Shown here: positions 1 through 64,000 of the stretch, piece after piece | Numbering within the stretch: position 1 is the first letter of the stretch | Layout of the letters: each line of letters starts with the position of its first letter | Assembly (NCBI GenBank): GCA_963599475.1 | Contig: CAVBXH010000001.1 | Location: 4,602-68,601 of the forward strand | Direction of reading: 5' to 3' | Source: Acutalibacteraceae bacterium | Lineage (GTDB): Bacteria > Bacteroidota > Bacteroidia > Bacteroidales > Bacteroidaceae | DNA length: 64,000 bases | The notes under the pieces: model-generated | The model's database searches: none | What the model was told of the DNA's origin: nothing | The model's input: only the letters and a program-made list of their open reading frames with translations | Made by a program: the position numbers and the translations under genes

Positions 1-1044
1 AGCATGCGTATGGCAGTATTTCTTGATGTAAGGATAAGGTTCACCATGGGCAACAAGCATGCCGACGGAAGCATCCTTCCTGACATCGCCGTCCTCATAG
101 GCATTGATGATGTCGGGCGTGGGGATGTTGTAGCCCTCCACGATCCTTGCCACCTCTGGGATTCCGGTTACAGCCGAAGCCTCTTCTGCCGTAATGGGTT
201 GCGCAAGGAACACATAGAAGAAGTTGCTGGCGTAGCCGTCGTTGCCCTCCTTGAACTGCACCTCAAAGAGCGACTCGTCGTGGTTCTTGTTGGCAGGGTC
301 AAACACGTCGGCATAGTTGTCCAGGAGGCGATAACCGCTGATGGCTTTCAGCACCTGCTCCGCCTCAGCCCATCGCTTCAAGTTGATGTAGACATTGCCC
401 AGCAACATCCTTGCCGTTCCCGCAGAGACACGTCCGCTCTCCTGAGCGGCTTTTTCGGGCAGCAGTTCTATCGCCTGCTTGGCATCTGCCATCACTTGTT
501 CATAGACCTCATCCACGCTGGCCAGTGGCTGGGTGGCATCGCCCAGTTTCTTCACAGGTGTGAGATGCATGGGCACCTGGCCGAAATACTGCACCAGATC
601 GAAATAGGCAAAGGCGCGCAAGAACAGCGTCTGTCCTTTGATGTTGTTTTTCGCCTGCTGGTCAAACGTCACGTTGTCAATGTTTTCCAAGAGATAATTG
701 GCATTGGAGATGATACTGTAGTCGTCTGCATACTTGTGGTAAGACACGGAATTGTTGGCATCGTCCAGGAAATTCTTCACGAACTCTGCCGAAATCGTGC
801 CACGGTCGTTGGGGTTAAAGGCGTATGTCGTGTTGTCGGAACGCAATTCGCCCATGGCCCACGCACCGTCGCTCCCACTGTACAGGTCGCGCAGAATGGA
901 ATAGACACCGTTCAGTCCGTGTTCAAAGTCCTCCTGCGACTGGTAATACACATCTGTGCTCAGTGCCGTCTTGGAAGGAATATCCAGGAAATTGTCGCAA
1001 GAAGCCAGCAACAATCCTAAAAATAATATCTTAAAGTGTTTCAT
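1..1044 (-). CDS. susD: SusD/RagB family lipoprotein (runs off window start)
   Basis: Manual translation from the ATG at 1044: MKHFKILFLGLLLASCDNFLDIPSKTAL (lipobox LASC), later GQTLFLRAFAYFDLVQYFGQVP. Directly downstream of susC. Absent from the ORF track because it is truncated. Confidence 0.92.
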   Translation of the reverse strand, partial: MKHFKILFLGLLLASCDNFLDIPSKTALSTDVYYQSQEDFEHGLNGVYSILRDLYSGSDGAWAMGELRSDNTTYAFNPNDRGTISAEFVKNFLDDANNSVSYHKYADDYSIISNANYLLENIDNVTFDQQAKNNIKGQTLFLRAFAYFDLVQYFGQVPMHLTPVKKLGDATQPLASVDEVYEQVMADAKQAIELLPEKAAQESGRVSAGTARMLLGNVYINLKRWAEAEQVLKAISGYRLLDNYADVFDPANKNHDESLFEVQFKEGNDGYASNFFYVFLAQPITAEEASAVTGIPEVARIVEGYNIPTPDIINAYEDGDVRKDASVGMLVAHGEPYPYIKKYCHTHA

Positions 1045-1062
1045 AACAATGTCGTTTTACGG

Positions 1063-4000
1063 TTAAAAAGATAGGTTCAAACCCAAAGTGAAGGTTCTGG
1101 GTACGGGATAGGTGGAATAGTCAATGCCCTGCAACAAAGAGCTGGGCGTACTGCCGTCAAAGTTGGTGCCCACCTCTGGGTTGCCGTATTTATACTTGGT
1201 GAACACAAAAGGCTGCTGGACACTGAAATATACGCGCAGCGAGTTGATAAACCGGATGGCGTCCTTGGGCAAGGTGTAGCCCAGCGTGATGTTCTTAATC
1301 ATGAAGTAGCTACCGTCCTGTACGTATCTGGAATGGAACTGGTCGCGTTCCCTACCCGTTCCGCTGGTGGTCTTGCCATACTTCCCAGCACCGGGATTTT
1401 CCGGCGAACGCCACCGGTCCTTCACCTCCTTCAACACATTGAACAAGCCGTCCAAGTTGGTCATGCCCTGCTCCATGGGCGTGGCAATCTTGTTGCCGTA
1501 CGAACCTGTCATCAGGATGGCCAGGTCGAAGTTCTTGTAGTAGAAGGTGTTGGTCAGTCCGAAGGTGAACTTGGGCAAGGGATTGCCGATCTCCGTCTTG
1601 TCGCCTCCTACTTCATCATAGGTAATCTGTCCGTCGCCATTGACATCCCGGAACTTGATGGTGCCGACTTCCGAGTCCACAGCCTTGGGGGAATTGTCAT
1701 AGTCGTCCTGATCTTTGTACACGCCTTCCTGCACCATGCCATAGAACTGGCCGATGCGTCCACCGACCTTGGTGATGGTAGAGACGAAGCCGGTATAGGC
1801 CACCAGTTGGTCGGATAGTCCCGACAGGGCCAGCACCTTGTTGTCGCTGAAGGCGATGTTGAAGTTGGTCTCCCAGCGCAACGCACCAGTCAGGTTGTGG
1901 CTGTTGATGCTGAACTCATGACCCCAGAAGCGCAACTTGCCCACATTGCCCATGAAGTTGGAGAAACCGGACTCTCTCGGCACGGTAAGGGAATAGAGCA
2001 GGTTCTTGGTGGTCTTGTTGTAATAGTCGTACGTGAAGGTGATGCGGTTCTTCAGAAAGGAGAGGTCTACGCCGAAGTCAGCCTCCGCGGTCTTCTCCCA
2101 TCCCAGTTCCACATTGCCAAGATTGGTCACGCGAATGCCGCTTTCCACGGTAGAGCCGAACACGGCGTTAGCGTTGGAGACCACATTATACTGTGTGTAG
2201 TTACCGATGTTGTTGTTACCCGTAATACCATAGCTGGCACGGATCTTGAACAGCGACAACCAGTCCAGCGATTGCATGAACCGCTCCTCATTGACCAGCC
2301 AACCAGCGGAAACGGCCGGGAAGTTGCCCCAGCGGTTCTCCTTGCCGAAGCGGGAGGAACCGTCGCGGCGGATGCTGGCACTCAACAGGTACTTTTCCTT
2401 ATAGTTATAGTTGATACGTCCCAGGAAGGAAGCCATGCTCCACTCCTGAATGTCCTGCGTCGGGTTGTACTTCACCAAGGCCGCATCAATCGTCTGCACG
2501 CGGTCGTCGGCGAAGTTGCTGCCACTGATGCGGCTGTAGTCGCTTCTGAAACGCTGAGCGGTGAAACCAACCAAGACATCAAAGGTGTGGTCGCCGACGG
2601 TTTTCCCATAGGAAGCCGTATTCTCCCACAGCCACGAATAATATCTGTTGTTGGCATCGGCGATATTGGCATTGATGGAGCTGGGTGCTGCCGCGAAGGC
2701 TCTTCCGGCCGTGGAGGGCTGGAAATAGAAATGGTTCTCAGCACCGATGTCCGTACCCAGTGAGGTTTTCAGCTGCATGCCTTCCATCGGCTTTACCTCC
2801 AACGCCGTGTTGGCCAACAAGCGTTTGATGGTGCGCTGGTTCCTGATGTCCTTGATGGAACGCACCCAGTTCGGCGTGTCTACGGACGTCACACCGGGTG
2901 TCGTCACTGCCACAGGATAGTTGCCGTCTTCATCCTGATACTTCAAGATGGGAGAGGTCAGGGCTGCATTGGCCAACAGTCCTCCGCCACTGAAGAAAGC
3001 GCCGTCGGTGGAGGGTCTGTTCTCGAAGCTGTAGGTTGGAGCGACGCTGAAAGTCAGCTTGACCCGTTTGTTGATATTAAACTCGGAATTGGAGCGGGCC
3101 GAGAAACGGTTGTAGTCCGAGTTCAGCACGACACCGTCTTGGTTGAAGAATCCCAAAACCAAGGAGGTGGAGAACCGCTCCGAACCGCCACGGATGGCTA
3201 CGTTGTAGTCCTGAATGACCGCATCTCTCAACATGGCATCATACCAGTCGGTGCCCGTACCATACTGAGAAGGATTCTGGTAGGCTTCGGGAACGGCAAT
3301 GCCCAGGTCTTCGTAAGACTCTTTCTTGAATTGTGCCCATTCCGTGGCATTCATCATGTCCGGCCTTCCCTTCTGCGGAACGCTCTGAATACCCATATAC
3401 GCATTGACATCCACGCTCGTCTTTCCCACCTTGCCTTTCTTGGTGGTAATCATCACCACGCCAAAGGCGGCACGAGAGCCGTAAAGGGCGGTAGCCGACG
3501 CGTCCTTCAACACAGATATGGACTCGATTTCGTTGGGGTTAATGCTGTTGATGTCGCCCACGAGCGGGAAGCCGTCCACCACATACAGCGGCGTGGCGGT
3601 AGTGGACAGTGAGGCGGCACCGCGAATCTTGACACTGATCCCCTGACCGGGAACACCCGTACCTTGACTGACCTGCACGCCAGCCAGCTTACCCTGAATC
3701 TTCTGCGAGAACTGTCCTGCAGGAATGTCGCCCAGCTCATCAAAGTTAATGGTTCCGATGGAGCCAGTAATGTCACGCTTGGTCTGCGTACCGTACGCTG
3801 TGACCACGACAGCGTCGAGCTGCTTGACATTCTCCGCCAGAGTCACATGCATGGACCGTTGTCCCTGCACAGTCACCTCCTTGGAGTTGTAGCCGACATA
3901 AGAAACGACGATCTTGGCTTTTTCCGGCACTTCAATACTAAAATTGCCGTCCAAATCGGTGATGCCACCGGCACCGCTCTGGCCTGCCACCTGCACCGTA

Positions 4001-4419
4001 GCACCGATGAGCGGTTCGCCCTGCTGGTCGGTCACCTTGCCTGTGACCTTGCGTCGGGAGGCGGCATTGGTTTCAGGAGCGGTCTGACGGTTCTCGTCGA
4101 CACTCAATACGATGATTTTATCAATGACCTTATACGAGATATTCGTGCCTGCAAACAATTTCTTCAGCACCGAGGCGAGTTCCTCGTTGCTGGCCTTGAG
4201 AGACACGGTTCGGGTCAGGTTGACCTGATTGTTGTAGAAAAATTTGTAGCCCGTTTGTGCCTCAATCTGCGACATCACGGTTTGCACCGTAGCAGATTTG
4301 CTGTCCACAGATATTTTTTGTGCGTGGACAGACACCACGCCGAGTACATTGATTAGCAAAAAAAGCAAAAAAAATGTTACTCTGCGCTGAAAAGTCTTTG
4401 TTTTTAGTTGTTTTTTCAT
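1063..4419 (-). CDS. susC: SusC/RagA TonB-dependent transporter with N-terminal STN signalling domain
   Basis: STN-like N-terminus (IEAQTGYKFFY), CarboxypepD-like domain, plug motif LKDASATALYGSRAAFGVVMITTK, C-terminal YPVPRTFTLGLNLSF. Start placed at MKKQLK. Confidence 0.95.
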   Translation of the reverse strand: MKKQLKTKTFQRRVTFFLLFLLINVLGVVSVHAQKISVDSKSATVQTVMSQIEAQTGYKFFYNNQVNLTRTVSLKASNEELASVLKKLFAGTNISYKVIDKIIVLSVDENRQTAPETNAASRRKVTGKVTDQQGEPLIGATVQVAGQSGAGGITDLDGNFSIEVPEKAKIVVSYVGYNSKEVTVQGQRSMHVTLAENVKQLDAVVVTAYGTQTKRDITGSIGTINFDELGDIPAGQFSQKIQGKLAGVQVSQGTGVPGQGISVKIRGAASLSTTATPLYVVDGFPLVGDINSINPNEIESISVLKDASATALYGSRAAFGVVMITTKKGKVGKTSVDVNAYMGIQSVPQKGRPDMMNATEWAQFKKESYEDLGIAVPEAYQNPSQYGTGTDWYDAMLRDAVIQDYNVAIRGGSERFSTSLVLGFFNQDGVVLNSDYNRFSARSNSEFNINKRVKLTFSVAPTYSFENRPSTDGAFFSGGGLLANAALTSPILKYQDEDGNYPVAVTTPGVTSVDTPNWVRSIKDIRNQRTIKRLLANTALEVKPMEGMQLKTSLGTDIGAENHFYFQPSTAGRAFAAAPSSINANIADANNRYYSWLWENTASYGKTVGDHTFDVLVGFTAQRFRSDYSRISGSNFADDRVQTIDAALVKYNPTQDIQEWSMASFLGRINYNYKEKYLLSASIRRDGSSRFGKENRWGNFPAVSAGWLVNEERFMQSLDWLSLFKIRASYGITGNNNIGNYTQYNVVSNANAVFGSTVESGIRVTNLGNVELGWEKTAEADFGVDLSFLKNRITFTYDYYNKTTKNLLYSLTVPRESGFSNFMGNVGKLRFWGHEFSINSHNLTGALRWETNFNIAFSDNKVLALSGLSDQLVAYTGFVSTITKVGGRIGQFYGMVQEGVYKDQDDYDNSPKAVDSEVGTIKFRDVNGDGQITYDEVGGDKTEIGNPLPKFTFGLTNTFYYKNFDLAILMTGSYGNKIATPMEQGMTNLDGLFNVLKEVKDRWRSPENPGAGKYGKTTSGTGRERDQFHSRYVQDGSYFMIKNITLGYTLPKDAIRFINSLRVYFSVQQPFVFTKYKYGNPEVGTNFDGSTPSSLLQGIDYSTYPVPRTFTLGLNLSF

Positions 4420-4475
4420 ACTTTTGTAATGGTTAATGGTAATATACTGTTTGTCTTTCGGCAAACTGTTGTTAC

Positions 4476-4515
4476 AAAAACTGATGCAGGATGGTATGGC
4501 CGTACCGTTCTGCAT
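4476..4515 (-). terminator. Hairpin plus short U-run in the fecR-susC intergenic region
   Basis: Minus strand reads ATGCAGAACGGTAC-GGCC-ATACCATCCTGCAT followed by CAGTTTTT (imperfect stem). Confidence 0.5.
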
Positions 4516-4569
4516 TTTCTATTGGCGGGTTATGGTGATGATTTGTTCATACGCTTACGCTGTTTAGGG

Positions 4570-5589
4570 TTAATACACTTCGATGGTTTGTCTCACCTCG
4601 TTCATATTCTTGTTTTTCGCATATCTGAACTGGATGTTTGACGACAGTTCCAAGATTTCCAACACACGATCCAGACGTTGTTTCTCCAGCGTTCCAGTGA
4701 AGGAGTTTTGGTAGACGGCCTTGTTCTTGACCACGAAATGGACCTCATAACGCTTGGACAAAGTATGAAGCACATCCTTGATGGAGGTTTTTCTAAAAAT
4801 CAACTTATCCATCGTCCATGCCGTCACGACATCCACATCGGCGGCAGCGACCGCCACTTGTTTTCTGGCGTTGTCGTAGACGATTTTCTCGCCCGGCACG
4901 ATTTTACGTTCCCGGTCCTTGCAGCGGCTGTCTTTATACAACAAGGCGATGCTGCCCTCTTCCAGCGTAGCCGTGAACGTCTGTTGTTCGGGGTAGGTCT
5001 CCATGTCAAATCGGGTTCCGTACACTTTCACCGCAGCGTCTTTGGAAGGGATGGTCACGATAAAGGGATGTTCGGCATCCTTCGTGACCGAGAAGTAAGC
5101 CTCTCCCGTCAAGGACAACCGGCGTTCGTCGCCCTGGAACTGGGCGGGGTAGGACAGCACGGAATTGGAATTCAAGGTGACCTGTGTTCCGTCTGGCAGC
5201 GTCGTACTTGCAGTCATGCCTGGTGCAGTGCGTAGGGTCAGCATCTGGATGTCTGCCGCACCTTCGTTGCGGTTCATCTGCCACAGGAAGAGCAGAAACA
5301 GCGGCAAGAACAAAACAGCAGCCACCCGTTCGACTCTCCTCACCCACACCTTTAGTCTGTTGCGGCAAATCCGCTGATGAACAGCGGCCAGTGCATCCTC
5401 CACGTCCACGCTGTCCATAGTGAAGAGCGCGTCGGTGTCCCGATACAGCGACAACTCCCGTTCGAGGATTGCGCGGTGCGCCTCGTCCTCCTCCAGCCAC
5501 TGCTCCACGCGGGCAGTCTGTTCAGACGTGGCTGTTCCCTCAATATAAAGGAGAAGCAGGTCTTCCATGGGCAGTTCTTTTTCCTTCAT
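4570..5589 (-). CDS. FecR family anti-sigma factor
   Basis: One TM helix; TLPDGTQVTLNSNS, LTGEAYFSV, VKVYGTRF motifs; lies between an ECF sigma and an STN-bearing susC. Confidence 0.95.
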   Translation of the reverse strand: MKEKELPMEDLLLLYIEGTATSEQTARVEQWLEEDEAHRAILERELSLYRDTDALFTMDSVDVEDALAAVHQRICRNRLKVWVRRVERVAAVLFLPLFLLFLWQMNRNEGAADIQMLTLRTAPGMTASTTLPDGTQVTLNSNSVLSYPAQFQGDERRLSLTGEAYFSVTKDAEHPFIVTIPSKDAAVKVYGTRFDMETYPEQQTFTATLEEGSIALLYKDSRCKDRERKIVPGEKIVYDNARKQVAVAAADVDVVTAWTMDKLIFRKTSIKDVLHTLSKRYEVHFVVKNKAVYQNSFTGTLEKQRLDRVLEILELSSNIQFRYAKNKNMNEVRQTIEVY

Positions 5590-5719
5590 TCACGGTTCCT
5601 TTTTATACGTATGACAGTTGTGCAGCAACAATTCCTAAACAAAAAATGGATTTTGTGCGTTTTATTTTGCTTTTTCTCAAAAATGCACTAATTTTGTCCC
5701 ACGATTAGCAGGCACACCT

Positions 5720-6295
5720 ATGGAATCTAAAACATCCTTAGACGAAGACAAAATACTATTGGCCTTACTCAGAGACGACAGTATAGAGGCCTTCAATGCG
5801 CTCTTCCGCAAATACTACAGGCCGCTGTGCGCCTACGCCCACAGGTTTGTCGTGCGCGAAGACGTAGAGGAGGTTGTGCAGGATTTGTTCGTGTGGCTGT
5901 GGGAGAACCGCCATCGAGTAGCGGTTCATGCGGCACTGTCCGTATATCTTTTCCGCGCCGTTTATGCCAGATGTCTGAACAGGATAGAGAGCAACGAGAC
6001 CAAACGACGAATAGAGGCACAATACTGGGAGAGGCACATCGACCATTGTAACATGGAAGACTATCAAACCGAAGAACTCATCACCCGTATCCATGCGTCC
6101 ATCCAGCAACTGCCGGACAGTTACCGACAGGCGTTTGTTATGCACCGTTTCCAGGACAAAAGCTACAAGAACATTGCTTCGGAGCTGAATGTGTCAGCGA
6201 AAACCGTGGACTACAGAATACAACAAGCACTAAAGCTGCTACGGGAGGATCTGAAAGAATACCTGCCCGTCGCAACCACACTGCTTCTCCTTTAG
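5720..6295 (+). CDS. ECF-type RNA polymerase sigma-70 factor
   Basis: EEVVQDLFVWLWENR region 2 and SYKNIASELNVSAKTVDYRI region 4; divergent from fecR; TAATTTTG -7 motif at 5689-5696. Confidence 0.95.
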   Translation: MESKTSLDEDKILLALLRDDSIEAFNALFRKYYRPLCAYAHRFVVREDVEEVVQDLFVWLWENRHRVAVHAALSVYLFRAVYARCLNRIESNETKRRIEAQYWERHIDHCNMEDYQTEELITRIHASIQQLPDSYRQAFVMHRFQDKSYKNIASELNVSAKTVDYRIQQALKLLREDLKEYLPVATTLLLL

Positions 6296-6314
6296 GCTAT
6301 CAGTCCCAGCCTTC

Positions 6315-6695
6315 CTACCCGTTTTTCCACAAGCCGTGCAGGTTGCAATACTCGCGGGCGGCCACGTCCTTGGCGGCTGCCGTGGTCTGAAAGACGGCCT
6401 CTGGTTTCTCGCCGGGCTGCAACTCATAGCGCAGCACGTCGGTGGGGGTGAGCAGCTCTATCCACTGGATATAATGCTCCGGCAGCATCGGATGCTCCAC
6501 ACTGCCCACACTCACCCGATAGCCGCCCTCGACAGGCTCTATCACGGGCACATGTTTCTCCTTGGCACCGTCGGTGGTATTCTCCTTCATGTGCTTCATG
6601 GGCTGGCCGCAGCAACTGAGTGCTGCTCCCGGGTTCACCACTTCCACCACGTTGCCGCACACCGTGCAACGGTAGATTTCTCGGTTCTTTGTCAT
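6315..6695 (-). CDS. dfx: Desulfoferrodoxin (2Fe superoxide reductase)
   Basis: CxxC...CC desulforedoxin centre; EKHVP, HPM, EHYI and CNLHG iron-ligand motifs. Confidence 0.95.
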
Positions 6696-6808
6696 AGTCA
6701 GTCCTCCAAAATGAATGTTAACGGGACAAAGTTACGCTTTATTCCGACACCGTCCAAGTATTTTTAGGAAAATGATGTTAAAAGGCGAACAAACTCACCG
6801 AAGTCTGT

Positions 6809-7597
6809 TTAGCCGTGCAGCATGATGCCGTTGTAGATTCTGCCGCTGTCTATGCCGAGCCGCCGTGCTGAGAAGAATAAGTCGGACTGGGCATAGGTGC
6901 AGATGTCGGAGCGGATGATGCGGTCGGCCGGAACCCCCTGTTGCAACAGTTGCAGGCGGTTGCAGACGAGCAGGTCAATGTGCCATTTCACTTCCTTCCT
7001 ACTGATGTCCTCCATGGGGAAGTCGGCCGCGGCAAACTGCTGCCACACCTCGTCGCCCACTTCAAAATGGTCGATGCTGATGCCCGGTCCTATCGCTGCG
7101 ACGAGTGCCGACGGCTGTGTGCCATACGCCTGTCGCATGGCTTCAACGGCCTTGCCCACAATGCGGTGCAGCGTGCCTCGCCATCCGGCATGGACGGCAC
7201 AGACGGCATGGTGGGCTGCATCGTAGAGCAACACAGGAATGCAGTCGGCTGTCGACACACCGACACACACGCCCGTAAGGTCGGTCATCACCGCATCCAC
7301 CCCGTCGAGGAGACTGTCGCGAGCGTCCATAGGCAGTTCCAAAACACGGCGGTCTATCCGCCTCACCACCGTGCCGTGCACCTGATGCGGCACGATGAGC
7401 CGCGACGGATGGATGCCCAGTCGCTGGCAGAGTGCTGCACGATTGGCCGCCACGTGTGTCTCGTTGTCTCCACAATAGAGGTTGATATTGAAAGAGGCGT
7501 AGCGTCCCTCGCTGCATCCGCCCTGTCGGGTGGTGCTGAAGGCCGTTACGCCACTCCCCATGGCATACTCCTGCCACTGCGGCAGGCTATGCTTCAT
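6809..7597 (-). CDS. pgeF: PgeF/YfiH family peptidoglycan editing factor (purine nucleoside phosphorylase-like)
   Basis: [31 protein letters not shown] motifs. Start MKHSLP overlaps the obgE stop. Confidence 0.9.
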
Positions 7598-8762
7598 CGT
7601 CTTCGTATTCAAAATCCTCAAGGTCGTCCACATCCTCCACGTCGACATCGTCGAGGAAGACGATTTCCTCATCCTCGCCCTCGTCGGCCATTTCACGGGC
7701 AAACGCCGACATCTCCTTGTCGCGATGGACGACGTGCTCCTCGCCGATGGCCGTGGCCAGCTTGTTGCTCTCGTCGTTCAGCTCCGTCCAGAGCACGTCC
7801 TTCAGTTCGTCGAGTCCGCGATTGGCCACGGCAGAGATGAACACCACGGGCAGGTCGTCGGGCAGTGTCTCGCGCAGCATTTCTATCAACTCGTCGTCCA
7901 GCAGGTCGCACTTGGTGACGGCCAGCACCCGGTGTTTGTCGAGCAGCCCGGGGTTGAAGTTCCGCAACTCGTTGAGCAGGATTTCGTACTCGCGCTTGAT
8001 GTCGTCCGTATCGCCCGGCACCATGAAGAGCAGCAGCGAGTTGCGCTCGATGTGGCGCAGAAAGCGCAGACCGAGTCCCTTGCCCTCGCTGGCTCCCTCG
8101 ATGATGCCCGGAATGTCGGCCATCACGAACGACTTATTGTCGCGGTAGCCCACAATGCCCAGGCTGGGCTCCATCGTGGTGAAGGGATAGTTGGCAATCT
8201 TTGGGCGCGCATTCGACAAAGCCGACACCAGTGTCGACTTGCCGGCATTGGGAAATCCCACCAAGCCGACATCTGCCAGCAGCTTCAACTCCAGAATGAC
8301 GGTCATCTCCTGCATCGGCTCGCCGGGCTGCGCATAGCGCGGCGCCTGGTTGGTGGCCGTGCGGAACTGGAAATTGCCCAAACCGCCGCGTCCGCCCTTC
8401 AGGAGCACCACCTCCTGTCCGTCGTAGGTAACATCGCAGACATACTTGCCGGTTTCCGCATTGTAGACCACCGTGCCACAGGGCACGTCGATGTAGACAT
8501 CCTTGCCGTCCGTGCCGTGCCGCTTGTCGCGCCCACCATTGCCACCGTGTTCGGCAAAGATGTGGCGCTCATAGCGCAGGTGCAGCAGCGTCCAGTAGTT
8601 GTGGTTGCCGCGCAGAATGACGCTGCCGCCCTTGCCACCGTCGCCGCCGTCTGGTCCGCCGTTGGGGTTGTACTTCACGTGGCGCAGGTGCATAGATCCG
8701 CGTCCGCCCTTGCCCGATCGGCAACAGATTTTCACATAGTCTACGAAATTGCTTTCCGGCAT
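7587..8762 (-). CDS. obgE: GTPase ObgE/CgtA
   Basis: Gly-rich Obg domain; [12 protein letters not shown] and TKCD G-motifs. Confidence 0.98.
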
Positions 8763-8780
8763 GTCTGTCGTTTTACGATT

Positions 8781-9353
8781 TTACAGATTGTCGATGACCT
8801 GCTGGATGTCGCTGAAGATGCGATCCAGTGTGCCCAGTCCGTTGATGTGGTGGTGCAGTCCCTCCTGCTTGTACCATTCCACGAGGGGCATGGTCTGCGA
8901 GTGGTAGACGGTGAGGCGCTTCTTGATGGTCTCCTCGTTGTCGTCCGAACGGCCGCTCTCCTTGCCGCGCTTGATGAGGCGCGTCATCAGTTCGTCCTCG
9001 GGCACGTCCAGTTCTATCATCGCTGCCACCTTATGGCCGCGCTCGCTGAGCATCTGCTTCAAGGCTTCTGCCTGCGGAATGGTGCGGGGGAAACCGTCGA
9101 AGATCACGCCAGCGTGCTCCTTTCCAAACGTGTCGTAGACGCTGGCCAGAATGTCTATCATTAGCGCGTCGGGAATCAACGCACCCTTTTCAATATAGCC
9201 CTGGGCGGTCTTGCCCAACTCTGTGCCGTTTTTGATTTCACTGCGTAGCACATCGCCCGTGGAGATGTGTCCCAAACCATACTTCTCAATCAGCAGATCG
9301 CTCTGCGTTCCCTTGCCGGAGCCCGGAGCTCCGAAGATTACAATGTTCTTCAT
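8781..9353 (-). CDS. adk: Adenylate kinase
   Basis: GAPGSGKGTQ, HISTGD, DGFPRT, RSDD motifs. Confidence 0.98.
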   Translation of the reverse strand: MKNIVIFGAPGSGKGTQSDLLIEKYGLGHISTGDVLRSEIKNGTELGKTAQGYIEKGALIPDALMIDILASVYDTFGKEHAGVIFDGFPRTIPQAEALKQMLSERGHKVAAMIELDVPEDELMTRLIKRGKESGRSDDNEETIKKRLTVYHSQTMPLVEWYKQEGLHHHINGLGTLDRIFSDIQQVIDNL

Positions 9354-9378
9354 TTTTTGCGTTTATTGTTGTTTATCC

Positions 9379-9924
9379 TTACTTTTCGATGTTTTTCAGC
9401 CGGTAGATTTCCTTCAGCTGCCGCCCCTGCTGGTCGTAGTCCAGGCCGTAGCCCACGATGAAATCGTTGGGAAGGTTGAAAGCTACATAGGGGACGTCCA
9501 GTGGGGTCTGCAGCCGTTCGGGCTTCATGCTCAAGGTGCAGATGATCACGCGCGCCGCATGGTGTTTCTCCAGTTCGTTGATGATGTTCCGCATGGTCAG
9601 TCCGCTCTCTATGATGTCCTCCACGATGACCACGGTGCGCCCTGTGAGGTCGCGGTCCACGCCAATCAGTTGCTTGACCTGCCCTGTCGAGGTCGTCCCC
9701 TCATAACTGGCCACCTTGACGAAGGTCACCTCGCAGGGAATCGTGACCTCGCGCAGCAGGTCGGCGGCGAAGATGAACGATCCGTTCAGCACAGCCATAA
9801 ACAACGGATTTTGCCCGTCAAGGTCTGCGCTAATCTGCCGACCAAGCTCCTGTACGCGCTGTCTGATTTCCGCTTCGGATATTGATGTTTCGAACGTTTT
9901 ATCCTTAATCTTTACGACTCCCAT
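9379..9924 (-). CDS. hpt: Hypoxanthine phosphoribosyltransferase
   Basis: VLNGSFIF, IVEDIIESGLT, FIVGYGLDY motifs. Start placed at MGVVKIK. Confidence 0.95.
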   Translation of the reverse strand: MGVVKIKDKTFETSISEAEIRQRVQELGRQISADLDGQNPLFMAVLNGSFIFAADLLREVTIPCEVTFVKVASYEGTTSTGQVKQLIGVDRDLTGRTVVIVEDIIESGLTMRNIINELEKHHAARVIICTLSMKPERLQTPLDVPYVAFNLPNDFIVGYGLDYDQQGRQLKEIYRLKNIEK

Positions 9925-10015
9925 GGACAAGAAATATAAAATTTCGTGCAAAATTACGAAAATTTCGGCAAAAGATACCTATCTATTACTATATTTTTGC
10001 TAATTTTGCACAGGA

Positions 10016-11530
10016 ATGAAGATATTTACCAGTGCTCAGATCCATGAGCTTGATCGTTATACCATTGAGCACGAGCCTATTCAGAGCATCGCGCTGATGG
10101 AAAGGGCAGCCTCTACACTGACCCGTTCCATCGTCAGCATGTGGGGCAGTGACGTGCCCGTCGTCGTGTTTGCCGGTCCCGGCAACAACGGTGGCGACGC
10201 GCTGGCCGTAGCCCGTCTGCTCGCCGAGCAGGGCTACCAGGTCGCGGTCTACCTGTTCAACATCAGCGGACGGCTGTCGCCCGACTGCCTCATCAACAAG
10301 CGGAGGGTGCAGGAATGCAAGAACGTCAAGTCCTTCGTCGAGGTAACACAGGAGTTTGACCCACCGCAATTAGCGGAAGGGATGCTCGTCGTCGACGGAC
10401 TCTTCGGTTCTGGACTTAACAAACCGCTCTCCGGTGGCTTCGCCTCGCTGGTGAAATACATCAACGCCGCACAGGCCGAGGTGGTTTCCATCGACATGCC
10501 CTCGGGACTGATGAGCGAAGACAACACCTACAACGTCAGTGCCAACATCATCCAGGCCACCGTCACGCTGACGTTGCAACAGCCCAAGCTCTCGTTCCTC
10601 TTCCCCGAAAACCAGAAGTTCATCGGCAAGCTGCGCACCCTCGACATACGACTGAGTCGGGAGGGCATGCGACAGATAGATGCCAACTACACCATCATCG
10701 AGGAGGCGGATGTCCGGGCACTGCTGAAGCCGCGCGACCCCTTTGCCCACAAGGGGCAGATGGGTCACGCACTGCTCGTGGCTGGCAGCTATGGAATGGC
10801 CGGAGCGGCGATACTGGCCGCCAAAGCCTGTCTGCGCGCCGGTGCAGGCAAGGTAACGGTGCATACGCCGCGCAAGAACTGCCAGATACTACAGGTGGCC
10901 GTGCCCGAAGCCGTGCTACAACTTGACCATGAGGAAACCATCGTCACGGAGGCTGTGGACACGGAGCGCTATCAAGCCTTGGGCATTGGACCCGGCCTCG
11001 GACAGAATGAGTCTACCGCCATTGCACTCATCGCACAACTGCGGCGCGCCACGTGTCCCGTCGTGGCCGATGCCGACGCCATCAACATTCTGGCTAGCCA
11101 CCGCGCCTGGAAGCAGCAGTTGCCCCAGGGCATCATCCTGACGCCCCACGCCAAGGAACTGGACCGGTTGGAAGGCCCTTCCGTCGACAGCTTCGAGCGA
11201 CTGACCAAGGCGCGCCTGCTGGCTGAGCGGCTACAGGGCTGCGTCATCGTGAAAGGCCGCTACACGGCCATCTGCATGCCCGACGGGCACATCCGCTTTA
11301 ACGCTACCGGCAACGCCGGTATGGCCACGGCAGGCAGCGGCGACGTGCTGACGGGCATCATCACTGCCCTGCTCGCTCGCGGCTATCAGCCACAGAATGC
11401 TTCCATCGTCGGGGTCTATCTGCACGGACTGGCCGGCGACCTCGCCGCGCGCGACCTGGACGAAGAAAGTCTCACGGCCAGCGACCTCGTCCGCTATCTG
11501 CCCCGCGCCTTCAAGCGGCTCAAGGAATAA
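10016..11530 (+). CDS. nnr: Bifunctional NAD(P)H-hydrate epimerase/dehydratase
   Basis: YjeF_N (GPGNNGGD, DGLFGSG, DMPSG) plus carbohydrate-kinase domain (HKG, GPGLG, TPHAKE, AGSGDVL). Confidence 0.96.
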   Translation: MKIFTSAQIHELDRYTIEHEPIQSIALMERAASTLTRSIVSMWGSDVPVVVFAGPGNNGGDALAVARLLAEQGYQVAVYLFNISGRLSPDCLINKRRVQECKNVKSFVEVTQEFDPPQLAEGMLVVDGLFGSGLNKPLSGGFASLVKYINAAQAEVVSIDMPSGLMSEDNTYNVSANIIQATVTLTLQQPKLSFLFPENQKFIGKLRTLDIRLSREGMRQIDANYTIIEEADVRALLKPRDPFAHKGQMGHALLVAGSYGMAGAAILAAKACLRAGAGKVTVHTPRKNCQILQVAVPEAVLQLDHEETIVTEAVDTERYQALGIGPGLGQNESTAIALIAQLRRATCPVVADADAINILASHRAWKQQLPQGIILTPHAKELDRLEGPSVDSFERLTKARLLAERLQGCVIVKGRYTAICMPDGHIRFNATGNAGMATAGSGDVLTGIITALLARGYQPQNASIVGVYLHGLAGDLAARDLDEESLTASDLVRYLPRAFKRLKE

Positions 11531-11558
11531 CACGCAACAAAAAAAATAAAGAATAGAT

Positions 11559-12632
11559 ATGAAGAGCATCAAAAAGTACATACTCGCCCTGCCGCTGCTA
11601 TTCGCAGGCACCATCACCATGGCACAGGCCGTATCCACCCCCATGAAACCGGGCAGAACGCCAGAAGGCGTGGTGTATTTCCTGCCGAAGACGGCCTTCC
11701 GCATCAACCTGCTGGTGGAGAAGAAGACCTTTACGCCGGGCGAATTTTGCAAATATGCCGAGAAGTTTCTGCGCCTGTCGGGCGTGGGGCAGGAGGAAGA
11801 GACCACCCATACCATCGTCCACTACGGACTGACCTCCGTCGGCGTGCGCGACACATCGAAATGCTTCGCCGTCAGCCTCAAGGGGCGGAGTGCCACGGCC
11901 GAGGTGAAGCTGAGCGACGACGGGGTGTTGCTGGCGGTCAATGCCGATCCGGAGAAGCAGGAGGAAGTGGTGACCTTCCAGCCCGGACAGAAGCGGAAAA
12001 CCGTCAATCCGCGGCAGTATCTCGGAGCGGACATCCTGTCGGCCGGCAGCAAGGCCAAGATGGCTGAGCTGACCGCACAGCTGATGATTGAGGTGCAGAA
12101 CCACCGTCAGATGCTCGTCACGGGTGAGGCGGAGGACACGCCTACCGACAAGGAACAGTTGCAACTGATGATCGACCAGCTTGACCAGGAGCACGAGGCA
12201 CTCATGTCACTGTTCGTCGGCACGACGTCGCGCGACACGGTGGAACAGGTCTTCACCGTGTGTCCGGACAAGGAGGTGAAGCGCGAAGTCATCTTCCGCC
12301 TCAACAAGAAGTTGGGCTTCGTGGACAAGGACGACCTCTCGGGAGTTCCTTACTACATGACCGTTGAGGATCTGCACCACACCACGCTGCAGAAATACGA
12401 CACACCGGAGAATAAGAAGGACGGCGGCTTCTACGTCAATGTGCCGGGGAAAATCAAGCTGACGCTGCTGCGCGAAGACCGACAGCTCTGCTCGTTCGAC
12501 CTCTCTGCCGCCCAGTTCGGTTTCGTCGAACTGCGCAATGGCATTCTCTTCAAACGCTACATCACGCACATGACGCTCAATCCCGTCACCGGTGCACTGA
12601 GCACAGTGCACGCCGACATGCCCGTGAAATAA
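11559..12632 (+). CDS. DUF4831-like exported protein
   Basis: Signal peptide; VYFLPKT...PGEFCKYAEKFL and AQFG motifs as recalled for this Bacteroidales family; follows nnr. Confidence 0.75.
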   Translation: MKSIKKYILALPLLFAGTITMAQAVSTPMKPGRTPEGVVYFLPKTAFRINLLVEKKTFTPGEFCKYAEKFLRLSGVGQEEETTHTIVHYGLTSVGVRDTSKCFAVSLKGRSATAEVKLSDDGVLLAVNADPEKQEEVVTFQPGQKRKTVNPRQYLGADILSAGSKAKMAELTAQLMIEVQNHRQMLVTGEAEDTPTDKEQLQLMIDQLDQEHEALMSLFVGTTSRDTVEQVFTVCPDKEVKREVIFRLNKKLGFVDKDDLSGVPYYMTVEDLHHTTLQKYDTPENKKDGGFYVNVPGKIKLTLLREDRQLCSFDLSAAQFGFVELRNGILFKRYITHMTLNPVTGALSTVHADMPVK

Positions 12633-12665
12633 ACACCTTCACGGCCTTTCTGCGGAAGCAGGCAT

Positions 12666-15146
12666 TTATTCTCTTCCGCCCTGTTGCACCAGCGTGGCAA
12701 CGGCGGTAGTCCATGCTTCGTTGGCCATCAGGTCTTCGATGTTTAGGTGCATACGGTAGCGCCAGTAGTGGTGGGGGTTGGCCGGGATATTGATGCGCTC
12801 GCCGTTCGCGTCGGGCAGGCGGAGTCGCTCGTCGATGGCCAGCCAGTCCTGGATGCTGAGGATGCAGAGCATGGAGGGCGAGGCCAGATGGCGCGCGATG
12901 ATGTCCTGGGCCAGCCAGCCCGGCAGCGGATGCGGCGCGTCGCCCTCGCGGCCGAGCATCGTGCGGTAGTAGTTCTGCGTGCGCTCCGCGTCTTCGTCCC
13001 ACCACTGTCTGAGGGTCGGCGTGTCGTGGCTGGAAATGGTGCACACCGAACGATAGGGGTAGCTGTCGAGATGGCCAAAGCGAACGCCGAACGCCTTGGG
13101 CATACTCTGCAGTTCCAGACTCAACATCTTCAACTCGTTCATCACCCAGGGCACGCAGTCCGGCACCATGCCCAAGTCTTCCGCACATACCAGCATCCGC
13201 GTGGCCTGCACCAGTCGGGGCAGTTTCTTCATGGCCTCCTGGTACCAGAACTGGTTGTTGCGGCGATAGAAATAGTCCTCGTAGAGACGGTTGAAGGCCT
13301 CCTTCTCACTGTCGCTGAGCGAGGCGTAGACCGCACTGCGCTGGGCGGCGATGCGCGGATGGAACAGGTCGGGGCGGCGATGGTCGCGCACGAAGAGCAC
13401 GTCGGTAGTGCCGGATGCCGTGAACGACTCCTCCCGGAAGGGCAGTCCGTAGCGTTCAATCTCCTCGCGGCTCATGGCCAGCGCGGGCGAGAACTGTCCG
13501 AGCAGTCCGTGCCCACTGGCTGCGGGGATGGCCCAGATGCGGAAGAAGCCCAGCACGTGGTCGATGCGGTAGGCATCGAAGAACTGTGCCATGTTCTGGA
13601 AGCGGCGTACCCACCAGCGGCACCCATCCTTGAGCATCTCGTCCCAGTTGTACGTGGGGAAGCCCCAGTTCTGTCCGTCTTCGGAGAAGTCGTCGGGCGG
13701 TGCTCCGGTCTGTTCGTCGAGGTTGAAGTATCGCGGCTCCATCCACACGTCGCAGCCCAGCCGGTTGACACCGATGGGAATGTCGCCCTTGAGGATGACG
13801 CCCTTGCGTCTGGCGTGGTCGTGCGCCTGCTTCATCTGCATGGACAGGATGTACTGCACGAAATAGTAGAAAGCCACCTCCTTCCAGGCCTTGCAGCGCG
13901 GGTTCGACAGTGCCTTGCGGTCTGCCTCGTTCCACGTGGTGTGGCCTTCCCACTGGGAGAAGTCTGCCGTGCCGTGTTGCTCTCTCAGCCAGGAATACTG
14001 CGCGTAGGGCACCAGCCATTCCTGCGCTTCCCGGAAGAACTCCTTGAAGGCTACCGTGGCCATCATGCGTTTCCCCTCCTGCCGATAGATCTGTTGCAGA
14101 TAGTCCAGCTTGAAGCGGTTCACCTGCTCATAGTCCAGCTGTGGCAGAGCGTTCAGCCGTTGCCGCTCCGCCTCGGCCTGCTCTCGCGCAGACTCATCGG
14201 CCAAGGGCGGCAGGGCGCGGAGGTCTGCATATTGCGGATGGAGGGCAAAGACGCTGATGCAACTGTAGGGATAGGAGTCGGTCCAAGCGTGCGAGACCGT
14301 CGTGTCGTTGACGGGCAGCAGTTGCAGCACGCGCTGCCCCGTCTGGGCCACCAAGTCTATCATCCGCTGCAGGTCGCCGAAGTCGCCCACTCCCGCACTG
14401 CCCTTGCTCCGCAGCGAGAACACGGGCACGAGCGTGCCGGCCAGTTTCCGGTTGCAGATCTCGAAGAAGACCTGGTCAAGATGGTAGACCAGCACCTGCC
14501 CTTTCTGTATGCGCGACAGGGGGACGCACTGGTTGAAGCCGCACTCCCACATCCGCAGGTGGCCCGCTGCGTCCGCACAGATGAATTTCAGCTCCACGAA
14601 GGTGCCCTGCAGCGGTGCAGCGTCGAGGTCGATAGCCCACTCGCCATAGGCGTGGAGCGTCATGGGCCGCGCCTTGTCCGTGTGCCACGCGCCCAGCGAA
14701 GGGTCAGCCCCTACCACGGCCAGCCGATCCCCGTCGCGCAACTGTGGGGCACGCACGACGAGGCGCAACGTCGCTGCATAGTCCGATGCCTCCATCTGCT
14801 GCGGCTGCTGGTGGTTGATGCAGTCGGTGAAGGCACTGCTGTAGAGGTAGGAGTCCTCGGGCATGGCGTTCCACCGATCGTAGACGGTGTATTCCGTAGC
14901 CTCGCTGCAGGTCAGCTCCAGCGTGTGCATAACCGTTTGCCACTCTTCGCGTTCCCGTCCGTTGCCCGCCACCTTGTAGTAGTACGTGAGGACTGTCCCC
15001 GTCTGCAGCCCCGCCAGGTCGCAGAACCAGTCCCCGCCGCCGTCCGTCGCCATGCGGTGTGTCTTCACTTCATGTCCCTCACAAATGTTCAGCGTCACCT
15101 CCTCGCCGAACACGGTGTTTTGTCCGATATGGAAATGTATGGTCAT
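12666..15146 (-). CDS. malQ: 4-alpha-glucanotransferase (GH77, DPE2-like, N-terminal CBM20 modules)
   Basis: AGTLVPVFSLRS, DSYPYS, KGDIPIGV, GAPPD, YRIDHVLGFFRIW, AEDLG, SSHD, RINIP motifs. Confidence 0.96.
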   Translation of the reverse strand: MTIHFHIGQNTVFGEEVTLNICEGHEVKTHRMATDGGGDWFCDLAGLQTGTVLTYYYKVAGNGREREEWQTVMHTLELTCSEATEYTVYDRWNAMPEDSYLYSSAFTDCINHQQPQQMEASDYAATLRLVVRAPQLRDGDRLAVVGADPSLGAWHTDKARPMTLHAYGEWAIDLDAAPLQGTFVELKFICADAAGHLRMWECGFNQCVPLSRIQKGQVLVYHLDQVFFEICNRKLAGTLVPVFSLRSKGSAGVGDFGDLQRMIDLVAQTGQRVLQLLPVNDTTVSHAWTDSYPYSCISVFALHPQYADLRALPPLADESAREQAEAERQRLNALPQLDYEQVNRFKLDYLQQIYRQEGKRMMATVAFKEFFREAQEWLVPYAQYSWLREQHGTADFSQWEGHTTWNEADRKALSNPRCKAWKEVAFYYFVQYILSMQMKQAHDHARRKGVILKGDIPIGVNRLGCDVWMEPRYFNLDEQTGAPPDDFSEDGQNWGFPTYNWDEMLKDGCRWWVRRFQNMAQFFDAYRIDHVLGFFRIWAIPAASGHGLLGQFSPALAMSREEIERYGLPFREESFTASGTTDVLFVRDHRRPDLFHPRIAAQRSAVYASLSDSEKEAFNRLYEDYFYRRNNQFWYQEAMKKLPRLVQATRMLVCAEDLGMVPDCVPWVMNELKMLSLELQSMPKAFGVRFGHLDSYPYRSVCTISSHDTPTLRQWWDEDAERTQNYYRTMLGREGDAPHPLPGWLAQDIIARHLASPSMLCILSIQDWLAIDERLRLPDANGERINIPANPHHYWRYRMHLNIEDLMANEAWTTAVATLVQQGGRE

Positions 15147-15326
15147 CGTGGTCTGTTTTTATCTTACAAAGGTACAACTTTTTTTCCAATTATGCAATAG
15201 GCGGAAAATACGTTGGGCGGACGCAAACAGATTGTTTTCCGATTTTAACAGATTTTCACACGCTACGGGGATCGAAATTTGGAGACCCGCAAAAAACATT
15301 GTATCTTTGCAGTCAAAAGAACCGCT

Positions 15327-18300
15327 ATGAACACTATACCGCAGGAATGGAACCAGTTTTATCTGAAGGACGTGTCGTTCGTCAACCTGATGACGCGCCG
15401 CATCTTCAACGTATTGATTGTGGCAAACCCCTATGACGCCTTCATGCTGGAGGACGATGGGCGCGTGGACGAGAAACTCTTCGACGAGTATATGGAGCTG
15501 GGCATGCGCTATCCGCCCACGTTCAGCCAGGTGTCGACCACCGAGGAGGCCGAGCAGGTGTTGCGCAGTGCCCATGTAGACCTCGTGATCTGCATGCCAG
15601 GCAACGCCGACAACGATGCCTTCGCCGTGGCCCGCGACGTGAAGCAGATGGCCCCGAACGTGCCCTGCGTGGTGCTGACGCCCTTCTCCCACGGCATCTC
15701 CAAGCGCATCGAAAACGAAGACATCTCCATCTTCGACTACGTGTTCTGCTGGCTGGGCAACACGAACCTCATCCTCTCCATCATCAAGCTGATAGAGGAC
15801 CGCATGAACATCGAACACGACATCAAGGAGGCGGGGGTGCAGATGATCCTGCTCGTGGAGGACAATATCCGCTTCTACTCCTCCGTACTGCCCAACCTCT
15901 ACAACTACATCCTGGCGCAGAGCAAGCGGTTCTCTACCGAGGCCCTCAACCCCCATGCCGCCGCGCAGCGCAAGCGCGGAAGACCCAAGGTGGTGCTGGC
16001 CACCAACTATGAGGATGCCATGCGCATCTACGAGAAATACCACGACAACACGCTGGGGGTCATCAGCGACACGCGTTTCCCCATGCACGCCCACCACGGC
16101 CAGCTGGCGCCCGTGCAGGAGGGCGACGCCGAGGCCGGACTGAAGCTGCTGCGCGAGATACGCCGGAGGGACGAATACGTGCCGCTCATCCTGCAGAGCA
16201 GCGAGAGCGAGAACCGCGAGAAGGCGGAGGCTGAGGGCTTCGACTTCGTGGACAAGAACAGCAAGAAGATGAACGTGGATCTGCGGCAGATTATCGAGGA
16301 GCACATGGGTTTCGGCGACTTCATCTTCCGCGACCCGAAAACGCACGAGGAGGTGTGCCGCGTGCGATCACTGAAGGAGTTGCAGGACAACATCTTCAAG
16401 ATTCCCAACGACTCAATGCTCTACCACATCTCGCGCAACCACATGAGTCGCTGGCTCTGTGCCCGGGCCATCTTCCCCGTGTCGGCCTTCCTAAAGCACG
16501 TCACGTGGCACAAGCTGCAGAACGTGGATGCCCACCGGCAAATTATCTTCGACGCCATCGTGCAGTACCGCCACATGAAGAACATCGGTGTCGTGGCCGT
16601 GTTCGACCGCCTGAAGTTCGACACCTACAGCCATTTCGCACGCATCGGCGAGGGGTCTCTGGGCGGCAAGGGGCGCGGACTGGCCTTCCTCGACAACATC
16701 ATCAAGCGACACCCGGAGCTGAACCAATACCCCAACGCGCGCGTCATGATTCCGAAGACCGTCGTGCTCTGCACCGACTACTTCGACCAGTTCATGGACA
16801 AGAACAGCCTCTGGGGCATTGCCCTCAGCGACGCCAGCGACGAGGAGATTCTCCGACACTTCCTCAAGGCGCAGTTGCCCGACGCGCTGATTGCCGACTT
16901 CTTCACCTTCTTCGACGCGGTCAAGTCGCCCATCGCCATCCGATCGTCATCGCTGCTGGAGGATGCCCACTACCAGCCCTTTGCCGGCATCTACAGCACC
17001 TACATGATTCCCTATCTCGACGACAAGTACGAGATGCTGCGCATGATGGCCTGCGCCATCAAGGGGGTCTATGCCTCGGTCTACTACAAGGACTCGAAAG
17101 CCTATATGACAGCCACCTCCAACGTGATAGACCAGGAGAAGATGGCGGTCATCCTGCAAGAGGTGGTGGGCAAGACCTACGGCGACCGCTACTATCCCAC
17201 CTTCAGCGGCGTGTTGCGATCGCTCAACTACTACCCCATCGGCGACGAGACGGCCGAGGAGGGCATCGCCTCGCTGGCACTCGGACTGGGGAAATACATC
17301 GTGGACGGTGGACAGACGCTACGCGTGTCGCCCTACCACCCCCACCAGGTGTTGCAGACCTCGGAGATGGAGGCCGCCCTGCGCGAGACGCAGACGCGCT
17401 TCTATGCCCTCGACATGAGCCACGTGGGCGACGACTTTCAGGTGGACGACGGCTTCAACATCAAGAACCTGCGCGTCAAGGAGGCCGACAAGGACGGGTC
17501 GCTGAACGGCATTGCCTCCACCTTCGACCCCAACGACCAGATTATCCGCGACGGCATCTATGAGGGCGGCCGCAAGGTCATCTCGTTCTGCGGCGTGTTG
17601 CAGCACGGCGTGTTCCCCCTGCCGGAGCTGCTGCAGATGGCGGAGCGGTTTGGGGCCGACGAGATGCGACGCCCCGTGGAGATTGAGTTTGCCTGCAACC
17701 TGGAGAATGGTGATCAGGGAAAGATGAACGGCGACTTCTATCTGTTGCAGATACGCCCCATCGTCGACTCCAAGCAGGTGCTCGATGCCGACCTCGAAGC
17801 CATTGCCGACGGGCAGTGTCTGCTGCGCTCCTCCCACTCGCTGGGTCACGGCATCTCGGAGGATGTCACGGATGTGGTCTATGTCAAGACGGGCGACGAC
17901 TTCACAGCCGTCGACAATCCTCTCATCGCCGACGAGATCGAGCAAATCAACCGCCGCTTCCTCGACGAGGGGCGCAACTATGTGCTGACAGGACCGGGAC
18001 GATGGGGGTCGAGCGACTACTGGCTGGGCATTCCCGTCAAGTGGCCACACATCTCGGCAGCGCGCGTCATCGTGGAGGAGGGATTGAAAAACTATCGGGT
18101 AGACCCCTCACAGGGCACCCATTTCTTCCAGAACCTCACCTCGTTCGGCGTGGGCTACTTCACCATCAATGCCTACAATGGCGACGGGGTGTTCCAGAAG
18201 GATGTACTGGACCGTATGCCTGCTGTAGAAGAGACGGCTCATGTGCGCGTAGTACGCTTCGACCGGCCACTGAAAATCATGATGGACGGCAAGAAGCAAC

Positions 18301-18332
18301 AGGGCGTGGTGCTGCTGCCCGAGGATCAGTAG
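15327..18332 (+). CDS. PEP/pyruvate-binding (PPDK_N) domain protein with N-terminal receiver-like domains
   Basis: ILLVEDNIRFYS receiver-like strand; LGGKGRGL, IRSSSLLED, FAGIYST, MAVILQEVV, YLLQIRP ATP-grasp motifs. Start MNTIPQ follows TATCTTTG at 15302-15309. Confidence 0.85.
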   Translation: MNTIPQEWNQFYLKDVSFVNLMTRRIFNVLIVANPYDAFMLEDDGRVDEKLFDEYMELGMRYPPTFSQVSTTEEAEQVLRSAHVDLVICMPGNADNDAFAVARDVKQMAPNVPCVVLTPFSHGISKRIENEDISIFDYVFCWLGNTNLILSIIKLIEDRMNIEHDIKEAGVQMILLVEDNIRFYSSVLPNLYNYILAQSKRFSTEALNPHAAAQRKRGRPKVVLATNYEDAMRIYEKYHDNTLGVISDTRFPMHAHHGQLAPVQEGDAEAGLKLLREIRRRDEYVPLILQSSESENREKAEAEGFDFVDKNSKKMNVDLRQIIEEHMGFGDFIFRDPKTHEEVCRVRSLKELQDNIFKIPNDSMLYHISRNHMSRWLCARAIFPVSAFLKHVTWHKLQNVDAHRQIIFDAIVQYRHMKNIGVVAVFDRLKFDTYSHFARIGEGSLGGKGRGLAFLDNIIKRHPELNQYPNARVMIPKTVVLCTDYFDQFMDKNSLWGIALSDASDEEILRHFLKAQLPDALIADFFTFFDAVKSPIAIRSSSLLEDAHYQPFAGIYSTYMIPYLDDKYEMLRMMACAIKGVYASVYYKDSKAYMTATSNVIDQEKMAVILQEVVGKTYGDRYYPTFSGVLRSLNYYPIGDETAEEGIASLALGLGKYIVDGGQTLRVSPYHPHQVLQTSEMEAALRETQTRFYALDMSHVGDDFQVDDGFNIKNLRVKEADKDGSLNGIASTFDPNDQIIRDGIYEGGRKVISFCGVLQHGVFPLPELLQMAERFGADEMRRPVEIEFACNLENGDQGKMNGDFYLLQIRPIVDSKQVLDADLEAIADGQCLLRSSHSLGHGISEDVTDVVYVKTGDDFTAVDNPLIADEIEQINRRFLDEGRNYVLTGPGRWGSSDYWLGIPVKWPHISAARVIVEEGLKNYRVDPSQGTHFFQNLTSFGVGYFTINAYNGDGVFQKDVLDRMPAVEETAHVRVVRFDRPLKIMMDGKKQQGVVLLPEDQ

Positions 18333-18334
18333 GG

Positions 18335-19330
18335 CTATTGTCCACCTAAGCGCGAGAAGTATTCCGTCAGCTCCTCCCATGTCTTGAACGTGTCGCTGCC
18401 ATACTCCAGCAGCGTGGCCATAGTGTCGGGAGTAGGCGTTTGGGCAATAAGATAGTCGCCGTAGAGCAGTTGGCGCTGGTTGGTGAAGACGGTGTGTCCC
18501 CAAGCCGGCACGCCCACATACTGCGTCAGCCAGTCGGTCACGGCAGCATACTCCGCCGCATCGCTGCTGGGCGCAGGAGCCACGAAATAGACCTGGTAGT
18601 GTTCGATGAGCATGCGGACGGCCTTGGCCATGGAACTGGTGGGTTTTCCGTAGCTGTCTATGAGGGTTTCCGTGCCGATGTAGATGATGGGGCGTTCGCG
18701 GTGCTCCTGTCTGTCGTCAATCCAGCGTATCACGGGCAGGACGGAGTGCATAAACGATTTGTCGTTCATCCGGTGCTCGCCATGGAAATGCAGGGCTTGC
18801 GGATAGTGGCTGTGGAAGTCGGCATAGCCGTCCACGGTAGTGTCCTCGTCGCCAAACAGCCCATACACCAACTGCCGCTCGCTTTCCGTCACACCCTCAA
18901 AACAGTGGTCGCAACATTCCTTGTACTCCTTCACCAAGGCCTTCGTCACGATGAAGTCCTGCACACCGTCCTGCCGGGGGTTCTGAAACGTCTGTGCGCC
19001 CATCATGTCGTGCGCCTTCATCGTGTCGCCCATCTGCAGCGCAGGGTTCACACAGATGCGTGCGTAGCCGTAGAGCCGCTCGGTGTACATGGCTCCCATG
19101 GATGTGCCGACAATCAAGTCGGGCTGTTCCGTCTGGCACAACTGCTGCAACAACGCCAGTGCTTCGTCGGGATGCAGGGGCAGGTCGGGAGCCACCACGC
19201 GAGCATTGGGCATCACTTCGCGCAGCCGTGCTACCGTGCCCGACTGGCCACTGGAGGCAAAGCCGTGCACATAGAGCACGGTTTTTCCCGACATCAGTTC
19301 GGGAAATTGCTTGATATAAGGATTTTCCAT
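18335..19330 (-). CDS. YqiA/YcfP-like alpha/beta hydrolase fused to a degenerate NT5C-like HAD domain
   Basis: YVHGFAS, GTSMG nucleophile elbow, NPA, GEH; C-terminal IYIGTETLID...GDYLI segment. Confidence 0.8.
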   Translation of the reverse strand: MENPYIKQFPELMSGKTVLYVHGFASSGQSGTVARLREVMPNARVVAPDLPLHPDEALALLQQLCQTEQPDLIVGTSMGAMYTERLYGYARICVNPALQMGDTMKAHDMMGAQTFQNPRQDGVQDFIVTKALVKEYKECCDHCFEGVTESERQLVYGLFGDEDTTVDGYADFHSHYPQALHFHGEHRMNDKSFMHSVLPVIRWIDDRQEHRERPIIYIGTETLIDSYGKPTSSMAKAVRMLIEHYQVYFVAPAPSSDAAEYAAVTDWLTQYVGVPAWGHTVFTNQRQLLYGDYLIAQTPTPDTMATLLEYGSDTFKTWEELTEYFSRLGGQ

Positions 19331-19364
19331 CTTTCGTCTCCTCTTCTTCCGTTGTTTTCTCCGA

Positions 19365-19507
19365 CAAAGGTACGATTAAGTGAGAGAAATGCAAAAAGAA
19401 AAATCATTTTCTTTTTCATTTCCGAACGAAAGTACCTTCGGCGCGCAGCGCCAAAGGTACGATTAAGCGAGGGGAAAACAAAATTTATTTGAGCTTTCCC
19501 GAGCGAA
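19365..19507. repeat. Tandem palindromic intergenic repeat (87-bp period)
   Basis: CAAAGGTACGATTAAGYGAG at 19365 and 19452; internal hairpin 19386-19422; AGGTAC/GTACCT outer arms. Confidence 0.75.
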
Positions 19508-19521
19508 CAGTTATCCTGTAA

Positions 19522-22026
19522 TCACAGCAGAATCTCTACAGCCTTGCCGTCATACGTCACGGTCTTGCTGGGCTTCATGGGTGCATCACCTGCGCCACTG
19601 TTCGCCCCGACAAGGACGATACGGAACGTGCGACTCTCCAGCATGCCCTTGAAGCTGCCCTTGCGGGGAGCGATGCGGAGGGTACGGTTGGCCTCGTCCC
19701 ATGAGAAGACAATCTGGGAGAACTGTCCCTTCTCGTAGTTGTAGTTGTCGCCCTCGTCCTCATAGAGGGTGAAGGTGCCGTCGGCACCGGGATAGACGCG
19801 GATCTCCAACTCGTCCCAAGGCTTCTCCGTACTGTACTGCACCTCGGGACCGAAGGGCAGGATGGTGCCGGCCTTGACGAACACGGGCATGATGTCGATG
19901 GGGCAGAGGCGCTGGATGTCCTGTCCGCCCTCGTACAGCGCATTGCTCCAGAAGTCGTACCACTGGTTGCCCTGGGGCAGATAGACGTTCACGGGAGCAG
20001 CGGCCTGCTTCACGTCGGGATAGATGGTGTGGCCTTTCTTCTCGCGGTCCTTCCAGGTGTACATCGGGTCGGTGACGGGCTTCACCAGAATGTTGCGGCC
20101 AAAGAGATACTCGTCGTTTAGGCGCGAAGCCTTCTTGTCGGCCGCATAGTCCATCACCAAGGCGCGCATCATGCTGCCACTGTTCTGCACGCAGTCGCCG
20201 GCAGTGCTGTAGATGTAGGGCAGGAGACGGTAGCGCAGGCGGATGGCCTTGAGCATGGCATCGTAGGCCCAGTCGCCCTCTTTGCCGAACTCATACAACT
20301 CGCTGACCATGGGCGAGGAGCAGTGGTTGCGCATCAGGGGCATGAAAGTGCCCCACTGCACCCAACGGGTCTGCAGCTCCTGCACGGCAGGGTTCTTCGG
20401 ACGCTGCTCATACTCCCAGTAGAAGAAGCCGCCGAGATCCGTATTCCAGAACGGAATGCCACAGAGCGTATAGTTCAAGCCCGAGGGCACTTGGTTCTTC
20501 ATCTCGTCCCAGGAAGCCACGATGTCGCCGCTCCACGAGAACGTGCCGTAGTGCTGGATGCCGAAGCAGCCGCTGCGCGTCATCTGCAACGAGCGTTTCC
20601 GGTTGCCCTTCATCGCACGCTGGTGCTCATAGATGCTCTTGTTGTGGAGCAGGGAGAAGGCATTCTTCACGCTGAGCCACGATCCGTCGTGGGTCTGCCA
20701 GTCCTCGTCGCCCGCCTTCTCAAAATGGTCGGGTTCGGTAGAGTCGGTCCACCAGGCGTCCAACCCCATCCGATAGAGGTTGGCGAGGTATTTCCAGTAG
20801 AGGTCGCGCGCCTTGGGGTTGAAGACATCGTAGGGCTGCACACCGGCGTTGCGGGGCCACGTGTCAAACGGCAACAGGGCGTTCATCTTCTTCAGTTCCT
20901 TGTACTGTTCCGTCCAAGGACCGAAGTTGGCCCAAATGGTGATCATCAGGTGGGCATTGTTCTTGTGGACGTACTGCACCATTTCCTCGGGACTCTTCAG
21001 TCGCGGTTCGCCCTGCGCCTTCATGTTCCTCATGTCGCGGGGCAGATACTTATCGTAGGCCGGGTCACCCACCTTGTTGATGTAGTAGGGATTCTGAAAC
21101 TTCATCGCGTTCCAGTTGGAGTCGCAGCCCCAGTACTGCCAGTCCTGCACGATGGCATCGGTGGGAATCCTCAACGCACGGTACTTGTCGAGCACACTGG
21201 CCAGTTCGTCGCTGGTCTTGTAGCGTTCGCGGCACTGCCAGAATCCCATTGACCATAGGGGAAACATGGTGGCCTGCCCCGTCAGTTCGCGGATGCTGGC
21301 GATGACACCGTCCTGCGTGCCGTCCTTGTACAGGAAGTAATAGTCGGCACAGGTGCCCACCTCGCTGGTGAAGGAGGTCTGCTCCGCATCGTCGAAGCGC
21401 GTCTTTCCGGCATTGTCCCAATAGAGTCCGTAGCCCTTCTCACTGGTGAAATACGGCATGGCGATGTAGGTGTTGTGGTTCCAAAGCTCCACATTGCGGC
21501 GGCCGCGCTGGTTCATGTGCGTGTCGCGCAACTGGCCGAGACCGTAGATAGCCTCGCCGTCCTCCAGCTGGAAGCACTGCCGAACGCGGTATTTCCCCTT
21601 GTTGGCCTCGTCCGTGCGCGCTTCAAAAGAGGTCTCCGTGTCGGCCAGCAGCGGCTTCCCGTCGGCGGAGCAGAAGCGGATTTCGCCCGTTGTCGGATTC
21701 AGCGTGACTGCCATGGCCGTGGACTTCATGCACACGACACCGTCCTCTTCTCGAACGTCAAACGCCTTCAGCGGTTGAGGCTGCAGAACAACCGAATAGC
21801 TTTTCTTCTGTGCCGCCGCATCGTCCTCCCCGTTTGCCTTCACCACTCGGACGATGGAGGGGGAATAGAAGGTGACGGTGACTTGCTGACCCGCCGCTTG
21901 ACGGGTGACGGAGGCTGTAGCAGCCTTCCCCTTGACCGCGCCCTTCGGCTGTTTCGCCAAGGAGTCGCTGGGCAGCCCTGCAACTGCGATGCCCAACAGG
22001 GCAAGCAGGAATTGTTTTTTCATCAT
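19522..22026 (-). CDS. GH31 glycoside hydrolase (alpha-xylosidase/glucosidase-like)
   Basis: IVQDWQYW, WWTDSTEPD nucleophile, WSGDI acid/base, WNTDLGGF, RYRLLPYIYS, LYEDEGD motifs; signal peptide. Confidence 0.93.
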   Translation of the reverse strand: MMKKQFLLALLGIAVAGLPSDSLAKQPKGAVKGKAATASVTRQAAGQQVTVTFYSPSIVRVVKANGEDDAAAQKKSYSVVLQPQPLKAFDVREEDGVVCMKSTAMAVTLNPTTGEIRFCSADGKPLLADTETSFEARTDEANKGKYRVRQCFQLEDGEAIYGLGQLRDTHMNQRGRRNVELWNHNTYIAMPYFTSEKGYGLYWDNAGKTRFDDAEQTSFTSEVGTCADYYFLYKDGTQDGVIASIRELTGQATMFPLWSMGFWQCRERYKTSDELASVLDKYRALRIPTDAIVQDWQYWGCDSNWNAMKFQNPYYINKVGDPAYDKYLPRDMRNMKAQGEPRLKSPEEMVQYVHKNNAHLMITIWANFGPWTEQYKELKKMNALLPFDTWPRNAGVQPYDVFNPKARDLYWKYLANLYRMGLDAWWTDSTEPDHFEKAGDEDWQTHDGSWLSVKNAFSLLHNKSIYEHQRAMKGNRKRSLQMTRSGCFGIQHYGTFSWSGDIVASWDEMKNQVPSGLNYTLCGIPFWNTDLGGFFYWEYEQRPKNPAVQELQTRWVQWGTFMPLMRNHCSSPMVSELYEFGKEGDWAYDAMLKAIRLRYRLLPYIYSTAGDCVQNSGSMMRALVMDYAADKKASRLNDEYLFGRNILVKPVTDPMYTWKDREKKGHTIYPDVKQAAAPVNVYLPQGNQWYDFWSNALYEGGQDIQRLCPIDIMPVFVKAGTILPFGPEVQYSTEKPWDELEIRVYPGADGTFTLYEDEGDNYNYEKGQFSQIVFSWDEANRTLRIAPRKGSFKGMLESRTFRIVLVGANSGAGDAPMKPSKTVTYDGKAVEILL
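21936..22020. repeat. 85-bp direct repeat copy 1 (signal-peptide coding region of GH31)
   Basis: Identical to 26640-26724 except A21982 versus T26686. Confidence 0.95.
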
Positions 22027-22053
22027 AACGCTTTTATTTGAGATAATAAGTTA

Positions 22054-23688
22054 TCAATATCCTGGATTCTGCTTGAGGTTGGTGTTGGTCAGAATCTGAC
22101 TGTTGGGAATGGGGTAGAGATTCTTTTCCTTGCTGCTTGCGTCATGCGAGAACCAGGAACGCGTGGCAAACACGCCAAAGCGAACCATGTCCTGCCGGCG
22201 ACGGCCTTCCTGAGAAAACTCCCATCCCAGTTCGTCAAGCATTCTGCCGTATGCAATGACGGCATTGTCGTGGCTGGTCTTGATGTTGTCTCGGCGACCA
22301 TAGTCGTAGCAACTGTTGCCCTGCAATTCCTCACCAGTGACAACCGCCTTGGCAGGATTGTCCGAGAAGTTGCGTTCCCTCACCTTTGTAACCAGTTCGG
22401 CGGCCTCGTCTGCATGGCCGGTTCTCAACAAAGCCTCCGCCTTCATGAGGTAAACGTCTGCATAGCGCAACAATGGGAAGTCGTTGCTCAGACGGTTGGT
22501 AATGCCTTCCGCATATTCAAATTTTCCCCATCGGAGACCTTGGTTCTCGTCGGAATCGTCGATGCTGTTCACCTCATTCACATAGACCAACGGCTGTCCC
22601 ACCAGGTTGCCCATGGTGCAAAGCAGTTCGCCACCATTCTTGTCATACTGCGGACCCGAGATGAAATCGTCCTTCAAGCGCTGGTCGTCGGGGTCAAACG
22701 TGTCAATATACTGGGGTAAGACGCATACGCCTCCCCACGGCGTAGCCTTGAAGTTGTAAGTAGCCTGGTTCTCGGGCTGCAAACTGTACATGTGGAAATC
22801 GAAGGCGTTCCAGTCTGTAATGTAAGTTTCGTCGAACGGCAAGGCAAAAATAATCTCCTTGCTGTTCTCATTGTTGGTCACAAACACATTCTTGCGCACG
22901 GACTCCAAGCTGTACTTGTCGCTTTCCAACACCTTGTTGCAGGCTTCAATACACTTGTCGTAATCCTTGTGGGTGCCGTCGCTGAACACCTCCGAGTTGA
23001 GATACATCTTGGCCAGAAGCGTATATCCAGCCCATTTGTTGAAGCGTCCGTAATACTCGCTGTTCACCTCCTCCGTCAGGTTGGGAATGTTCTCCGTCAA
23101 TTCCTGAATGATAAATTCATAGACCGCCTGACGCTTGCTCTGCTCCGGAAGGTAACCGGCAGGAACATCGAATTTAGTGATAATGGGCACATTGCCGAAC
23201 AAATCGTCCAGCACATAGTAATACGAAGCCCGCAGCACCTTCAGCTCCGAGACAACGGCAGCTTCCTTTTCGCCCAGTTGTATCTGGCCGGACTCTATCT
23301 GGTAGAAGACGCGGTTGCAGGCATTGATGCCGTCGTAGGTGCGAACCCACGACTGCAAGGGAATGTCGTCTTCACTGGTCCATTTGTGCTGGTGCATCCG
23401 CTTATAGACACCGCCGTCCACCCATCCGTTCGGACGAGCCGGAATGACATCCTCATCGGTGGGAAGCATCTGGGCACGCGCCACTCCATTCCAAAGTAGC
23501 ATGGTCTTACGCCAGGAGACATAGGCGGAAGACAGCAGGGAAGCAACATCTTCGTCGGTCGGCTGGAAACCATCTGCCACGACGCTGGAATAATTAGTAT
23601 CTTTCAAATCGGTGCAGGAAGAGGCACTGAAAAGTACGGCCGCACCCAAAAGACAAATATATAATCTATTGAATTTCATGATTTTCAT
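22054..23688 (-). CDS. susD: SusD/RagB family lipoprotein
   Basis: Lipobox ASSC; LRASYYYVLDDLFGNVP, LRYADVYLMKAEA, ELGWEFSQEGRRRQDMVRF, NLKQNPGY. Confidence 0.95.
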   Translation of the reverse strand: MKIMKFNRLYICLLGAAVLFSASSCTDLKDTNYSSVVADGFQPTDEDVASLLSSAYVSWRKTMLLWNGVARAQMLPTDEDVIPARPNGWVDGGVYKRMHQHKWTSEDDIPLQSWVRTYDGINACNRVFYQIESGQIQLGEKEAAVVSELKVLRASYYYVLDDLFGNVPIITKFDVPAGYLPEQSKRQAVYEFIIQELTENIPNLTEEVNSEYYGRFNKWAGYTLLAKMYLNSEVFSDGTHKDYDKCIEACNKVLESDKYSLESVRKNVFVTNNENSKEIIFALPFDETYITDWNAFDFHMYSLQPENQATYNFKATPWGGVCVLPQYIDTFDPDDQRLKDDFISGPQYDKNGGELLCTMGNLVGQPLVYVNEVNSIDDSDENQGLRWGKFEYAEGITNRLSNDFPLLRYADVYLMKAEALLRTGHADEAAELVTKVRERNFSDNPAKAVVTGEELQGNSCYDYGRRDNIKTSHDNAVIAYGRMLDELGWEFSQEGRRRQDMVRFGVFATRSWFSHDASSKEKNLYPIPNSQILTNTNLKQNPGY

Positions 23689-23706
23689 TGCTATAGTATG
23701 TTATTG

Positions 23707-26700
23707 TTAGAAGGTAAGGTTCACACCGAAAGTAAAGGCGCGCGTATGAGGATAGCTGTCGCGGTTGTCGTAAGCAGGCGACAAGCCTGATGTCGACACC
23801 TCGGGGTCAATGCCCTTATAGCCCGTGATGGTGATGGCATTGTTGACCGAGGCATAAAGCCGGAGTGCCTTGACCCACTTGCTCATATTGTTGAACGTAT
23901 AGCCCAGCGTGATGTTGTCAATCTTCCAGTAGTCACCGTCCTCCACATAGTAGCTATTGAACTCCTCGGAACACAAACTGCTCAGCACGGCCTTGCCGAA
24001 CACCTTGTCATAGGCGGAACGCAGGCGGTTCCAGTCCTGACGGCTTCTGTTTTCATAGAACATTCTCGTACCGTTAATAATCTGGAAGCCAAAGGCTCCA
24101 CGCATATTGACGGCGAGGTCGAAGTTCTTGTAGCGGAACTGGTTGTTGAAACCGAGATACCAGGTTGGCACGCCGTTGCCCAAAATCTGCTTGTCCTCGA
24201 ACGAATGGGTAAAATCGTCATAATTCACGCGGTTACCGTCCTTGTCGAGGTAAATCCACTTGCCGTTGTCGTCCACATCCACGACCTTGAAGCCATAGAT
24301 GTCGCCCACCTTGTGGCCAATACGTACAATGTGCGACTCCGTCTTGACGGGTTCCTCAATCCAACCCGTCATGAAATAGTCGGAGGAGGTCTGGTACAGG
24401 TCGTTGGACAGGCTCTTCAACTTGTTGGAGTTGGTGGAGAACGTAACCGTCGTGTTCCACTGGAAATCCTTGGTCTGCACTGGAATGGCATTCACCATGA
24501 CTTCAAGACCATTGTTGCTCATCTCGCCGACATTGGCGCGTGTGGTCGTGTAGAGGTTCGGGGGAGAGGGTACGGAGTAGTCGTAGAGCAGTCCCTTGAT
24601 AAGGCGGTAGTACCAGTCAATAGAGACGTTCACACGATAGTTCAGGATGCTGAAATCAACACCGACGTCATACTCGTGTTTCTCTTCCCATTTCAGTTTG
24701 TCGTTGGAATTCTGGGTCGGCTGCAAGGCGCGAATCCATCGTCCGTTGTAGAGGTAATAGTCGCCATAGCCCAACAGCGACACGCCAAGGAACGACTGGC
24801 TAGGCTGTGAACCCGTGACGCCGTAGCCTGCCCTCAACTTGATGTCGTCAAAGATCTTCTGGTTTTTCATGAATGGTTCCTCAGTGATGCGCCATCCTAA
24901 GGAGACACTGGGGAAAGTGCCCCAAGGCTCTTCTGTGCCTACCAGTTGGCTGGCCGCCTCATGACGGATGCTGGCCATCAACAGGTAACGGTTCTTGTAG
25001 TTATAGTTCAAGCGCCCGAAGAAACCGATCAGGTTCGTGTTGAGCTGGTAGCTGTATTCCGTGCCCAATCCCTCCTTGAGTGCCTGTCCGACACCAATGT
25101 TGTGCCAACTGAACGCGTCGGTCGGGAAATCGTAGTTGCGCTCATACTGATTGCTGTAAACACCTTCCTGGTAGCTGTAGCCCACGAGTGCCTGAACCGT
25201 GTGGTCGCCGAACGTCTTGTGGAAACGTCCCGTCAGTTCCATCAGTTTCGTCACCGTGCTGCTGCCGCCCGTGGAAGCATAGCCGTTCATGCCGTCTCGG
25301 ACATTGGAGATATGGTTCTTCGTCTCATAATATCCGCCCTCTTGATTAATCTTGTCATACGAGAGCAGTGCATTGAAGGTCAATTCCTTAATCGGTTCAA
25401 AGGTAATATTGGAACTGAAACGTGTTTGGGAGATTTTCTGTTCACCGTCACACTCATAGATGCGCGACACGGGGTTGTCATAATTGAAGATTCCCGTGTT
25501 CTCGCGCCAAGTGCCATCGGCGTTCTTGATGGGTTCTGTCGGATTGTGAATCAAGGCCTGACGCCAGCTATAGGTGTTGTAGCTGCCACCGTCGCTGGTT
25601 GACGTATAGCCTGTCTGGTTGCCTAACAACTGGAAGTTGAACCGCAGTTTGTTGTCAAACATGGAATGGTTCACCTCGGCACGTCCTTGGAACTCCTCCT
25701 TGTCCGAGCGTTTGAAGATGCCCTGAAGATTGCGGTAGTTGACGTTGAAGATATAGTTGGTCTCGCTGTTTCCGCCCTTGAAAGAGACATTGTGCACATG
25801 GCTCAGTCCTGTTCTGGTGATAGCATCGATCCAGTCGGTGTTGTCGCCCAAGTCCCAGGAGGCATCTCTCAAACCGTCTTGAATCTGCTGGCGGTAATCA
25901 TTGGCATCGCAGAAATCGGGACGCTTGGCCATGGTGGAGAGACTGAGATAGCCACTATACTGCACCTCGTTGATATTGTTGCCCTTCGACTTCTTCGTCG
26001 TGATGAGTACCACACCATTTGTTCCACGCGAACCATAGATGGCTGCAGCCGAACCGTCCTTCAGCACATCAATGCTCTCAATGTCCTCGGGAGCCACCGT
26101 ACTGAAACTGCCCGGCACGCCGTCAATCAGAATCAGCGGATTGGTGGATGCGCCCAGAATGGTGGTATTGCCACGAAGGGAGATTTCCGTGCCACCCACA
26201 GGATTGCCGTTAGGATTGGTCACGGAAAGACCGGCTATCTTGCCTTGAATCAGTTGGCCGGCATCATTGATGGCTCCTGCCGTGAAATCCTCACGCTTCA
26301 CGCTGCCGACCGAACTGGTGACATCGCCCTTTCTTTGTGTGCCGTATCCGATGACAACCACTTCGTTGAGCACTTTCCGGTCTTCTTCCAACACGATGGA
26401 GAGACGTTGTTGCTTCCCGACGGAAATCTCCTGTGACAGGAATCCGATATAGGAGATTTGCAGGGTGCTTCCTGCTTCTACATTAATGGTAAACTTTCCG
26501 TCCAAGTCAGAGACGGTTCCGTCGTTCTGTCCCTTCACTCTAATGGTTGCGCCGATGACGGGATTTCCCGTATCGTCTTTGATTATACCACTGATTTTCT
26601 TCGGTGTCCCGATCCTTTTCTGTTGGGTGGTCTGGACGGCCGCGCCCTTCGGCTGTTTCGCCAAGGAGTCGCTGGGCAGCCCTGCTACTGCGATGCCCAA

Positions 26701-26730
26701 CAGGGCAAGCAGGAATTGTTTTTTTGCCAT
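23707..26730 (-). CDS. susC: SusC/RagA TonB-dependent transporter
   Basis: VVVIGYGT, LKDGSAAAIYGSRGTNGVVLITTK, YPHTRAFTFGVNLTF. Confidence 0.96.
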   Translation of the reverse strand: MAKKQFLLALLGIAVAGLPSDSLAKQPKGAAVQTTQQKRIGTPKKISGIIKDDTGNPVIGATIRVKGQNDGTVSDLDGKFTINVEAGSTLQISYIGFLSQEISVGKQQRLSIVLEEDRKVLNEVVVIGYGTQRKGDVTSSVGSVKREDFTAGAINDAGQLIQGKIAGLSVTNPNGNPVGGTEISLRGNTTILGASTNPLILIDGVPGSFSTVAPEDIESIDVLKDGSAAAIYGSRGTNGVVLITTKKSKGNNINEVQYSGYLSLSTMAKRPDFCDANDYRQQIQDGLRDASWDLGDNTDWIDAITRTGLSHVHNVSFKGGNSETNYIFNVNYRNLQGIFKRSDKEEFQGRAEVNHSMFDNKLRFNFQLLGNQTGYTSTSDGGSYNTYSWRQALIHNPTEPIKNADGTWRENTGIFNYDNPVSRIYECDGEQKISQTRFSSNITFEPIKELTFNALLSYDKINQEGGYYETKNHISNVRDGMNGYASTGGSSTVTKLMELTGRFHKTFGDHTVQALVGYSYQEGVYSNQYERNYDFPTDAFSWHNIGVGQALKEGLGTEYSYQLNTNLIGFFGRLNYNYKNRYLLMASIRHEAASQLVGTEEPWGTFPSVSLGWRITEEPFMKNQKIFDDIKLRAGYGVTGSQPSQSFLGVSLLGYGDYYLYNGRWIRALQPTQNSNDKLKWEEKHEYDVGVDFSILNYRVNVSIDWYYRLIKGLLYDYSVPSPPNLYTTTRANVGEMSNNGLEVMVNAIPVQTKDFQWNTTVTFSTNSNKLKSLSNDLYQTSSDYFMTGWIEEPVKTESHIVRIGHKVGDIYGFKVVDVDDNGKWIYLDKDGNRVNYDDFTHSFEDKQILGNGVPTWYLGFNNQFRYKNFDLAVNMRGAFGFQIINGTRMFYENRSRQDWNRLRSAYDKVFGKAVLSSLCSEEFNSYYVEDGDYWKIDNITLGYTFNNMSKWVKALRLYASVNNAITITGYKGIDPEVSTSGLSPAYDNRDSYPHTRAFTFGVNLTF
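26640..26724. repeat. 85-bp direct repeat copy 2 (signal-peptide coding region of susC)
   Basis: 84/85 identical to 21936-22020. Confidence 0.95.
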
Positions 26731-26789
26731 AGCTTGGTAGTTTAATAATTGTTTTTAGTCTTGCTGGAATTGCATTTGAATTCCGGCTG

Positions 26790-26797
26790 CAAAGGTA
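26790..26797 (-). promoter_or_regulatory. Bacteroidetes -7 promoter element (TACCTTTG) for susC-susD-GH31
   Basis: Matches TAnnTTTG on the minus strand about 60 bp upstream of the susC start. Confidence 0.6.
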
Positions 26798-26876
26798 AGC
26801 ACAAACGGGAAAAACGGGTTAAGACAAATGAAGATACAAGTGGCACATTTGTTGAAATGCGCCCGTTTTCCACGGG

Positions 26877-28400
26877 TTATCTGTACTCGGAAGGCAACAC
26901 GTCAAACTCTTTTTTGAAGCATTTGGTGAAATAGCTGGGCGAGCTGAAGCCGGTCTTTTCGGCAATTTCGTTGACCGTCAGTTCACCCGTTTTCAGGAGT
27001 ACGGCGGCATGGTGCAGACGGATTTGGCGGATGAAGGCCACGGGAGTAGTGCCCGTCAGGGCCGTGAGCTTCTTGTACAGTCCCGTGCGCTCCATGCAGA
27101 GTTCGGCGGCCAACTGCTCCACGCCATACTCCCCGTCCTGCAAATGCTGTTCCACCAGTGTGCGCGCCCTTGCAATGAGTTCGTGTTCGGGCTCGGCTTC
27201 TTCCGCAGCTTCCGTCTCCGTGGCAGTTCCTATGCCGCCCGTTCTCCGCCTGCGCCGATAATACATGAGGCCAGCGGTCGCCCCTGTCAGCAGTGCTACC
27301 AGCAACGCCGCGCTCCATCCCGACTGCCACCAGGGCTTTTCTATCGTGAAGAAGAGACCCAACATGGGCGACACACAAATCAGTCCGTCGTTGTAAGTGC
27401 CCAGCCAGATGGTGCCTTCGCGGTCCCGATAGACGGTGTTGATGCCCGTTGTGAGCGATCGTCCGTCGGGCAGGGCAAGTTCCTTGACCTCGCGCGGCGT
27501 GTTGCCCACCCGGAAGTCGAACATCAGGTAGCCGTGCTGACTGCTGATGAGTGCCTGGTTGTCCGACGACATATTCAGGGTGTGCAGGATGTAGTCACAA
27601 GAGAAAATCTTGGAGTACTTTCGGCTCTCCGGATCGAAATGGAGGAAGACGGAGACGTGGTTCTGTCGCTCCGCTCCGCGGCCCGTACGGATTTGATAGA
27701 ATTGCCCGCTCGCGGTCTGCACCGTGAGCGAAGTGCCTTGGTAGTGTCGGGCTTCCGCAGTCGGATAGGCCGATGCCGTATAGGCCAATTCCCCGGCCTT
27801 GAAGGCCGCCACCACACCCGCGCTGTGGAACGTGTACACCAGCTGGCCGTCGGTGTCCAGGTCTTGCAGCGCGCCCCACGAGCGTTGGAGCAGGAGGGAG
27901 ATGCCGTCGGAGGTGTTGATCACTGTGTCCCCCGTCACGACCCACAGGTTTCTTTGTCCGTCCACGAACAGGTCGCCGATGGCCGTTCCCCCGATGTCCT
28001 TGACGCAAGTGTCCAGCGGATGCTCCAGCAACTTTCCCTGCTCCAGGTCAATGCAGAACACCTGCCGGACATCCTTCACCCAGAGCCTGTTCCAGTTGTC
28101 GGCATAGAGATGCGTCTGTCCGCCATATTTCGCCAGCGGCTGTGCCTTCCCCGACGGGAGCGGCACGAACTGGAAACGCTTGCCGTCGTAGAGGTTGATG
28201 CCCCGTTGCGTCCGCACGGCCAACCGGTTGTCCGGCAGCTGCATCATCTGGAGGATGCCGTTGTCCGACAGACCGTCCTTGCTGTTGAGCACACGGAAAT
28301 ACTCGTTCTTCTCTATTTTTTGCGCTGCGGCAGTCCACACGCTGCCCATGAGCAAGAAAAGAACGACCCAGAAAATACTATGTCGTAAGCCGTGTTTCAT
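26877..28400 (-). CDS. Membrane-anchored AraC family regulator with periplasmic beta-propeller sensor (HTCS-like, no kinase or receiver)
   Basis: Signal peptide; propeller repeats (DGLSDNGI, DREGTIWLGTYNDGL); KPWW then TM then RRRRR; short linker; AraC HTH (LYKKL...GFSSPSYFTKCFKKEF). Confidence 0.85.
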   Translation of the reverse strand: MKHGLRHSIFWVVLFLLMGSVWTAAAQKIEKNEYFRVLNSKDGLSDNGILQMMQLPDNRLAVRTQRGINLYDGKRFQFVPLPSGKAQPLAKYGGQTHLYADNWNRLWVKDVRQVFCIDLEQGKLLEHPLDTCVKDIGGTAIGDLFVDGQRNLWVVTGDTVINTSDGISLLLQRSWGALQDLDTDGQLVYTFHSAGVVAAFKAGELAYTASAYPTAEARHYQGTSLTVQTASGQFYQIRTGRGAERQNHVSVFLHFDPESRKYSKIFSCDYILHTLNMSSDNQALISSQHGYLMFDFRVGNTPREVKELALPDGRSLTTGINTVYRDREGTIWLGTYNDGLICVSPMLGLFFTIEKPWWQSGWSAALLVALLTGATAGLMYYRRRRRTGGIGTATETEAAEEAEPEHELIARARTLVEQHLQDGEYGVEQLAAELCMERTGLYKKLTALTGTTPVAFIRQIRLHHAAVLLKTGELTVNEIAEKTGFSSPSYFTKCFKKEFDVLPSEYR

Positions 28401-28517
28401 TCGGTCTGTTGTCCGGCCATTCGCAATGGCACTGCAAAATTACAACATTTTCGGGAGAAAGGGGCACGGATTGGCATAAAGATGCCGAAAACGTTGCGCA
28501 GCCACCCGGGCAAGATA

Positions 28518-28556
28518 AATCCCCCATGCTCCGTCTGGAGCGATGGGGGATGTTCG
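28518..28556 (-). terminator. Stem-loop downstream of susD
   Basis: ATCCCCCAT-GCTCC-GTCT-GGAGC-G-ATGGGGGAT inverted repeat. Confidence 0.7.
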
Positions 28557-28600
28557 GTTGCGGTTCAGCGTCTGTCACTCAGACTGACGCAGACCAGATA

Positions 28601-30496
28601 TTATTCATTGCCGGCGTAGGCAGGATTCTGCCTCAGGGCAGAGTTCTTCATCAACTCCGTGGCAGGAATAGGCATGTCCATCTTCTCGATATTGAAGTCG
28701 AACGAACGCTTCGACCACGGATAGTTGGCAAAGTCCGAACCACCGTCATCCTTCGGATAGTTGTAGTCAATGTGGTCGGCAATATAGCCCGATCGGATCA
28801 TATCCGGGCAGAGACACCACTCCGAGTTGAATTCCTTGCGGCGCTCCTCGTTGACAGCCACCTTCCAGGCTTCCGACGTGTGCTTGTAGCCCTTGCGGTT
28901 GGGCGTGGCCTGCAGTTTCGTGTAGTATTCCTTGGCGGAGGGAACGGTCACCGTAGCCGTGAGGACGCCCACTGGATAAGAGGTCATGGTGACGTTCTGG
29001 CCGTTGAAGGAATAGACGTTGTTGTAGTGGCCGTAGTAGGCACTGTAGTCCTGTCCGACAGTCAGGTTGCCCCAAGCGCGGTTGCGCAGCTTGTCCAGCT
29101 GTGCCCAACCCGTAGCCTCGTCGCCTGTGCGGAAGCAGCACTCGGCATAGTCGAGGAGCACGTTCGCATAGCGCTTGCCGTAGATGATGGTCGGCGCCCA
29201 CATCTGTCCGCCCCAAGAGTTGCCGTCGGCACGGGCCGAACGCCACAGCTTAGTAGTCCAGATGGCTGGTGCAAACTCACCGTTCGTGAAGTGGAAACGG
29301 CGCGTTTTTGTGCCGGCCTCGACCCCTTCGCTGTTGATGGTCAAAGGCACCACATGGCCGTTGGCGTCCTTGCTGCCGAGCGAGTCTTTTAGATAGGGAT
29401 TGTAGCCCCATACGGTGGAGGACTTCTCTATGCCGTATTTGTCCATAAGTTCCTCGGAAACAGCTCCCGTGGCACAAGAGCCGTCGCGGCGCAGGTCGCC
29501 CTTCTCGTAGCAGGCGTACCATTCCCACGAGAGATATTCAGCACCCCAGCCGCCGTTTTCCGGGCAGGCGCAGAACCATTTCAGCATGTTCGGGTTGAAG
29601 GCCGTGATGGTGCGGTCGCTGCCCCAGCTGCTCCACTGGTTACCCTCGTCGGAGCACATGGCCCAGATACACTCCTTGTTCCAGAAGCCTGCGGGATCCC
29701 AGTTGGTGGCAAAGTTCGAGGAGAGCTCATAGGTGTTGCTGTCGATGATTGCCTTCAGCTCCTGCTTGGCCTTGGCGTAGCATTCGGAAGCCTGTTCCGG
29801 GCACCGGAAAGCCTTCCACATATAGGCATCAGCCAGGTAAGCCTTGGCCATGCCCTTGGTGCAGCGTCCGTATTGTCCGTTGTAAGGGGTCCAGTCCAGC
29901 AGTTCAGCGGCTTTGGTGAAGTCCTCGATGATGAAGTCCCACATCTCTTCGTAAGTATCGGCAGCCGCCTTGACGGGCGTGTTGGTGAAGTCCTCGCCCG
30001 TGTTGAGCATGGGCACACGTCCGAACGTCGTGGCCAGCCACGTGTAGAAATATCCGCGGAGTGCCCGTGCCTCGCCTTCACACAGGTTCTTGGCCTCGGT
30101 GGAGACGGCTTCTGCGGTTTCCAGTCCTGCCAGATACAGGTTGGCTCTGGCGATGGCGGCATAGGCGTGCGACCATCCCTCGGCCAGTTCGCCCACATTG
30201 GCGTCCCAGGTCTGGTCCAGGAATTTCACGTCCCATCCCGTGCACTGCGTGTCCATCGTGGGGTGGCTGCCCGTGAAGAGGTTGGGCTTGAAGCCCCAGT
30301 TGTTGGCCTGTGTGCTGCCGTTGTTGTAGGCATAGATGCCGTTGAGGCCGAGTCGTGCGTTGTCGTCACTTTCGAACTGCGCCTCGATGTCCAGGATTTC
30401 GTAGTTTGTCACGTCCAGGAACTTGTTGTTGTCACACGAGGTGCAAGCCAAGCATCCTAATCCTGCCCATACAAAATATTTAATTATATTTTTCAT
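28601..30496 (-). CDS. susD: SusD/RagB family lipoprotein
   Basis: Lipobox CTSC; EARALRGYFYTWL, RYANVLLDYAEC, ERRKEF, QNPAY. Confidence 0.93.
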   Translation of the reverse strand: MKNIIKYFVWAGLGCLACTSCDNNKFLDVTNYEILDIEAQFESDDNARLGLNGIYAYNNGSTQANNWGFKPNLFTGSHPTMDTQCTGWDVKFLDQTWDANVGELAEGWSHAYAAIARANLYLAGLETAEAVSTEAKNLCEGEARALRGYFYTWLATTFGRVPMLNTGEDFTNTPVKAAADTYEEMWDFIIEDFTKAAELLDWTPYNGQYGRCTKGMAKAYLADAYMWKAFRCPEQASECYAKAKQELKAIIDSNTYELSSNFATNWDPAGFWNKECIWAMCSDEGNQWSSWGSDRTITAFNPNMLKWFCACPENGGWGAEYLSWEWYACYEKGDLRRDGSCATGAVSEELMDKYGIEKSSTVWGYNPYLKDSLGSKDANGHVVPLTINSEGVEAGTKTRRFHFTNGEFAPAIWTTKLWRSARADGNSWGGQMWAPTIIYGKRYANVLLDYAECCFRTGDEATGWAQLDKLRNRAWGNLTVGQDYSAYYGHYNNVYSFNGQNVTMTSYPVGVLTATVTVPSAKEYYTKLQATPNRKGYKHTSEAWKVAVNEERRKEFNSEWCLCPDMIRSGYIADHIDYNYPKDDGGSDFANYPWSKRSFDFNIEKMDMPIPATELMKNSALRQNPAYAGNE

Positions 30497-30517
30497 AATG
30501 ATTGCTTTTGATGATGG

Positions 30518-33500
30518 TTAGAAGGTGATGTTAAGACCGAACATATAGGTTCTCGGGGTGGCGTAACGGCCAGAGTCAAGACCCGTGTAGATAACGCTTC
30601 CCTGTCCGATTTCCGGGTCACCGTATTTGTTGTACGGAGAGATGGTGCAGAGGTTTTGCACGGCGAGGTAGGCGCGCAGAGCGGTCAGACCCACGGTGCT
30701 GAGCCACTTCCGGGGCACGTTGTATCCCACCTGGATGTTGCTGATCTTGAGGAAGTCGCCGCTTTCAATCCATGCATCGCTGACGCGGCAGTTCTTGTTG
30801 TTGTCCAGATAGGTCAGGCGCGGCAGGGTTCCGTTGGGGTTGGTCTCTGCGTTGTACAGGTTGTTGTAGCTGTCCTTCAGCAATGCGGGCGTGCAGATGT
30901 CGTCCGACATGATGATGCAGGAGAGACGCATCTTCGAGTAGGACAGGATGTCCATGCCCAGTACGCCGTAGGTGTAGAGGCTGAAGTCCCAATCCTTGTA
31001 CGTGGCACTGAGGTTCAGACCGAAGTTGAACTTGGGCAGTCCATTGCCCAGAATCTGTCGGTCGTTGTCGTCCAGTGTGCCGTTGCCGTCGGTGTCCACG
31101 AAGAGGTAGTCGCCGATCTGTGCGTTCTGTCCCTGACTCTTGGCCTGGGCCAGCTGCTCCTCCGTCTTGATGATGCCGGCCACCTTGTAGCCATAGTACG
31201 ATCCTACAGCTTCGCCTTCGCGGCAGATGGAGTGGTTGTCCCAGTTCAGTCCCGTGCCGCTGATGGCCCCGATGTTCGAGCCGTCGATGTCGTCGGCAGA
31301 GAAGGTGCTGTTGCCACCGCTACAGGTGGCGGTGTAGTCGACCCCCATCTTCTTGATCTTGTTCTTCAGCGTAGATCCGTTGAAGGCTACGTTGATGGCC
31401 CAGTCCTTGTTGAGCTTCTTGTTGTAGTTAACTGAAAACTCAAAACCGGTATTGTCAATCTGTCCGAAGTTGGTGTAGATGGAGGTGTTTCCGGCCGACG
31501 GACGAATCTGACGCTCCAGGAGCAGGTCCTTGGTCTTTCGGGTGAAGAAGTCCAAGGTCACCGTCAGGTCGTTGTTCAGGAATCCGAGGTCAAGACCGAA
31601 GTTGGTTTGTTCGTTGGTTTCCCATTTCAGGTTGGTGTCTACAAGCGGAGCGTAGAAGCCCGTCACGCGCTCGAACGAGCCCGTCGTGCCGCCTCCGGCT
31701 CCTGCCGTGTAGAAGTTGTACTTGGTGTTGGCCGACGACAGCGCGTAGGTGGAGCGTCCGGCAATACCGCCGGCGTTACCCGTCTGTCCCCAACCGATGC
31801 GCACCTTGGCGTTGCTGATGGCGTCGACATTCTTCAGGAAGGACTCTTCCTTGACGCGCCAGGCCAGGGCAGCGGAAGGGAAGGTGCCCCAGCGGTTGCC
31901 CGTCGAGAAGTTGGACGAGCCGTCGCGGCGTACCGTAGCCGTGAGGATGTAGCGGTCGAAGAGGTTGTAAATCATACGGCCATAGTAGGAGATGGTGCGC
32001 ACCTCGGCGTTGAAACCGCCGTTGCCGTTGATGCTTGAGGCATCCGTAGAGAGGGAAATCAGTCGGTTGTTGGCCGAGAGGAAGCTGTTGGCACTGGCGC
32101 TGACCCATGCGCCCTCGTACTTGCTGACGGAGTTACCAGCCATGAGGGTCAGCGTGTTGAAGTCCGTCTTCCAGTTGTAGGTCATGTAGGTTTCGATGCT
32201 CTTGCTCAAGCCCTTGCTCTGTCCGAGTCCGAAGCTGTAGTATTCCTGGTTGCGTCCCTCGTACTTCACCTTCGTCATCGTTCCGCCGATGTTGTTGTAG
32301 CGCTCGTACATTCCAGAGAACTCGTCGTTGTCAGAGTTGGTCTGTGTCCAGGAGGCGATGGAATGCAGGTTGAGTGTGTGCTGCTTGGTCTTGAGCAGGG
32401 TGATGTCGATGTAGGGGTTGATGGAGATGCGCGAGTTGCGGGTGGTGCGTCCGATTTCCATCTGCGAGGCGTAGGGGTTCTGCGCCGTGGACGACATGCC
32501 TTCCCATCCGTTGGGCGTCGGTGCCTTGCCGGAACCGTAGGTGCCGTCGGGGTTGACCACGTTGACCTTGACGTGCTGGCCGGTCACGTCGTCAATATAG
32601 TCGAGTGACGGCGACATCTGTGCGATGTCGCGCTGCGACGACAGGTTGGTGTTGTTGCCGAGTCCGATGTTGTTGCCGAGGACGGTGGAGTACATATAGT
32701 TCATGTCGCCACCGAACTCGATGTAGTCGTTCACCTTCGTCTTGACGCTGGCGCGCGAGGTCAGTCGGTCGTACTTGGTGTTGACGATGATACCTTTGTT
32801 CTGGAGGTAGCCAATGGAGAAGTTGTACTGTGTCTTCTCCGTACCGCCGTTGGCGGAGAGGCCGTACTGCTGGCGGAGGGATGTGCGGTACATCTGATCC
32901 TGCCAGTCAATCAGGTTGCGCTTGCCGTCGTAGGCTTCCGACCAGATCTGGTTCTGGAGGGTTGCTCCCTCGTTGGCCTTCGACTCGCGGATGGAGCGGG
33001 CGTAGTCGTCGCCGGTCAGCGTGTTGATTTTGTAGGGCAAGGTCTGCAGACCGAGGTCGGCGGTAATCTTGATGTTCATCTTGCCCTTCTGGCCGTGCTT
33101 GGTGGTGATCATGATGACACCGTTGGCACCGGCAGAACCGTAGATGGCGGTGGCCGAAGCATCCTTCAGGATTTCGATGCTCTCGATGTCAGCGGGGTTG
33201 ACAAAGTCGGCACTGGTGCCCACCTGTACGCCGTCAACCACATAGAGCGGCTGCGCGTCACCGTTGATGGTGCCGATACCACGGATACGGATGGCCGACT
33301 TGGAGCCGGGAGCACCGTCCTGGTTTGTCACCATAACACCAGCGGCCGCGCCCTGGAGTGCCTGCGCAATGTTCACGGGCACCTTGCGCTCCATCTGTTC
33401 CTTGTTGATGGTGGCCACGGAGCCGGAGATGTCCGACTTCTTCATCGTACCATAGCCGACCACCACGACATCGTCAAGCGTCGTGTTGTCCGCCTTCAGC

Positions 33501-33800
33501 GTGATGGTGATATTGTTTTGCCCCCCGAATGGTAACTTTCTGTGTTACGTATCCGATGTAGGACACAGAGATCTGGGCATTGGGCTGGGCATTAATCTGG
33601 AATTGTCCGTCCAGGTCGGTCACCGTGCCGCTGCTGGTGCCCAGTACGCGCACCGTCGCGCCAATGATGGGTTCGCCACTTTCGTCATTCACTAAACCCT
33701 TTACGATACTCTGCGCCGAGATCCCCAAAGGGAACAAACACAGCAGCACCAGTAAAAACAATGGTTTCTCTGTCTTTTTTAGGTTGGTTAGTTTAAACAT
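30518..33800 (-). pseudogene. susC: SusC TonB-dependent transporter split by a +1 frameshift in a C6/G6 tract (33521-33526)
   Basis: ORF 33474-33800 holds the signal peptide and CarboxypepD-like domain; ORF 30518-33466 holds plug and barrel. Removing one base gives the continuous QKVTIRGQNNITITLKADNTTLDDVVVVGYG. May be a sequencing error. Confidence 0.85.
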
Positions 33801-34006
33801 AAAAATAAATAATTAATTGATAGTTATTGTATTTAGGTATTGATACTAATTGTAGGTCTGTTTAGGTTTTCGTGCGCTGTCACAGCGAACAACTGCGCAA
33901 AAGTAGGTCTTTTTTCTCAAATATCCAAGAAAAAAAGACATTTTTTTGCATTTTCTTCCTTTTTTCCGTAACTTTGTGCAGAGAAACCCCAAAAACCACA
34001 AGAACT

Positions 34007-34768
34007 ATGAAGACCGTATTTATCACCGGCGGGTCCACCGGCATCGGTGCCGCCTCAGTTAAGAAATTCATCCAGCAGGGATGGAACGTAGCGTTCATGG
34101 ACATCAACGAGGAGGCAGCCCGCGAGCGGGTGGAGGAAATCGACCGCCCGGAGCAGTTACTCTTTGTGCCGGGCAACACGCGCTGCCGTGCCGACATCCA
34201 CCATGCCGTTGAGAAGACCGTGGAGCGCTTTGGCCAGCTGGACAGCGTGGTGGCCAATGCCGGCATCCACCGCTGCAACACACTGCTGGACATCACCGAC
34301 GAGGAGCTGGACCTCATGATTCAGACCAACATCTACGGCACGGTGAACACGCTGCGCGAGGCCGTGCCCCACCTCGTCAAGGGTGGTGGCGGAACCGTAG
34401 TCATCAACGCCTCCGACCAGTGGTTCGTCGGCAAGGCACACAGCTTCGGCTACGGACTGACCAAGGGCGCGCTGGGACAAATCACCCGCAGCCTCTCCAT
34501 CGACCTCGGCCCCAAGAACATCCGCGTCAACGCCGTCTGCGCCGGCACCATACACACACCGCTGGTGGACAACCTGTTCGAGAAGTTCGCCAAGGAGAAC
34601 CACTGCACCGTCGACGACTACTGGCGCGAGGAGAATGCCCTGTATGCGCGCGGCACCGTAGGGCGGCCGGAGGAAGTGGCCGAAATGATCTATTTCCTCG
34701 CCTCCGACGCATCGAGCTTCTGTACGGGCGGCCACTATCTGGTGGACGGCGGACTGGTGGCACACTAA
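34007..34768 (+). CDS. Short-chain dehydrogenase/reductase
   Basis: TGGSTGIG, NAG, YGLTK (YxxxK), IRVNAV motifs; TAACTTTG at 33969-33976. Confidence 0.93.
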   Translation: MKTVFITGGSTGIGAASVKKFIQQGWNVAFMDINEEAARERVEEIDRPEQLLFVPGNTRCRADIHHAVEKTVERFGQLDSVVANAGIHRCNTLLDITDEELDLMIQTNIYGTVNTLREAVPHLVKGGGGTVVINASDQWFVGKAHSFGYGLTKGALGQITRSLSIDLGPKNIRVNAVCAGTIHTPLVDNLFEKFAKENHCTVDDYWREENALYARGTVGRPEEVAEMIYFLASDASSFCTGGHYLVDGGLVAH

Positions 34769-34838
34769 GACAGGCGCGCTGCGTAGACGTCTATTATCTT
34801 CAGATTTTCGTTTTTTCGCAATATTTTCTTTAGAATTG

Positions 34839-34869
34839 TTTGGAAATTAAATTTATTTGTTTAACTTTG
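34839..34869 (+). promoter_or_regulatory. trp operon promoter (-33 TTTG, -7 TAACTTTG)
   Basis: TTTG 34839-34842, 19-nt spacer, TAACTTTG 34862-34869. Confidence 0.8.
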
Positions 34870-34901
34870 CAACCGAAATACAACAAAAGTATCTACAAGA
34901 C

Positions 34902-34961
34902 ATGAAGCATTTGGTATCTGTAGCATGGTGGTGGCGCACTCGAGATTTGAAAAAGTCGTGA
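34902..34961 (+). CDS. trpL: trp leader peptide MKHLVSVAWWWRTRDLKKS
   Basis: 19-codon ORF with three tandem TGG codons between the promoter and trpD. Confidence 0.9.
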   Translation: MKHLVSVAWWWRTRDLKKS

Positions 34962-35006
34962 GTCGCTCCTTCGTGTAGATACCCTATATAAAAAAGAAGA
35001 TATACC

Positions 35007-35046
35007 AGAAGGCCTGCCGTAATCACGACAGGCCTTCTTCCTTTTT
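35007..35046 (+). terminator. trp attenuator terminator hairpin
   Basis: AGAAGGCCTG...CAGGCCTTCT stem followed by TCCTTTTT; GTCGTGA (34955-34961) can pair alternatively with TCACGAC (35023-35029). Confidence 0.85.
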
Positions 35047-35077
35047 GTCATACAACAACACATAAAACACTACAGCT

Positions 35078-36082
35078 ATGAAAGAGATTCTTTGCAGTTT
35101 ACTCCATCAGGAGACCCTGGACAGGGAGACCGCACGTCACATCATCGTGGGCATCACGGAAAACCGCTATCCCCCAGAGCAGATAGCAGCACTATTGACG
35201 GCCATACAGATGCGCGGCATCACGGTGGATGAGCTGCTGGGCTTCCGCGACGGAATACTCGAGACGGGAGTGCCGGCACTACTGGACGCGCCCCGCTACA
35301 TCGACATCGTGGGTACTGGCGGCGACGGGAAGAACACATTCAACATCTCCACCTGCGCCTGCTTCGTCGTGGCCGGCGCAGGCTACAAAGTGGCGAAACA
35401 CGGCAACGTGGCAGCCACTTCGGTCAGCGGTGCCAGCAATGTCATGCAACAGCACGGGGTGCGATTCACCAACGACATGGATGTGCTCAATCGTTCCATC
35501 AACGAGGCCGGCATCGTCTATCTACACGCACCACTATTCGCCCGTGCCATGAAATTTGTGGCACCCGTGAGGAAGAGCCTCCCCTTCCCCACCTTGTTCA
35601 ACCTGCTGGGTCCCCTCGTCAATCCCTCGCGCCCCCAGGCACAGCTGCTCGGTGTGGCCAACCTCGACCAGATGCGTCTCTACGGCAGTGTCTTCCAGAA
35701 GATCGCCATCGATTACGGCATCGTGAATGCCATTGACGGATACGACGAGATTTCGCTCACGGGCGATTTCAAGGTGACCACCAACGACTACACCAGGGTG
35801 TTCTCGCCCTCAGACCTCGGTTTGCCTGTGGCCAAACAGGGGGACCTCTGCGGACAACCTGCCTCTACGAAGGAAGATGCCGCCAGAGTCTTTGATGCGG
35901 TGCTCGACAACCAAGCCACCGAGTCGCAGAAAAACGCGGTGCTCGCAAATGCCGCCTTTGCCATCCAGGTGATGGAGTCCGGAAAGAAAAGCATAGAAGA
36001 CTGTCTGGCCGTGGCACGCGAATCGCTGGAGAGCGGCAGGGCTATGGCAACACTGAAGAAATTCATTGAACTGAACCGATGA
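35078..36082 (+). CDS. trpD: Anthranilate phosphoribosyltransferase
   Basis: DIVGTGGDG, NIST, KHGN, LGPLVNP, GYDEI motifs. Confidence 0.97.
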   Translation: MKEILCSLLHQETLDRETARHIIVGITENRYPPEQIAALLTAIQMRGITVDELLGFRDGILETGVPALLDAPRYIDIVGTGGDGKNTFNISTCACFVVAGAGYKVAKHGNVAATSVSGASNVMQQHGVRFTNDMDVLNRSINEAGIVYLHAPLFARAMKFVAPVRKSLPFPTLFNLLGPLVNPSRPQAQLLGVANLDQMRLYGSVFQKIAIDYGIVNAIDGYDEISLTGDFKVTTNDYTRVFSPSDLGLPVAKQGDLCGQPASTKEDAARVFDAVLDNQATESQKNAVLANAAFAIQVMESGKKSIEDCLAVARESLESGRAMATLKKFIELNR

Positions 36083-36870
36083 TGAAAGACGTTCTCGAAG
36101 AAATAGTGGCGTGGAAACGTATAGAGGTGGAGCGGTTCAAGGAACAGGTGGCTCCGCACACGCTGTACCGCGAGGTGGAGCAGATGCTCGACACTGCCGT
36201 GCCCTCCATGAAAGCGGCACTGATGGCATCAGACTGCGGCATCATTGCGGAATTCAAGCGTAAATCGCCGTCCAAAGGATGGATCAACGAGACGGCAAAG
36301 CCCGACCATATGCCGCTGGAATATCAAAAGAACGGGGCGGCAGCCTTGAGTATACTGACGGACGGGAAGTATTTCGGTGGGGCAGACCGTCACATCACGG
36401 CTGCAAGAGACAGCGGGGTAAGGATACCGATGCTCTACAAGAACTTCGTCGTCGACGAATATCAGCTGTTTCAGGCACGCCGTTGCGGTGCGTCGGCCGC
36501 CCTGCTCATCGCTGCAGCCCTGTCCATGCAGGAGTGCCGCGCACTGCTCAGCACGGCGCGGGAGCTGGGATTGGAGGTGCTACTTGAGATGCACGGCGAC
36601 CGTGACCTTGCGTATGCGGAACTCGAACCGGACATGTATGGTGTCAACAACCGCAACCTCGGCACTTTCGTCACCGATGTAGACAACTCCTTCCGTCTGG
36701 CAGGACTGTTGCCGGCAGACGGGTGCAAGGTGAGCGAAAGCGGTATCAGTGCACCAGAAACGGTGAGACGGTTGCGGCAGGCAGGCTTCCGCGGTTTTCT
36801 CATCGGCGAACATTTCATGAAGACTGCATCGCCCGGGGCATCGCTGAAAACATTCATAGAAGCGTTATGA
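36079..36870 (+). CDS. trpC: Indole-3-glycerol phosphate synthase
   Basis: IIAEFKRKSPSKG, SILTD, GVNNRNL, VSESGI motifs. Confidence 0.97.
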   Translation: MMKDVLEEIVAWKRIEVERFKEQVAPHTLYREVEQMLDTAVPSMKAALMASDCGIIAEFKRKSPSKGWINETAKPDHMPLEYQKNGAAALSILTDGKYFGGADRHITAARDSGVRIPMLYKNFVVDEYQLFQARRCGASAALLIAAALSMQECRALLSTARELGLEVLLEMHGDRDLAYAELEPDMYGVNNRNLGTFVTDVDNSFRLAGLLPADGCKVSESGISAPETVRRLRQAGFRGFLIGEHFMKTASPGASLKTFIEAL

Positions 36871-37508
36871 TTATCAAAGTATGTGGTCTGCGCGAGCCCA
36901 ACAACATCCGCGCGGTATCGGCCCTGGACATCAATATGACGGGATTCATCTTCTGGGAGGGCAGCGCACGCAGCGTGAAACACGCGCCACGGACCGGCAG
37001 ACGGATGGGCAGGGTCGGCGTGTTCGTGGACGCGACGCCACAGGCAATCGTGTCCCGTGCCCACAGCGACGCACTCGACTACATCCAGCTGCACGGCAGC
37101 GAGAGTGCGGCGTACATAGAACAGCTCAAGTGTGCACTCGCGTCCGGGGGAGTGCAGGATGTGAAGATGATCAAAGCCCTCAGCATCCGCGAAGCCGACG
37201 ACGTGAAGCGATGGCGTGACTATGAGGGCACGGCCGATATGCTGCTTTTCGACAACAAGTGTACTGCCCGAGGCGGCAGCGGCGAGAAATTCGACTGGGC
37301 TGCGCTGGACAGCTATGACGGCAACATACCGTTTCTGTTGAGCGGAGGCATTGGCCCCGACGATGCCGACAGCGTGCTCACCATCAGGCATCCGCAGTTT
37401 GCCGGAGTGGATCTTAACTCACGTTTCGAGATACGACCGGCGGTCAAAGACACGGAAAAACTAAAATGTTTCATCAACAAAATACGAACTTATGAACAAA
37501 ATCAATGA
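36867..37508 (+). CDS. trpF: Phosphoribosylanthranilate isomerase
   Basis: IKVCGL, VGVFV, QLHGSE, GGSG..FDW, LSGGI, DLNSRFE; ATGA overlap with trpC. Confidence 0.95.
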   Translation: MIIKVCGLREPNNIRAVSALDINMTGFIFWEGSARSVKHAPRTGRRMGRVGVFVDATPQAIVSRAHSDALDYIQLHGSESAAYIEQLKCALASGGVQDVKMIKALSIREADDVKRWRDYEGTADMLLFDNKCTARGGSGEKFDWAALDSYDGNIPFLLSGGIGPDDADSVLTIRHPQFAGVDLNSRFEIRPAVKDTEKLKCFINKIRTYEQNQ

Positions 37509-38271
37509 ACTGTTTCAGTCGGCAAACGGGAAGAAACTGCTCTCGCTGTATTTCTGCGCCGGCCACCCCACCCTCTCCGGCACCGGAGACGTGGTGAAGA
37601 CGCTCCAGCGGCGCGGCATTGACATGATAGAGATTGGCATCCCGTTCTCCGACCCGATGGCCGACGGCCCGGTAGTACAGGACGCAGCCACGAAAGCACT
37701 GCGCAACGGAATGTCCCTACATCTGCTGTTCTCGCAGCTGAAAGCCATCAAGGACGAGATAAGCATACCGCTGGTACTGATGGGCTACCTCAACGTGGTC
37801 ATGCAATACGGGATAGAGCACTTCTGCAAAAGTTGCGTGGAATGTGGCGTGTCGGGGGCTATCATCCCAGATCTTCCCTTCGCAGACTACATGAGAGACG
37901 TGAAGCCCACTGCCGACCGCTATGACATCCGGATCATCATGCTAATCACGCCCGAGACCAGCGAAGCGCGTGTACGTCTCATCGACGAGCATACCGCCGG
38001 CTTCATCTATATGGTTTCCTCTGCGGCGACGACCGGAGCACAAAGCTGTTTCGACGAACGCAAGCAGGAGTATTTCCGCAAGACCAATGCCCTGCAACTG
38101 CACAACCCACGGATGATTGGCTTCGGCATCAGTAACCAACAAACACTGGAATCGGCACTGCAAAACGCCTCGGGAGCCATCATCGGCAGCAAATTCGTGT
38201 CGTCGCTTGACGCCTGTGGCGGAGATGCCGACAAAGCACTCGACGCATTGTTTGACGCACTTAAAAAATAG
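37492..38271 (+). CDS. trpA: Tryptophan synthase alpha chain
   Basis: [38 protein letters not shown] motifs. Confidence 0.97.
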
Positions 38272-38276
38272 CGATT

Positions 38277-39464
38277 ATGGAGAAATATACGGTTGACAAC
38301 TACGGGTTCTACGGCAATTACGGCGGTGCCTACGTGCCGGAGATACTCTACAAGACGGTGGAAGACCTGAAGAACGCCTATCTTCCCATCATTGAAAGCG
38401 AAGCGTTCAAGATCGCGTTCCACGCACTACTGAAAGACTATGTGGGCCGTCCCTCACCGCTGTATTTCGCCAAGCGGATGAGTGGGAAATACGGTTGCCG
38501 ACTCTATCTGAAACGCGAAGACCTCAACCACACCGGGGCGCACAAAATCAACAACGCCCTGGGACAGATTCTGCTGGCAAAGCAGATGGGTAAGACGCGC
38601 ATCATCGCCGAGACCGGTGCCGGACAGCATGGCGTGGCTACGGCTACGGTATGCGCCCTGATGGATATGCCCTGTACGGTTTACATGGGGGCGCTTGACG
38701 TGGAGCGGCAGTCGGTGAACGTCGAACGCATGAAGATGCTCGGAGCAACGGTGCACCCCGTAGAAAGCGGCAACAAGACGCTGAAGGACGCTACCAACGA
38801 GGCCATACGCGACTGGTGCTGCCATCCCGCAGACACTTTCTACATCATCGGCTCGACCGTGGGGCCTCATCCGTATCCAGAGTTGGTGGCGAGGTTGCAG
38901 AGTGTCATCTCGGAAGAAATCAAATGGCAACTCCAGGAGAAGACGGGACGCGACTACCCCGACTACCTGGTGGCCTGCGTGGGAGGCGGAAGCAATGCTG
39001 CCGGCACCATATACCACTACCTGGACAACGAGAACGTGAAGATCGTACTCGGCGAGGCGGGCGGAATCGGCATCGACAGCGGCAAGACGGCTGCCTCATT
39101 GGAGGTCGGGACGACGGGTATCCTGCACGGCTCGCGCATCAAACTGATGCAGACGGACGACGGACAGATTGTCGAACCGTACTCCATTTCCGCTGGACTC
39201 GACTATCCGGGTACGGGGCCTTTACACTGTCACCTCTACGAGTCGGGCAGGGCACAGGTATTGGCCGCCACGGACGACGAGGCACTTGCCGCCGCCTTTG
39301 AGCTCACCCGGACAGAGGGCATCATCCCCGCACTGGAAAGTGCGCACGCCCTGGCTCTGCTGCCAAAGATGAAGCCGATGCTCAAGCCCGATGACGTGGT
39401 GGTGCTCACCGTGTCCGGACGCGGCGACAAAGATCTTGACACCTATCTCAAACACAGCATCTAA
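38277..39464 (+). CDS. trpB: Tryptophan synthase beta chain
   Basis: [48 protein letters not shown] motifs. Confidence 0.98.
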
Positions 39465-39473
39465 ACCACCATT

Positions 39474-40868
39474 ATGTATCAATACACAACAGCAACAAAG
39501 CGCATTCTGGGAGACACGATCACCCCAGTAAGCGTCTATCTGAAGGTGCGCGACCGCTATCCGCAGTCGGCCCTCATGGAAAGTTCCGACTATCATGGAG
39601 GCGAGAACAGCCGTTCCTACATCGCCATCCATCCCATCGCCAGCGTGGCTATTGCACACGGCACGGCGGTATGCACCTATCCCGACGGCAGGAAAACGGA
39701 GCAGGCCATCAGCGGTGAATACACCGTGGACAAAGCCATCAATGCCTTCATCGGCGAGTTTGACATCAAGGGCGAACAGTCTGCGTGCTGCGGCCTCTAT
39801 GGCTATATGTCGTTCAACGCCGTGAGATATTTCGAGCACATCCCGGTCAAGGATGAGAAACAGGCGCGGAACGACGCACCCGACATTCTGTACACCCTCT
39901 ATAAGAATATCATCGTGTTCGACCATTTCCGCAACGAGGTAACACTCATCGAGATGCTCGGTAGCAGAGAGACCAGCCATTTGGAGCAGTTGGAGAAGGA
40001 CATCAACGGCCTTCCGCACCGCACCTACGGTTTCCATCCCGTGGGAGCGGCTGTCAGCACGCTCACCGATGAGGAGCATAAGGAGAATATCCGCCGGGGC
40101 ATACGCCACTGCCAGCGCGGCGACGTGTTTCAAATCGTCCTTTCACGGCGGTTTATACAAAAGTATGAGGGCGACGACTTCAAACTCTACCGGGCCTTGC
40201 GTAGCATCAACCCGTCGCCGTACCTGTTCTATTTCGACTTCGGCGGATTCCGCATCTTCGGCTCGTCGCCCGAGACCCATTGCCGCATAGACGGCACAAG
40301 GGCATACATAGACCCTATTGCCGGCACGACAAAACGCACCGGCGACGCAGCGCAGGACAAGGCGAACGCCCTTTACCTGCGAAACGACCCCAAGGAGAAT
40401 GCCGAACACGTCATGCTCGTGGACCTGGCCCGCAACGACCTCTCGCGCAACTGCCACGACGTGAAGGTGGATTTCTATAAGGACATGCAATACTATTCCC
40501 ATGTGATACACCTCGTCTCGCGCGTCAGTGGGGCACTGGACGAAGGGGCAGACCCCATCAGGACATTCATCGACACCTTCCCTGCCGGCACGCTGTCAGG
40601 AGCTCCAAAGGTACGTGCCATGCAACTGATTTCGGAGTATGAACCGCACAACCGGGGAGCATACGGTGGTTGCATCGGCTTCATCGGCATGGACGGCTCG
40701 CTCAACCAGGCCATCACCATCCGCACGTTCGTCAGTAGGAACGGCGAACTGTGGTTTCAGGCTGGCGGAGGCATTGTCGCAAAGAGCGACGAAGAATATG
40801 AATTGCAGGAAGTAAACAACAAGCTTGGCGCACTGCGCAAGGCGATTAGTATGGCGGAGGAAATGTAA
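39474..40868 (+). CDS. trpE: Anthranilate synthase component I
   Basis: GDVFQIVLS, NPSPY, GSSPE, PIAGT, EHVMLVDLARND, FPAGTLSGAPK motifs. Confidence 0.97.
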   Translation: MYQYTTATKRILGDTITPVSVYLKVRDRYPQSALMESSDYHGGENSRSYIAIHPIASVAIAHGTAVCTYPDGRKTEQAISGEYTVDKAINAFIGEFDIKGEQSACCGLYGYMSFNAVRYFEHIPVKDEKQARNDAPDILYTLYKNIIVFDHFRNEVTLIEMLGSRETSHLEQLEKDINGLPHRTYGFHPVGAAVSTLTDEEHKENIRRGIRHCQRGDVFQIVLSRRFIQKYEGDDFKLYRALRSINPSPYLFYFDFGGFRIFGSSPETHCRIDGTRAYIDPIAGTTKRTGDAAQDKANALYLRNDPKENAEHVMLVDLARNDLSRNCHDVKVDFYKDMQYYSHVIHLVSRVSGALDEGADPIRTFIDTFPAGTLSGAPKVRAMQLISEYEPHNRGAYGGCIGFIGMDGSLNQAITIRTFVSRNGELWFQAGGGIVAKSDEEYELQEVNNKLGALRKAISMAEEM

Positions 40869-40869
40869 G

Positions 40870-41454
40870 ATGAAGCAGTCCATTGTGATTATCGACAACT
40901 ATGACTCGTTTACCTATAATCTGAGTCATCTCGTCAAGGAACTCGGTGCGGATGTGACCGTGGTGCGCAACGACCGTTTTGAATTGGAAGACCTGAAGAA
41001 TTTCGACAAGATTATCCTGTCTCCCGGTCCGGGCATACCATCGGAAGCCGGTCTGCTGACCGATGTCGTGCGGCGTTATGCGGCAGAGAAACCACTACTT
41101 GGTGTGTGTCTTGGCCATCAGGCCATCGGTGAAGTGTTCGGTGGGAAACTCAAAAATCTCGACGAGGTGTTCCATGGCGTGGCAACGGAAGGCATCCATA
41201 CGGACGACCCGCTGTTTGCCGATGTGCCGCAACGGTTCACCATGGGCAGATACCATTCGTGGGTCGTCGACACGGAAAGTCTCCCGGATAGTCTGGAAGT
41301 CATTGCGAAGAGCGACGAAGGACAGATTATGGCACTGCGGCACAAGACGTTCCATGTGCGTGGCATCCAGTTCCACCCAGAAAGTGTACTCACCCCACAA
41401 GGCCACATCATCGTAAGGAATTTTCTGAACCAGTTTCCCAAACCTGCGCGGTAA
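40870..41454 (+). CDS. trpG: Anthranilate synthase component II (glutamine amidotransferase)
   Basis: IDNYDSFTYNL, SPGPG, GVCLGHQ, RYHS, QFHPES motifs. Start MKQSIV. Confidence 0.96.
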   Translation: MKQSIVIIDNYDSFTYNLSHLVKELGADVTVVRNDRFELEDLKNFDKIILSPGPGIPSEAGLLTDVVRRYAAEKPLLGVCLGHQAIGEVFGGKLKNLDEVFHGVATEGIHTDDPLFADVPQRFTMGRYHSWVVDTESLPDSLEVIAKSDEGQIMALRHKTFHVRGIQFHPESVLTPQGHIIVRNFLNQFPKPAR

Positions 41455-41460
41455 GATACG

Positions 41461-41913
41461 CTACCGCCTGTCCCTGAAGAAATCCAGCATGAGCTGGCGG
41501 CACTCCTCCTCGAGGATGCCGCCGGTCACTGCGGTACGGGGATGCAGTACGCGGGGTGCGAAGACCTGGTAGCCGCGCTTCTCGTCGGCTGCGCCATACA
41601 CCACGCGCGCCAGCTGCGACCAGCCTAAGGCACCGGCACACATCGGACAGGGTTCTACCGTGACATAGAGGGTGCAGTCGGTCAGATACTTGCCGCCCAA
41701 CTCGTTGGCGGCAGCCGTGACGGCCTGCATCTCGGCATGCGCTGTCACGTCGTGGAGCGTCTCCGTCAAGTTGTGTGCACGTGCGATGATACGCCCCCCA
41801 CAGACCACCACCGCACCGATGGGCACCTCGCCCACCCTGCCGGCCGCTTCCGCTTCCGCCAATGCCTGCCGCATATAGCGTTCATCGGTTTGCTGCTGGG
41901 TCTCAGGAGACAT
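41461..41913 (-). CDS. tadA: tRNA-specific adenosine deaminase
   Basis: EVPIGAV, HAE, EPCPMCAGA motifs. Confidence 0.9.
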   Translation of the reverse strand: MSPETQQQTDERYMRQALAEAEAAGRVGEVPIGAVVVCGGRIIARAHNLTETLHDVTAHAEMQAVTAAANELGGKYLTDCTLYVTVEPCPMCAGALGWSQLARVVYGAADEKRGYQVFAPRVLHPRTAVTGGILEEECRQLMLDFFRDRR

Positions 41914-41958
41914 CTGGCACTAAGGTTGCTTGCTGAGCTTCGGAAAGACGTGCTTTGT

Positions 41959-42543
41959 TCACTTTGCCACGCGACGAACGCCCATGAAGCGGCGATTGTA
42001 GTAAGTCTCGGTGGAACTGCTGATGGTCACACCCTCTTTGCTGCTGGCGTGGATGAAGGTGAAACTATTGCTGAGGGGGTCGTAGTCCACAACGATGCCC
42101 ACATGACCCACCCGACGGCTGCCGGCCCCGGGACTGGAGAAGAAGACGAGGTCACCACGCTGCATCTCCCAACGCTTGATGGGGATGTTGCGTGCGTACT
42201 GGTCGCGCGAGGAATTGCCGATGCTGATGTTGCTCTTGCCAAACACGTAGCTGGTAAAGCCCGAACAGTCGAAGGCGTTCGGTCCCTTGCTGCCGCTACG
42301 GTAGCGCTTACCTATCAGCGAGGTAGCCTGGTTCATAATATCGTTGGAGAGGGCGAAACTGGTGGCGGTGCTGTCGTTGGTCGCATACAGGAAATCGAAA
42401 TTGTCAATCTCCTCGTAGGCTGCCGCCTCCGCCATCTCTGTGCGGTTCACCTTCTGGGTCTTCTTCCTCTTACCCTTGGCCCATGCGACATCCACCGAGG
42501 ACAGCAACACGAGCAATGCGCAAAGTATGACTTTCCGTTTCAT
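41959..42543 (-). CDS. NlpC/P60 (C40) peptidoglycan peptidase
   Basis: FDCSGFTSYVF, GDLVFF, HVGI, FIHAS; signal peptide. Confidence 0.93.
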   Translation of the reverse strand: MKRKVILCALLVLLSSVDVAWAKGKRKKTQKVNRTEMAEAAAYEEIDNFDFLYATNDSTATSFALSNDIMNQATSLIGKRYRSGSKGPNAFDCSGFTSYVFGKSNISIGNSSRDQYARNIPIKRWEMQRGDLVFFSSPGAGSRRVGHVGIVVDYDPLSNSFTFIHASSKEGVTISSSTETYYNRRFMGVRRVAK

Positions 42544-42571
42544 TCGCTGTTTTCCCTATATCCCAGTAGAT

Positions 42572-43510
42572 TTAGTCGTATTTCAAGATTTGACCCGGCC
42601 GTATCTTCGTCCGCTCCGTGATGTGGTTCAGCCTGCAGATGGCACTCACAGAGGTGCCACGCTTGCGTGCAATGGAATAGAGCGACTCACCCCTGGCCAC
42701 CTTGTGGAAGCGCGTGGTCGAACTGCTTGCCTTGGCCTTGTTGCTATGCTCAACCACATCCATGTCATCATCGTCCACCGCGCTGTTGCCAGCTACACCA
42801 CGCAGGCGGTTGGCCTCGGCAGACTCGCGCTCATAAGTGCCCTTGCGGAACATATAATAGTCGTCCACCACATCCTGGTTTCTGAAATCGAACATCAGTG
42901 CCGGGTTCAGTGCGACACCGCACAGGCGTGTCTCAAAGTGGAGGTGCGACCCAGTGCTGCGTCCAGTGTTGCCACCGAGACCGATGGGGTCTCCTGCGCG
43001 TACATCTTGATTTTCTTCCACCAAATGTTTCGACATATGGCCGTAGATGGTTTCCAAACCGTTGTCGTGGCGGATGACCACATACTTGCCGTAGCCGCGC
43101 CTTTCATAGCTCACGATGCGCACCTTGCCGCTGAAGGCCGAACGGATGGTGTCGCCAATGTACACCTTGATGTCCAGTCCCTTGTGTTGGCGTCCCCACC
43201 GTGCACCAAAGTTGCTGGTGATAACGCGGTTGGTGGTAGGCATACAGAAATGGCGTAGACTGATGCGGAGGGAGTCCGGCAGGTCGGTAGCCCGGTGGGC
43301 ATAACGGTTGTTCCAGTCCTCGTAAAGGTCGGCGGCTGGTGTATCATAACCCTCGGCCTCGATCAACTGGCGGAGTGCCATGCTGTCAACAGCCTTCATC
43401 TTGCGGTCTATGGGAGCCTGACGTGCCAACAAGTCCTGTCCCATCATCGGGAGGGCGCATGCCGTAGCTATGGTCAGAATTGCTATTTTCTTCAGATTCT
43501 TAAGAAACAT
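42572..43510 (-). CDS. M23 family peptidase with C-terminal LysM
   Basis: HKGLD, YGH, STGSHLHFE; HKVARGESLYSIA...GQIL LysM domain. Confidence 0.94.
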   Translation of the reverse strand: MFLKNLKKIAILTIATACALPMMGQDLLARQAPIDRKMKAVDSMALRQLIEAEGYDTPAADLYEDWNNRYAHRATDLPDSLRISLRHFCMPTTNRVITSNFGARWGRQHKGLDIKVYIGDTIRSAFSGKVRIVSYERRGYGKYVVIRHDNGLETIYGHMSKHLVEENQDVRAGDPIGLGGNTGRSTGSHLHFETRLCGVALNPALMFDFRNQDVVDDYYMFRKGTYERESAEANRLRGVAGNSAVDDDDMDVVEHSNKAKASSSTTRFHKVARGESLYSIARKRGTSVSAICRLNHITERTKIRPGQILKYD

Positions 43511-43775
43511 AACGTTCTATTCGGTTCATACTCTCGTTCCGTCCAAAAACAAACAGAACGCTGCAAAGGTACGAAATAATTTCCGAACAGAAAAGGCCAT
43601 TAACACTCTTTGTGCCTTATTTAACACTTTTCGCGGTCTATTTGTTTTTTTTAGTGCTTTTTCGTAACCTTAGAGGAAATCACTCACCCACACGATTCAA
43701 CATCGAGCCAGATTATGTAAGTTTCACTCGGAGCACCCAAGGGGTACCCTCGTATCAGTCGGCGCTTTCCCAAGG

Positions 43776-43890
43776 ACTTGTCCCAACAGAGGTTCGATAC
43801 ATGCACAATAGATGTGCGATAGTTGTCCAGTCGTCATCGAACAAATATCGAACAAATAGCGGACAAGTATCGAACAAGTACTGGACAACG
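43776..43890. repeat. Inverted pair of 11-bp tandem arrays (consensus ATCGAACAAGT)
   Basis: Five forward units at 43836-43890; degenerate reverse-complement units with the same period at about 43776-43831. Confidence 0.7.
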
Positions 43891-44077
43891 GTGGGTGCTG
43901 CTCGCTGGGAACAGCGATGCTAATAGCTGCCTACAGTATGGCACTGAGTACGTAAAAGTTGGATATGACAGGACAAAACGGGATATGACTTTTCCTGATT
44001 TCACTAGACACTTTTTCTCTTTATTAGCTGAAACAGTAGACACTTCATGTGGAGGCGGACTGAATCCATAGACAGGC

Positions 44078-45352
44078 TTAGTCCTTTAGGCAAGTTACGG
44101 GGACAACCCACACACCGTCTTCCCGTTGGTAGGCGTATGCGCCGATGCCCACAAGTACCATCATGAATGATGGTGCCTTCATTCTGGTGGTGTCTATCTT
44201 GGAGGCGAGCTCCTTGAGCGAAGAAGCGCCTTCTTCAATCCAATTATCTCCACCCAGTTTGATTTCCACAAGTCCGTAATCTCCGTTGCGGAGGTGTACT
44301 ACGGCATCACATTCCAGACCGTTTTTGTCACGGTAGTGGTATACTGTTCCTCCGAGTGCATCCGCATAAACACGCAAGTCTCTTACGCACAAGGTCTCAA
44401 ACAACAAGCCGAAAGTCTCCAGGTCGTTAACAAGTCCCTTTGGGCCAACGCCTAAGGCGGCCACAGCGATGGACGGGTCAACAAAATATCGGGTAAAGGC
44501 TGTCCGAATGGCTGTTTTTGATCGCAGATTCGGATTCCATGCAGGCATATCCTCTATGACGAAGATTTTCTCCAATGCCTTGATGTATGAGCCTATCGTA
44601 TCGTCGTCCACACGCATGGCATCATTGGCCTTTACATCCTCCTTTATCTTGCTGATGGAAGTCTGCGAACCTTGGAAACGGGCATACGAGCGCATCAGCC
44701 GTTTGGTGCGTTCGGCATCTCTGGAAATGTCGTCAACCCTGGATATGTCGGTGTTTACAACGGCATCATAGTAGTCAAAGGCACGTTCCAAGGCAATATT
44801 TTTGTTTTGCTGTGTTGCCTTAGGCCATCCCCCTCTACATACGAGATAGGCAAGGTCGTCAATGCTTTTTTCTTCGCACAGGGTCACCGATGCCTTCCCT
44901 GCAAACAGGTCGTTGAGACTGACAGTGCCCTGCGAATCGCCCGACTCCCAAAGGCTCATCGGGCGCATCTTGATTCTGGCAAAGCGTCCCGTTCCACTAT
45001 GCCATATCTCGTCCGTCCTGGTGGGTACGGCAGAACCCGTCAGGATAAACTGTCCCTCGTCATCCCGATGGTCTACTTCAAACCTGATGGTGTCCCAAAG
45101 ACTGGGAGTCAACTGCCATTCGTCTATGAGCCTCGGAGTGTCTCCTTCCAACAGGCTCTGCGGACTCATCTTGGCCAGTTGCATATACATACCACTCTTC
45201 TTGGGGTCGTTCATGTAGACGATGCTCTTGGCTTTCATCTCTGCAGTTGTCGTTTTTCCGCACCATTTTGGTCCCTCTATGAGCACAGCTCCAATGCCCT
45301 TCAACTTCCTTTCGAGGATGTAGTCAACGATCCTTTTTCTGTATTGCTTCAT
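44078..45352 (-). CDS. AAA_14-type ATPase with DUF4143 and C-terminal nuclease-like motif
   Basis: GPKWCGKTT Walker A, IDEWQ Walker B, ILTGS, DPSIA, GLLFE, YHYRD..ECD..EIK. Own promoter (-7 at 45374-45381, -33 at 45402-45405). AT-richer than neighbours. Confidence 0.9.
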   Translation of the reverse strand: MKQYRKRIVDYILERKLKGIGAVLIEGPKWCGKTTTAEMKAKSIVYMNDPKKSGMYMQLAKMSPQSLLEGDTPRLIDEWQLTPSLWDTIRFEVDHRDDEGQFILTGSAVPTRTDEIWHSGTGRFARIKMRPMSLWESGDSQGTVSLNDLFAGKASVTLCEEKSIDDLAYLVCRGGWPKATQQNKNIALERAFDYYDAVVNTDISRVDDISRDAERTKRLMRSYARFQGSQTSISKIKEDVKANDAMRVDDDTIGSYIKALEKIFVIEDMPAWNPNLRSKTAIRTAFTRYFVDPSIAVAALGVGPKGLVNDLETFGLLFETLCVRDLRVYADALGGTVYHYRDKNGLECDAVVHLRNGDYGLVEIKLGGDNWIEEGASSLKELASKIDTTRMKAPSFMMVLVGIGAYAYQREDGVWVVPVTCLKD

Positions 45353-45430
45353 ACCCTTTTCTTGTTTTGACGGCAAAAGTAATACAAATATCTGAAACTC
45401 ACAAACTTTTTAATGCCTTTTAACGCACAA

Positions 45431-45537
45431 TTCGGTAATTTGGCCGAGTTTCATTCGGTAATTTGGCCGAGTTTCGTTCGGTAATTTGGCCGAGTTTCGT
45501 TCGGTAATTTGGCCGTATTTCGTTCGGCAATTTGGCC
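45431..45537. repeat. 23-bp tandem repeat, about 4.7 copies (TTCGGTAATTTGGCCGAGTTTCG)
   Basis: Units start at 45431, 45454, 45477, 45500 and 45523 with no spacers. Confidence 0.95.
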
Positions 45538-45546
45538 ATCCGGTGA

Positions 45547-47646
45547 CTATGAGATGGAAGACCAGTTGATGTTGGTCTTCCGCAACTGGAGGAGGCGTTC
45601 CCAGAGTAGGCGGTAGCGTTCCGACTGGCACTGCGGGTCGCTGTCGATGATGCGCTGTGCTTCGTCGCGCGCCAGCTGCACCAGTTGCCCGTCTCGTGCG
45701 ATGTCTGCGATCTTTAGGTCGAAGGCCATGCCACTCTGTTGCGTGCCCTCCAGGTCGCCCGGGCCGCGCAGTTTCAGGTCAGCCTCAGCAATGCGGAATC
45801 CGTCGTTCGTCTCGCACATGATGTCGATGCGCTTGCGCGTCTCCTCGCCCAGCTTCAGTCCCGTCACGAGGATGCAGTAGCTCTGCTTGGCGCCGCGCCC
45901 CACGCGGCCACGCAACTGGTGCAGCTGGCTGAGTCCGAAGCGCTGGGCCTCCATGATGACCATAACAGAGGCGTTGGGCACGTTGACGCCCACCTCGATG
46001 ACGGTGGTGGCCACGAGCATCTGCGTCTCGCCGCGCGCAAAGCGCTGCATCTCCTCGTCCTTGTCCTTCGCCTTCATCCGGCCGTGCACCTTGCTCAACC
46101 GGTACTCGGGGAAGACGCGGCACAGCGTCTCGTAGCCGTCTTCGAGGTTTTTCAGGTCGATGCGCTCACTTTCCTCAATCAGCGGGAACACCACATAGAC
46201 CTGCCGTCCCTGCTGCATCTGCTTGCGCAGGCCATCGTAGAGCGAGGGGATACGGCTGTCGAAGGCATGGGTGGTGACCACAGGCTTGCGTCCGGGCGGC
46301 AGCTCGTCGATGACGCTGACGTCGAGGTCGCCGTAAAGGGTCATGGCGAGGGTGCGCGGAATGGGCGTGGCCGTCATCACCAACACGTGGGGCGGATTGG
46401 CACTCTTGTTCCAGAGCTTGGCGCGCTGCGCCACGCCGAAGCGATGCTGCTCGTCGACCACCACCAGTCCCAGCCGCGCAAACTGCACCGTGTCCTCGAT
46501 GACGGCGTGGGTGCCTACGAGAATCTGCACCGTGCCGTCAGCCAAGGCTTCGAGCACTTCGGTGCGCCGCTTGCCGCGCACGATGCCCGTGAGCAGCTCG
46601 ACGCGGATGTCCATGCCGTCCAGGAAGTCGCGGATGGTACGCAGGTGTTGCTCGGCCAAAATCTCCGTGGGAGCCATGATACAGGCCTGATAGCCGTTGT
46701 CCAGTGCCATCAACATGGCCATCAGTGCCACCAGCGTCTTTCCCGACCCGACATCGCCCTGCAGTAAGCGGTTCATCTGTCGGCCAGAGGCCGTGTCCTT
46801 GCGGATTTCGCGGAGCACACGCTTCTGTGCCTCGGTGAGCTGGAAGGGCAGGTGGTGATGGAAGAAGTCGTTAAAGCACGCCCCTATCTGCGAGAACACA
46901 TAGCCCCGGTATTTGCGGCGGCGGTCGCTGGCGTACCTCAGAATGTTCAGCTGCACATAGAATAACTCCTCGAACTTCAGACGCATCCGTGCGCGCTCCA
47001 GTTCCTTGGCGTTGTGCGGATAGTGGATGTGGCGCAGGGCTTCGTCGCGACTGACCAAGTGAAGTGGCCCGGTGATAAAGTCGGGTAAGGTCTCCGAAAC
47101 GGGCTGTTTGAGCGTCTCCAACAGGGTCTTTGTCAACCGGTCAATGGCACGCGAGTTGAGTCCGCGCTTCTTCATCTTCTCCGTGGTGGAGTAGTAGGGC
47201 TGCATGCCCATGTCCGAGAGGCGGATGCTCTCCGCCGCGTCGATGTCGGGATGAACCACCTGGACGCGTCCGTTGTAGACAGTGGGCCGCCCAAACACGA
47301 TGTAGAGCTGGCCTACCGTATAGCGTTTGAGCACCTCTCTTGCCCCATTGAACCACGTCAGGTCCATCACCCCCGTGCCGTCGGAGAAGTGGGCGACTAC
47401 GCGCATCTTTCGATGACCCATGTCGAACGTCTCGAAGCTAAGGATGCGTCCGCGCACCTGGATGAACGGCATGTCGCCCGTCAGCTCGTGGACGGTGTAG
47501 ATGCGGCTGCGGTCGATGTGCTTATAGGGATAATACTGCAACAGATCACCGAAGGTGTTGATGCCCAGTTCGTCGCTGAGCAGTTTCCGGCGGTTGGGCC
47601 CGACACCGGGCAGATACTGGATGTCCTGTTGCAGTAGGTCTATCAT
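45547..47646 (-). CDS. recG: ATP-dependent DNA helicase RecG
   Basis: [53 protein letters not shown] motifs. Confidence 0.98.
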
Positions 47647-48302
47647 CGGCAGAGCGTTTCGGCAATAGTCAGGTCGAACGGCGTGGTAATCTTGATGTTC
47701 TCGCGGTTGCCCTCCACCATCGTGATGCGGTGGCCATACGCTTCCACCACGGAAGCGTCGTCGGTGAAGTCGGGCGTATAAGGCTGGCGGTTGGCCGCCT
47801 TCAGCAGTTGGATGTCGAAGGTCTGCGGTGTCTGCACCAGACGGTAGTCGCCGCGCGGCTTCGTGCCCTCGCTGACGTGGCGCAACGTCTCCACCACGGG
47901 AACGACGGGAATCACGGCCTTGGCGATGCGCGCCGTCTCATAGCAGCGGCGGATGACCTCTACGGAAGGGAACGGGCGCACCCCATCGTGCACCCCCACC
48001 ACGCCCTCGGCATCGTCGGGAATGAGCGACAGACCGTGCTGGACGCTGTGGAAGCGCGTCTCGCCGCCGTCGGCCAGCAGGTAAGGTTCGCGGAACTGGT
48101 GCACCTCGCACAACTCGTGCCAGAACGGCTGTTGGTCTTTCGGCAGCACGAGGATGATGCGGAGCGTCTCCAGCGCACTGCGGAAACGCTCGATGGTGCG
48201 CATCAGTATGGGGCGACCCGCCACGGACAGAAACTGCTTGGGCACGTCGCCGCCCATGCGCAGCCCCTTGCCGCCCGCCACGATGATGATGTAGTCCGTC
48301 AT
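47643..48302 (-). CDS. ispD: 2-C-methyl-D-erythritol 4-phosphate cytidylyltransferase
   Basis: [32 protein letters not shown] motifs. Confidence 0.95.
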
Positions 48303-48862
48303 CCGAGGAGGTGTATGTAGCGCATACCCTCGGCAATGGTGTCGGCCACGTCGCGGCTCTGCAGCTGTGCGAGCAGCCGATAGCCCAACGGGAAGGCAGC
48401 AGCAGGGCCTTCTCCCGTGGTGATGTTGCCGTCCGTGGTCACGAGGTCGCCGGTGTAGTGTGCGCGGGGCATCTGGTTCTCGAAGCCCGGATAGCAGGTG
48501 GCGTTCTTGTCGTCGAGCAGTCCGAGGGGCGCGAGCACGACAGCGGGTGCGGCACAGATGGCGGCCACCGTCTTGTCCGCCTCAGCCTGCCGACGCAGCA
48601 GGTCGCAGAGCGGCTTGTGGGCGTAGAGGTTAGTAGCTCCCGGCATTCCACCCGGCAGGAACAGCAGGTCTGCATCGGCGAAGTCGCAGTCGTCGAAGCA
48701 GGCGTCCGCGCCGATGGTTACGCCGTGGGCGGAGGTCACCGTGGGTTCTCCCGTGACGCTGACGAGGGTCACGTTAACGCCGCCGCGCCGCCAGATGTCA
48801 ACGGGGATGAGGGCTTCAATGTCTTCGAAGCCTGTTGCAAGAAATACGTATGCTTTTGCCAT
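48299..48862 (-). CDS. DJ-1/PfpI (ThiJ/YajL) family protein
   Basis: GFEDIE, LPGG, AICAAP, ATCYPG motifs. Start could be 48862 or 48868. Confidence 0.9.
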
Positions 48863-48899
48863 AGTCATATAGGTTTTATGGGTTGTGGTTCTTGAAGGT

Positions 48900-49613
48900 T
48901 CAGCGCAGGGCTTCCAAATAGCTCTGGACAGTGGGGCGCAGTCCCATGTAGAGTGCGTCGCAGATGAGAGCATGACCGATGCTCACCTCGTCAGTCCAGG
49001 GAATCCGTGTGTGGAAGTAGTGGAGGTTGTCGAGCGAGAGGTCGTGGCCGGCATTGAGTCCCAGTCCCACGCCCCTTGCTTCCTCGGCGGCGGCGACGAA
49101 GGGCGCAATGGCCGCTTCGCGGTTGGCCGCATAGCCCGAGGCGTAAGGCTCTGTATAGAGTTCCACGCGGTCAGCGCCGCAAGCCTTTGCGCCCTCCACC
49201 ATCTTCGGGTCAGCATCAACAAAGATGCTGGTGCGGATGCCCGCCTGCCGGAAGGCGCGGCAGATGTCGGTCAGGAAGGCACGGTTCGCCAGCGTGTCCC
49301 AGCCGTGGTTGGAGGTCAGCTGGTCGTGGCCGTCGGGCACGAGTGTCACTTGGTTGGGCACAACCTCCAGCACCAGTTGCACGAACGAGTCGATGGGGTT
49401 TCCTTCGATGTTGAACTCCGTGGTGACGATGGGGCGCAGGTCGCGCACGTCCTGATAGCGGATGTGTCGCTCGTCGGGGCGCGGATGGACAGTAATGCCC
49501 TCACCGCCAAACATTTCGATGTTGCGCGCAGCCTCAATAATGTCGGGATTGTTGCCGCCCCGGGCATTGCGCAGCGTGGCCACCTTGTTGATGTTTACAC
49601 TCAGTTTTGTCAT
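48900..49613 (-). CDS. pdxJ: Pyridoxine 5'-phosphate synthase
   Basis: LSVNINKVATLRNARG, ITVHPRPDERHI, NIEG, NAGHDL, SIGHA motifs. Confidence 0.96.
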   Translation of the reverse strand: MTKLSVNINKVATLRNARGGNNPDIIEAARNIEMFGGEGITVHPRPDERHIRYQDVRDLRPIVTTEFNIEGNPIDSFVQLVLEVVPNQVTLVPDGHDQLTSNHGWDTLANRAFLTDICRAFRQAGIRTSIFVDADPKMVEGAKACGADRVELYTEPYASGYAANREAAIAPFVAAAEEARGVGLGLNAGHDLSLDNLHYFHTRIPWTDEVSIGHALICDALYMGLRPTVQSYLEALR

Positions 49614-49737
49614 CTTCTTATGAATTTTGTCTTTCAAAATGGTGTCGTTTCACGAAAAAACACTAATTTTGCGGTGCATTTCCAGCGCAAAGGTAGCAAA
49701 ACTTTGTGAATTAACGCCTAATAATGGAGAAATTTTT

Positions 49738-50625
49738 ATGACTTCAAGAAAACTGCGGTTCGCCATCGTCGGCAACACCTTCCAAGCCAAGAAGTCGGCA
49801 TCCATCCAGAAGATGCTGTCGTGTCTGGCACTGCATCAGGCCGAAGTGTGCATCGAGCGCGACTTCTACCGCTTCCTCGTGCAGGGGCAACACCTGCCGC
49901 TCGGTGCTGCGGAGGTGTTCGACGGCACGGACTTCGACGCGGACTTCATGGTGTCGATGGGCGGCGACGGCACGTTTCTGAAAACAGCCTCCATGGTGGG
50001 CGCAAAGGGCATTCCCATCCTCGGCATCAACACGGGACGGCTGGGCTTTCTGGCCGACGTCAATCCGCCAGAGATAGAAACCATCATTCAGGCCCTCTAC
50101 GAGGGCGACTATGCCGTGGAGACGCGCGCCGTATTACAAGTGGAGACCGACGGCACAGGGCTGAAAGGCTGTCCCTTCGCCCTCAACGACGTGGCCATCC
50201 TGAAGCGCGACGTGGCCGCCATGATTAGCGTGCGCACCACCATCAACGGCGACTACCTGACCACCTACCAGGCCGACGGTCTCGTGGTCAGCACACCCAC
50301 GGGAAGCACCGCCTATTCGCTCTCCAACGGCGGCCCCATCATCGTGCCTGGCTCCCACGTGTTCTCCATCACTCCCGTGGCCGCTCATTCGCTCAACGTG
50401 CGCCCCATCGTGCTGCCCGAGGACAGCGAGATTACGCTCACCGTGGAGAGCCGTTCGCACAACTTCCTCGTGGCCCTCGACGGACGCTCGGAAAACCTGC
50501 CCGATTCCACGCGGCTCACGCTGCGCAAAGCACCCTACCACGTCAAGGTGGTGAAGCGCACCGAGCAAAAATACTTTTACACCCTGCGCAACAAGATGAT
50601 GTGGGGCGCAGACCAGCGTAGCTGA
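49738..50625 (+). CDS. nadK: NAD kinase
   Basis: GGDGTFL, GINTGRLGFL, ALND, DGLVVSTPTGSTAYSLSNGG motifs. Confidence 0.97.
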   Translation: MTSRKLRFAIVGNTFQAKKSASIQKMLSCLALHQAEVCIERDFYRFLVQGQHLPLGAAEVFDGTDFDADFMVSMGGDGTFLKTASMVGAKGIPILGINTGRLGFLADVNPPEIETIIQALYEGDYAVETRAVLQVETDGTGLKGCPFALNDVAILKRDVAAMISVRTTINGDYLTTYQADGLVVSTPTGSTAYSLSNGGPIIVPGSHVFSITPVAAHSLNVRPIVLPEDSEITLTVESRSHNFLVALDGRSENLPDSTRLTLRKAPYHVKVVKRTEQKYFYTLRNKMMWGADQRS

Positions 50626-50779
50626 GCGCGAAAAACTCCCTGACTGGGAAAATAAAACTTCCTGCCCAGCGGGAAAAATTTCTCTGGGCAGAGAAAAAAT
50701 ATTCGCTGCCCTGCAACTTTTCTTCCCTTCGACAAGTCTAACAGATAACATCAACAAAAAAAACAATACACAAACCACG

Positions 50780-51490
50780 ATGATTCACCTCAAGGACATC
50801 CACAAAACTTATCAGGGCGCACAGCCGCTCCACGTGCTCAAGGGCATCAACCTCGACATCCGGCGCGGCGAGTTCGTCTCCATCATGGGTGCGTCCGGCT
50901 CCGGCAAGTCGACGCTGCTCAACATCCTCGGCATCCTCGACAACTACGACTCGGGCGAATACCAGCTCAACGGCGTGCCCATTTGGAACCTCAGCGAGAC
51001 GCGCGCCGCCGAATACCGCAACCGGATGATTGGCTTCATCTTCCAGTCGTTCAACCTCATCCCGTTCAAGACGGCTGTCGAGAACGTGGAGCTGCCACTC
51101 TTCTACCAGGGCGTGGGGCGGCGCAAGCGCCACCAGCTGGCCATGGACTATCTGGATCGTCTCGGCCTCGCCCCTTGGGCCAGCCACTACCCCAACGAGA
51201 TGTCGGGCGGACAGAAGCAGCGCGTGGCCATTGCCCGCGCACTCATCACTAAGCCGCAGATTATCCTGGCCGACGAACCCACTGGCGCACTGGACTCCAA
51301 GACCAGCGTCGAGGTGATGAACCTGCTGAAGGAGTTGCACGAGAAGGAGCAGATGACCATCGTCGTGGTGACCCACGAAAGCGGCGTGGCCAACGAGACG
51401 GAGAAGGTCATCCACATCAAGGACGGCCTCATCGGTAGCATCGAGGCAAACGCCGACCACCACCTGGTTTCCAAGGACTACGTAAAATAA
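50780..51490 (+). CDS. ABC exporter ATP-binding subunit (MacB/LolD-like)
   Basis: GASGSGKST, GFIFQSFNL, MSGGQKQR, LADEPTGALD motifs. Confidence 0.95.
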   Translation: MIHLKDIHKTYQGAQPLHVLKGINLDIRRGEFVSIMGASGSGKSTLLNILGILDNYDSGEYQLNGVPIWNLSETRAAEYRNRMIGFIFQSFNLIPFKTAVENVELPLFYQGVGRRKRHQLAMDYLDRLGLAPWASHYPNEMSGGQKQRVAIARALITKPQIILADEPTGALDSKTSVEVMNLLKELHEKEQMTIVVVTHESGVANETEKVIHIKDGLIGSIEANADHHLVSKDYVK

Positions 51491-51497
51491 CAGGCTC

Positions 51498-52760
51498 ATG
51501 CGCGAACTTATCAAGGAAATATGGAGCACCTCGCAGCGCAACAAGCTGCGCACGTCGCTCACGGGGTTTGCCGTGGCCTGGGGCATCTTCATGCTCATCT
51601 TCCTGCTGGGAGCAGGCAACGGCATCCTCAACGCGCTGACGCAACAGTCCAACCGCTATCTGGCCAACTCCATCATGATCTATGGCGGCACGACCTCCCA
51701 GGCCTACCGGGGACTGGACAAGGGGCGCGACATCACGCTCAACGAGCGCGACATGCAACTCACCAAGCTCCTGCACGGTGACCACGTGGACGAGGTGGAA
51801 GGCTCACTCTACCAGGGTCCCGTGGACATCAGTCGCGGCAAGGACTACGTGACCTCGCAGACACTGTCGGGTGTCTATCCCGTCCACCCACGCATCGAGA
51901 AGCTGGAAATCGTGGAAGGCCGTTTCATCAACGACATCGACATGAAAGAGCGGCGCAAGGTGGCCGTGCTCAGCCAGACGCAGGCCAAGGAGCTGATGCC
52001 CCGCGACTACCGCGCGCTGACGGGCAAGACCGTAACGGTGCAGGACATGGCCTTCCGCGTGGTCGGCATCTATAAGGACGACGCGTCCAGCTGGAACAGC
52101 GAAGCGTTCATCCCCTACACCACGCTGCAGACCATCTATGCCACGGGCGACAAGGTCGGCGACATCCTGTTCACCATCAAGGGGCTGGAGACCGAGGCCG
52201 CCAACGAGGCTTTCGAGACTGCCTACCGCACCACCATCAACGCCAACCACCAGGCGGCTCCCGACGACGACAGAGCCATCTGGATATGGAACCGCTTCAC
52301 AAGCAACATTCAGATGCACAAAGGCATTGCCATCGTCCACACCGCCCTCTGGATTGTTGGACTCTTCACGCTGCTCAGCGGCATCGTGGGTGTGAGCAAC
52401 ATCATGCTCATCACGGTGAAGGAGCGCACACGCGAGTTTGGCATCCGCAAGGCCATCGGTGCCAAGCCCTTCGCCATCCTGAAACTCATCATCGCCGAGA
52501 GCGTCATCATCACCTCCATGTTCGGCTACATCGGCATGGTGCTCGGTGTGGTGGCCAACGAAATCATGGACGCCACCATCGGCAGCGCCGTCATGGACAC
52601 GGGAATGAACAAAATGACCATATTCGTCAACCCCACCGTCGGGCTGGATGTCTGCATCGGAGCCACCGCTGTCCTCATCATCGCCGGCACCGTGGCCGGG
52701 CTGATTCCTGCCATCAAGGCCGCCCGGATACGTCCCATCGAAGCCTTGAGGGCAGAATAA
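51498..52760 (+). CDS. MacB/FtsX-type ABC permease
   Basis: NKLRTSLT, GVSNIMLITVKERTREFGIRKAIGA, PIEALRAE. Confidence 0.93.
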   Translation: MRELIKEIWSTSQRNKLRTSLTGFAVAWGIFMLIFLLGAGNGILNALTQQSNRYLANSIMIYGGTTSQAYRGLDKGRDITLNERDMQLTKLLHGDHVDEVEGSLYQGPVDISRGKDYVTSQTLSGVYPVHPRIEKLEIVEGRFINDIDMKERRKVAVLSQTQAKELMPRDYRALTGKTVTVQDMAFRVVGIYKDDASSWNSEAFIPYTTLQTIYATGDKVGDILFTIKGLETEAANEAFETAYRTTINANHQAAPDDDRAIWIWNRFTSNIQMHKGIAIVHTALWIVGLFTLLSGIVGVSNIMLITVKERTREFGIRKAIGAKPFAILKLIIAESVIITSMFGYIGMVLGVVANEIMDATIGSAVMDTGMNKMTIFVNPTVGLDVCIGATAVLIIAGTVAGLIPAIKAARIRPIEALRAE

Positions 52761-52784
52761 ACATCCGTAAACACAAGAAACACT

Positions 52785-54035
52785 ATGAGACTGGACATTG
52801 ATACTTACCGGGAAATTCTCGACACCATCACGCGGAACAAGAGCCGCAGCTTCCTCACGGGGTTCGGCGTGTTCTGGGGCGTGTTCATGCTCGTCGCCCT
52901 CATCGGCGGCGGACAGGGGCTACAGGAGAAACTGCAAAACAACTTCGCGGGCTTCGCCAGCAATACGGCACTCATCTGGAACGGCCAAACCACGAAGCCC
53001 TACAAGGGTTTCAACAAGGGACGCGCGTGGAGCATGACGATGAAGGACGTGGAGCGCATCCGCCGACAAGTGCCCGAGCTGGACGTGGTGACGCCGCTGA
53101 TTACCTGCAACAACAGGAAGATGGTCGTCCACGGCGACAAGTCCTTCCGCAGCTCGGTGGAGGGCGTGACGCCCGACTACGCGCAGGTCATGATTCCGCA
53201 GATGTACTACGGCCGCTTCATCAACAGCGTCGACGTGCAGCAGCAACGCAAGGTGTGCGTCCTCGGAAAGCGCATCTACAAGAACCTCTTCCCCAAGGGC
53301 GGCGACCCCTGCGGCCAGACCGTGCGCGTGGACTCCACCTACTACCGCGTAGTGGGCGTGGACTACCGTTCGGGCGACGCCATCAACATCAACGGTAAGC
53401 GCGACGAGACCATCTCCCTGCCGCAGTCCGTGTTGCAGGCAGTCTACAACCGGGGCGAGGAGGTGGACCTAATTGCCGTGACGGCAAAGCCCGGCGTGGT
53501 GATGAGCAGTCTGACCGACCACATCCGCGCCGTGATCAGTCATGCGCACACCATCGCCCCCAACGACGAGCGCGCCGTGACCGTGTTCAATACGGAACTG
53601 ACCTTCGCCATCGTGGACAACCTCTTCAAGGGGGTCAACATCCTCATCTGGATGGTGGGCATCGGGACTCTGCTGGCTGGAGCCATCGGCGTGTCGAACA
53701 TCATGATGGTGACGGTGAAGGAGCGCACCACCGAAATCGGCATCCGCCGCGCTATCGGAGCTACACCGAGAGCCATTCTCTCGCAGATTATCGCGGAGAG
53801 CATCGTGCTGACGCTGGTAGCCGGAATGAGCGGCATCCTCTGCGGCGTAGCCATCCTGCAGATGCTGGAGCTGATGAACACGGAGGACGGCATTCTCACC
53901 GCCCACTTCCAAATCAACTTCTGGACGGCACTGCTCGCTGCCGCCATGGTCTGCCTGCTGGGCGGACTGGCCGGAATGGCTCCTGCCTGGCGCGCCATGA
54001 GCATCAAGCCTGTCGACGCCATGAGAGACGAATGA
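52785..54035 (+). CDS. MacB/FtsX-type ABC permease
   Basis: NKSRSFLT, GVSNIMMVTVKERTTEIGIRRAIGA, PVDAMRDE. Confidence 0.93.
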   Translation: MRLDIDTYREILDTITRNKSRSFLTGFGVFWGVFMLVALIGGGQGLQEKLQNNFAGFASNTALIWNGQTTKPYKGFNKGRAWSMTMKDVERIRRQVPELDVVTPLITCNNRKMVVHGDKSFRSSVEGVTPDYAQVMIPQMYYGRFINSVDVQQQRKVCVLGKRIYKNLFPKGGDPCGQTVRVDSTYYRVVGVDYRSGDAININGKRDETISLPQSVLQAVYNRGEEVDLIAVTAKPGVVMSSLTDHIRAVISHAHTIAPNDERAVTVFNTELTFAIVDNLFKGVNILIWMVGIGTLLAGAIGVSNIMMVTVKERTTEIGIRRAIGATPRAILSQIIAESIVLTLVAGMSGILCGVAILQMLELMNTEDGILTAHFQINFWTALLAAAMVCLLGGLAGMAPAWRAMSIKPVDAMRDE

Positions 54036-54086
54036 CACGCGTGTATCCTTATTATTTATAACTGGAAAGCAAAAACAAAAAACGAT

Positions 54087-55199
54087 ATGAAAAAGTATTC
54101 CAAATTGATTATTGCGGCCATCGTCGCCCTGGTGTTCATCGGAACGTTCGTGTTCCTCTACCAGAAGTCACTGCCGCAGGAGATTCAGTACAGCGAGTTG
54201 AAACCCGAGGTGAAGGACATCGTGCAGTCCACCATCATCACCGGCAAGATTGAGCCGCGCAACGAGGTGAACATCAAGCCGCAGATCAGCGGCATCATCA
54301 GCGAGCTGTGCAAGGAGGCCGGAGACTATGTGCAGGCCGGCGAGGTCATCGCCAAAGTGAAGGTCATTCCCGACATGGCGCAACTCAGCTCAGCGGAGAG
54401 CCGCGTGCGCCTGGCCACGCTCAACCTGCGCCAGGCCGAGGTGGACCACGAGCGCGAGAAGAACCTCTACGACCAGAAGCTCGTGTCGGCCGACGAATAC
54501 GACAAGGTGCGGCAGCAGATGCGGCAGGCAGCGGAGGAGGTGAAAGCAGCGCAGGACGCACTGGAAGTGGTGCGCGACGGCGTTTCGAAGTCCAACGCCA
54601 ACGCCTCGTCGACACTGGTGCGCTCCACTGTCAGCGGCGTCATCCTCGACATTCCCGTGAAGGTCGGCAACTCCGTCATCCTCAGCAACACGTTCAACGA
54701 CGGTACGACCATCGCCTCCGTGGCCAATATGAACGACCTCATCTTCCGCGGCAACATCGACGAGACGGAGGTGGGCCGCCTTGTGACGGGCATGGCCATG
54801 AAGATTACCGTTGGAGCAATACAGGACATGAAGCTGGACGCCAATCTGGAATACATCTCACCGAAGGCCACGGCGAACAACGGGGCCAACCAGTTTGAGG
54901 TGAAGGCCGCCATCCAGACTGTGGAGGGCGGAAAGGTGCGCTCGGGCTATAGTGCCAACGCCGAGATCGTGCTGGCCAAGGCCGCGAAGGTGATTGCCAT
55001 ACCGGAGAGTGCCGTCGAGTTCAAGGGCGACTCTGCCTTCGTCTATCTCGTTCAGGGCAGCGGCGAGGAGAAGAGCTACCGCCGCCAGGCCATCGTGACG
55101 GGACTGAGCGACGGTGTGGACATCGAGGTAAAGAAGGGGCTGAGCGTGAAGGACAAGGTGCGCGGCCCGCAGATTATTGCCGATAACAACGAAGAATAA
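54087..55199 (+). CDS. Efflux periplasmic adaptor (MacA-like membrane fusion protein)
   Basis: N-terminal TM, IKPQISGII lipoyl half, coiled coil, IDETEVG, TGLSDG. Confidence 0.92.
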   Translation: MKKYSKLIIAAIVALVFIGTFVFLYQKSLPQEIQYSELKPEVKDIVQSTIITGKIEPRNEVNIKPQISGIISELCKEAGDYVQAGEVIAKVKVIPDMAQLSSAESRVRLATLNLRQAEVDHEREKNLYDQKLVSADEYDKVRQQMRQAAEEVKAAQDALEVVRDGVSKSNANASSTLVRSTVSGVILDIPVKVGNSVILSNTFNDGTTIASVANMNDLIFRGNIDETEVGRLVTGMAMKITVGAIQDMKLDANLEYISPKATANNGANQFEVKAAIQTVEGGKVRSGYSANAEIVLAKAAKVIAIPESAVEFKGDSAFVYLVQGSGEEKSYRRQAIVTGLSDGVDIEVKKGLSVKDKVRGPQIIADNNEE

Positions 55200-55217
55200 C
55201 CGGAAAGGAGGAAAAGC

Positions 55218-56570
55218 ATGAAACACTCTATTACTCTGCGCACGGGACTGGCTCTCTCCGTCCTGTTGCTCTCCACATCCATGGCCACAGCACAGGGCAG
55301 TGCCCCGCGACAGTGGTCGCTCCGCGAATGTGCGGAATACGCCGTCAGCCACAACATCAGCATCCGCCAGCAAGACCTCCAGCGGCAGCAACAGGAGGTG
55401 CAGCTCAACACGGCGCGCAACAGCCGCCTGCCCGACCTCAACGCCTCCGCCAGCGAGTCGTTCTCGTTCGGCCGCGGACTGACGATGGAGAACACCTACG
55501 CCAACCGCAACACCGCCAGCACCTCGTTCGGACTGAGCACCTCCGTGCCGCTGTTCACGGGCTTCGAGATTCCCAACACCGTGCGCCTGCGCCAGCTCAA
55601 CCTTGAGGCGGCGACGCAGGACTTGGAGAAGGCACGGAACGACGTGCGCATGCAGGTGGCGCAAGCCTACGTGCAGATTCTCTACGATAAGGAGATGGGC
55701 GACGTGGCGCGTCGGCAGGTGGGCATCGACTCTCTGCAGGTGGAGCGGCTGAAGGCCTTCGTGGCCGACGGAAAAGCCAGTGCGGCGGAGCTGTCGCAGC
55801 AGCAGGCCACCCTCGGCCAGTCGCTGCTGACGGCGACGCAGGCCGACAACAATACGCGCTTGGCGTTGCTCGACCTCTCGCAACTGTTGGAACTGGACAC
55901 ACCCGAGGGCTTCGACATCGTGCGTCCGGAGACGGACGGACTGCTGGACGTGCCCGCCAACCCCGACGTGGTCTTTGCCGAGGCACTGACCCTCAAACCC
56001 GAGGTGCAGGCCGAACAGCTGCGGCTCGACGCCACGGCACACAGCATCCGCATCGCACAGGCAGGCTATTACCCCACCCTGTCGCTCAGCGGCGGACTGC
56101 AGAGCAACTACTACCGCACCAGCGGCATCGCCGCCGAGGGCTTCGGCAAGCAGCTGAAGAACAACTTCGCGCAGTACATCGGCATCAACCTCAACATCCC
56201 CATCTTCAACCGCTTCAGCACGCGCAACGGTGTGCGCTCGGCACAGTTGGAGCGCGACAATCAGCGGCTGCAACTGGAGAGCGTGAAGAAACGGCTCTAC
56301 AAGGAAATCCAGCAGGTCTACTACAATGCTGTGGCGGCGCAGCGCAAATACGAGAGCAGTCTGCTGGCGCGCACCTCCAGCCAGGATGCCTTCACGCTGA
56401 CGCAGGCCAAATACGAGAACGGGAAGGCCACCGTCACCGAGTTCAACGAGGCCAAGAACCAGTTTCTCAAGGCCGAGAGCGACCTCGTGCAGGCACGCTA
56501 CGAACACCTGTACCAGACCACCCTGCTCGACTTCTACCGCGGAAAAACCCTGCAGTGGCCCAATCCTTGA
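55218..56570 (+). CDS. TolC family outer membrane protein
   Basis: Signal peptide, WSLRECAEYA, RLPDLNAS, YYPTLSL, IPIFNRF, KYENG. Confidence 0.92.
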   Translation: MKHSITLRTGLALSVLLLSTSMATAQGSAPRQWSLRECAEYAVSHNISIRQQDLQRQQQEVQLNTARNSRLPDLNASASESFSFGRGLTMENTYANRNTASTSFGLSTSVPLFTGFEIPNTVRLRQLNLEAATQDLEKARNDVRMQVAQAYVQILYDKEMGDVARRQVGIDSLQVERLKAFVADGKASAAELSQQQATLGQSLLTATQADNNTRLALLDLSQLLELDTPEGFDIVRPETDGLLDVPANPDVVFAEALTLKPEVQAEQLRLDATAHSIRIAQAGYYPTLSLSGGLQSNYYRTSGIAAEGFGKQLKNNFAQYIGINLNIPIFNRFSTRNGVRSAQLERDNQRLQLESVKKRLYKEIQQVYYNAVAAQRKYESSLLARTSSQDAFTLTQAKYENGKATVTEFNEAKNQFLKAESDLVQARYEHLYQTTLLDFYRGKTLQWPNP

Positions 56571-56608
56571 GCACTGCAGGGGCTTACAGCTCTGCGAGCG
56601 CTTTGGCC

Positions 56609-56640
56609 GTCACCAGTCGGCTTCGAGCCGACATGGTGAC
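56609..56640 (+). terminator. GC-rich hairpin after the tolC-like gene
   Basis: GTCACCA-GTCGGCT-TCG-AGCCGAC-A-TGGTGAC; no clear U-run. Confidence 0.5.
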
Positions 56641-56781
56641 AGCGACAAGGCAAAATACTACTAGTGTCTATTCCAAAGATTTTTTCAGCTTCATAGAAAT
56701 AATGGTGTAAATGTTTGGCAGTTACAACAACAAATCGTAACTTTGCGGACGAATCAAACGATAATTAAGGAGACGGAAAAA

Positions 56782-57675
56782 ATGGAAGAACTAAGAGATA
56801 GGTATATACGCTTTGACTGGGCTATTAAACGCCTGTTGCGACAAAAGGCCAACTTCGGTGTCCTCGAAGGGTTTCTCACCGTATTCATAGGTGAACCTAT
56901 CAAAATCGTTGAGATCCTGGAAAGTGAAGGCAACCAACAGGCAGAAGACGACAAGTTCAACCGGGTAGACATCAAGGCTAAAAACAGCAAGGGCGATATT
57001 ATTATCGTAGAAATTCAGAATACGAGCGAATTGTATTATCTGGAACGTGTACTCTATGGTGTGGCAAAGGCCATTACCGAGCACATCAATCTCGGGGATA
57101 CGTACAAGGAAGTGAAGAAAGTTTATTCCATCAGCATTCTCTACTTTGACTTGGGCAAGGGTTCTGACTACATTTACGTGGGTCAGAATAATTTTGTAGG
57201 CTTGCATACGAAAGACAACCTCATCATCAGCACCAAGGAGAAGGAAACGATCGTCAGAAAGTCTCCCTCCGAAATCTTCCCAACCTATATGTTGGTAAGG
57301 GTGAATGAGTTTAACAAAGTCGCCAAGTCTCCCATAGAGGAATGGGTGAGTTATCTAAAGAATGGCATTATCAAGCCAGACGCGACTGCTCCGGGATTGC
57401 AGGAGGCACGCGAGAAGTTGAAGTACTATTCCATGTCCAATGCAGAGCGCTATGCTTATGATGAGCATGTCAATGCCATCATGATTCAGAATGATGTTTT
57501 AGGTAATGCCAAGTTGGAAGGACGTGCAGAAGGGCGTGCAGAAGGACGTACGGAAGAAAGGATAGAAAACGCAAAACGTTTCCTTGCAATGGGGCTCTCT
57601 CCACAACAAGTTGCAGAGGGCACAATGTTACCCTTAGAAGATGTTGAAAAATTGGTAAAATCAGACAAGAGATAA
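56782..57675 (+). CDS. Rpn family / PD-(D/E)XK_2 nuclease-like protein
   Basis: RFDWAIKRLL, RVDI...IIVEIQ, KVYSISILYFD, C-terminal EGRAEGRAEGR repeats and HTH-like tail. Promoter TTTG 56714-56717 and TAACTTTG 56738-56745. AT-rich. Confidence 0.9.
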   Translation: MEELRDRYIRFDWAIKRLLRQKANFGVLEGFLTVFIGEPIKIVEILESEGNQQAEDDKFNRVDIKAKNSKGDIIIVEIQNTSELYYLERVLYGVAKAITEHINLGDTYKEVKKVYSISILYFDLGKGSDYIYVGQNNFVGLHTKDNLIISTKEKETIVRKSPSEIFPTYMLVRVNEFNKVAKSPIEEWVSYLKNGIIKPDATAPGLQEAREKLKYYSMSNAERYAYDEHVNAIMIQNDVLGNAKLEGRAEGRAEGRTEERIENAKRFLAMGLSPQQVAEGTMLPLEDVEKLVKSDKR

Positions 57676-57707
57676 ACCTTTAGGCTTCGACTGTCGTCAC
57701 TGAAAAT

Positions 57708-60700
57708 ATGAAGTCCCTAAGACTCTTCCTGCTTCTATTGTTCCTTTCCCTTGGCTGGATGGATGCCTATGGAAGCTATACGTTTCGGCTGATTGACACC
57801 GCCAACGGATTGCCGGACAACGAGGTGAGGGCTTTCTTCACGCTCCCTGACGGCCGCTGGGGCGTTCGCTCCACCACCGGGCTGTCGCTCTACGACGGCT
57901 GCGGCATCCGCACCTTCCCTTCGACGGGCGACGATGCCTGGCGGATGAATTATGTCAGCTCGCTGCCCTACGTCTATGTCGACGCCCGGCAGCGGGTGTG
58001 GGTCAAAGAACCGGGGAGGCTTTTTGTCTTTGACACCACCACAGAAACCTATCTGCGCGACTTCCCGACGCTGCTGTCCGACATGGGCATCGGAGAGACG
58101 GTCTGCGATTTCTACGTCGACGATGCCAAGGACTACTGAGTCGTCACGGCCAGCGGCCGCCTGCTGCTGTCGCATGACGGGAAGAGCACGCCCATGAAGG
58201 TGAAGGCCGATGGCGTGAGAGACATTTGCAGGGTCGGCAACCAGGCGTGGCTGGTGTATGGCGACGGACGGTTGACGCTGCTGGACATCAAGGTCAACCG
58301 GGTGCTCGCCACGCAGACGCTGTGGCAGGGCAAGGTGCTTGACCGCGACTTTGTGCGCTTGACCAGGTATGACAACCACCTGTGGGCGATGTGGAACCAC
58401 GGCGTGGCCTACTGCCGCCTTCCCAGCACGCAATGGAAGCAACTTTACCATGCGCCCCACAGCACACTGGTCGCCATCTGTGCCGATGCCGGCGGGAAGG
58501 CGTTCGTCGGTGTCCGTCACGGCGGACTGCTGACACTGGACTGCCAAGGCAACCACTGGATACAGGCCGTCTTCCCGACCATATCGGGCGATCGACTGGT
58601 GGACGATGTCCAGACAATGTCCACCGTCAACAGCACACTGGTGTTGGGGCTTTATGCCAAGGGACTGTGTCTGTACAATGCCAGTATGGAAACCTTCCCG
58701 TTCGTTTCGTTCAGCGATTACCACTTTACAGGCACCGGCAACTACCAAATGGCGGACGGTGCGAATGGAACGTGCCTGATAGTCTGTTCCAACGGGATGT
58801 GGCAGTTCGACTCTGCGAACCGATCGCTGACCGCATACACGGCACTGGCCATGGGCAAGGATTTCATCCGCAGCTTCCGGGACAGCCGGGGGCGAGTGTG
58901 GACAGGCACTTTCCGGCAGGGAATGTACTGCGTCGGACTGCACGGCGACGTTACGCATTACCAGCAAGGCGAGGCAGCTGCCCAGGATGTGAACTACGAC
59001 ATTGTGCGCAGCTTTGCCGAAGACGCAGGGGGGGGGGCGCATCTGGGTGAGCTATCACGGAGGCATCGGCCGCGTGGACGAACAAAGGCGGTGCATCGTG
59101 CCCGTCCGCCACAAGCGACTGGAGGGTGTCACGAACATCAACGTGATTGCCTTCGACCGTCAGCAGAACCTGTGGCTCGCCACCAATGATGGTCTGTTCC
59201 GCTATTCGTCCACAGGCAACCGGGTGCTGGCGGCCAACGACCTTGTCAAGGATAAGGAGACGGCGGAACAGCTGCGCGGCCTCTGCCGCATGGTCTATGT
59301 AGACTCCCGCAACCTCGTATGGGTGGGAACGTTCAACGGATTATATGTCATTGACGCGCAAAGCGGAGCATCCCGTTTCTACGGCAAACCGCAGGGCATG
59401 CCGAACGAGATGATACAGGGCATCATCGAAGACCGGCTGGGCAACGTATGGGTGACGACGGCCAACGGCCTCTGTCAGTTTCAGCATCATCGCGGCGCAT
59501 TCCAGTTGACCGTGTTCGACGCACAGAACAAGTTGGGCGACTCTAAGTTCCTGCCGATGGCAGTGGCACACGGGGCCGACGGGCGACTGCTGTTCGGCTG
59601 TGCCGACGGCTTCTACATCGTCGACCCGGTACTGCACGGCATTTCGCCTTACAAAGGCCATCCGATACTGACCGCCCTCGTGGTCAACAACCAGCCTATC
59701 GTGGCCGGAAAGGAGTATAATGGCAGGATACTGCTTCCGATGGCACTGACCGCCACGCGGAAGATCGTGCTGAAACACGACGAGAACTTTCTGTCGTTCC
59801 GCTTCTCAGGTCTGAATTTCGACATGCCCCACCACACCTATTATAAATATCGGCTCAAGGGTGTGGACGAACAATGGATAGAGACCAGTCCGCAGGACGG
59901 CGTGGGCAGTGCCAACTACACCAGCCTTGCTCCAGGCAACTACGAGCTGGAAGTCTTCTCGGCCGGGTTCAACAAGGTGTGGAGCAAGCAGTCCGCCAAG
60001 CTAGAGATTGTCGTCGAGCCGCCACTTTGGGCTACATGGTGGGCCAAGACGCTCTACCTGTTGCTCTGCGTCGCCGCCATCGTGGCCGTTTTCCGATGGA
60101 AGACGGAGCAGAACCGCAAGCGGCTGGAGAACGAGAAATACAAGGAACTGGAGGAGATGAAATACCGCTTCTTCACCAACATCAGCCACGAGTTCCGCAC
60201 GTTGCTGACGCTCATCATCACGCCCATCGGAATCCTGCTACGGCGCGCCACCGACGACGAGACGCGCCAGCAGTTGGGCGACGTGAGCAAGAGTGCGGGC
60301 GACCTGCTGCAGTTGGTGAACCAGTTGCTCGACTTCCGCAAGATGGAGATGAACGGCGAGCGGCTGAACCTGACGAGCGGCAATCTGAACGAGTTCGTCC
60401 AGTACACCGCCATGAAGTTCACGCCGCTGTCAGAACAGAAAGCCATCGCCCTGTCCTTTGAAGACCGGACGGGGGGCCTGTTCATGTACTTCGACCGCGA
60501 CAAGGTGGGGAAGATGCTGACCAACCTCCTCTCCAACGCCTTCAAGTTCACGAAAGCCGACGGGCAGGTGCGCGTCACACTGGAGAAACATCTGGCGGAC
60601 AACCGCCGCTACGCTTGCATCACGGTGAAAGACACGGGCTGCGGCATCGCCCCCGGAGAGCAAAGTCACGTGTTTGAGCGGTTCTACCGCGCGGAACAGG

Positions 60701-61671
60701 ATTCGGGGCAACAGCAGGCCGGATCGGGCATCGGACTGAATATGGTGCAGGAGTATGTCAAACTGCATGGAGGTACGATTGCACTGGAGAGCGAGCCAGG
60801 GAAAGGTTCACGCTTCATTGTGAATATTCCCACCGACTTGAAGCCGGAAACGCAACCGTTGCAGGAAGAAATCACCGAGAAAAACGAAACGGCCAGCGTG
60901 ACGACAGAAGCGCCAGGAAAACGGGAGAAAACCGTCCTCGTTGTAGAGGACAACGACGACTTCCGCCACTTCCTCGTCCGCGAATTAGGGCGTGTATACA
61001 GTAAGGTCATCGTAGCCAAGGACGGCATTGAGGGCGCACTGTTGGCGGAAAGCGAGAATCCCGACATCGTGGTGAGCGACGTGATGATGCCGCGCATGAA
61101 CGGCACAGACCTGTGCCACCGCATCAAGGAGAACCTTGACACCTCCCACATCCCCGTTGTCCTGCTCACGGCGTGGAGCACGGACGAGAGCCAGACGGAG
61201 GGCTACAAGGCCGGAGCCGATGCCTACATCGCCAAGCCGTTCGACATGGAGGTGTTGCTGGCGCGCATCGGCAATCTGCTGGAGAAACAGGAGAAACGGC
61301 AAAGGGACTTCTCCCACAGCCTCTCGCTTGACCCGAAAACCGTGACTGACTCCACCCCCGACGAGCACTTCCTTCAAGAAATCATTGCCTGCATCGAGAA
61401 AAAACTCGACGACTCGGAATACACCATCGACTCGCTTGCTGGCGATGTGGTGATGTCGCGCATGAGCCTCTACCGCAAGATGAAGGCACTGACGGGACAG
61501 ACACCTGCCGACTTCATCCGAACGGTGCGGCTGAAAACAGCGGCAAGGCTGCTGAAGCAGGGACAGTGCAATGTCTCGGAGGCTTGCTACCGCACCGGCT
61601 TCGCCTCACCGCAGAACTTCGCGCGCCATTTCAAGGAGATGTTTGGCGTGCTGCCGTCGCAATATTCATAG
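57708..61671 (+). pseudogene. Hybrid two-component sensor-regulator (HTCS) interrupted by an in-frame TGA (58137-58139) and a G10 frameshift (59028-59037)
   Basis: Signal peptide and propeller repeats, Y_Y_Y, TM, HisKA (SHEFRT), HATPase (NLLSNAFKF, DTGCGI, GSGIGL), receiver (VEDN, DVMMP) and AraC domains spread over three ORFs. Confidence 0.88.
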
Positions 61672-61672
61672 A

Positions 61673-61712
61673 TTGGTACGTTTCACACATATCGTTGGTA
61701 CGTTTGATACAT
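61673..61712 (+). promoter_or_regulatory. Direct-repeat operator candidate with 22-bp period upstream of the ECF sigma gene
   Basis: TTGGTACGTTTCACACAT at 61673 and TTGGTACGTTTGATACAT at 61695; TACCTTTG -7 motif at 61733-61740. Confidence 0.65.
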
Positions 61713-61770
61713 CCGCCTACGCAGAATCCCACTACCTTTGCAGCGGAAACCAAAAAACCTACCAACCGAC

Positions 61771-62286
61771 ATGGAACAAGGAAACAACGACCAGCGGCAA
61801 ATGATTGCCGACTGCTATACGGCATTCTGCCCGGAACTCGTGAACTTCGCTGCTGCCCGACTGGGCAACCGGCAGGAGAGTGAAGACCTCGTGCAGGACG
61901 TTTTCGTCAAGATGATGACCTTCGAGGGACTGGTCTGCGAGGCCACCGTCAAGGCATTCGCCTTCACCATCGCCGCCAACAAGGTCAAGGACTGTCTGCG
62001 CCACCGCATCTTCCGCCATCAGATGGAGGAAAACCGGAGATATGAGGCAGAGCTGCAGCACAGTCCTGCAGATCGCACGGCGGAATACCACGACGCGCTG
62101 CGACTTGTCAACGAGTACATCGCGCGCCTCTCTCCCACCTGCGGCAAGGTGTATCGCATGAGTCTCTTCGGCGGCATGACGGCCGGTGACATCGCCGAGG
62201 AACTACAAGTATCAAAGCGCACCATAGAGTCACAGCTCCTCTCCTCGCGCAAACAACTGCGGGCAATGCTGAGGAAGGCCATGTAA
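61771..62286 (+). CDS. ECF-type sigma-70 factor
   Basis: SEDLVQDVFVK region 2, DIAEELQVSKRTIE region 4. Start MEQGNN. Confidence 0.9.
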   Translation: MEQGNNDQRQMIADCYTAFCPELVNFAAARLGNRQESEDLVQDVFVKMMTFEGLVCEATVKAFAFTIAANKVKDCLRHRIFRHQMEENRRYEAELQHSPADRTAEYHDALRLVNEYIARLSPTCGKVYRMSLFGGMTAGDIAEELQVSKRTIESQLLSSRKQLRAMLRKAM

Positions 62287-62398
62287 CCATCGCATCCGTT
62301 CGGGAAACGGACTATGGAACAGAAAAAGACCTTTTCTTTTTGTATTTCTCTCACTTATTCGTACCTTTGTCAGCAGAAAACCTCAATACGAAAATGAC

Positions 62399-64000
62399 AT
62401 GACGATTCTAAAACACCTACCACTCTTCCTGTTTCTCTTGTCCTCACACACAGCGATGGCCGGCAACACAGGCCGGCAACAACTGCCCATGCGGCTCGTC
62501 TACGACCGGCAGGCACGCTATTTCGAGGAGTCGCTGCCCATCGGCAACGGCAAGATGGGGGCACTGGTGTATGGGGGCGCAGACGACTGCCTCATCTATC
62601 TGAACGACATCACGCTGTGGACGGGAAAGCCCGTGGACCCGGACGAGGGAAAGGGGGCTGCGAAATGGATTCCCGAGATTCGAAAGGCGCTCTTTGCCGA
62701 GGACTATCCGCGCGCCGACAGCCTGCAACTCCACGTGGAGGGGCACAACTCTGAGTACTATCAGCCTTTGGCCACCATCCATCTCTACGACTGGAACCAA
62801 GGGAAGGTGAAGAACTACTGGCGCTGTCTCGACATCGACCGGGCAGTAGTCTCCGACCGCTTCGAACGCAACGGCGTGACCTTCACACGCGAATACATTG
62901 CCTCGCACCCCGACCGCACCATCGCCATACGCCTCACGGCCAGCAAACCGGGCGCACTCAACTGCCGACTGGCCATCGGGGCGCAAGTGCCCCACCAAGT
63001 GAAGGCCAGCAGCAACGGCCAGCTCACGCTGACGGGACACGCCACGGGCGACGCTGCGGAGAGCATCCACTTCTGCACCATCGTGCGACTGGGCGAGACG
63101 GACGGCACAACGACGGCAGACAGCGAGGGACTGACACTGCGCCACGCCACTACGGCCACCGTCTACATTGTCAACGCCACCAGCTTCAACGGTCCACACA
63201 ACCATCCCGTCACGGACGGAGCTCCCTATCTGGAACAGGCGGCTGACGATGTCTGGCACACGGTCAACACGACCTTCGCCGAGGTGCAACAGCGACACAT
63301 CAGCGACTATCGGGAGTTCTACGACCGCGTCAAGCTCCATTTGGGCGGAACAATGCCCGAGGTGACCACCGATAGCCTCCTGCGCCAGCAGGGCAATGCC
63401 TATCTCGAAACGCTGTATTTCCAGTACGGACGCTACCTGCTCATCAGCTGCTCGCGGACTCCGGGTGTGCCAGCCAACCTGCAGGGACTGTGGACACCGC
63501 ACCTCCGCTCGCCGTGGCGCGGAAACTACACGATGAACATCAACCTGGAGGAGAACTACTGGCCCGCCTTCACCACCAACCTGGCGGAGATGGCGCAGCC
63601 GCTCGACGCGTTTATCGAAGCACTGGCGCGGAACGGACGGAACACCGCCCAGAACTTCTACGGCATCGGGCAGGGATGGTGCGCCAGCCACAACAGCGAC
63701 CTGTGGGCGATGACCAACCCCGTGGGAGAGAACCGCGAGAGCCCGATGTGGAGCTGCTGGAACATGGGCGGAGCATGGCTCGTCAACACGATGTGGGAAC
63801 GATACCTCTTCACACGCGATGAGGACTATCTGCGCCGCGTCGCACTGCCACTGATGCAGGGGGCTGACGACTTCTGCGACGCCTGGCTGACGGAAGATCC
63901 CAACCAGCCGGGACAACTCATCACCGCGCCCTCCACCTCGCCGGAGAATGAATACGTGACGGACAAGGGCTACGTGGGCACGACCTGCTACGGTGGCACG
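62399..64000 (+). CDS. GH95 alpha-L-fucosidase-like glycoside hydrolase (runs off window end)
   Basis: Manual translation: MTILKHLPLFLFLL...ESLPIGNGKMGALVYGG, YFQYGRYLLISCSR, PANLQGLW, YTMNINLEENYWP, PSTSPENEY. TACCTTTG at 62362-62369. Confidence 0.93.
   Translation, partial: MTILKHLPLFLFLLSSHTAMAGNTGRQQLPMRLVYDRQARYFEESLPIGNGKMGALVYGGADDCLIYLNDITLWTGKPVDPDEGKGAAKWIPEIRKALFAEDYPRADSLQLHVEGHNSEYYQPLATIHLYDWNQGKVKNYWRCLDIDRAVVSDRFERNGVTFTREYIASHPDRTIAIRLTASKPGALNCRLAIGAQVPHQVKASSNGQLTLTGHATGDAAESIHFCTIVRLGETDGTTTADSEGLTLRHATTATVYIVNATSFNGPHNHPVTDGAPYLEQAADDVWHTVNTTFAEVQQRHISDYREFYDRVKLHLGGTMPEVTTDSLLRQQGNAYLETLYFQYGRYLLISCSRTPGVPANLQGLWTPHLRSPWRGNYTMNINLEENYWPAFTTNLAEMAQPLDAFIEALARNGRNTAQNFYGIGQGWCASHNSDLWAMTNPVGENRESPMWSCWNMGGAWLVNTMWERYLFTRDEDYLRRVALPLMQGADDFCDAWLTEDPNQPGQLITAPSTSPENEYVTDKGYVGTTCYGGT

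Follow-up and report, generated by a model that had tools for sequence, protein, structure and literature searches.

We propose that, in the 64,000-nucleotide stretch of DNA analyzed here (the window), a susC gene has lost its own signal peptide and STN domain and begins instead with a copy of the predicted signal-peptide DNA of a neighboring GH31 glycosidase gene. Homologous recombination likely keeps the two copies of this DNA alike and likely also deletes susC and susD in some strains. We give this reading as a whole a probability of roughly 0.7.

Two unrelated genes share an 85-bp start

The genes of the locus all lie on the minus strand and were assigned with Pfam. A membrane sensor-regulator with a Reg_prop propeller and an AraC HTH (positions 26877 to 28400; database-called start, 28349) is followed by a promoter/leader region (26731 to 26876), susC (23707 to 26730; 1007 aa), susD (22054 to 23688; 544 aa), a 27-bp susD-GH31 leader (22027 to 22053), and the GH31 gene (19522 to 22026; 834 aa). 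A tandem susC-susD pair with a glycosidase and a regulator is the composition of a Bacteroidota polysaccharide utilization locus (PUL). The best PDB matches of the GH31 protein are 7kmp, 2xvg, and 5jou, and the enzyme is likely an alpha-xylosidase.

The sequence at 26640 to 26724 (susC codons 3 to 30) and that at 21936 to 22020 (the corresponding part of the GH31 gene) are identical at 84 of 85 positions. Both copies are on the minus strand and in frame, span nucleotides 7 to 91 of their ORFs, and encode KKQFLLALLGIAVAGLPSDSLAKQPKGA; the single mismatch is GTT/GTA, which is Val in both. The offset between them is 4704 bp, a multiple of 3, and a BLAST comparison of copy with copy in the window's assembly gives E = 2e-37. 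Alignment and BLAST thus agree with the first-pass annotation of this DNA, which had reported the 84/85 identity, the synonymous difference, and the 4704-bp spacing. It had also called the two genes unrelated, and the bodies of susC and GH31 indeed have no similarity. BLAST against the 2.39-Mb, 88%-complete assembly found no third copy of the repeat, and the same assembly yielded no archive of silent, promoterless cassettes with shared signal DNA. We rejected misassembly of the repeat, which is very unlikely because another species, assembled independently, has the same layout (locus L122); conspecific contigs 38383 and 32628, which hold the regulator, SusD, and a GH31 protein starting MMKK, also count against it.

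Ownership of the predicted signal peptide

A homologous N terminus is present on GH31 orthologues (MLKNLSFIALLGIAAVGVPSELSAK; in the genome G517, MTKKQFLLALLGLAVVGLPSESTAKQ). Close SusC orthologues are about 1070 to 1090 aa long, have other N termini, and align with the window SusC from about residue 35 to 45 onward. Pfam finds an STN match on the SusC orthologue P0014 and none on the window SusC, which lacks the native signal peptide and STN of its orthologues; the join is at about codon 31 to 36. In relatives without the insert, synteny places the sensor-regulator directly upstream of GH31, and alignment shows that the region at 26731 to 26876 is orthologous to the GH31 promoter of these empty loci, so that susC now lies behind a promoter that relatives use for GH31. 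This region holds the sole TAnnTTTG element (26797 to 26790) among three intergenic regions scanned with that sequence as the assumed consensus; the 27-bp susD-GH31 leader, which is outside the repeat, has none. These comparisons show that the predicted signal peptide and putative promoter preceding susC belong to GH31, the peptide's original owner. In SusC, this peptide has taken the place of the native one and of the STN signaling domain. The earlier suggestion that SusC borrowed a GH31 export signal is thus borne out by the N termini of GH31 orthologues, including that of G517; the usual owners of the peptide are GH31 and not SusC orthologues.

An N-terminal search found no further chimeric SusC among the best 120 of 1181 matches, and conspecific chimeras may be contained in a 565-member cluster. 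Screens of Segatella copri-like relatives found no shared 5' DNA for other genes upstream of GH31. The G517 N terminus is 15 nt shorter, for which simple slippage suffices; this is uninformative on origin.

Concerted evolution of the two copies

The L122 locus, from a sister species, has the same gene order as the window and is 86.0% identical to it over 8858 bp; both are gut species of Prevotella type. Over nucleotides 7 to 84, the paralogous copies within each genome are 98.7% and 100% identical, whereas the orthologous copies are 85.9% and 84.6% identical between the species. In this two-species comparison, 13 sites inside the repeat sort by genome and none by gene, 6 of the 13 being synonymous, and the binomial P values are 4e-5 and 7e-6. 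With G517 as the reference, 5 changes are private to each species and present in both of its copies. The gene bodies differ by 12% between the species, fourfold sites by 30 to 35%, and the predicted signal peptide by 19%. Paralogues are therefore closer within than between genomes in these two species, silent sites included. By this measure the copies evolve in concert, and recombination likely keeps equalizing them.

The first-pass annotation had offered recent duplication or ongoing gene conversion. The sorting of sites by genome upholds ongoing homogenization, but the duplication is not recent: the layout is older than a species split of about 12 to 14% nucleotide divergence. The duplication appears to have a single origin, since the two species agree in junction register, in SusC length (1007 aa), and in the leader between susD and GH31. 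Concerted evolution of dispersed repeats is familiar from tufA/tufB and rRNA operons, in which paralogues are more alike within a species, also at silent sites. Here, in contrast, it involves 85 to 94 bp inside two non-homologous genes with no common function beyond export, and 85 bp common to two unrelated genes can thus evolve in concert across a species split. Conspecific GH31 proteins include the signal-peptide variants A9T (P0006) and S20G (P0007).

Alleles that appear to lack susC and susD

Simulated crossover between the copies removes a 4704-bp unit (22021 to 26724; one repeat copy, the susC body, susD, the leader, and GH31 codons 1 and 2) and leaves an in-frame, 834-aa GH31 that starts MAKK rather than MMKK, the start of the filled form. 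The MAKK start is found in 3 of 11 other conspecific GH31 proteins, and these three differ from the simulated product at 0, 1, and 2 positions of the first 40 aa. These alleles are predicted proteins from NCBI assemblies, combined with contig-size matching. The sizes of their contigs (43297, 33168, and 22318) recur for variants of the regulator and of the upstream SusD; they are absent among 5 near-identical SusD entries in which the MMKK contigs 38383 and 32628 are present, a comparison that took the longest contig per protein and may have missed SusD variants within a 1200-member cluster. In G517, a third close species, the order is regulator-GH31-esterase, with the same gene downstream of GH31 as in the window and no long susCD match in the 88%-complete genome. 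Together, the simulation, the MAKK proteins, and the G517 locus bear out the prediction that crossover would leave an intact GH31, and they supply the anticipated relatives with a regulator-GH31 locus free of susCD. We conclude that presence or absence of susC-susD is likely polymorphic among strains.

It is unlikely, in our view, that the locus is instead fixed and filled, with gene conversion alone equalizing the copies and the MAKK proteins being assembly artifacts that skip the loop between the repeats. That explanation fits the derivation of all MAKK proteins from NCBI assemblies, one contig each, and the sister species, in which no empty allele was seen and all 6 GH31 entries are on contigs of 9.2 to 10.6 kb, the filled size. 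It also fits one SusD variant found on contigs of ≤4837 bp, which is equally compatible with repeat-broken assembly, a mixed population, or a circle. Against it, three assemblies made separately share the MAKK start, which occurs on two or more regulator haplotypes, and the locus is empty in G517. Furthermore, read pairs are usually longer than a repeat of 85 bp.

Pattern scans of metagenome contigs and viral contigs gave 0 matches, and such scans may omit near-identical genomes. Should the empty alleles prove real, a glycan transporter would vary between strains of one gut species through a precise, in-frame, recombinase-free loss. That loss would be readable at the second codon of GH31 (GCA versus ATG), so PUL gain and loss would be directly measurable in metagenomes.

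Origin of the arrangement

Among 41 distinct GH31s (≥75% identity), the regulator is directly upstream in 21 and susD in only 2. Loci L202, L203, and L124 have the order GH31-ECF-FecR-susC-susD, and L228 has regulator-GH31-susC-susD with a susC that lacks STN; this points to ancestral adjacency of these genes in another order. In the SusC tree, the window protein is sister to, and not nested in, this group. Among 80 distinct SusC orthologues, whose kin are not independent, STN is absent in 23/23 behind a sensor-regulator and present in 37/39 behind FecR. The origin is likely tandem duplication plus deletions from an ancestor with GH31-ECF-FecR-susC-susD. That ancestor would have been ordered regulator-GH31-(ECF-FecR)-susC-susD; after tandem duplication, deletions would have fused GH31 at codon ~31 with the linker that follows SusC's STN and eliminated the surplus genes. 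Control of the transporter would have passed from an ECF/anti-sigma pair to the promoter of the sensor-regulator. From then on, the copies could exchange without a dedicated recombinase, by conversion (giving identity) or by crossover (losing 4704 bp). The single-copy empty allele could also recombine with filled alleles of other strains, which would homogenize both copies because the empty allele is allelic to both via kilobases of flank. No close ECF/FecR orthologue was found in the window's own genome, G000, and no duplication intermediate was seen. Trees from 3789 codons with outgroups conflict on the branching order of G000, G417, and G517 (bootstrap, 66 to 73), and ribosomal L2 and rpoB could not be located in every one of these genomes. 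G517 may therefore be ancestrally empty, in which case the shared GH31-esterase junction would argue against duplication from an adjacent susCD.

We consider it quite improbable that an empty regulator-GH31 locus took up susC-susD as a circle and that the pair, as a swappable cassette, continues to excise and reintegrate. Relatives often have the empty layout, and G517 has it with the same downstream gene, so there is both a duplicated target and an empty site, as for an integrative element, and cycles of excision and re-entry would homogenize the copies too. However, a circle would need GH31 signal DNA beforehand, and given an ancestor with susCD beside GH31 (L202, L203, L124, and L228), duplication plus deletion is at least as simple. 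The unit carries susC and susD alone, with no integrase of its own. Its susCD is the same orthologous pair in both filled species and has diverged like GH31 (12%), and the SusC tree is consistent with vertical descent. We rejected the low GC3 of susCD as a mark of recent horizontal gain: it is no sign of foreign origin, because relatives show the same gap (0.48 versus 0.59 in L202), and 22.5% of 766 long G000 ORFs are equally low. The search for a different susCD in the slot found none. The earlier idea of a swapping transporter module is therefore unsupported, given also that no integrase is on the contig and that no circle was observed.

Action of a site-specific recombinase encoded elsewhere is very improbable. 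A profile search of the genome found 7 tyrosine-recombinase (PF00589) matches, 0 of them on the window's contig, C1, and no resolvase (PF00239) match, in keeping with the first-pass remark that no integrase is nearby. A weak inverted repeat (8/10) lies within the 85 bp, but the species differences are spread over all 85 bp with no conserved core, and the partner genes are non-homologous. We give almost no weight to selection, purifying or convergent, as the force that keeps the signal peptides alike, or to a separate recent duplication in each species. Export is a need of both proteins, and within a species their signal peptides are identical, but the 6 synonymous sites that sort by genome contradict selection, the 19% peptide difference also counts against it, and the shared junction register, SusC length, and leader point to one origin.

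Relation to known systems and generality

The arrangement recalls the BT1032-BT1053 shufflon of B. thetaiotaomicron, in which an in-locus tyrosine recombinase acts at a 7-bp site to shuffle three homologous susC genes (bioRxiv 10.1101/521070). Common to both are recombination at the 5' end of susC in a PUL, a form of susC without the anti-sigma contact domain (STN), and, probably, alternative locus states. Unlike the shufflon, the window locus has no local recombinase and no set of homologous susC genes exchanging 5' ends; it has an 85-bp repeat, unrelated partners (susC and GH31), and presence or absence as the likely outcome. In the vmp genes of Borrelia hermsii (PMC3974855), an upstream homology sequence of about 60 nt that includes signal-peptide DNA is tied to gene conversion at the expression site. 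That system is dedicated to antigenic variation and also includes silent cassettes without promoters and a homology sequence downstream. Signal-peptide coding DNA is shared between genes in both systems, but the window has two intact genes in a single operon, and the signal DNA alone is likely exchanged. The change from GH31-susC-susD to susC-susD-GH31 resembles the SNAP model (PMC7055797), in which the two copies of a duplicated segment lose different genes, so that gene order changes; here, in contrast, the deletions would lie within genes, making a chimera and leaving a recombinogenic remnant. No description of such an arrangement was found in the literature searched, which included few subscription papers and no supplements, and we judge it to be new as an arrangement and a recombinase-free variant of known PUL remodeling. 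It offers a route for bringing a PUL transporter under another regulator: a single junction gives promoter and export signal and removes the anti-sigma signaling domain.

A broader reading, which we find doubtful, is that the locus is a maintained, recombinase-free contingency switch. A lineage would drop surface SusCD (a possible phage receptor) with GH31 still expressed and exported, and an excised circle or filled strains would be the source for regaining SusCD. Duplications that lend a signal peptide would in that case be a general means of rebuilding and rewiring the carbohydrate loci of these Prevotella, of which one genome would hold three cases. Sharing of signal DNA is not common in the DNA sampled. 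A shared-start screen of G517 gave 0 pairs among 93 signal-peptide-like ORFs in 376 kb, and among 977 in 3.05 Mb of loci, a redundant and PUL-biased set, it gave L122 only. The same screen of G000 found 2 pairs among 631 signal-peptide-like ORFs. Two further loans of a glycosidase start with signal DNA, C37 and C47, are present in the same genome; the C37 pair was missed by this screen and found by others.

Structure and age of the signal-peptide repeat

The 85-bp direct repeat described in the first-pass annotation is borne out: the copies at 21936-22020 (GH31) and 26640-26724 (susC) are identical at 84 of 85 positions, lie 4704 bp apart and are in frame, and their sole mismatch is a silent Val codon. 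BLAST found no third copy in the 2.39-Mb source assembly (G000). The minus-strand gene order, assigned with Pfam, is sensor-regulator, susC, susD and GH31, and, as had been noted for the vicinity, there is no integrase on the window's contig. The closest solved relatives of the window GH31 are α-xylosidases (7kmp, 2xvg, and 5jou), and its substrate is therefore likely to be xyloglucan-type oligosaccharides. The host is Prevotella-type, its SusC sharing 87 to 89% identity with proteins that carry the name of Segatella copri.

A GTDB genome scan with SusD found a single close locus, L122 (95% amino acid identity), in genome G417, which we treat as the sister species because it matches G000 at 83 to 91% over many contigs. 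L122 matches the window in gene order and in the length of SusC and is 86.0% identical to it over 8858 bp; its own two repeat copies are identical at 92 of 94 positions. Over nucleotides 7 to 84, identity of the copies is 98.7% and 100% within the genomes, compared with 85 to 86% between them, and the gene bodies differ by 12%. Thirteen repeat sites (six synonymous) sort by genome and none sorts by gene. With a third close species, G517, as the reference, five changes fall in the window lineage and five in that of G417, each in both copies. Selection on the peptide cannot produce this genome-sorted pattern. A recent duplication, which had been proposed, cannot yield it either, and the filled layout, with susC-susD between regulator and GH31, is common to the window and L122. 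Recombination between the copies can explain the sameness within genomes, on the basis of two species. We conclude that the signal-peptide duplication is real and old and is probably still being homogenised. Two further loci, L126 and L135, also carry Bacteroidota PULs.

Ownership of the signal peptide

As to which family natively has the repeat-type N terminus, the orthologues point to GH31, not SusC. This GH31 is present in 71 of the 401 genus genomes drawn; most of the closest align from residue 1, and the orthologues' N termini are homologous to the repeat. In five SusC orthologues at 77 to 90% identity (frames of 1080 to 1100 aa), which carry their own signal peptide, the match starts only at residue 35 to 43. 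P0014, the SusC orthologue scanned with Pfam, has an STN domain; Pfam finds none in the window SusC, whose body begins in the linker behind STN. Alignment pairs the DNA 5' of window susC with the promoter that precedes GH31 in insert-free loci. Based on the N-terminal homology, the upstream alignment, and the missing STN, SusC has taken over the promoter, start, and predicted signal of GH31 and has lost its anti-sigma contact domain; STN is described as having a role in anti-sigma signalling (PMC7782687). A signal-peptide duplication would in this way have rewired a transporter.

Among 80 distinct SusC orthologues, STN is missing in 23 of 23 behind a sensor-regulator and present in 37 of 39 behind FecR, as scored with small home-made HMMs on related sequences that are not independent. 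In G000, which is 88% complete, neither the cognate ECF nor the cognate FecR has a close counterpart (best matches, 18 to 32%). Orthologous SusCs of 1018 to 1019 aa (P0016, P0017, P0021, P0023, P0025, and L228:4776-7832) have lost STN by internal deletion; these are separate losses in which the native signal peptide was kept.

Origin of the chimeric susC

The window GH31 is nested within a regulator-linked clade. Among 41 distinct GH31s (identity of at least 75%), the upstream neighbor is a regulator in 21, susD in 2 (the window and L122), another gene in 13, and a contig edge in 5. The S. copri-like locus L202 reads regulator-GH31-ECF-FecR-susC-susD; L203 and L124 have the same order from GH31 onward with the regulator out of view, and L228 reads regulator-GH31-susC-susD, its susC being without STN. 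In the SusC tree, the window SusC is sister to the S. copri-like group of these four loci. We infer, with a probability of roughly 0.55, that the present order arose by tandem duplication and deletions. The duplication would have spanned GH31 through susD, a deletion would then have fused the SusC linker to GH31 at codon ~31, and the present gene order would have resulted once the trailing copy was lost. The alternative is that susCD was inserted from another site. The lower GC3 of susCD does not count as a sign of foreign origin. The proposed duplication-then-loss origin is to be compared with the SNAP duplication-loss model, as outlined in PMC7055797. Genome G289 carries a near-identical GH31 pair 43 kb apart (C1 3550178 and 3592943), one copy behind a regulator and the other within a larger hemicellulose PUL.

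Recombination at the window locus is of known kinds, in a new form. It works partly like the Bacteroides thetaiotaomicron susC shufflon but does not belong to that type, since the window locus has neither a recombinase nor homologous partners (10.1101/521070); as with the Borrelia upstream homology sequence, recombination uses signal-peptide DNA, but the window locus, unlike that system, has no cassette archive (PMC3974855). Literature searches of incomplete coverage turned up no account of a signal peptide being shared by PUL genes that are unrelated to each other.

Probable empty alleles

Eleven further sequences, at 98.6 to 99.4% identity, belong to the cluster of the window GH31; 8 start with MMKK, as the window protein does, and 3 with MAKK, the susC-side start. 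The prediction that a crossover between the copies leaves an intact GH31 held in simulation, the product being a MAKK-type protein. Contigs of the same size as the three MAKK contigs recur for regulator variants and for regulator-upstream SusD; these sizes are absent among five near-identical bracketed-SusD entries, where two MMKK sizes are present (matching used the longest contig per protein only, and variants may sit in larger clusters). MAKK alleles occur on at least two regulator haplotypes. The MAKK starts may instead come from an assembler skipping the loop between the repeats. Compared with conversion of codon 2, crossover is the simpler reading, because conversion of that codon alone must resolve within 4 shared bases. 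In the sister species, all six GH31 entries are on 9.2- to 10.6-kb contigs, the filled size.

An empty locus, anticipated in the first-pass annotation, does exist in a related genome: G517 (GH31, 89%) has regulator-GH31-esterase and no long susCD match. The pair may have been lost there or never have been there, and the species order permits both. The duplication likely makes the transporter deletable, a reading that stops short of a swappable module or a selected switch.

Further signal loans and repeats

Screening G000 for shared signal DNA, as had been proposed, yielded two more cases and none in the other loci screened. On contig C37, copies at 3992-4095 and 17040-17142 (L279 and L280; 104 bp, 94%, 13048 bp apart) bracket regulator-susC-susD-unknown-GH43-GH43 (13 kb), and through this repeat the propeller/AraC regulator begins with a leader and 16 initial codons taken from a GH2 gene. 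The G417 counterpart has the regulator with its own, unswapped N terminus, and GH2 is on another contig. On contig C47, copies at 9942-10026 and 12759-12843 (L373; 85 bp, 93%, 2817 bp apart) take in the upstream gene's end together with the leader and signal of two genes, a GH2 gene and a GH43-like gene, the latter with a signal peptide on loan from GH2. In G417 and G517, the GH43-like module is the C-terminal tail of a longer frame, without its own signal peptide; the GH2 is 938 aa in G000 versus at least 1397 aa in G517. Both cases fit an origin by duplication plus deletion.

C37 also encodes, at 357-3800, a phosphatase-GH92 fusion of 1147 aa, likely a truncated form (1988 to 1995 aa in cluster relatives). 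On contig C8, a 125-bp intergenic promoter-like repeat (36586-36710 and 39768-39892, L374; 97%) brackets a gene for a GH2 beta-galactosidase-like protein that is part of a rhamnose cluster; the match in G417 is limited to the downstream part. A dispersed intergenic repeat of ~85 to 120 bp with an internal hairpin occurs at window positions 19362-19483 and 62317-62371 and on many contigs; in G000, G417, and G517 it frequently sits where a contig ends. A 23-bp tandem repeat of ~5 units lies downstream of recG (45431-45545), and a related unit is found at the regulator start (28389-28415). Behind its membrane helix, the regulator has a hypervariable linker (alignment residues ~345 to 390), in which 15 conspecific variants show mosaic haplotypes and an indel of 3 residues.
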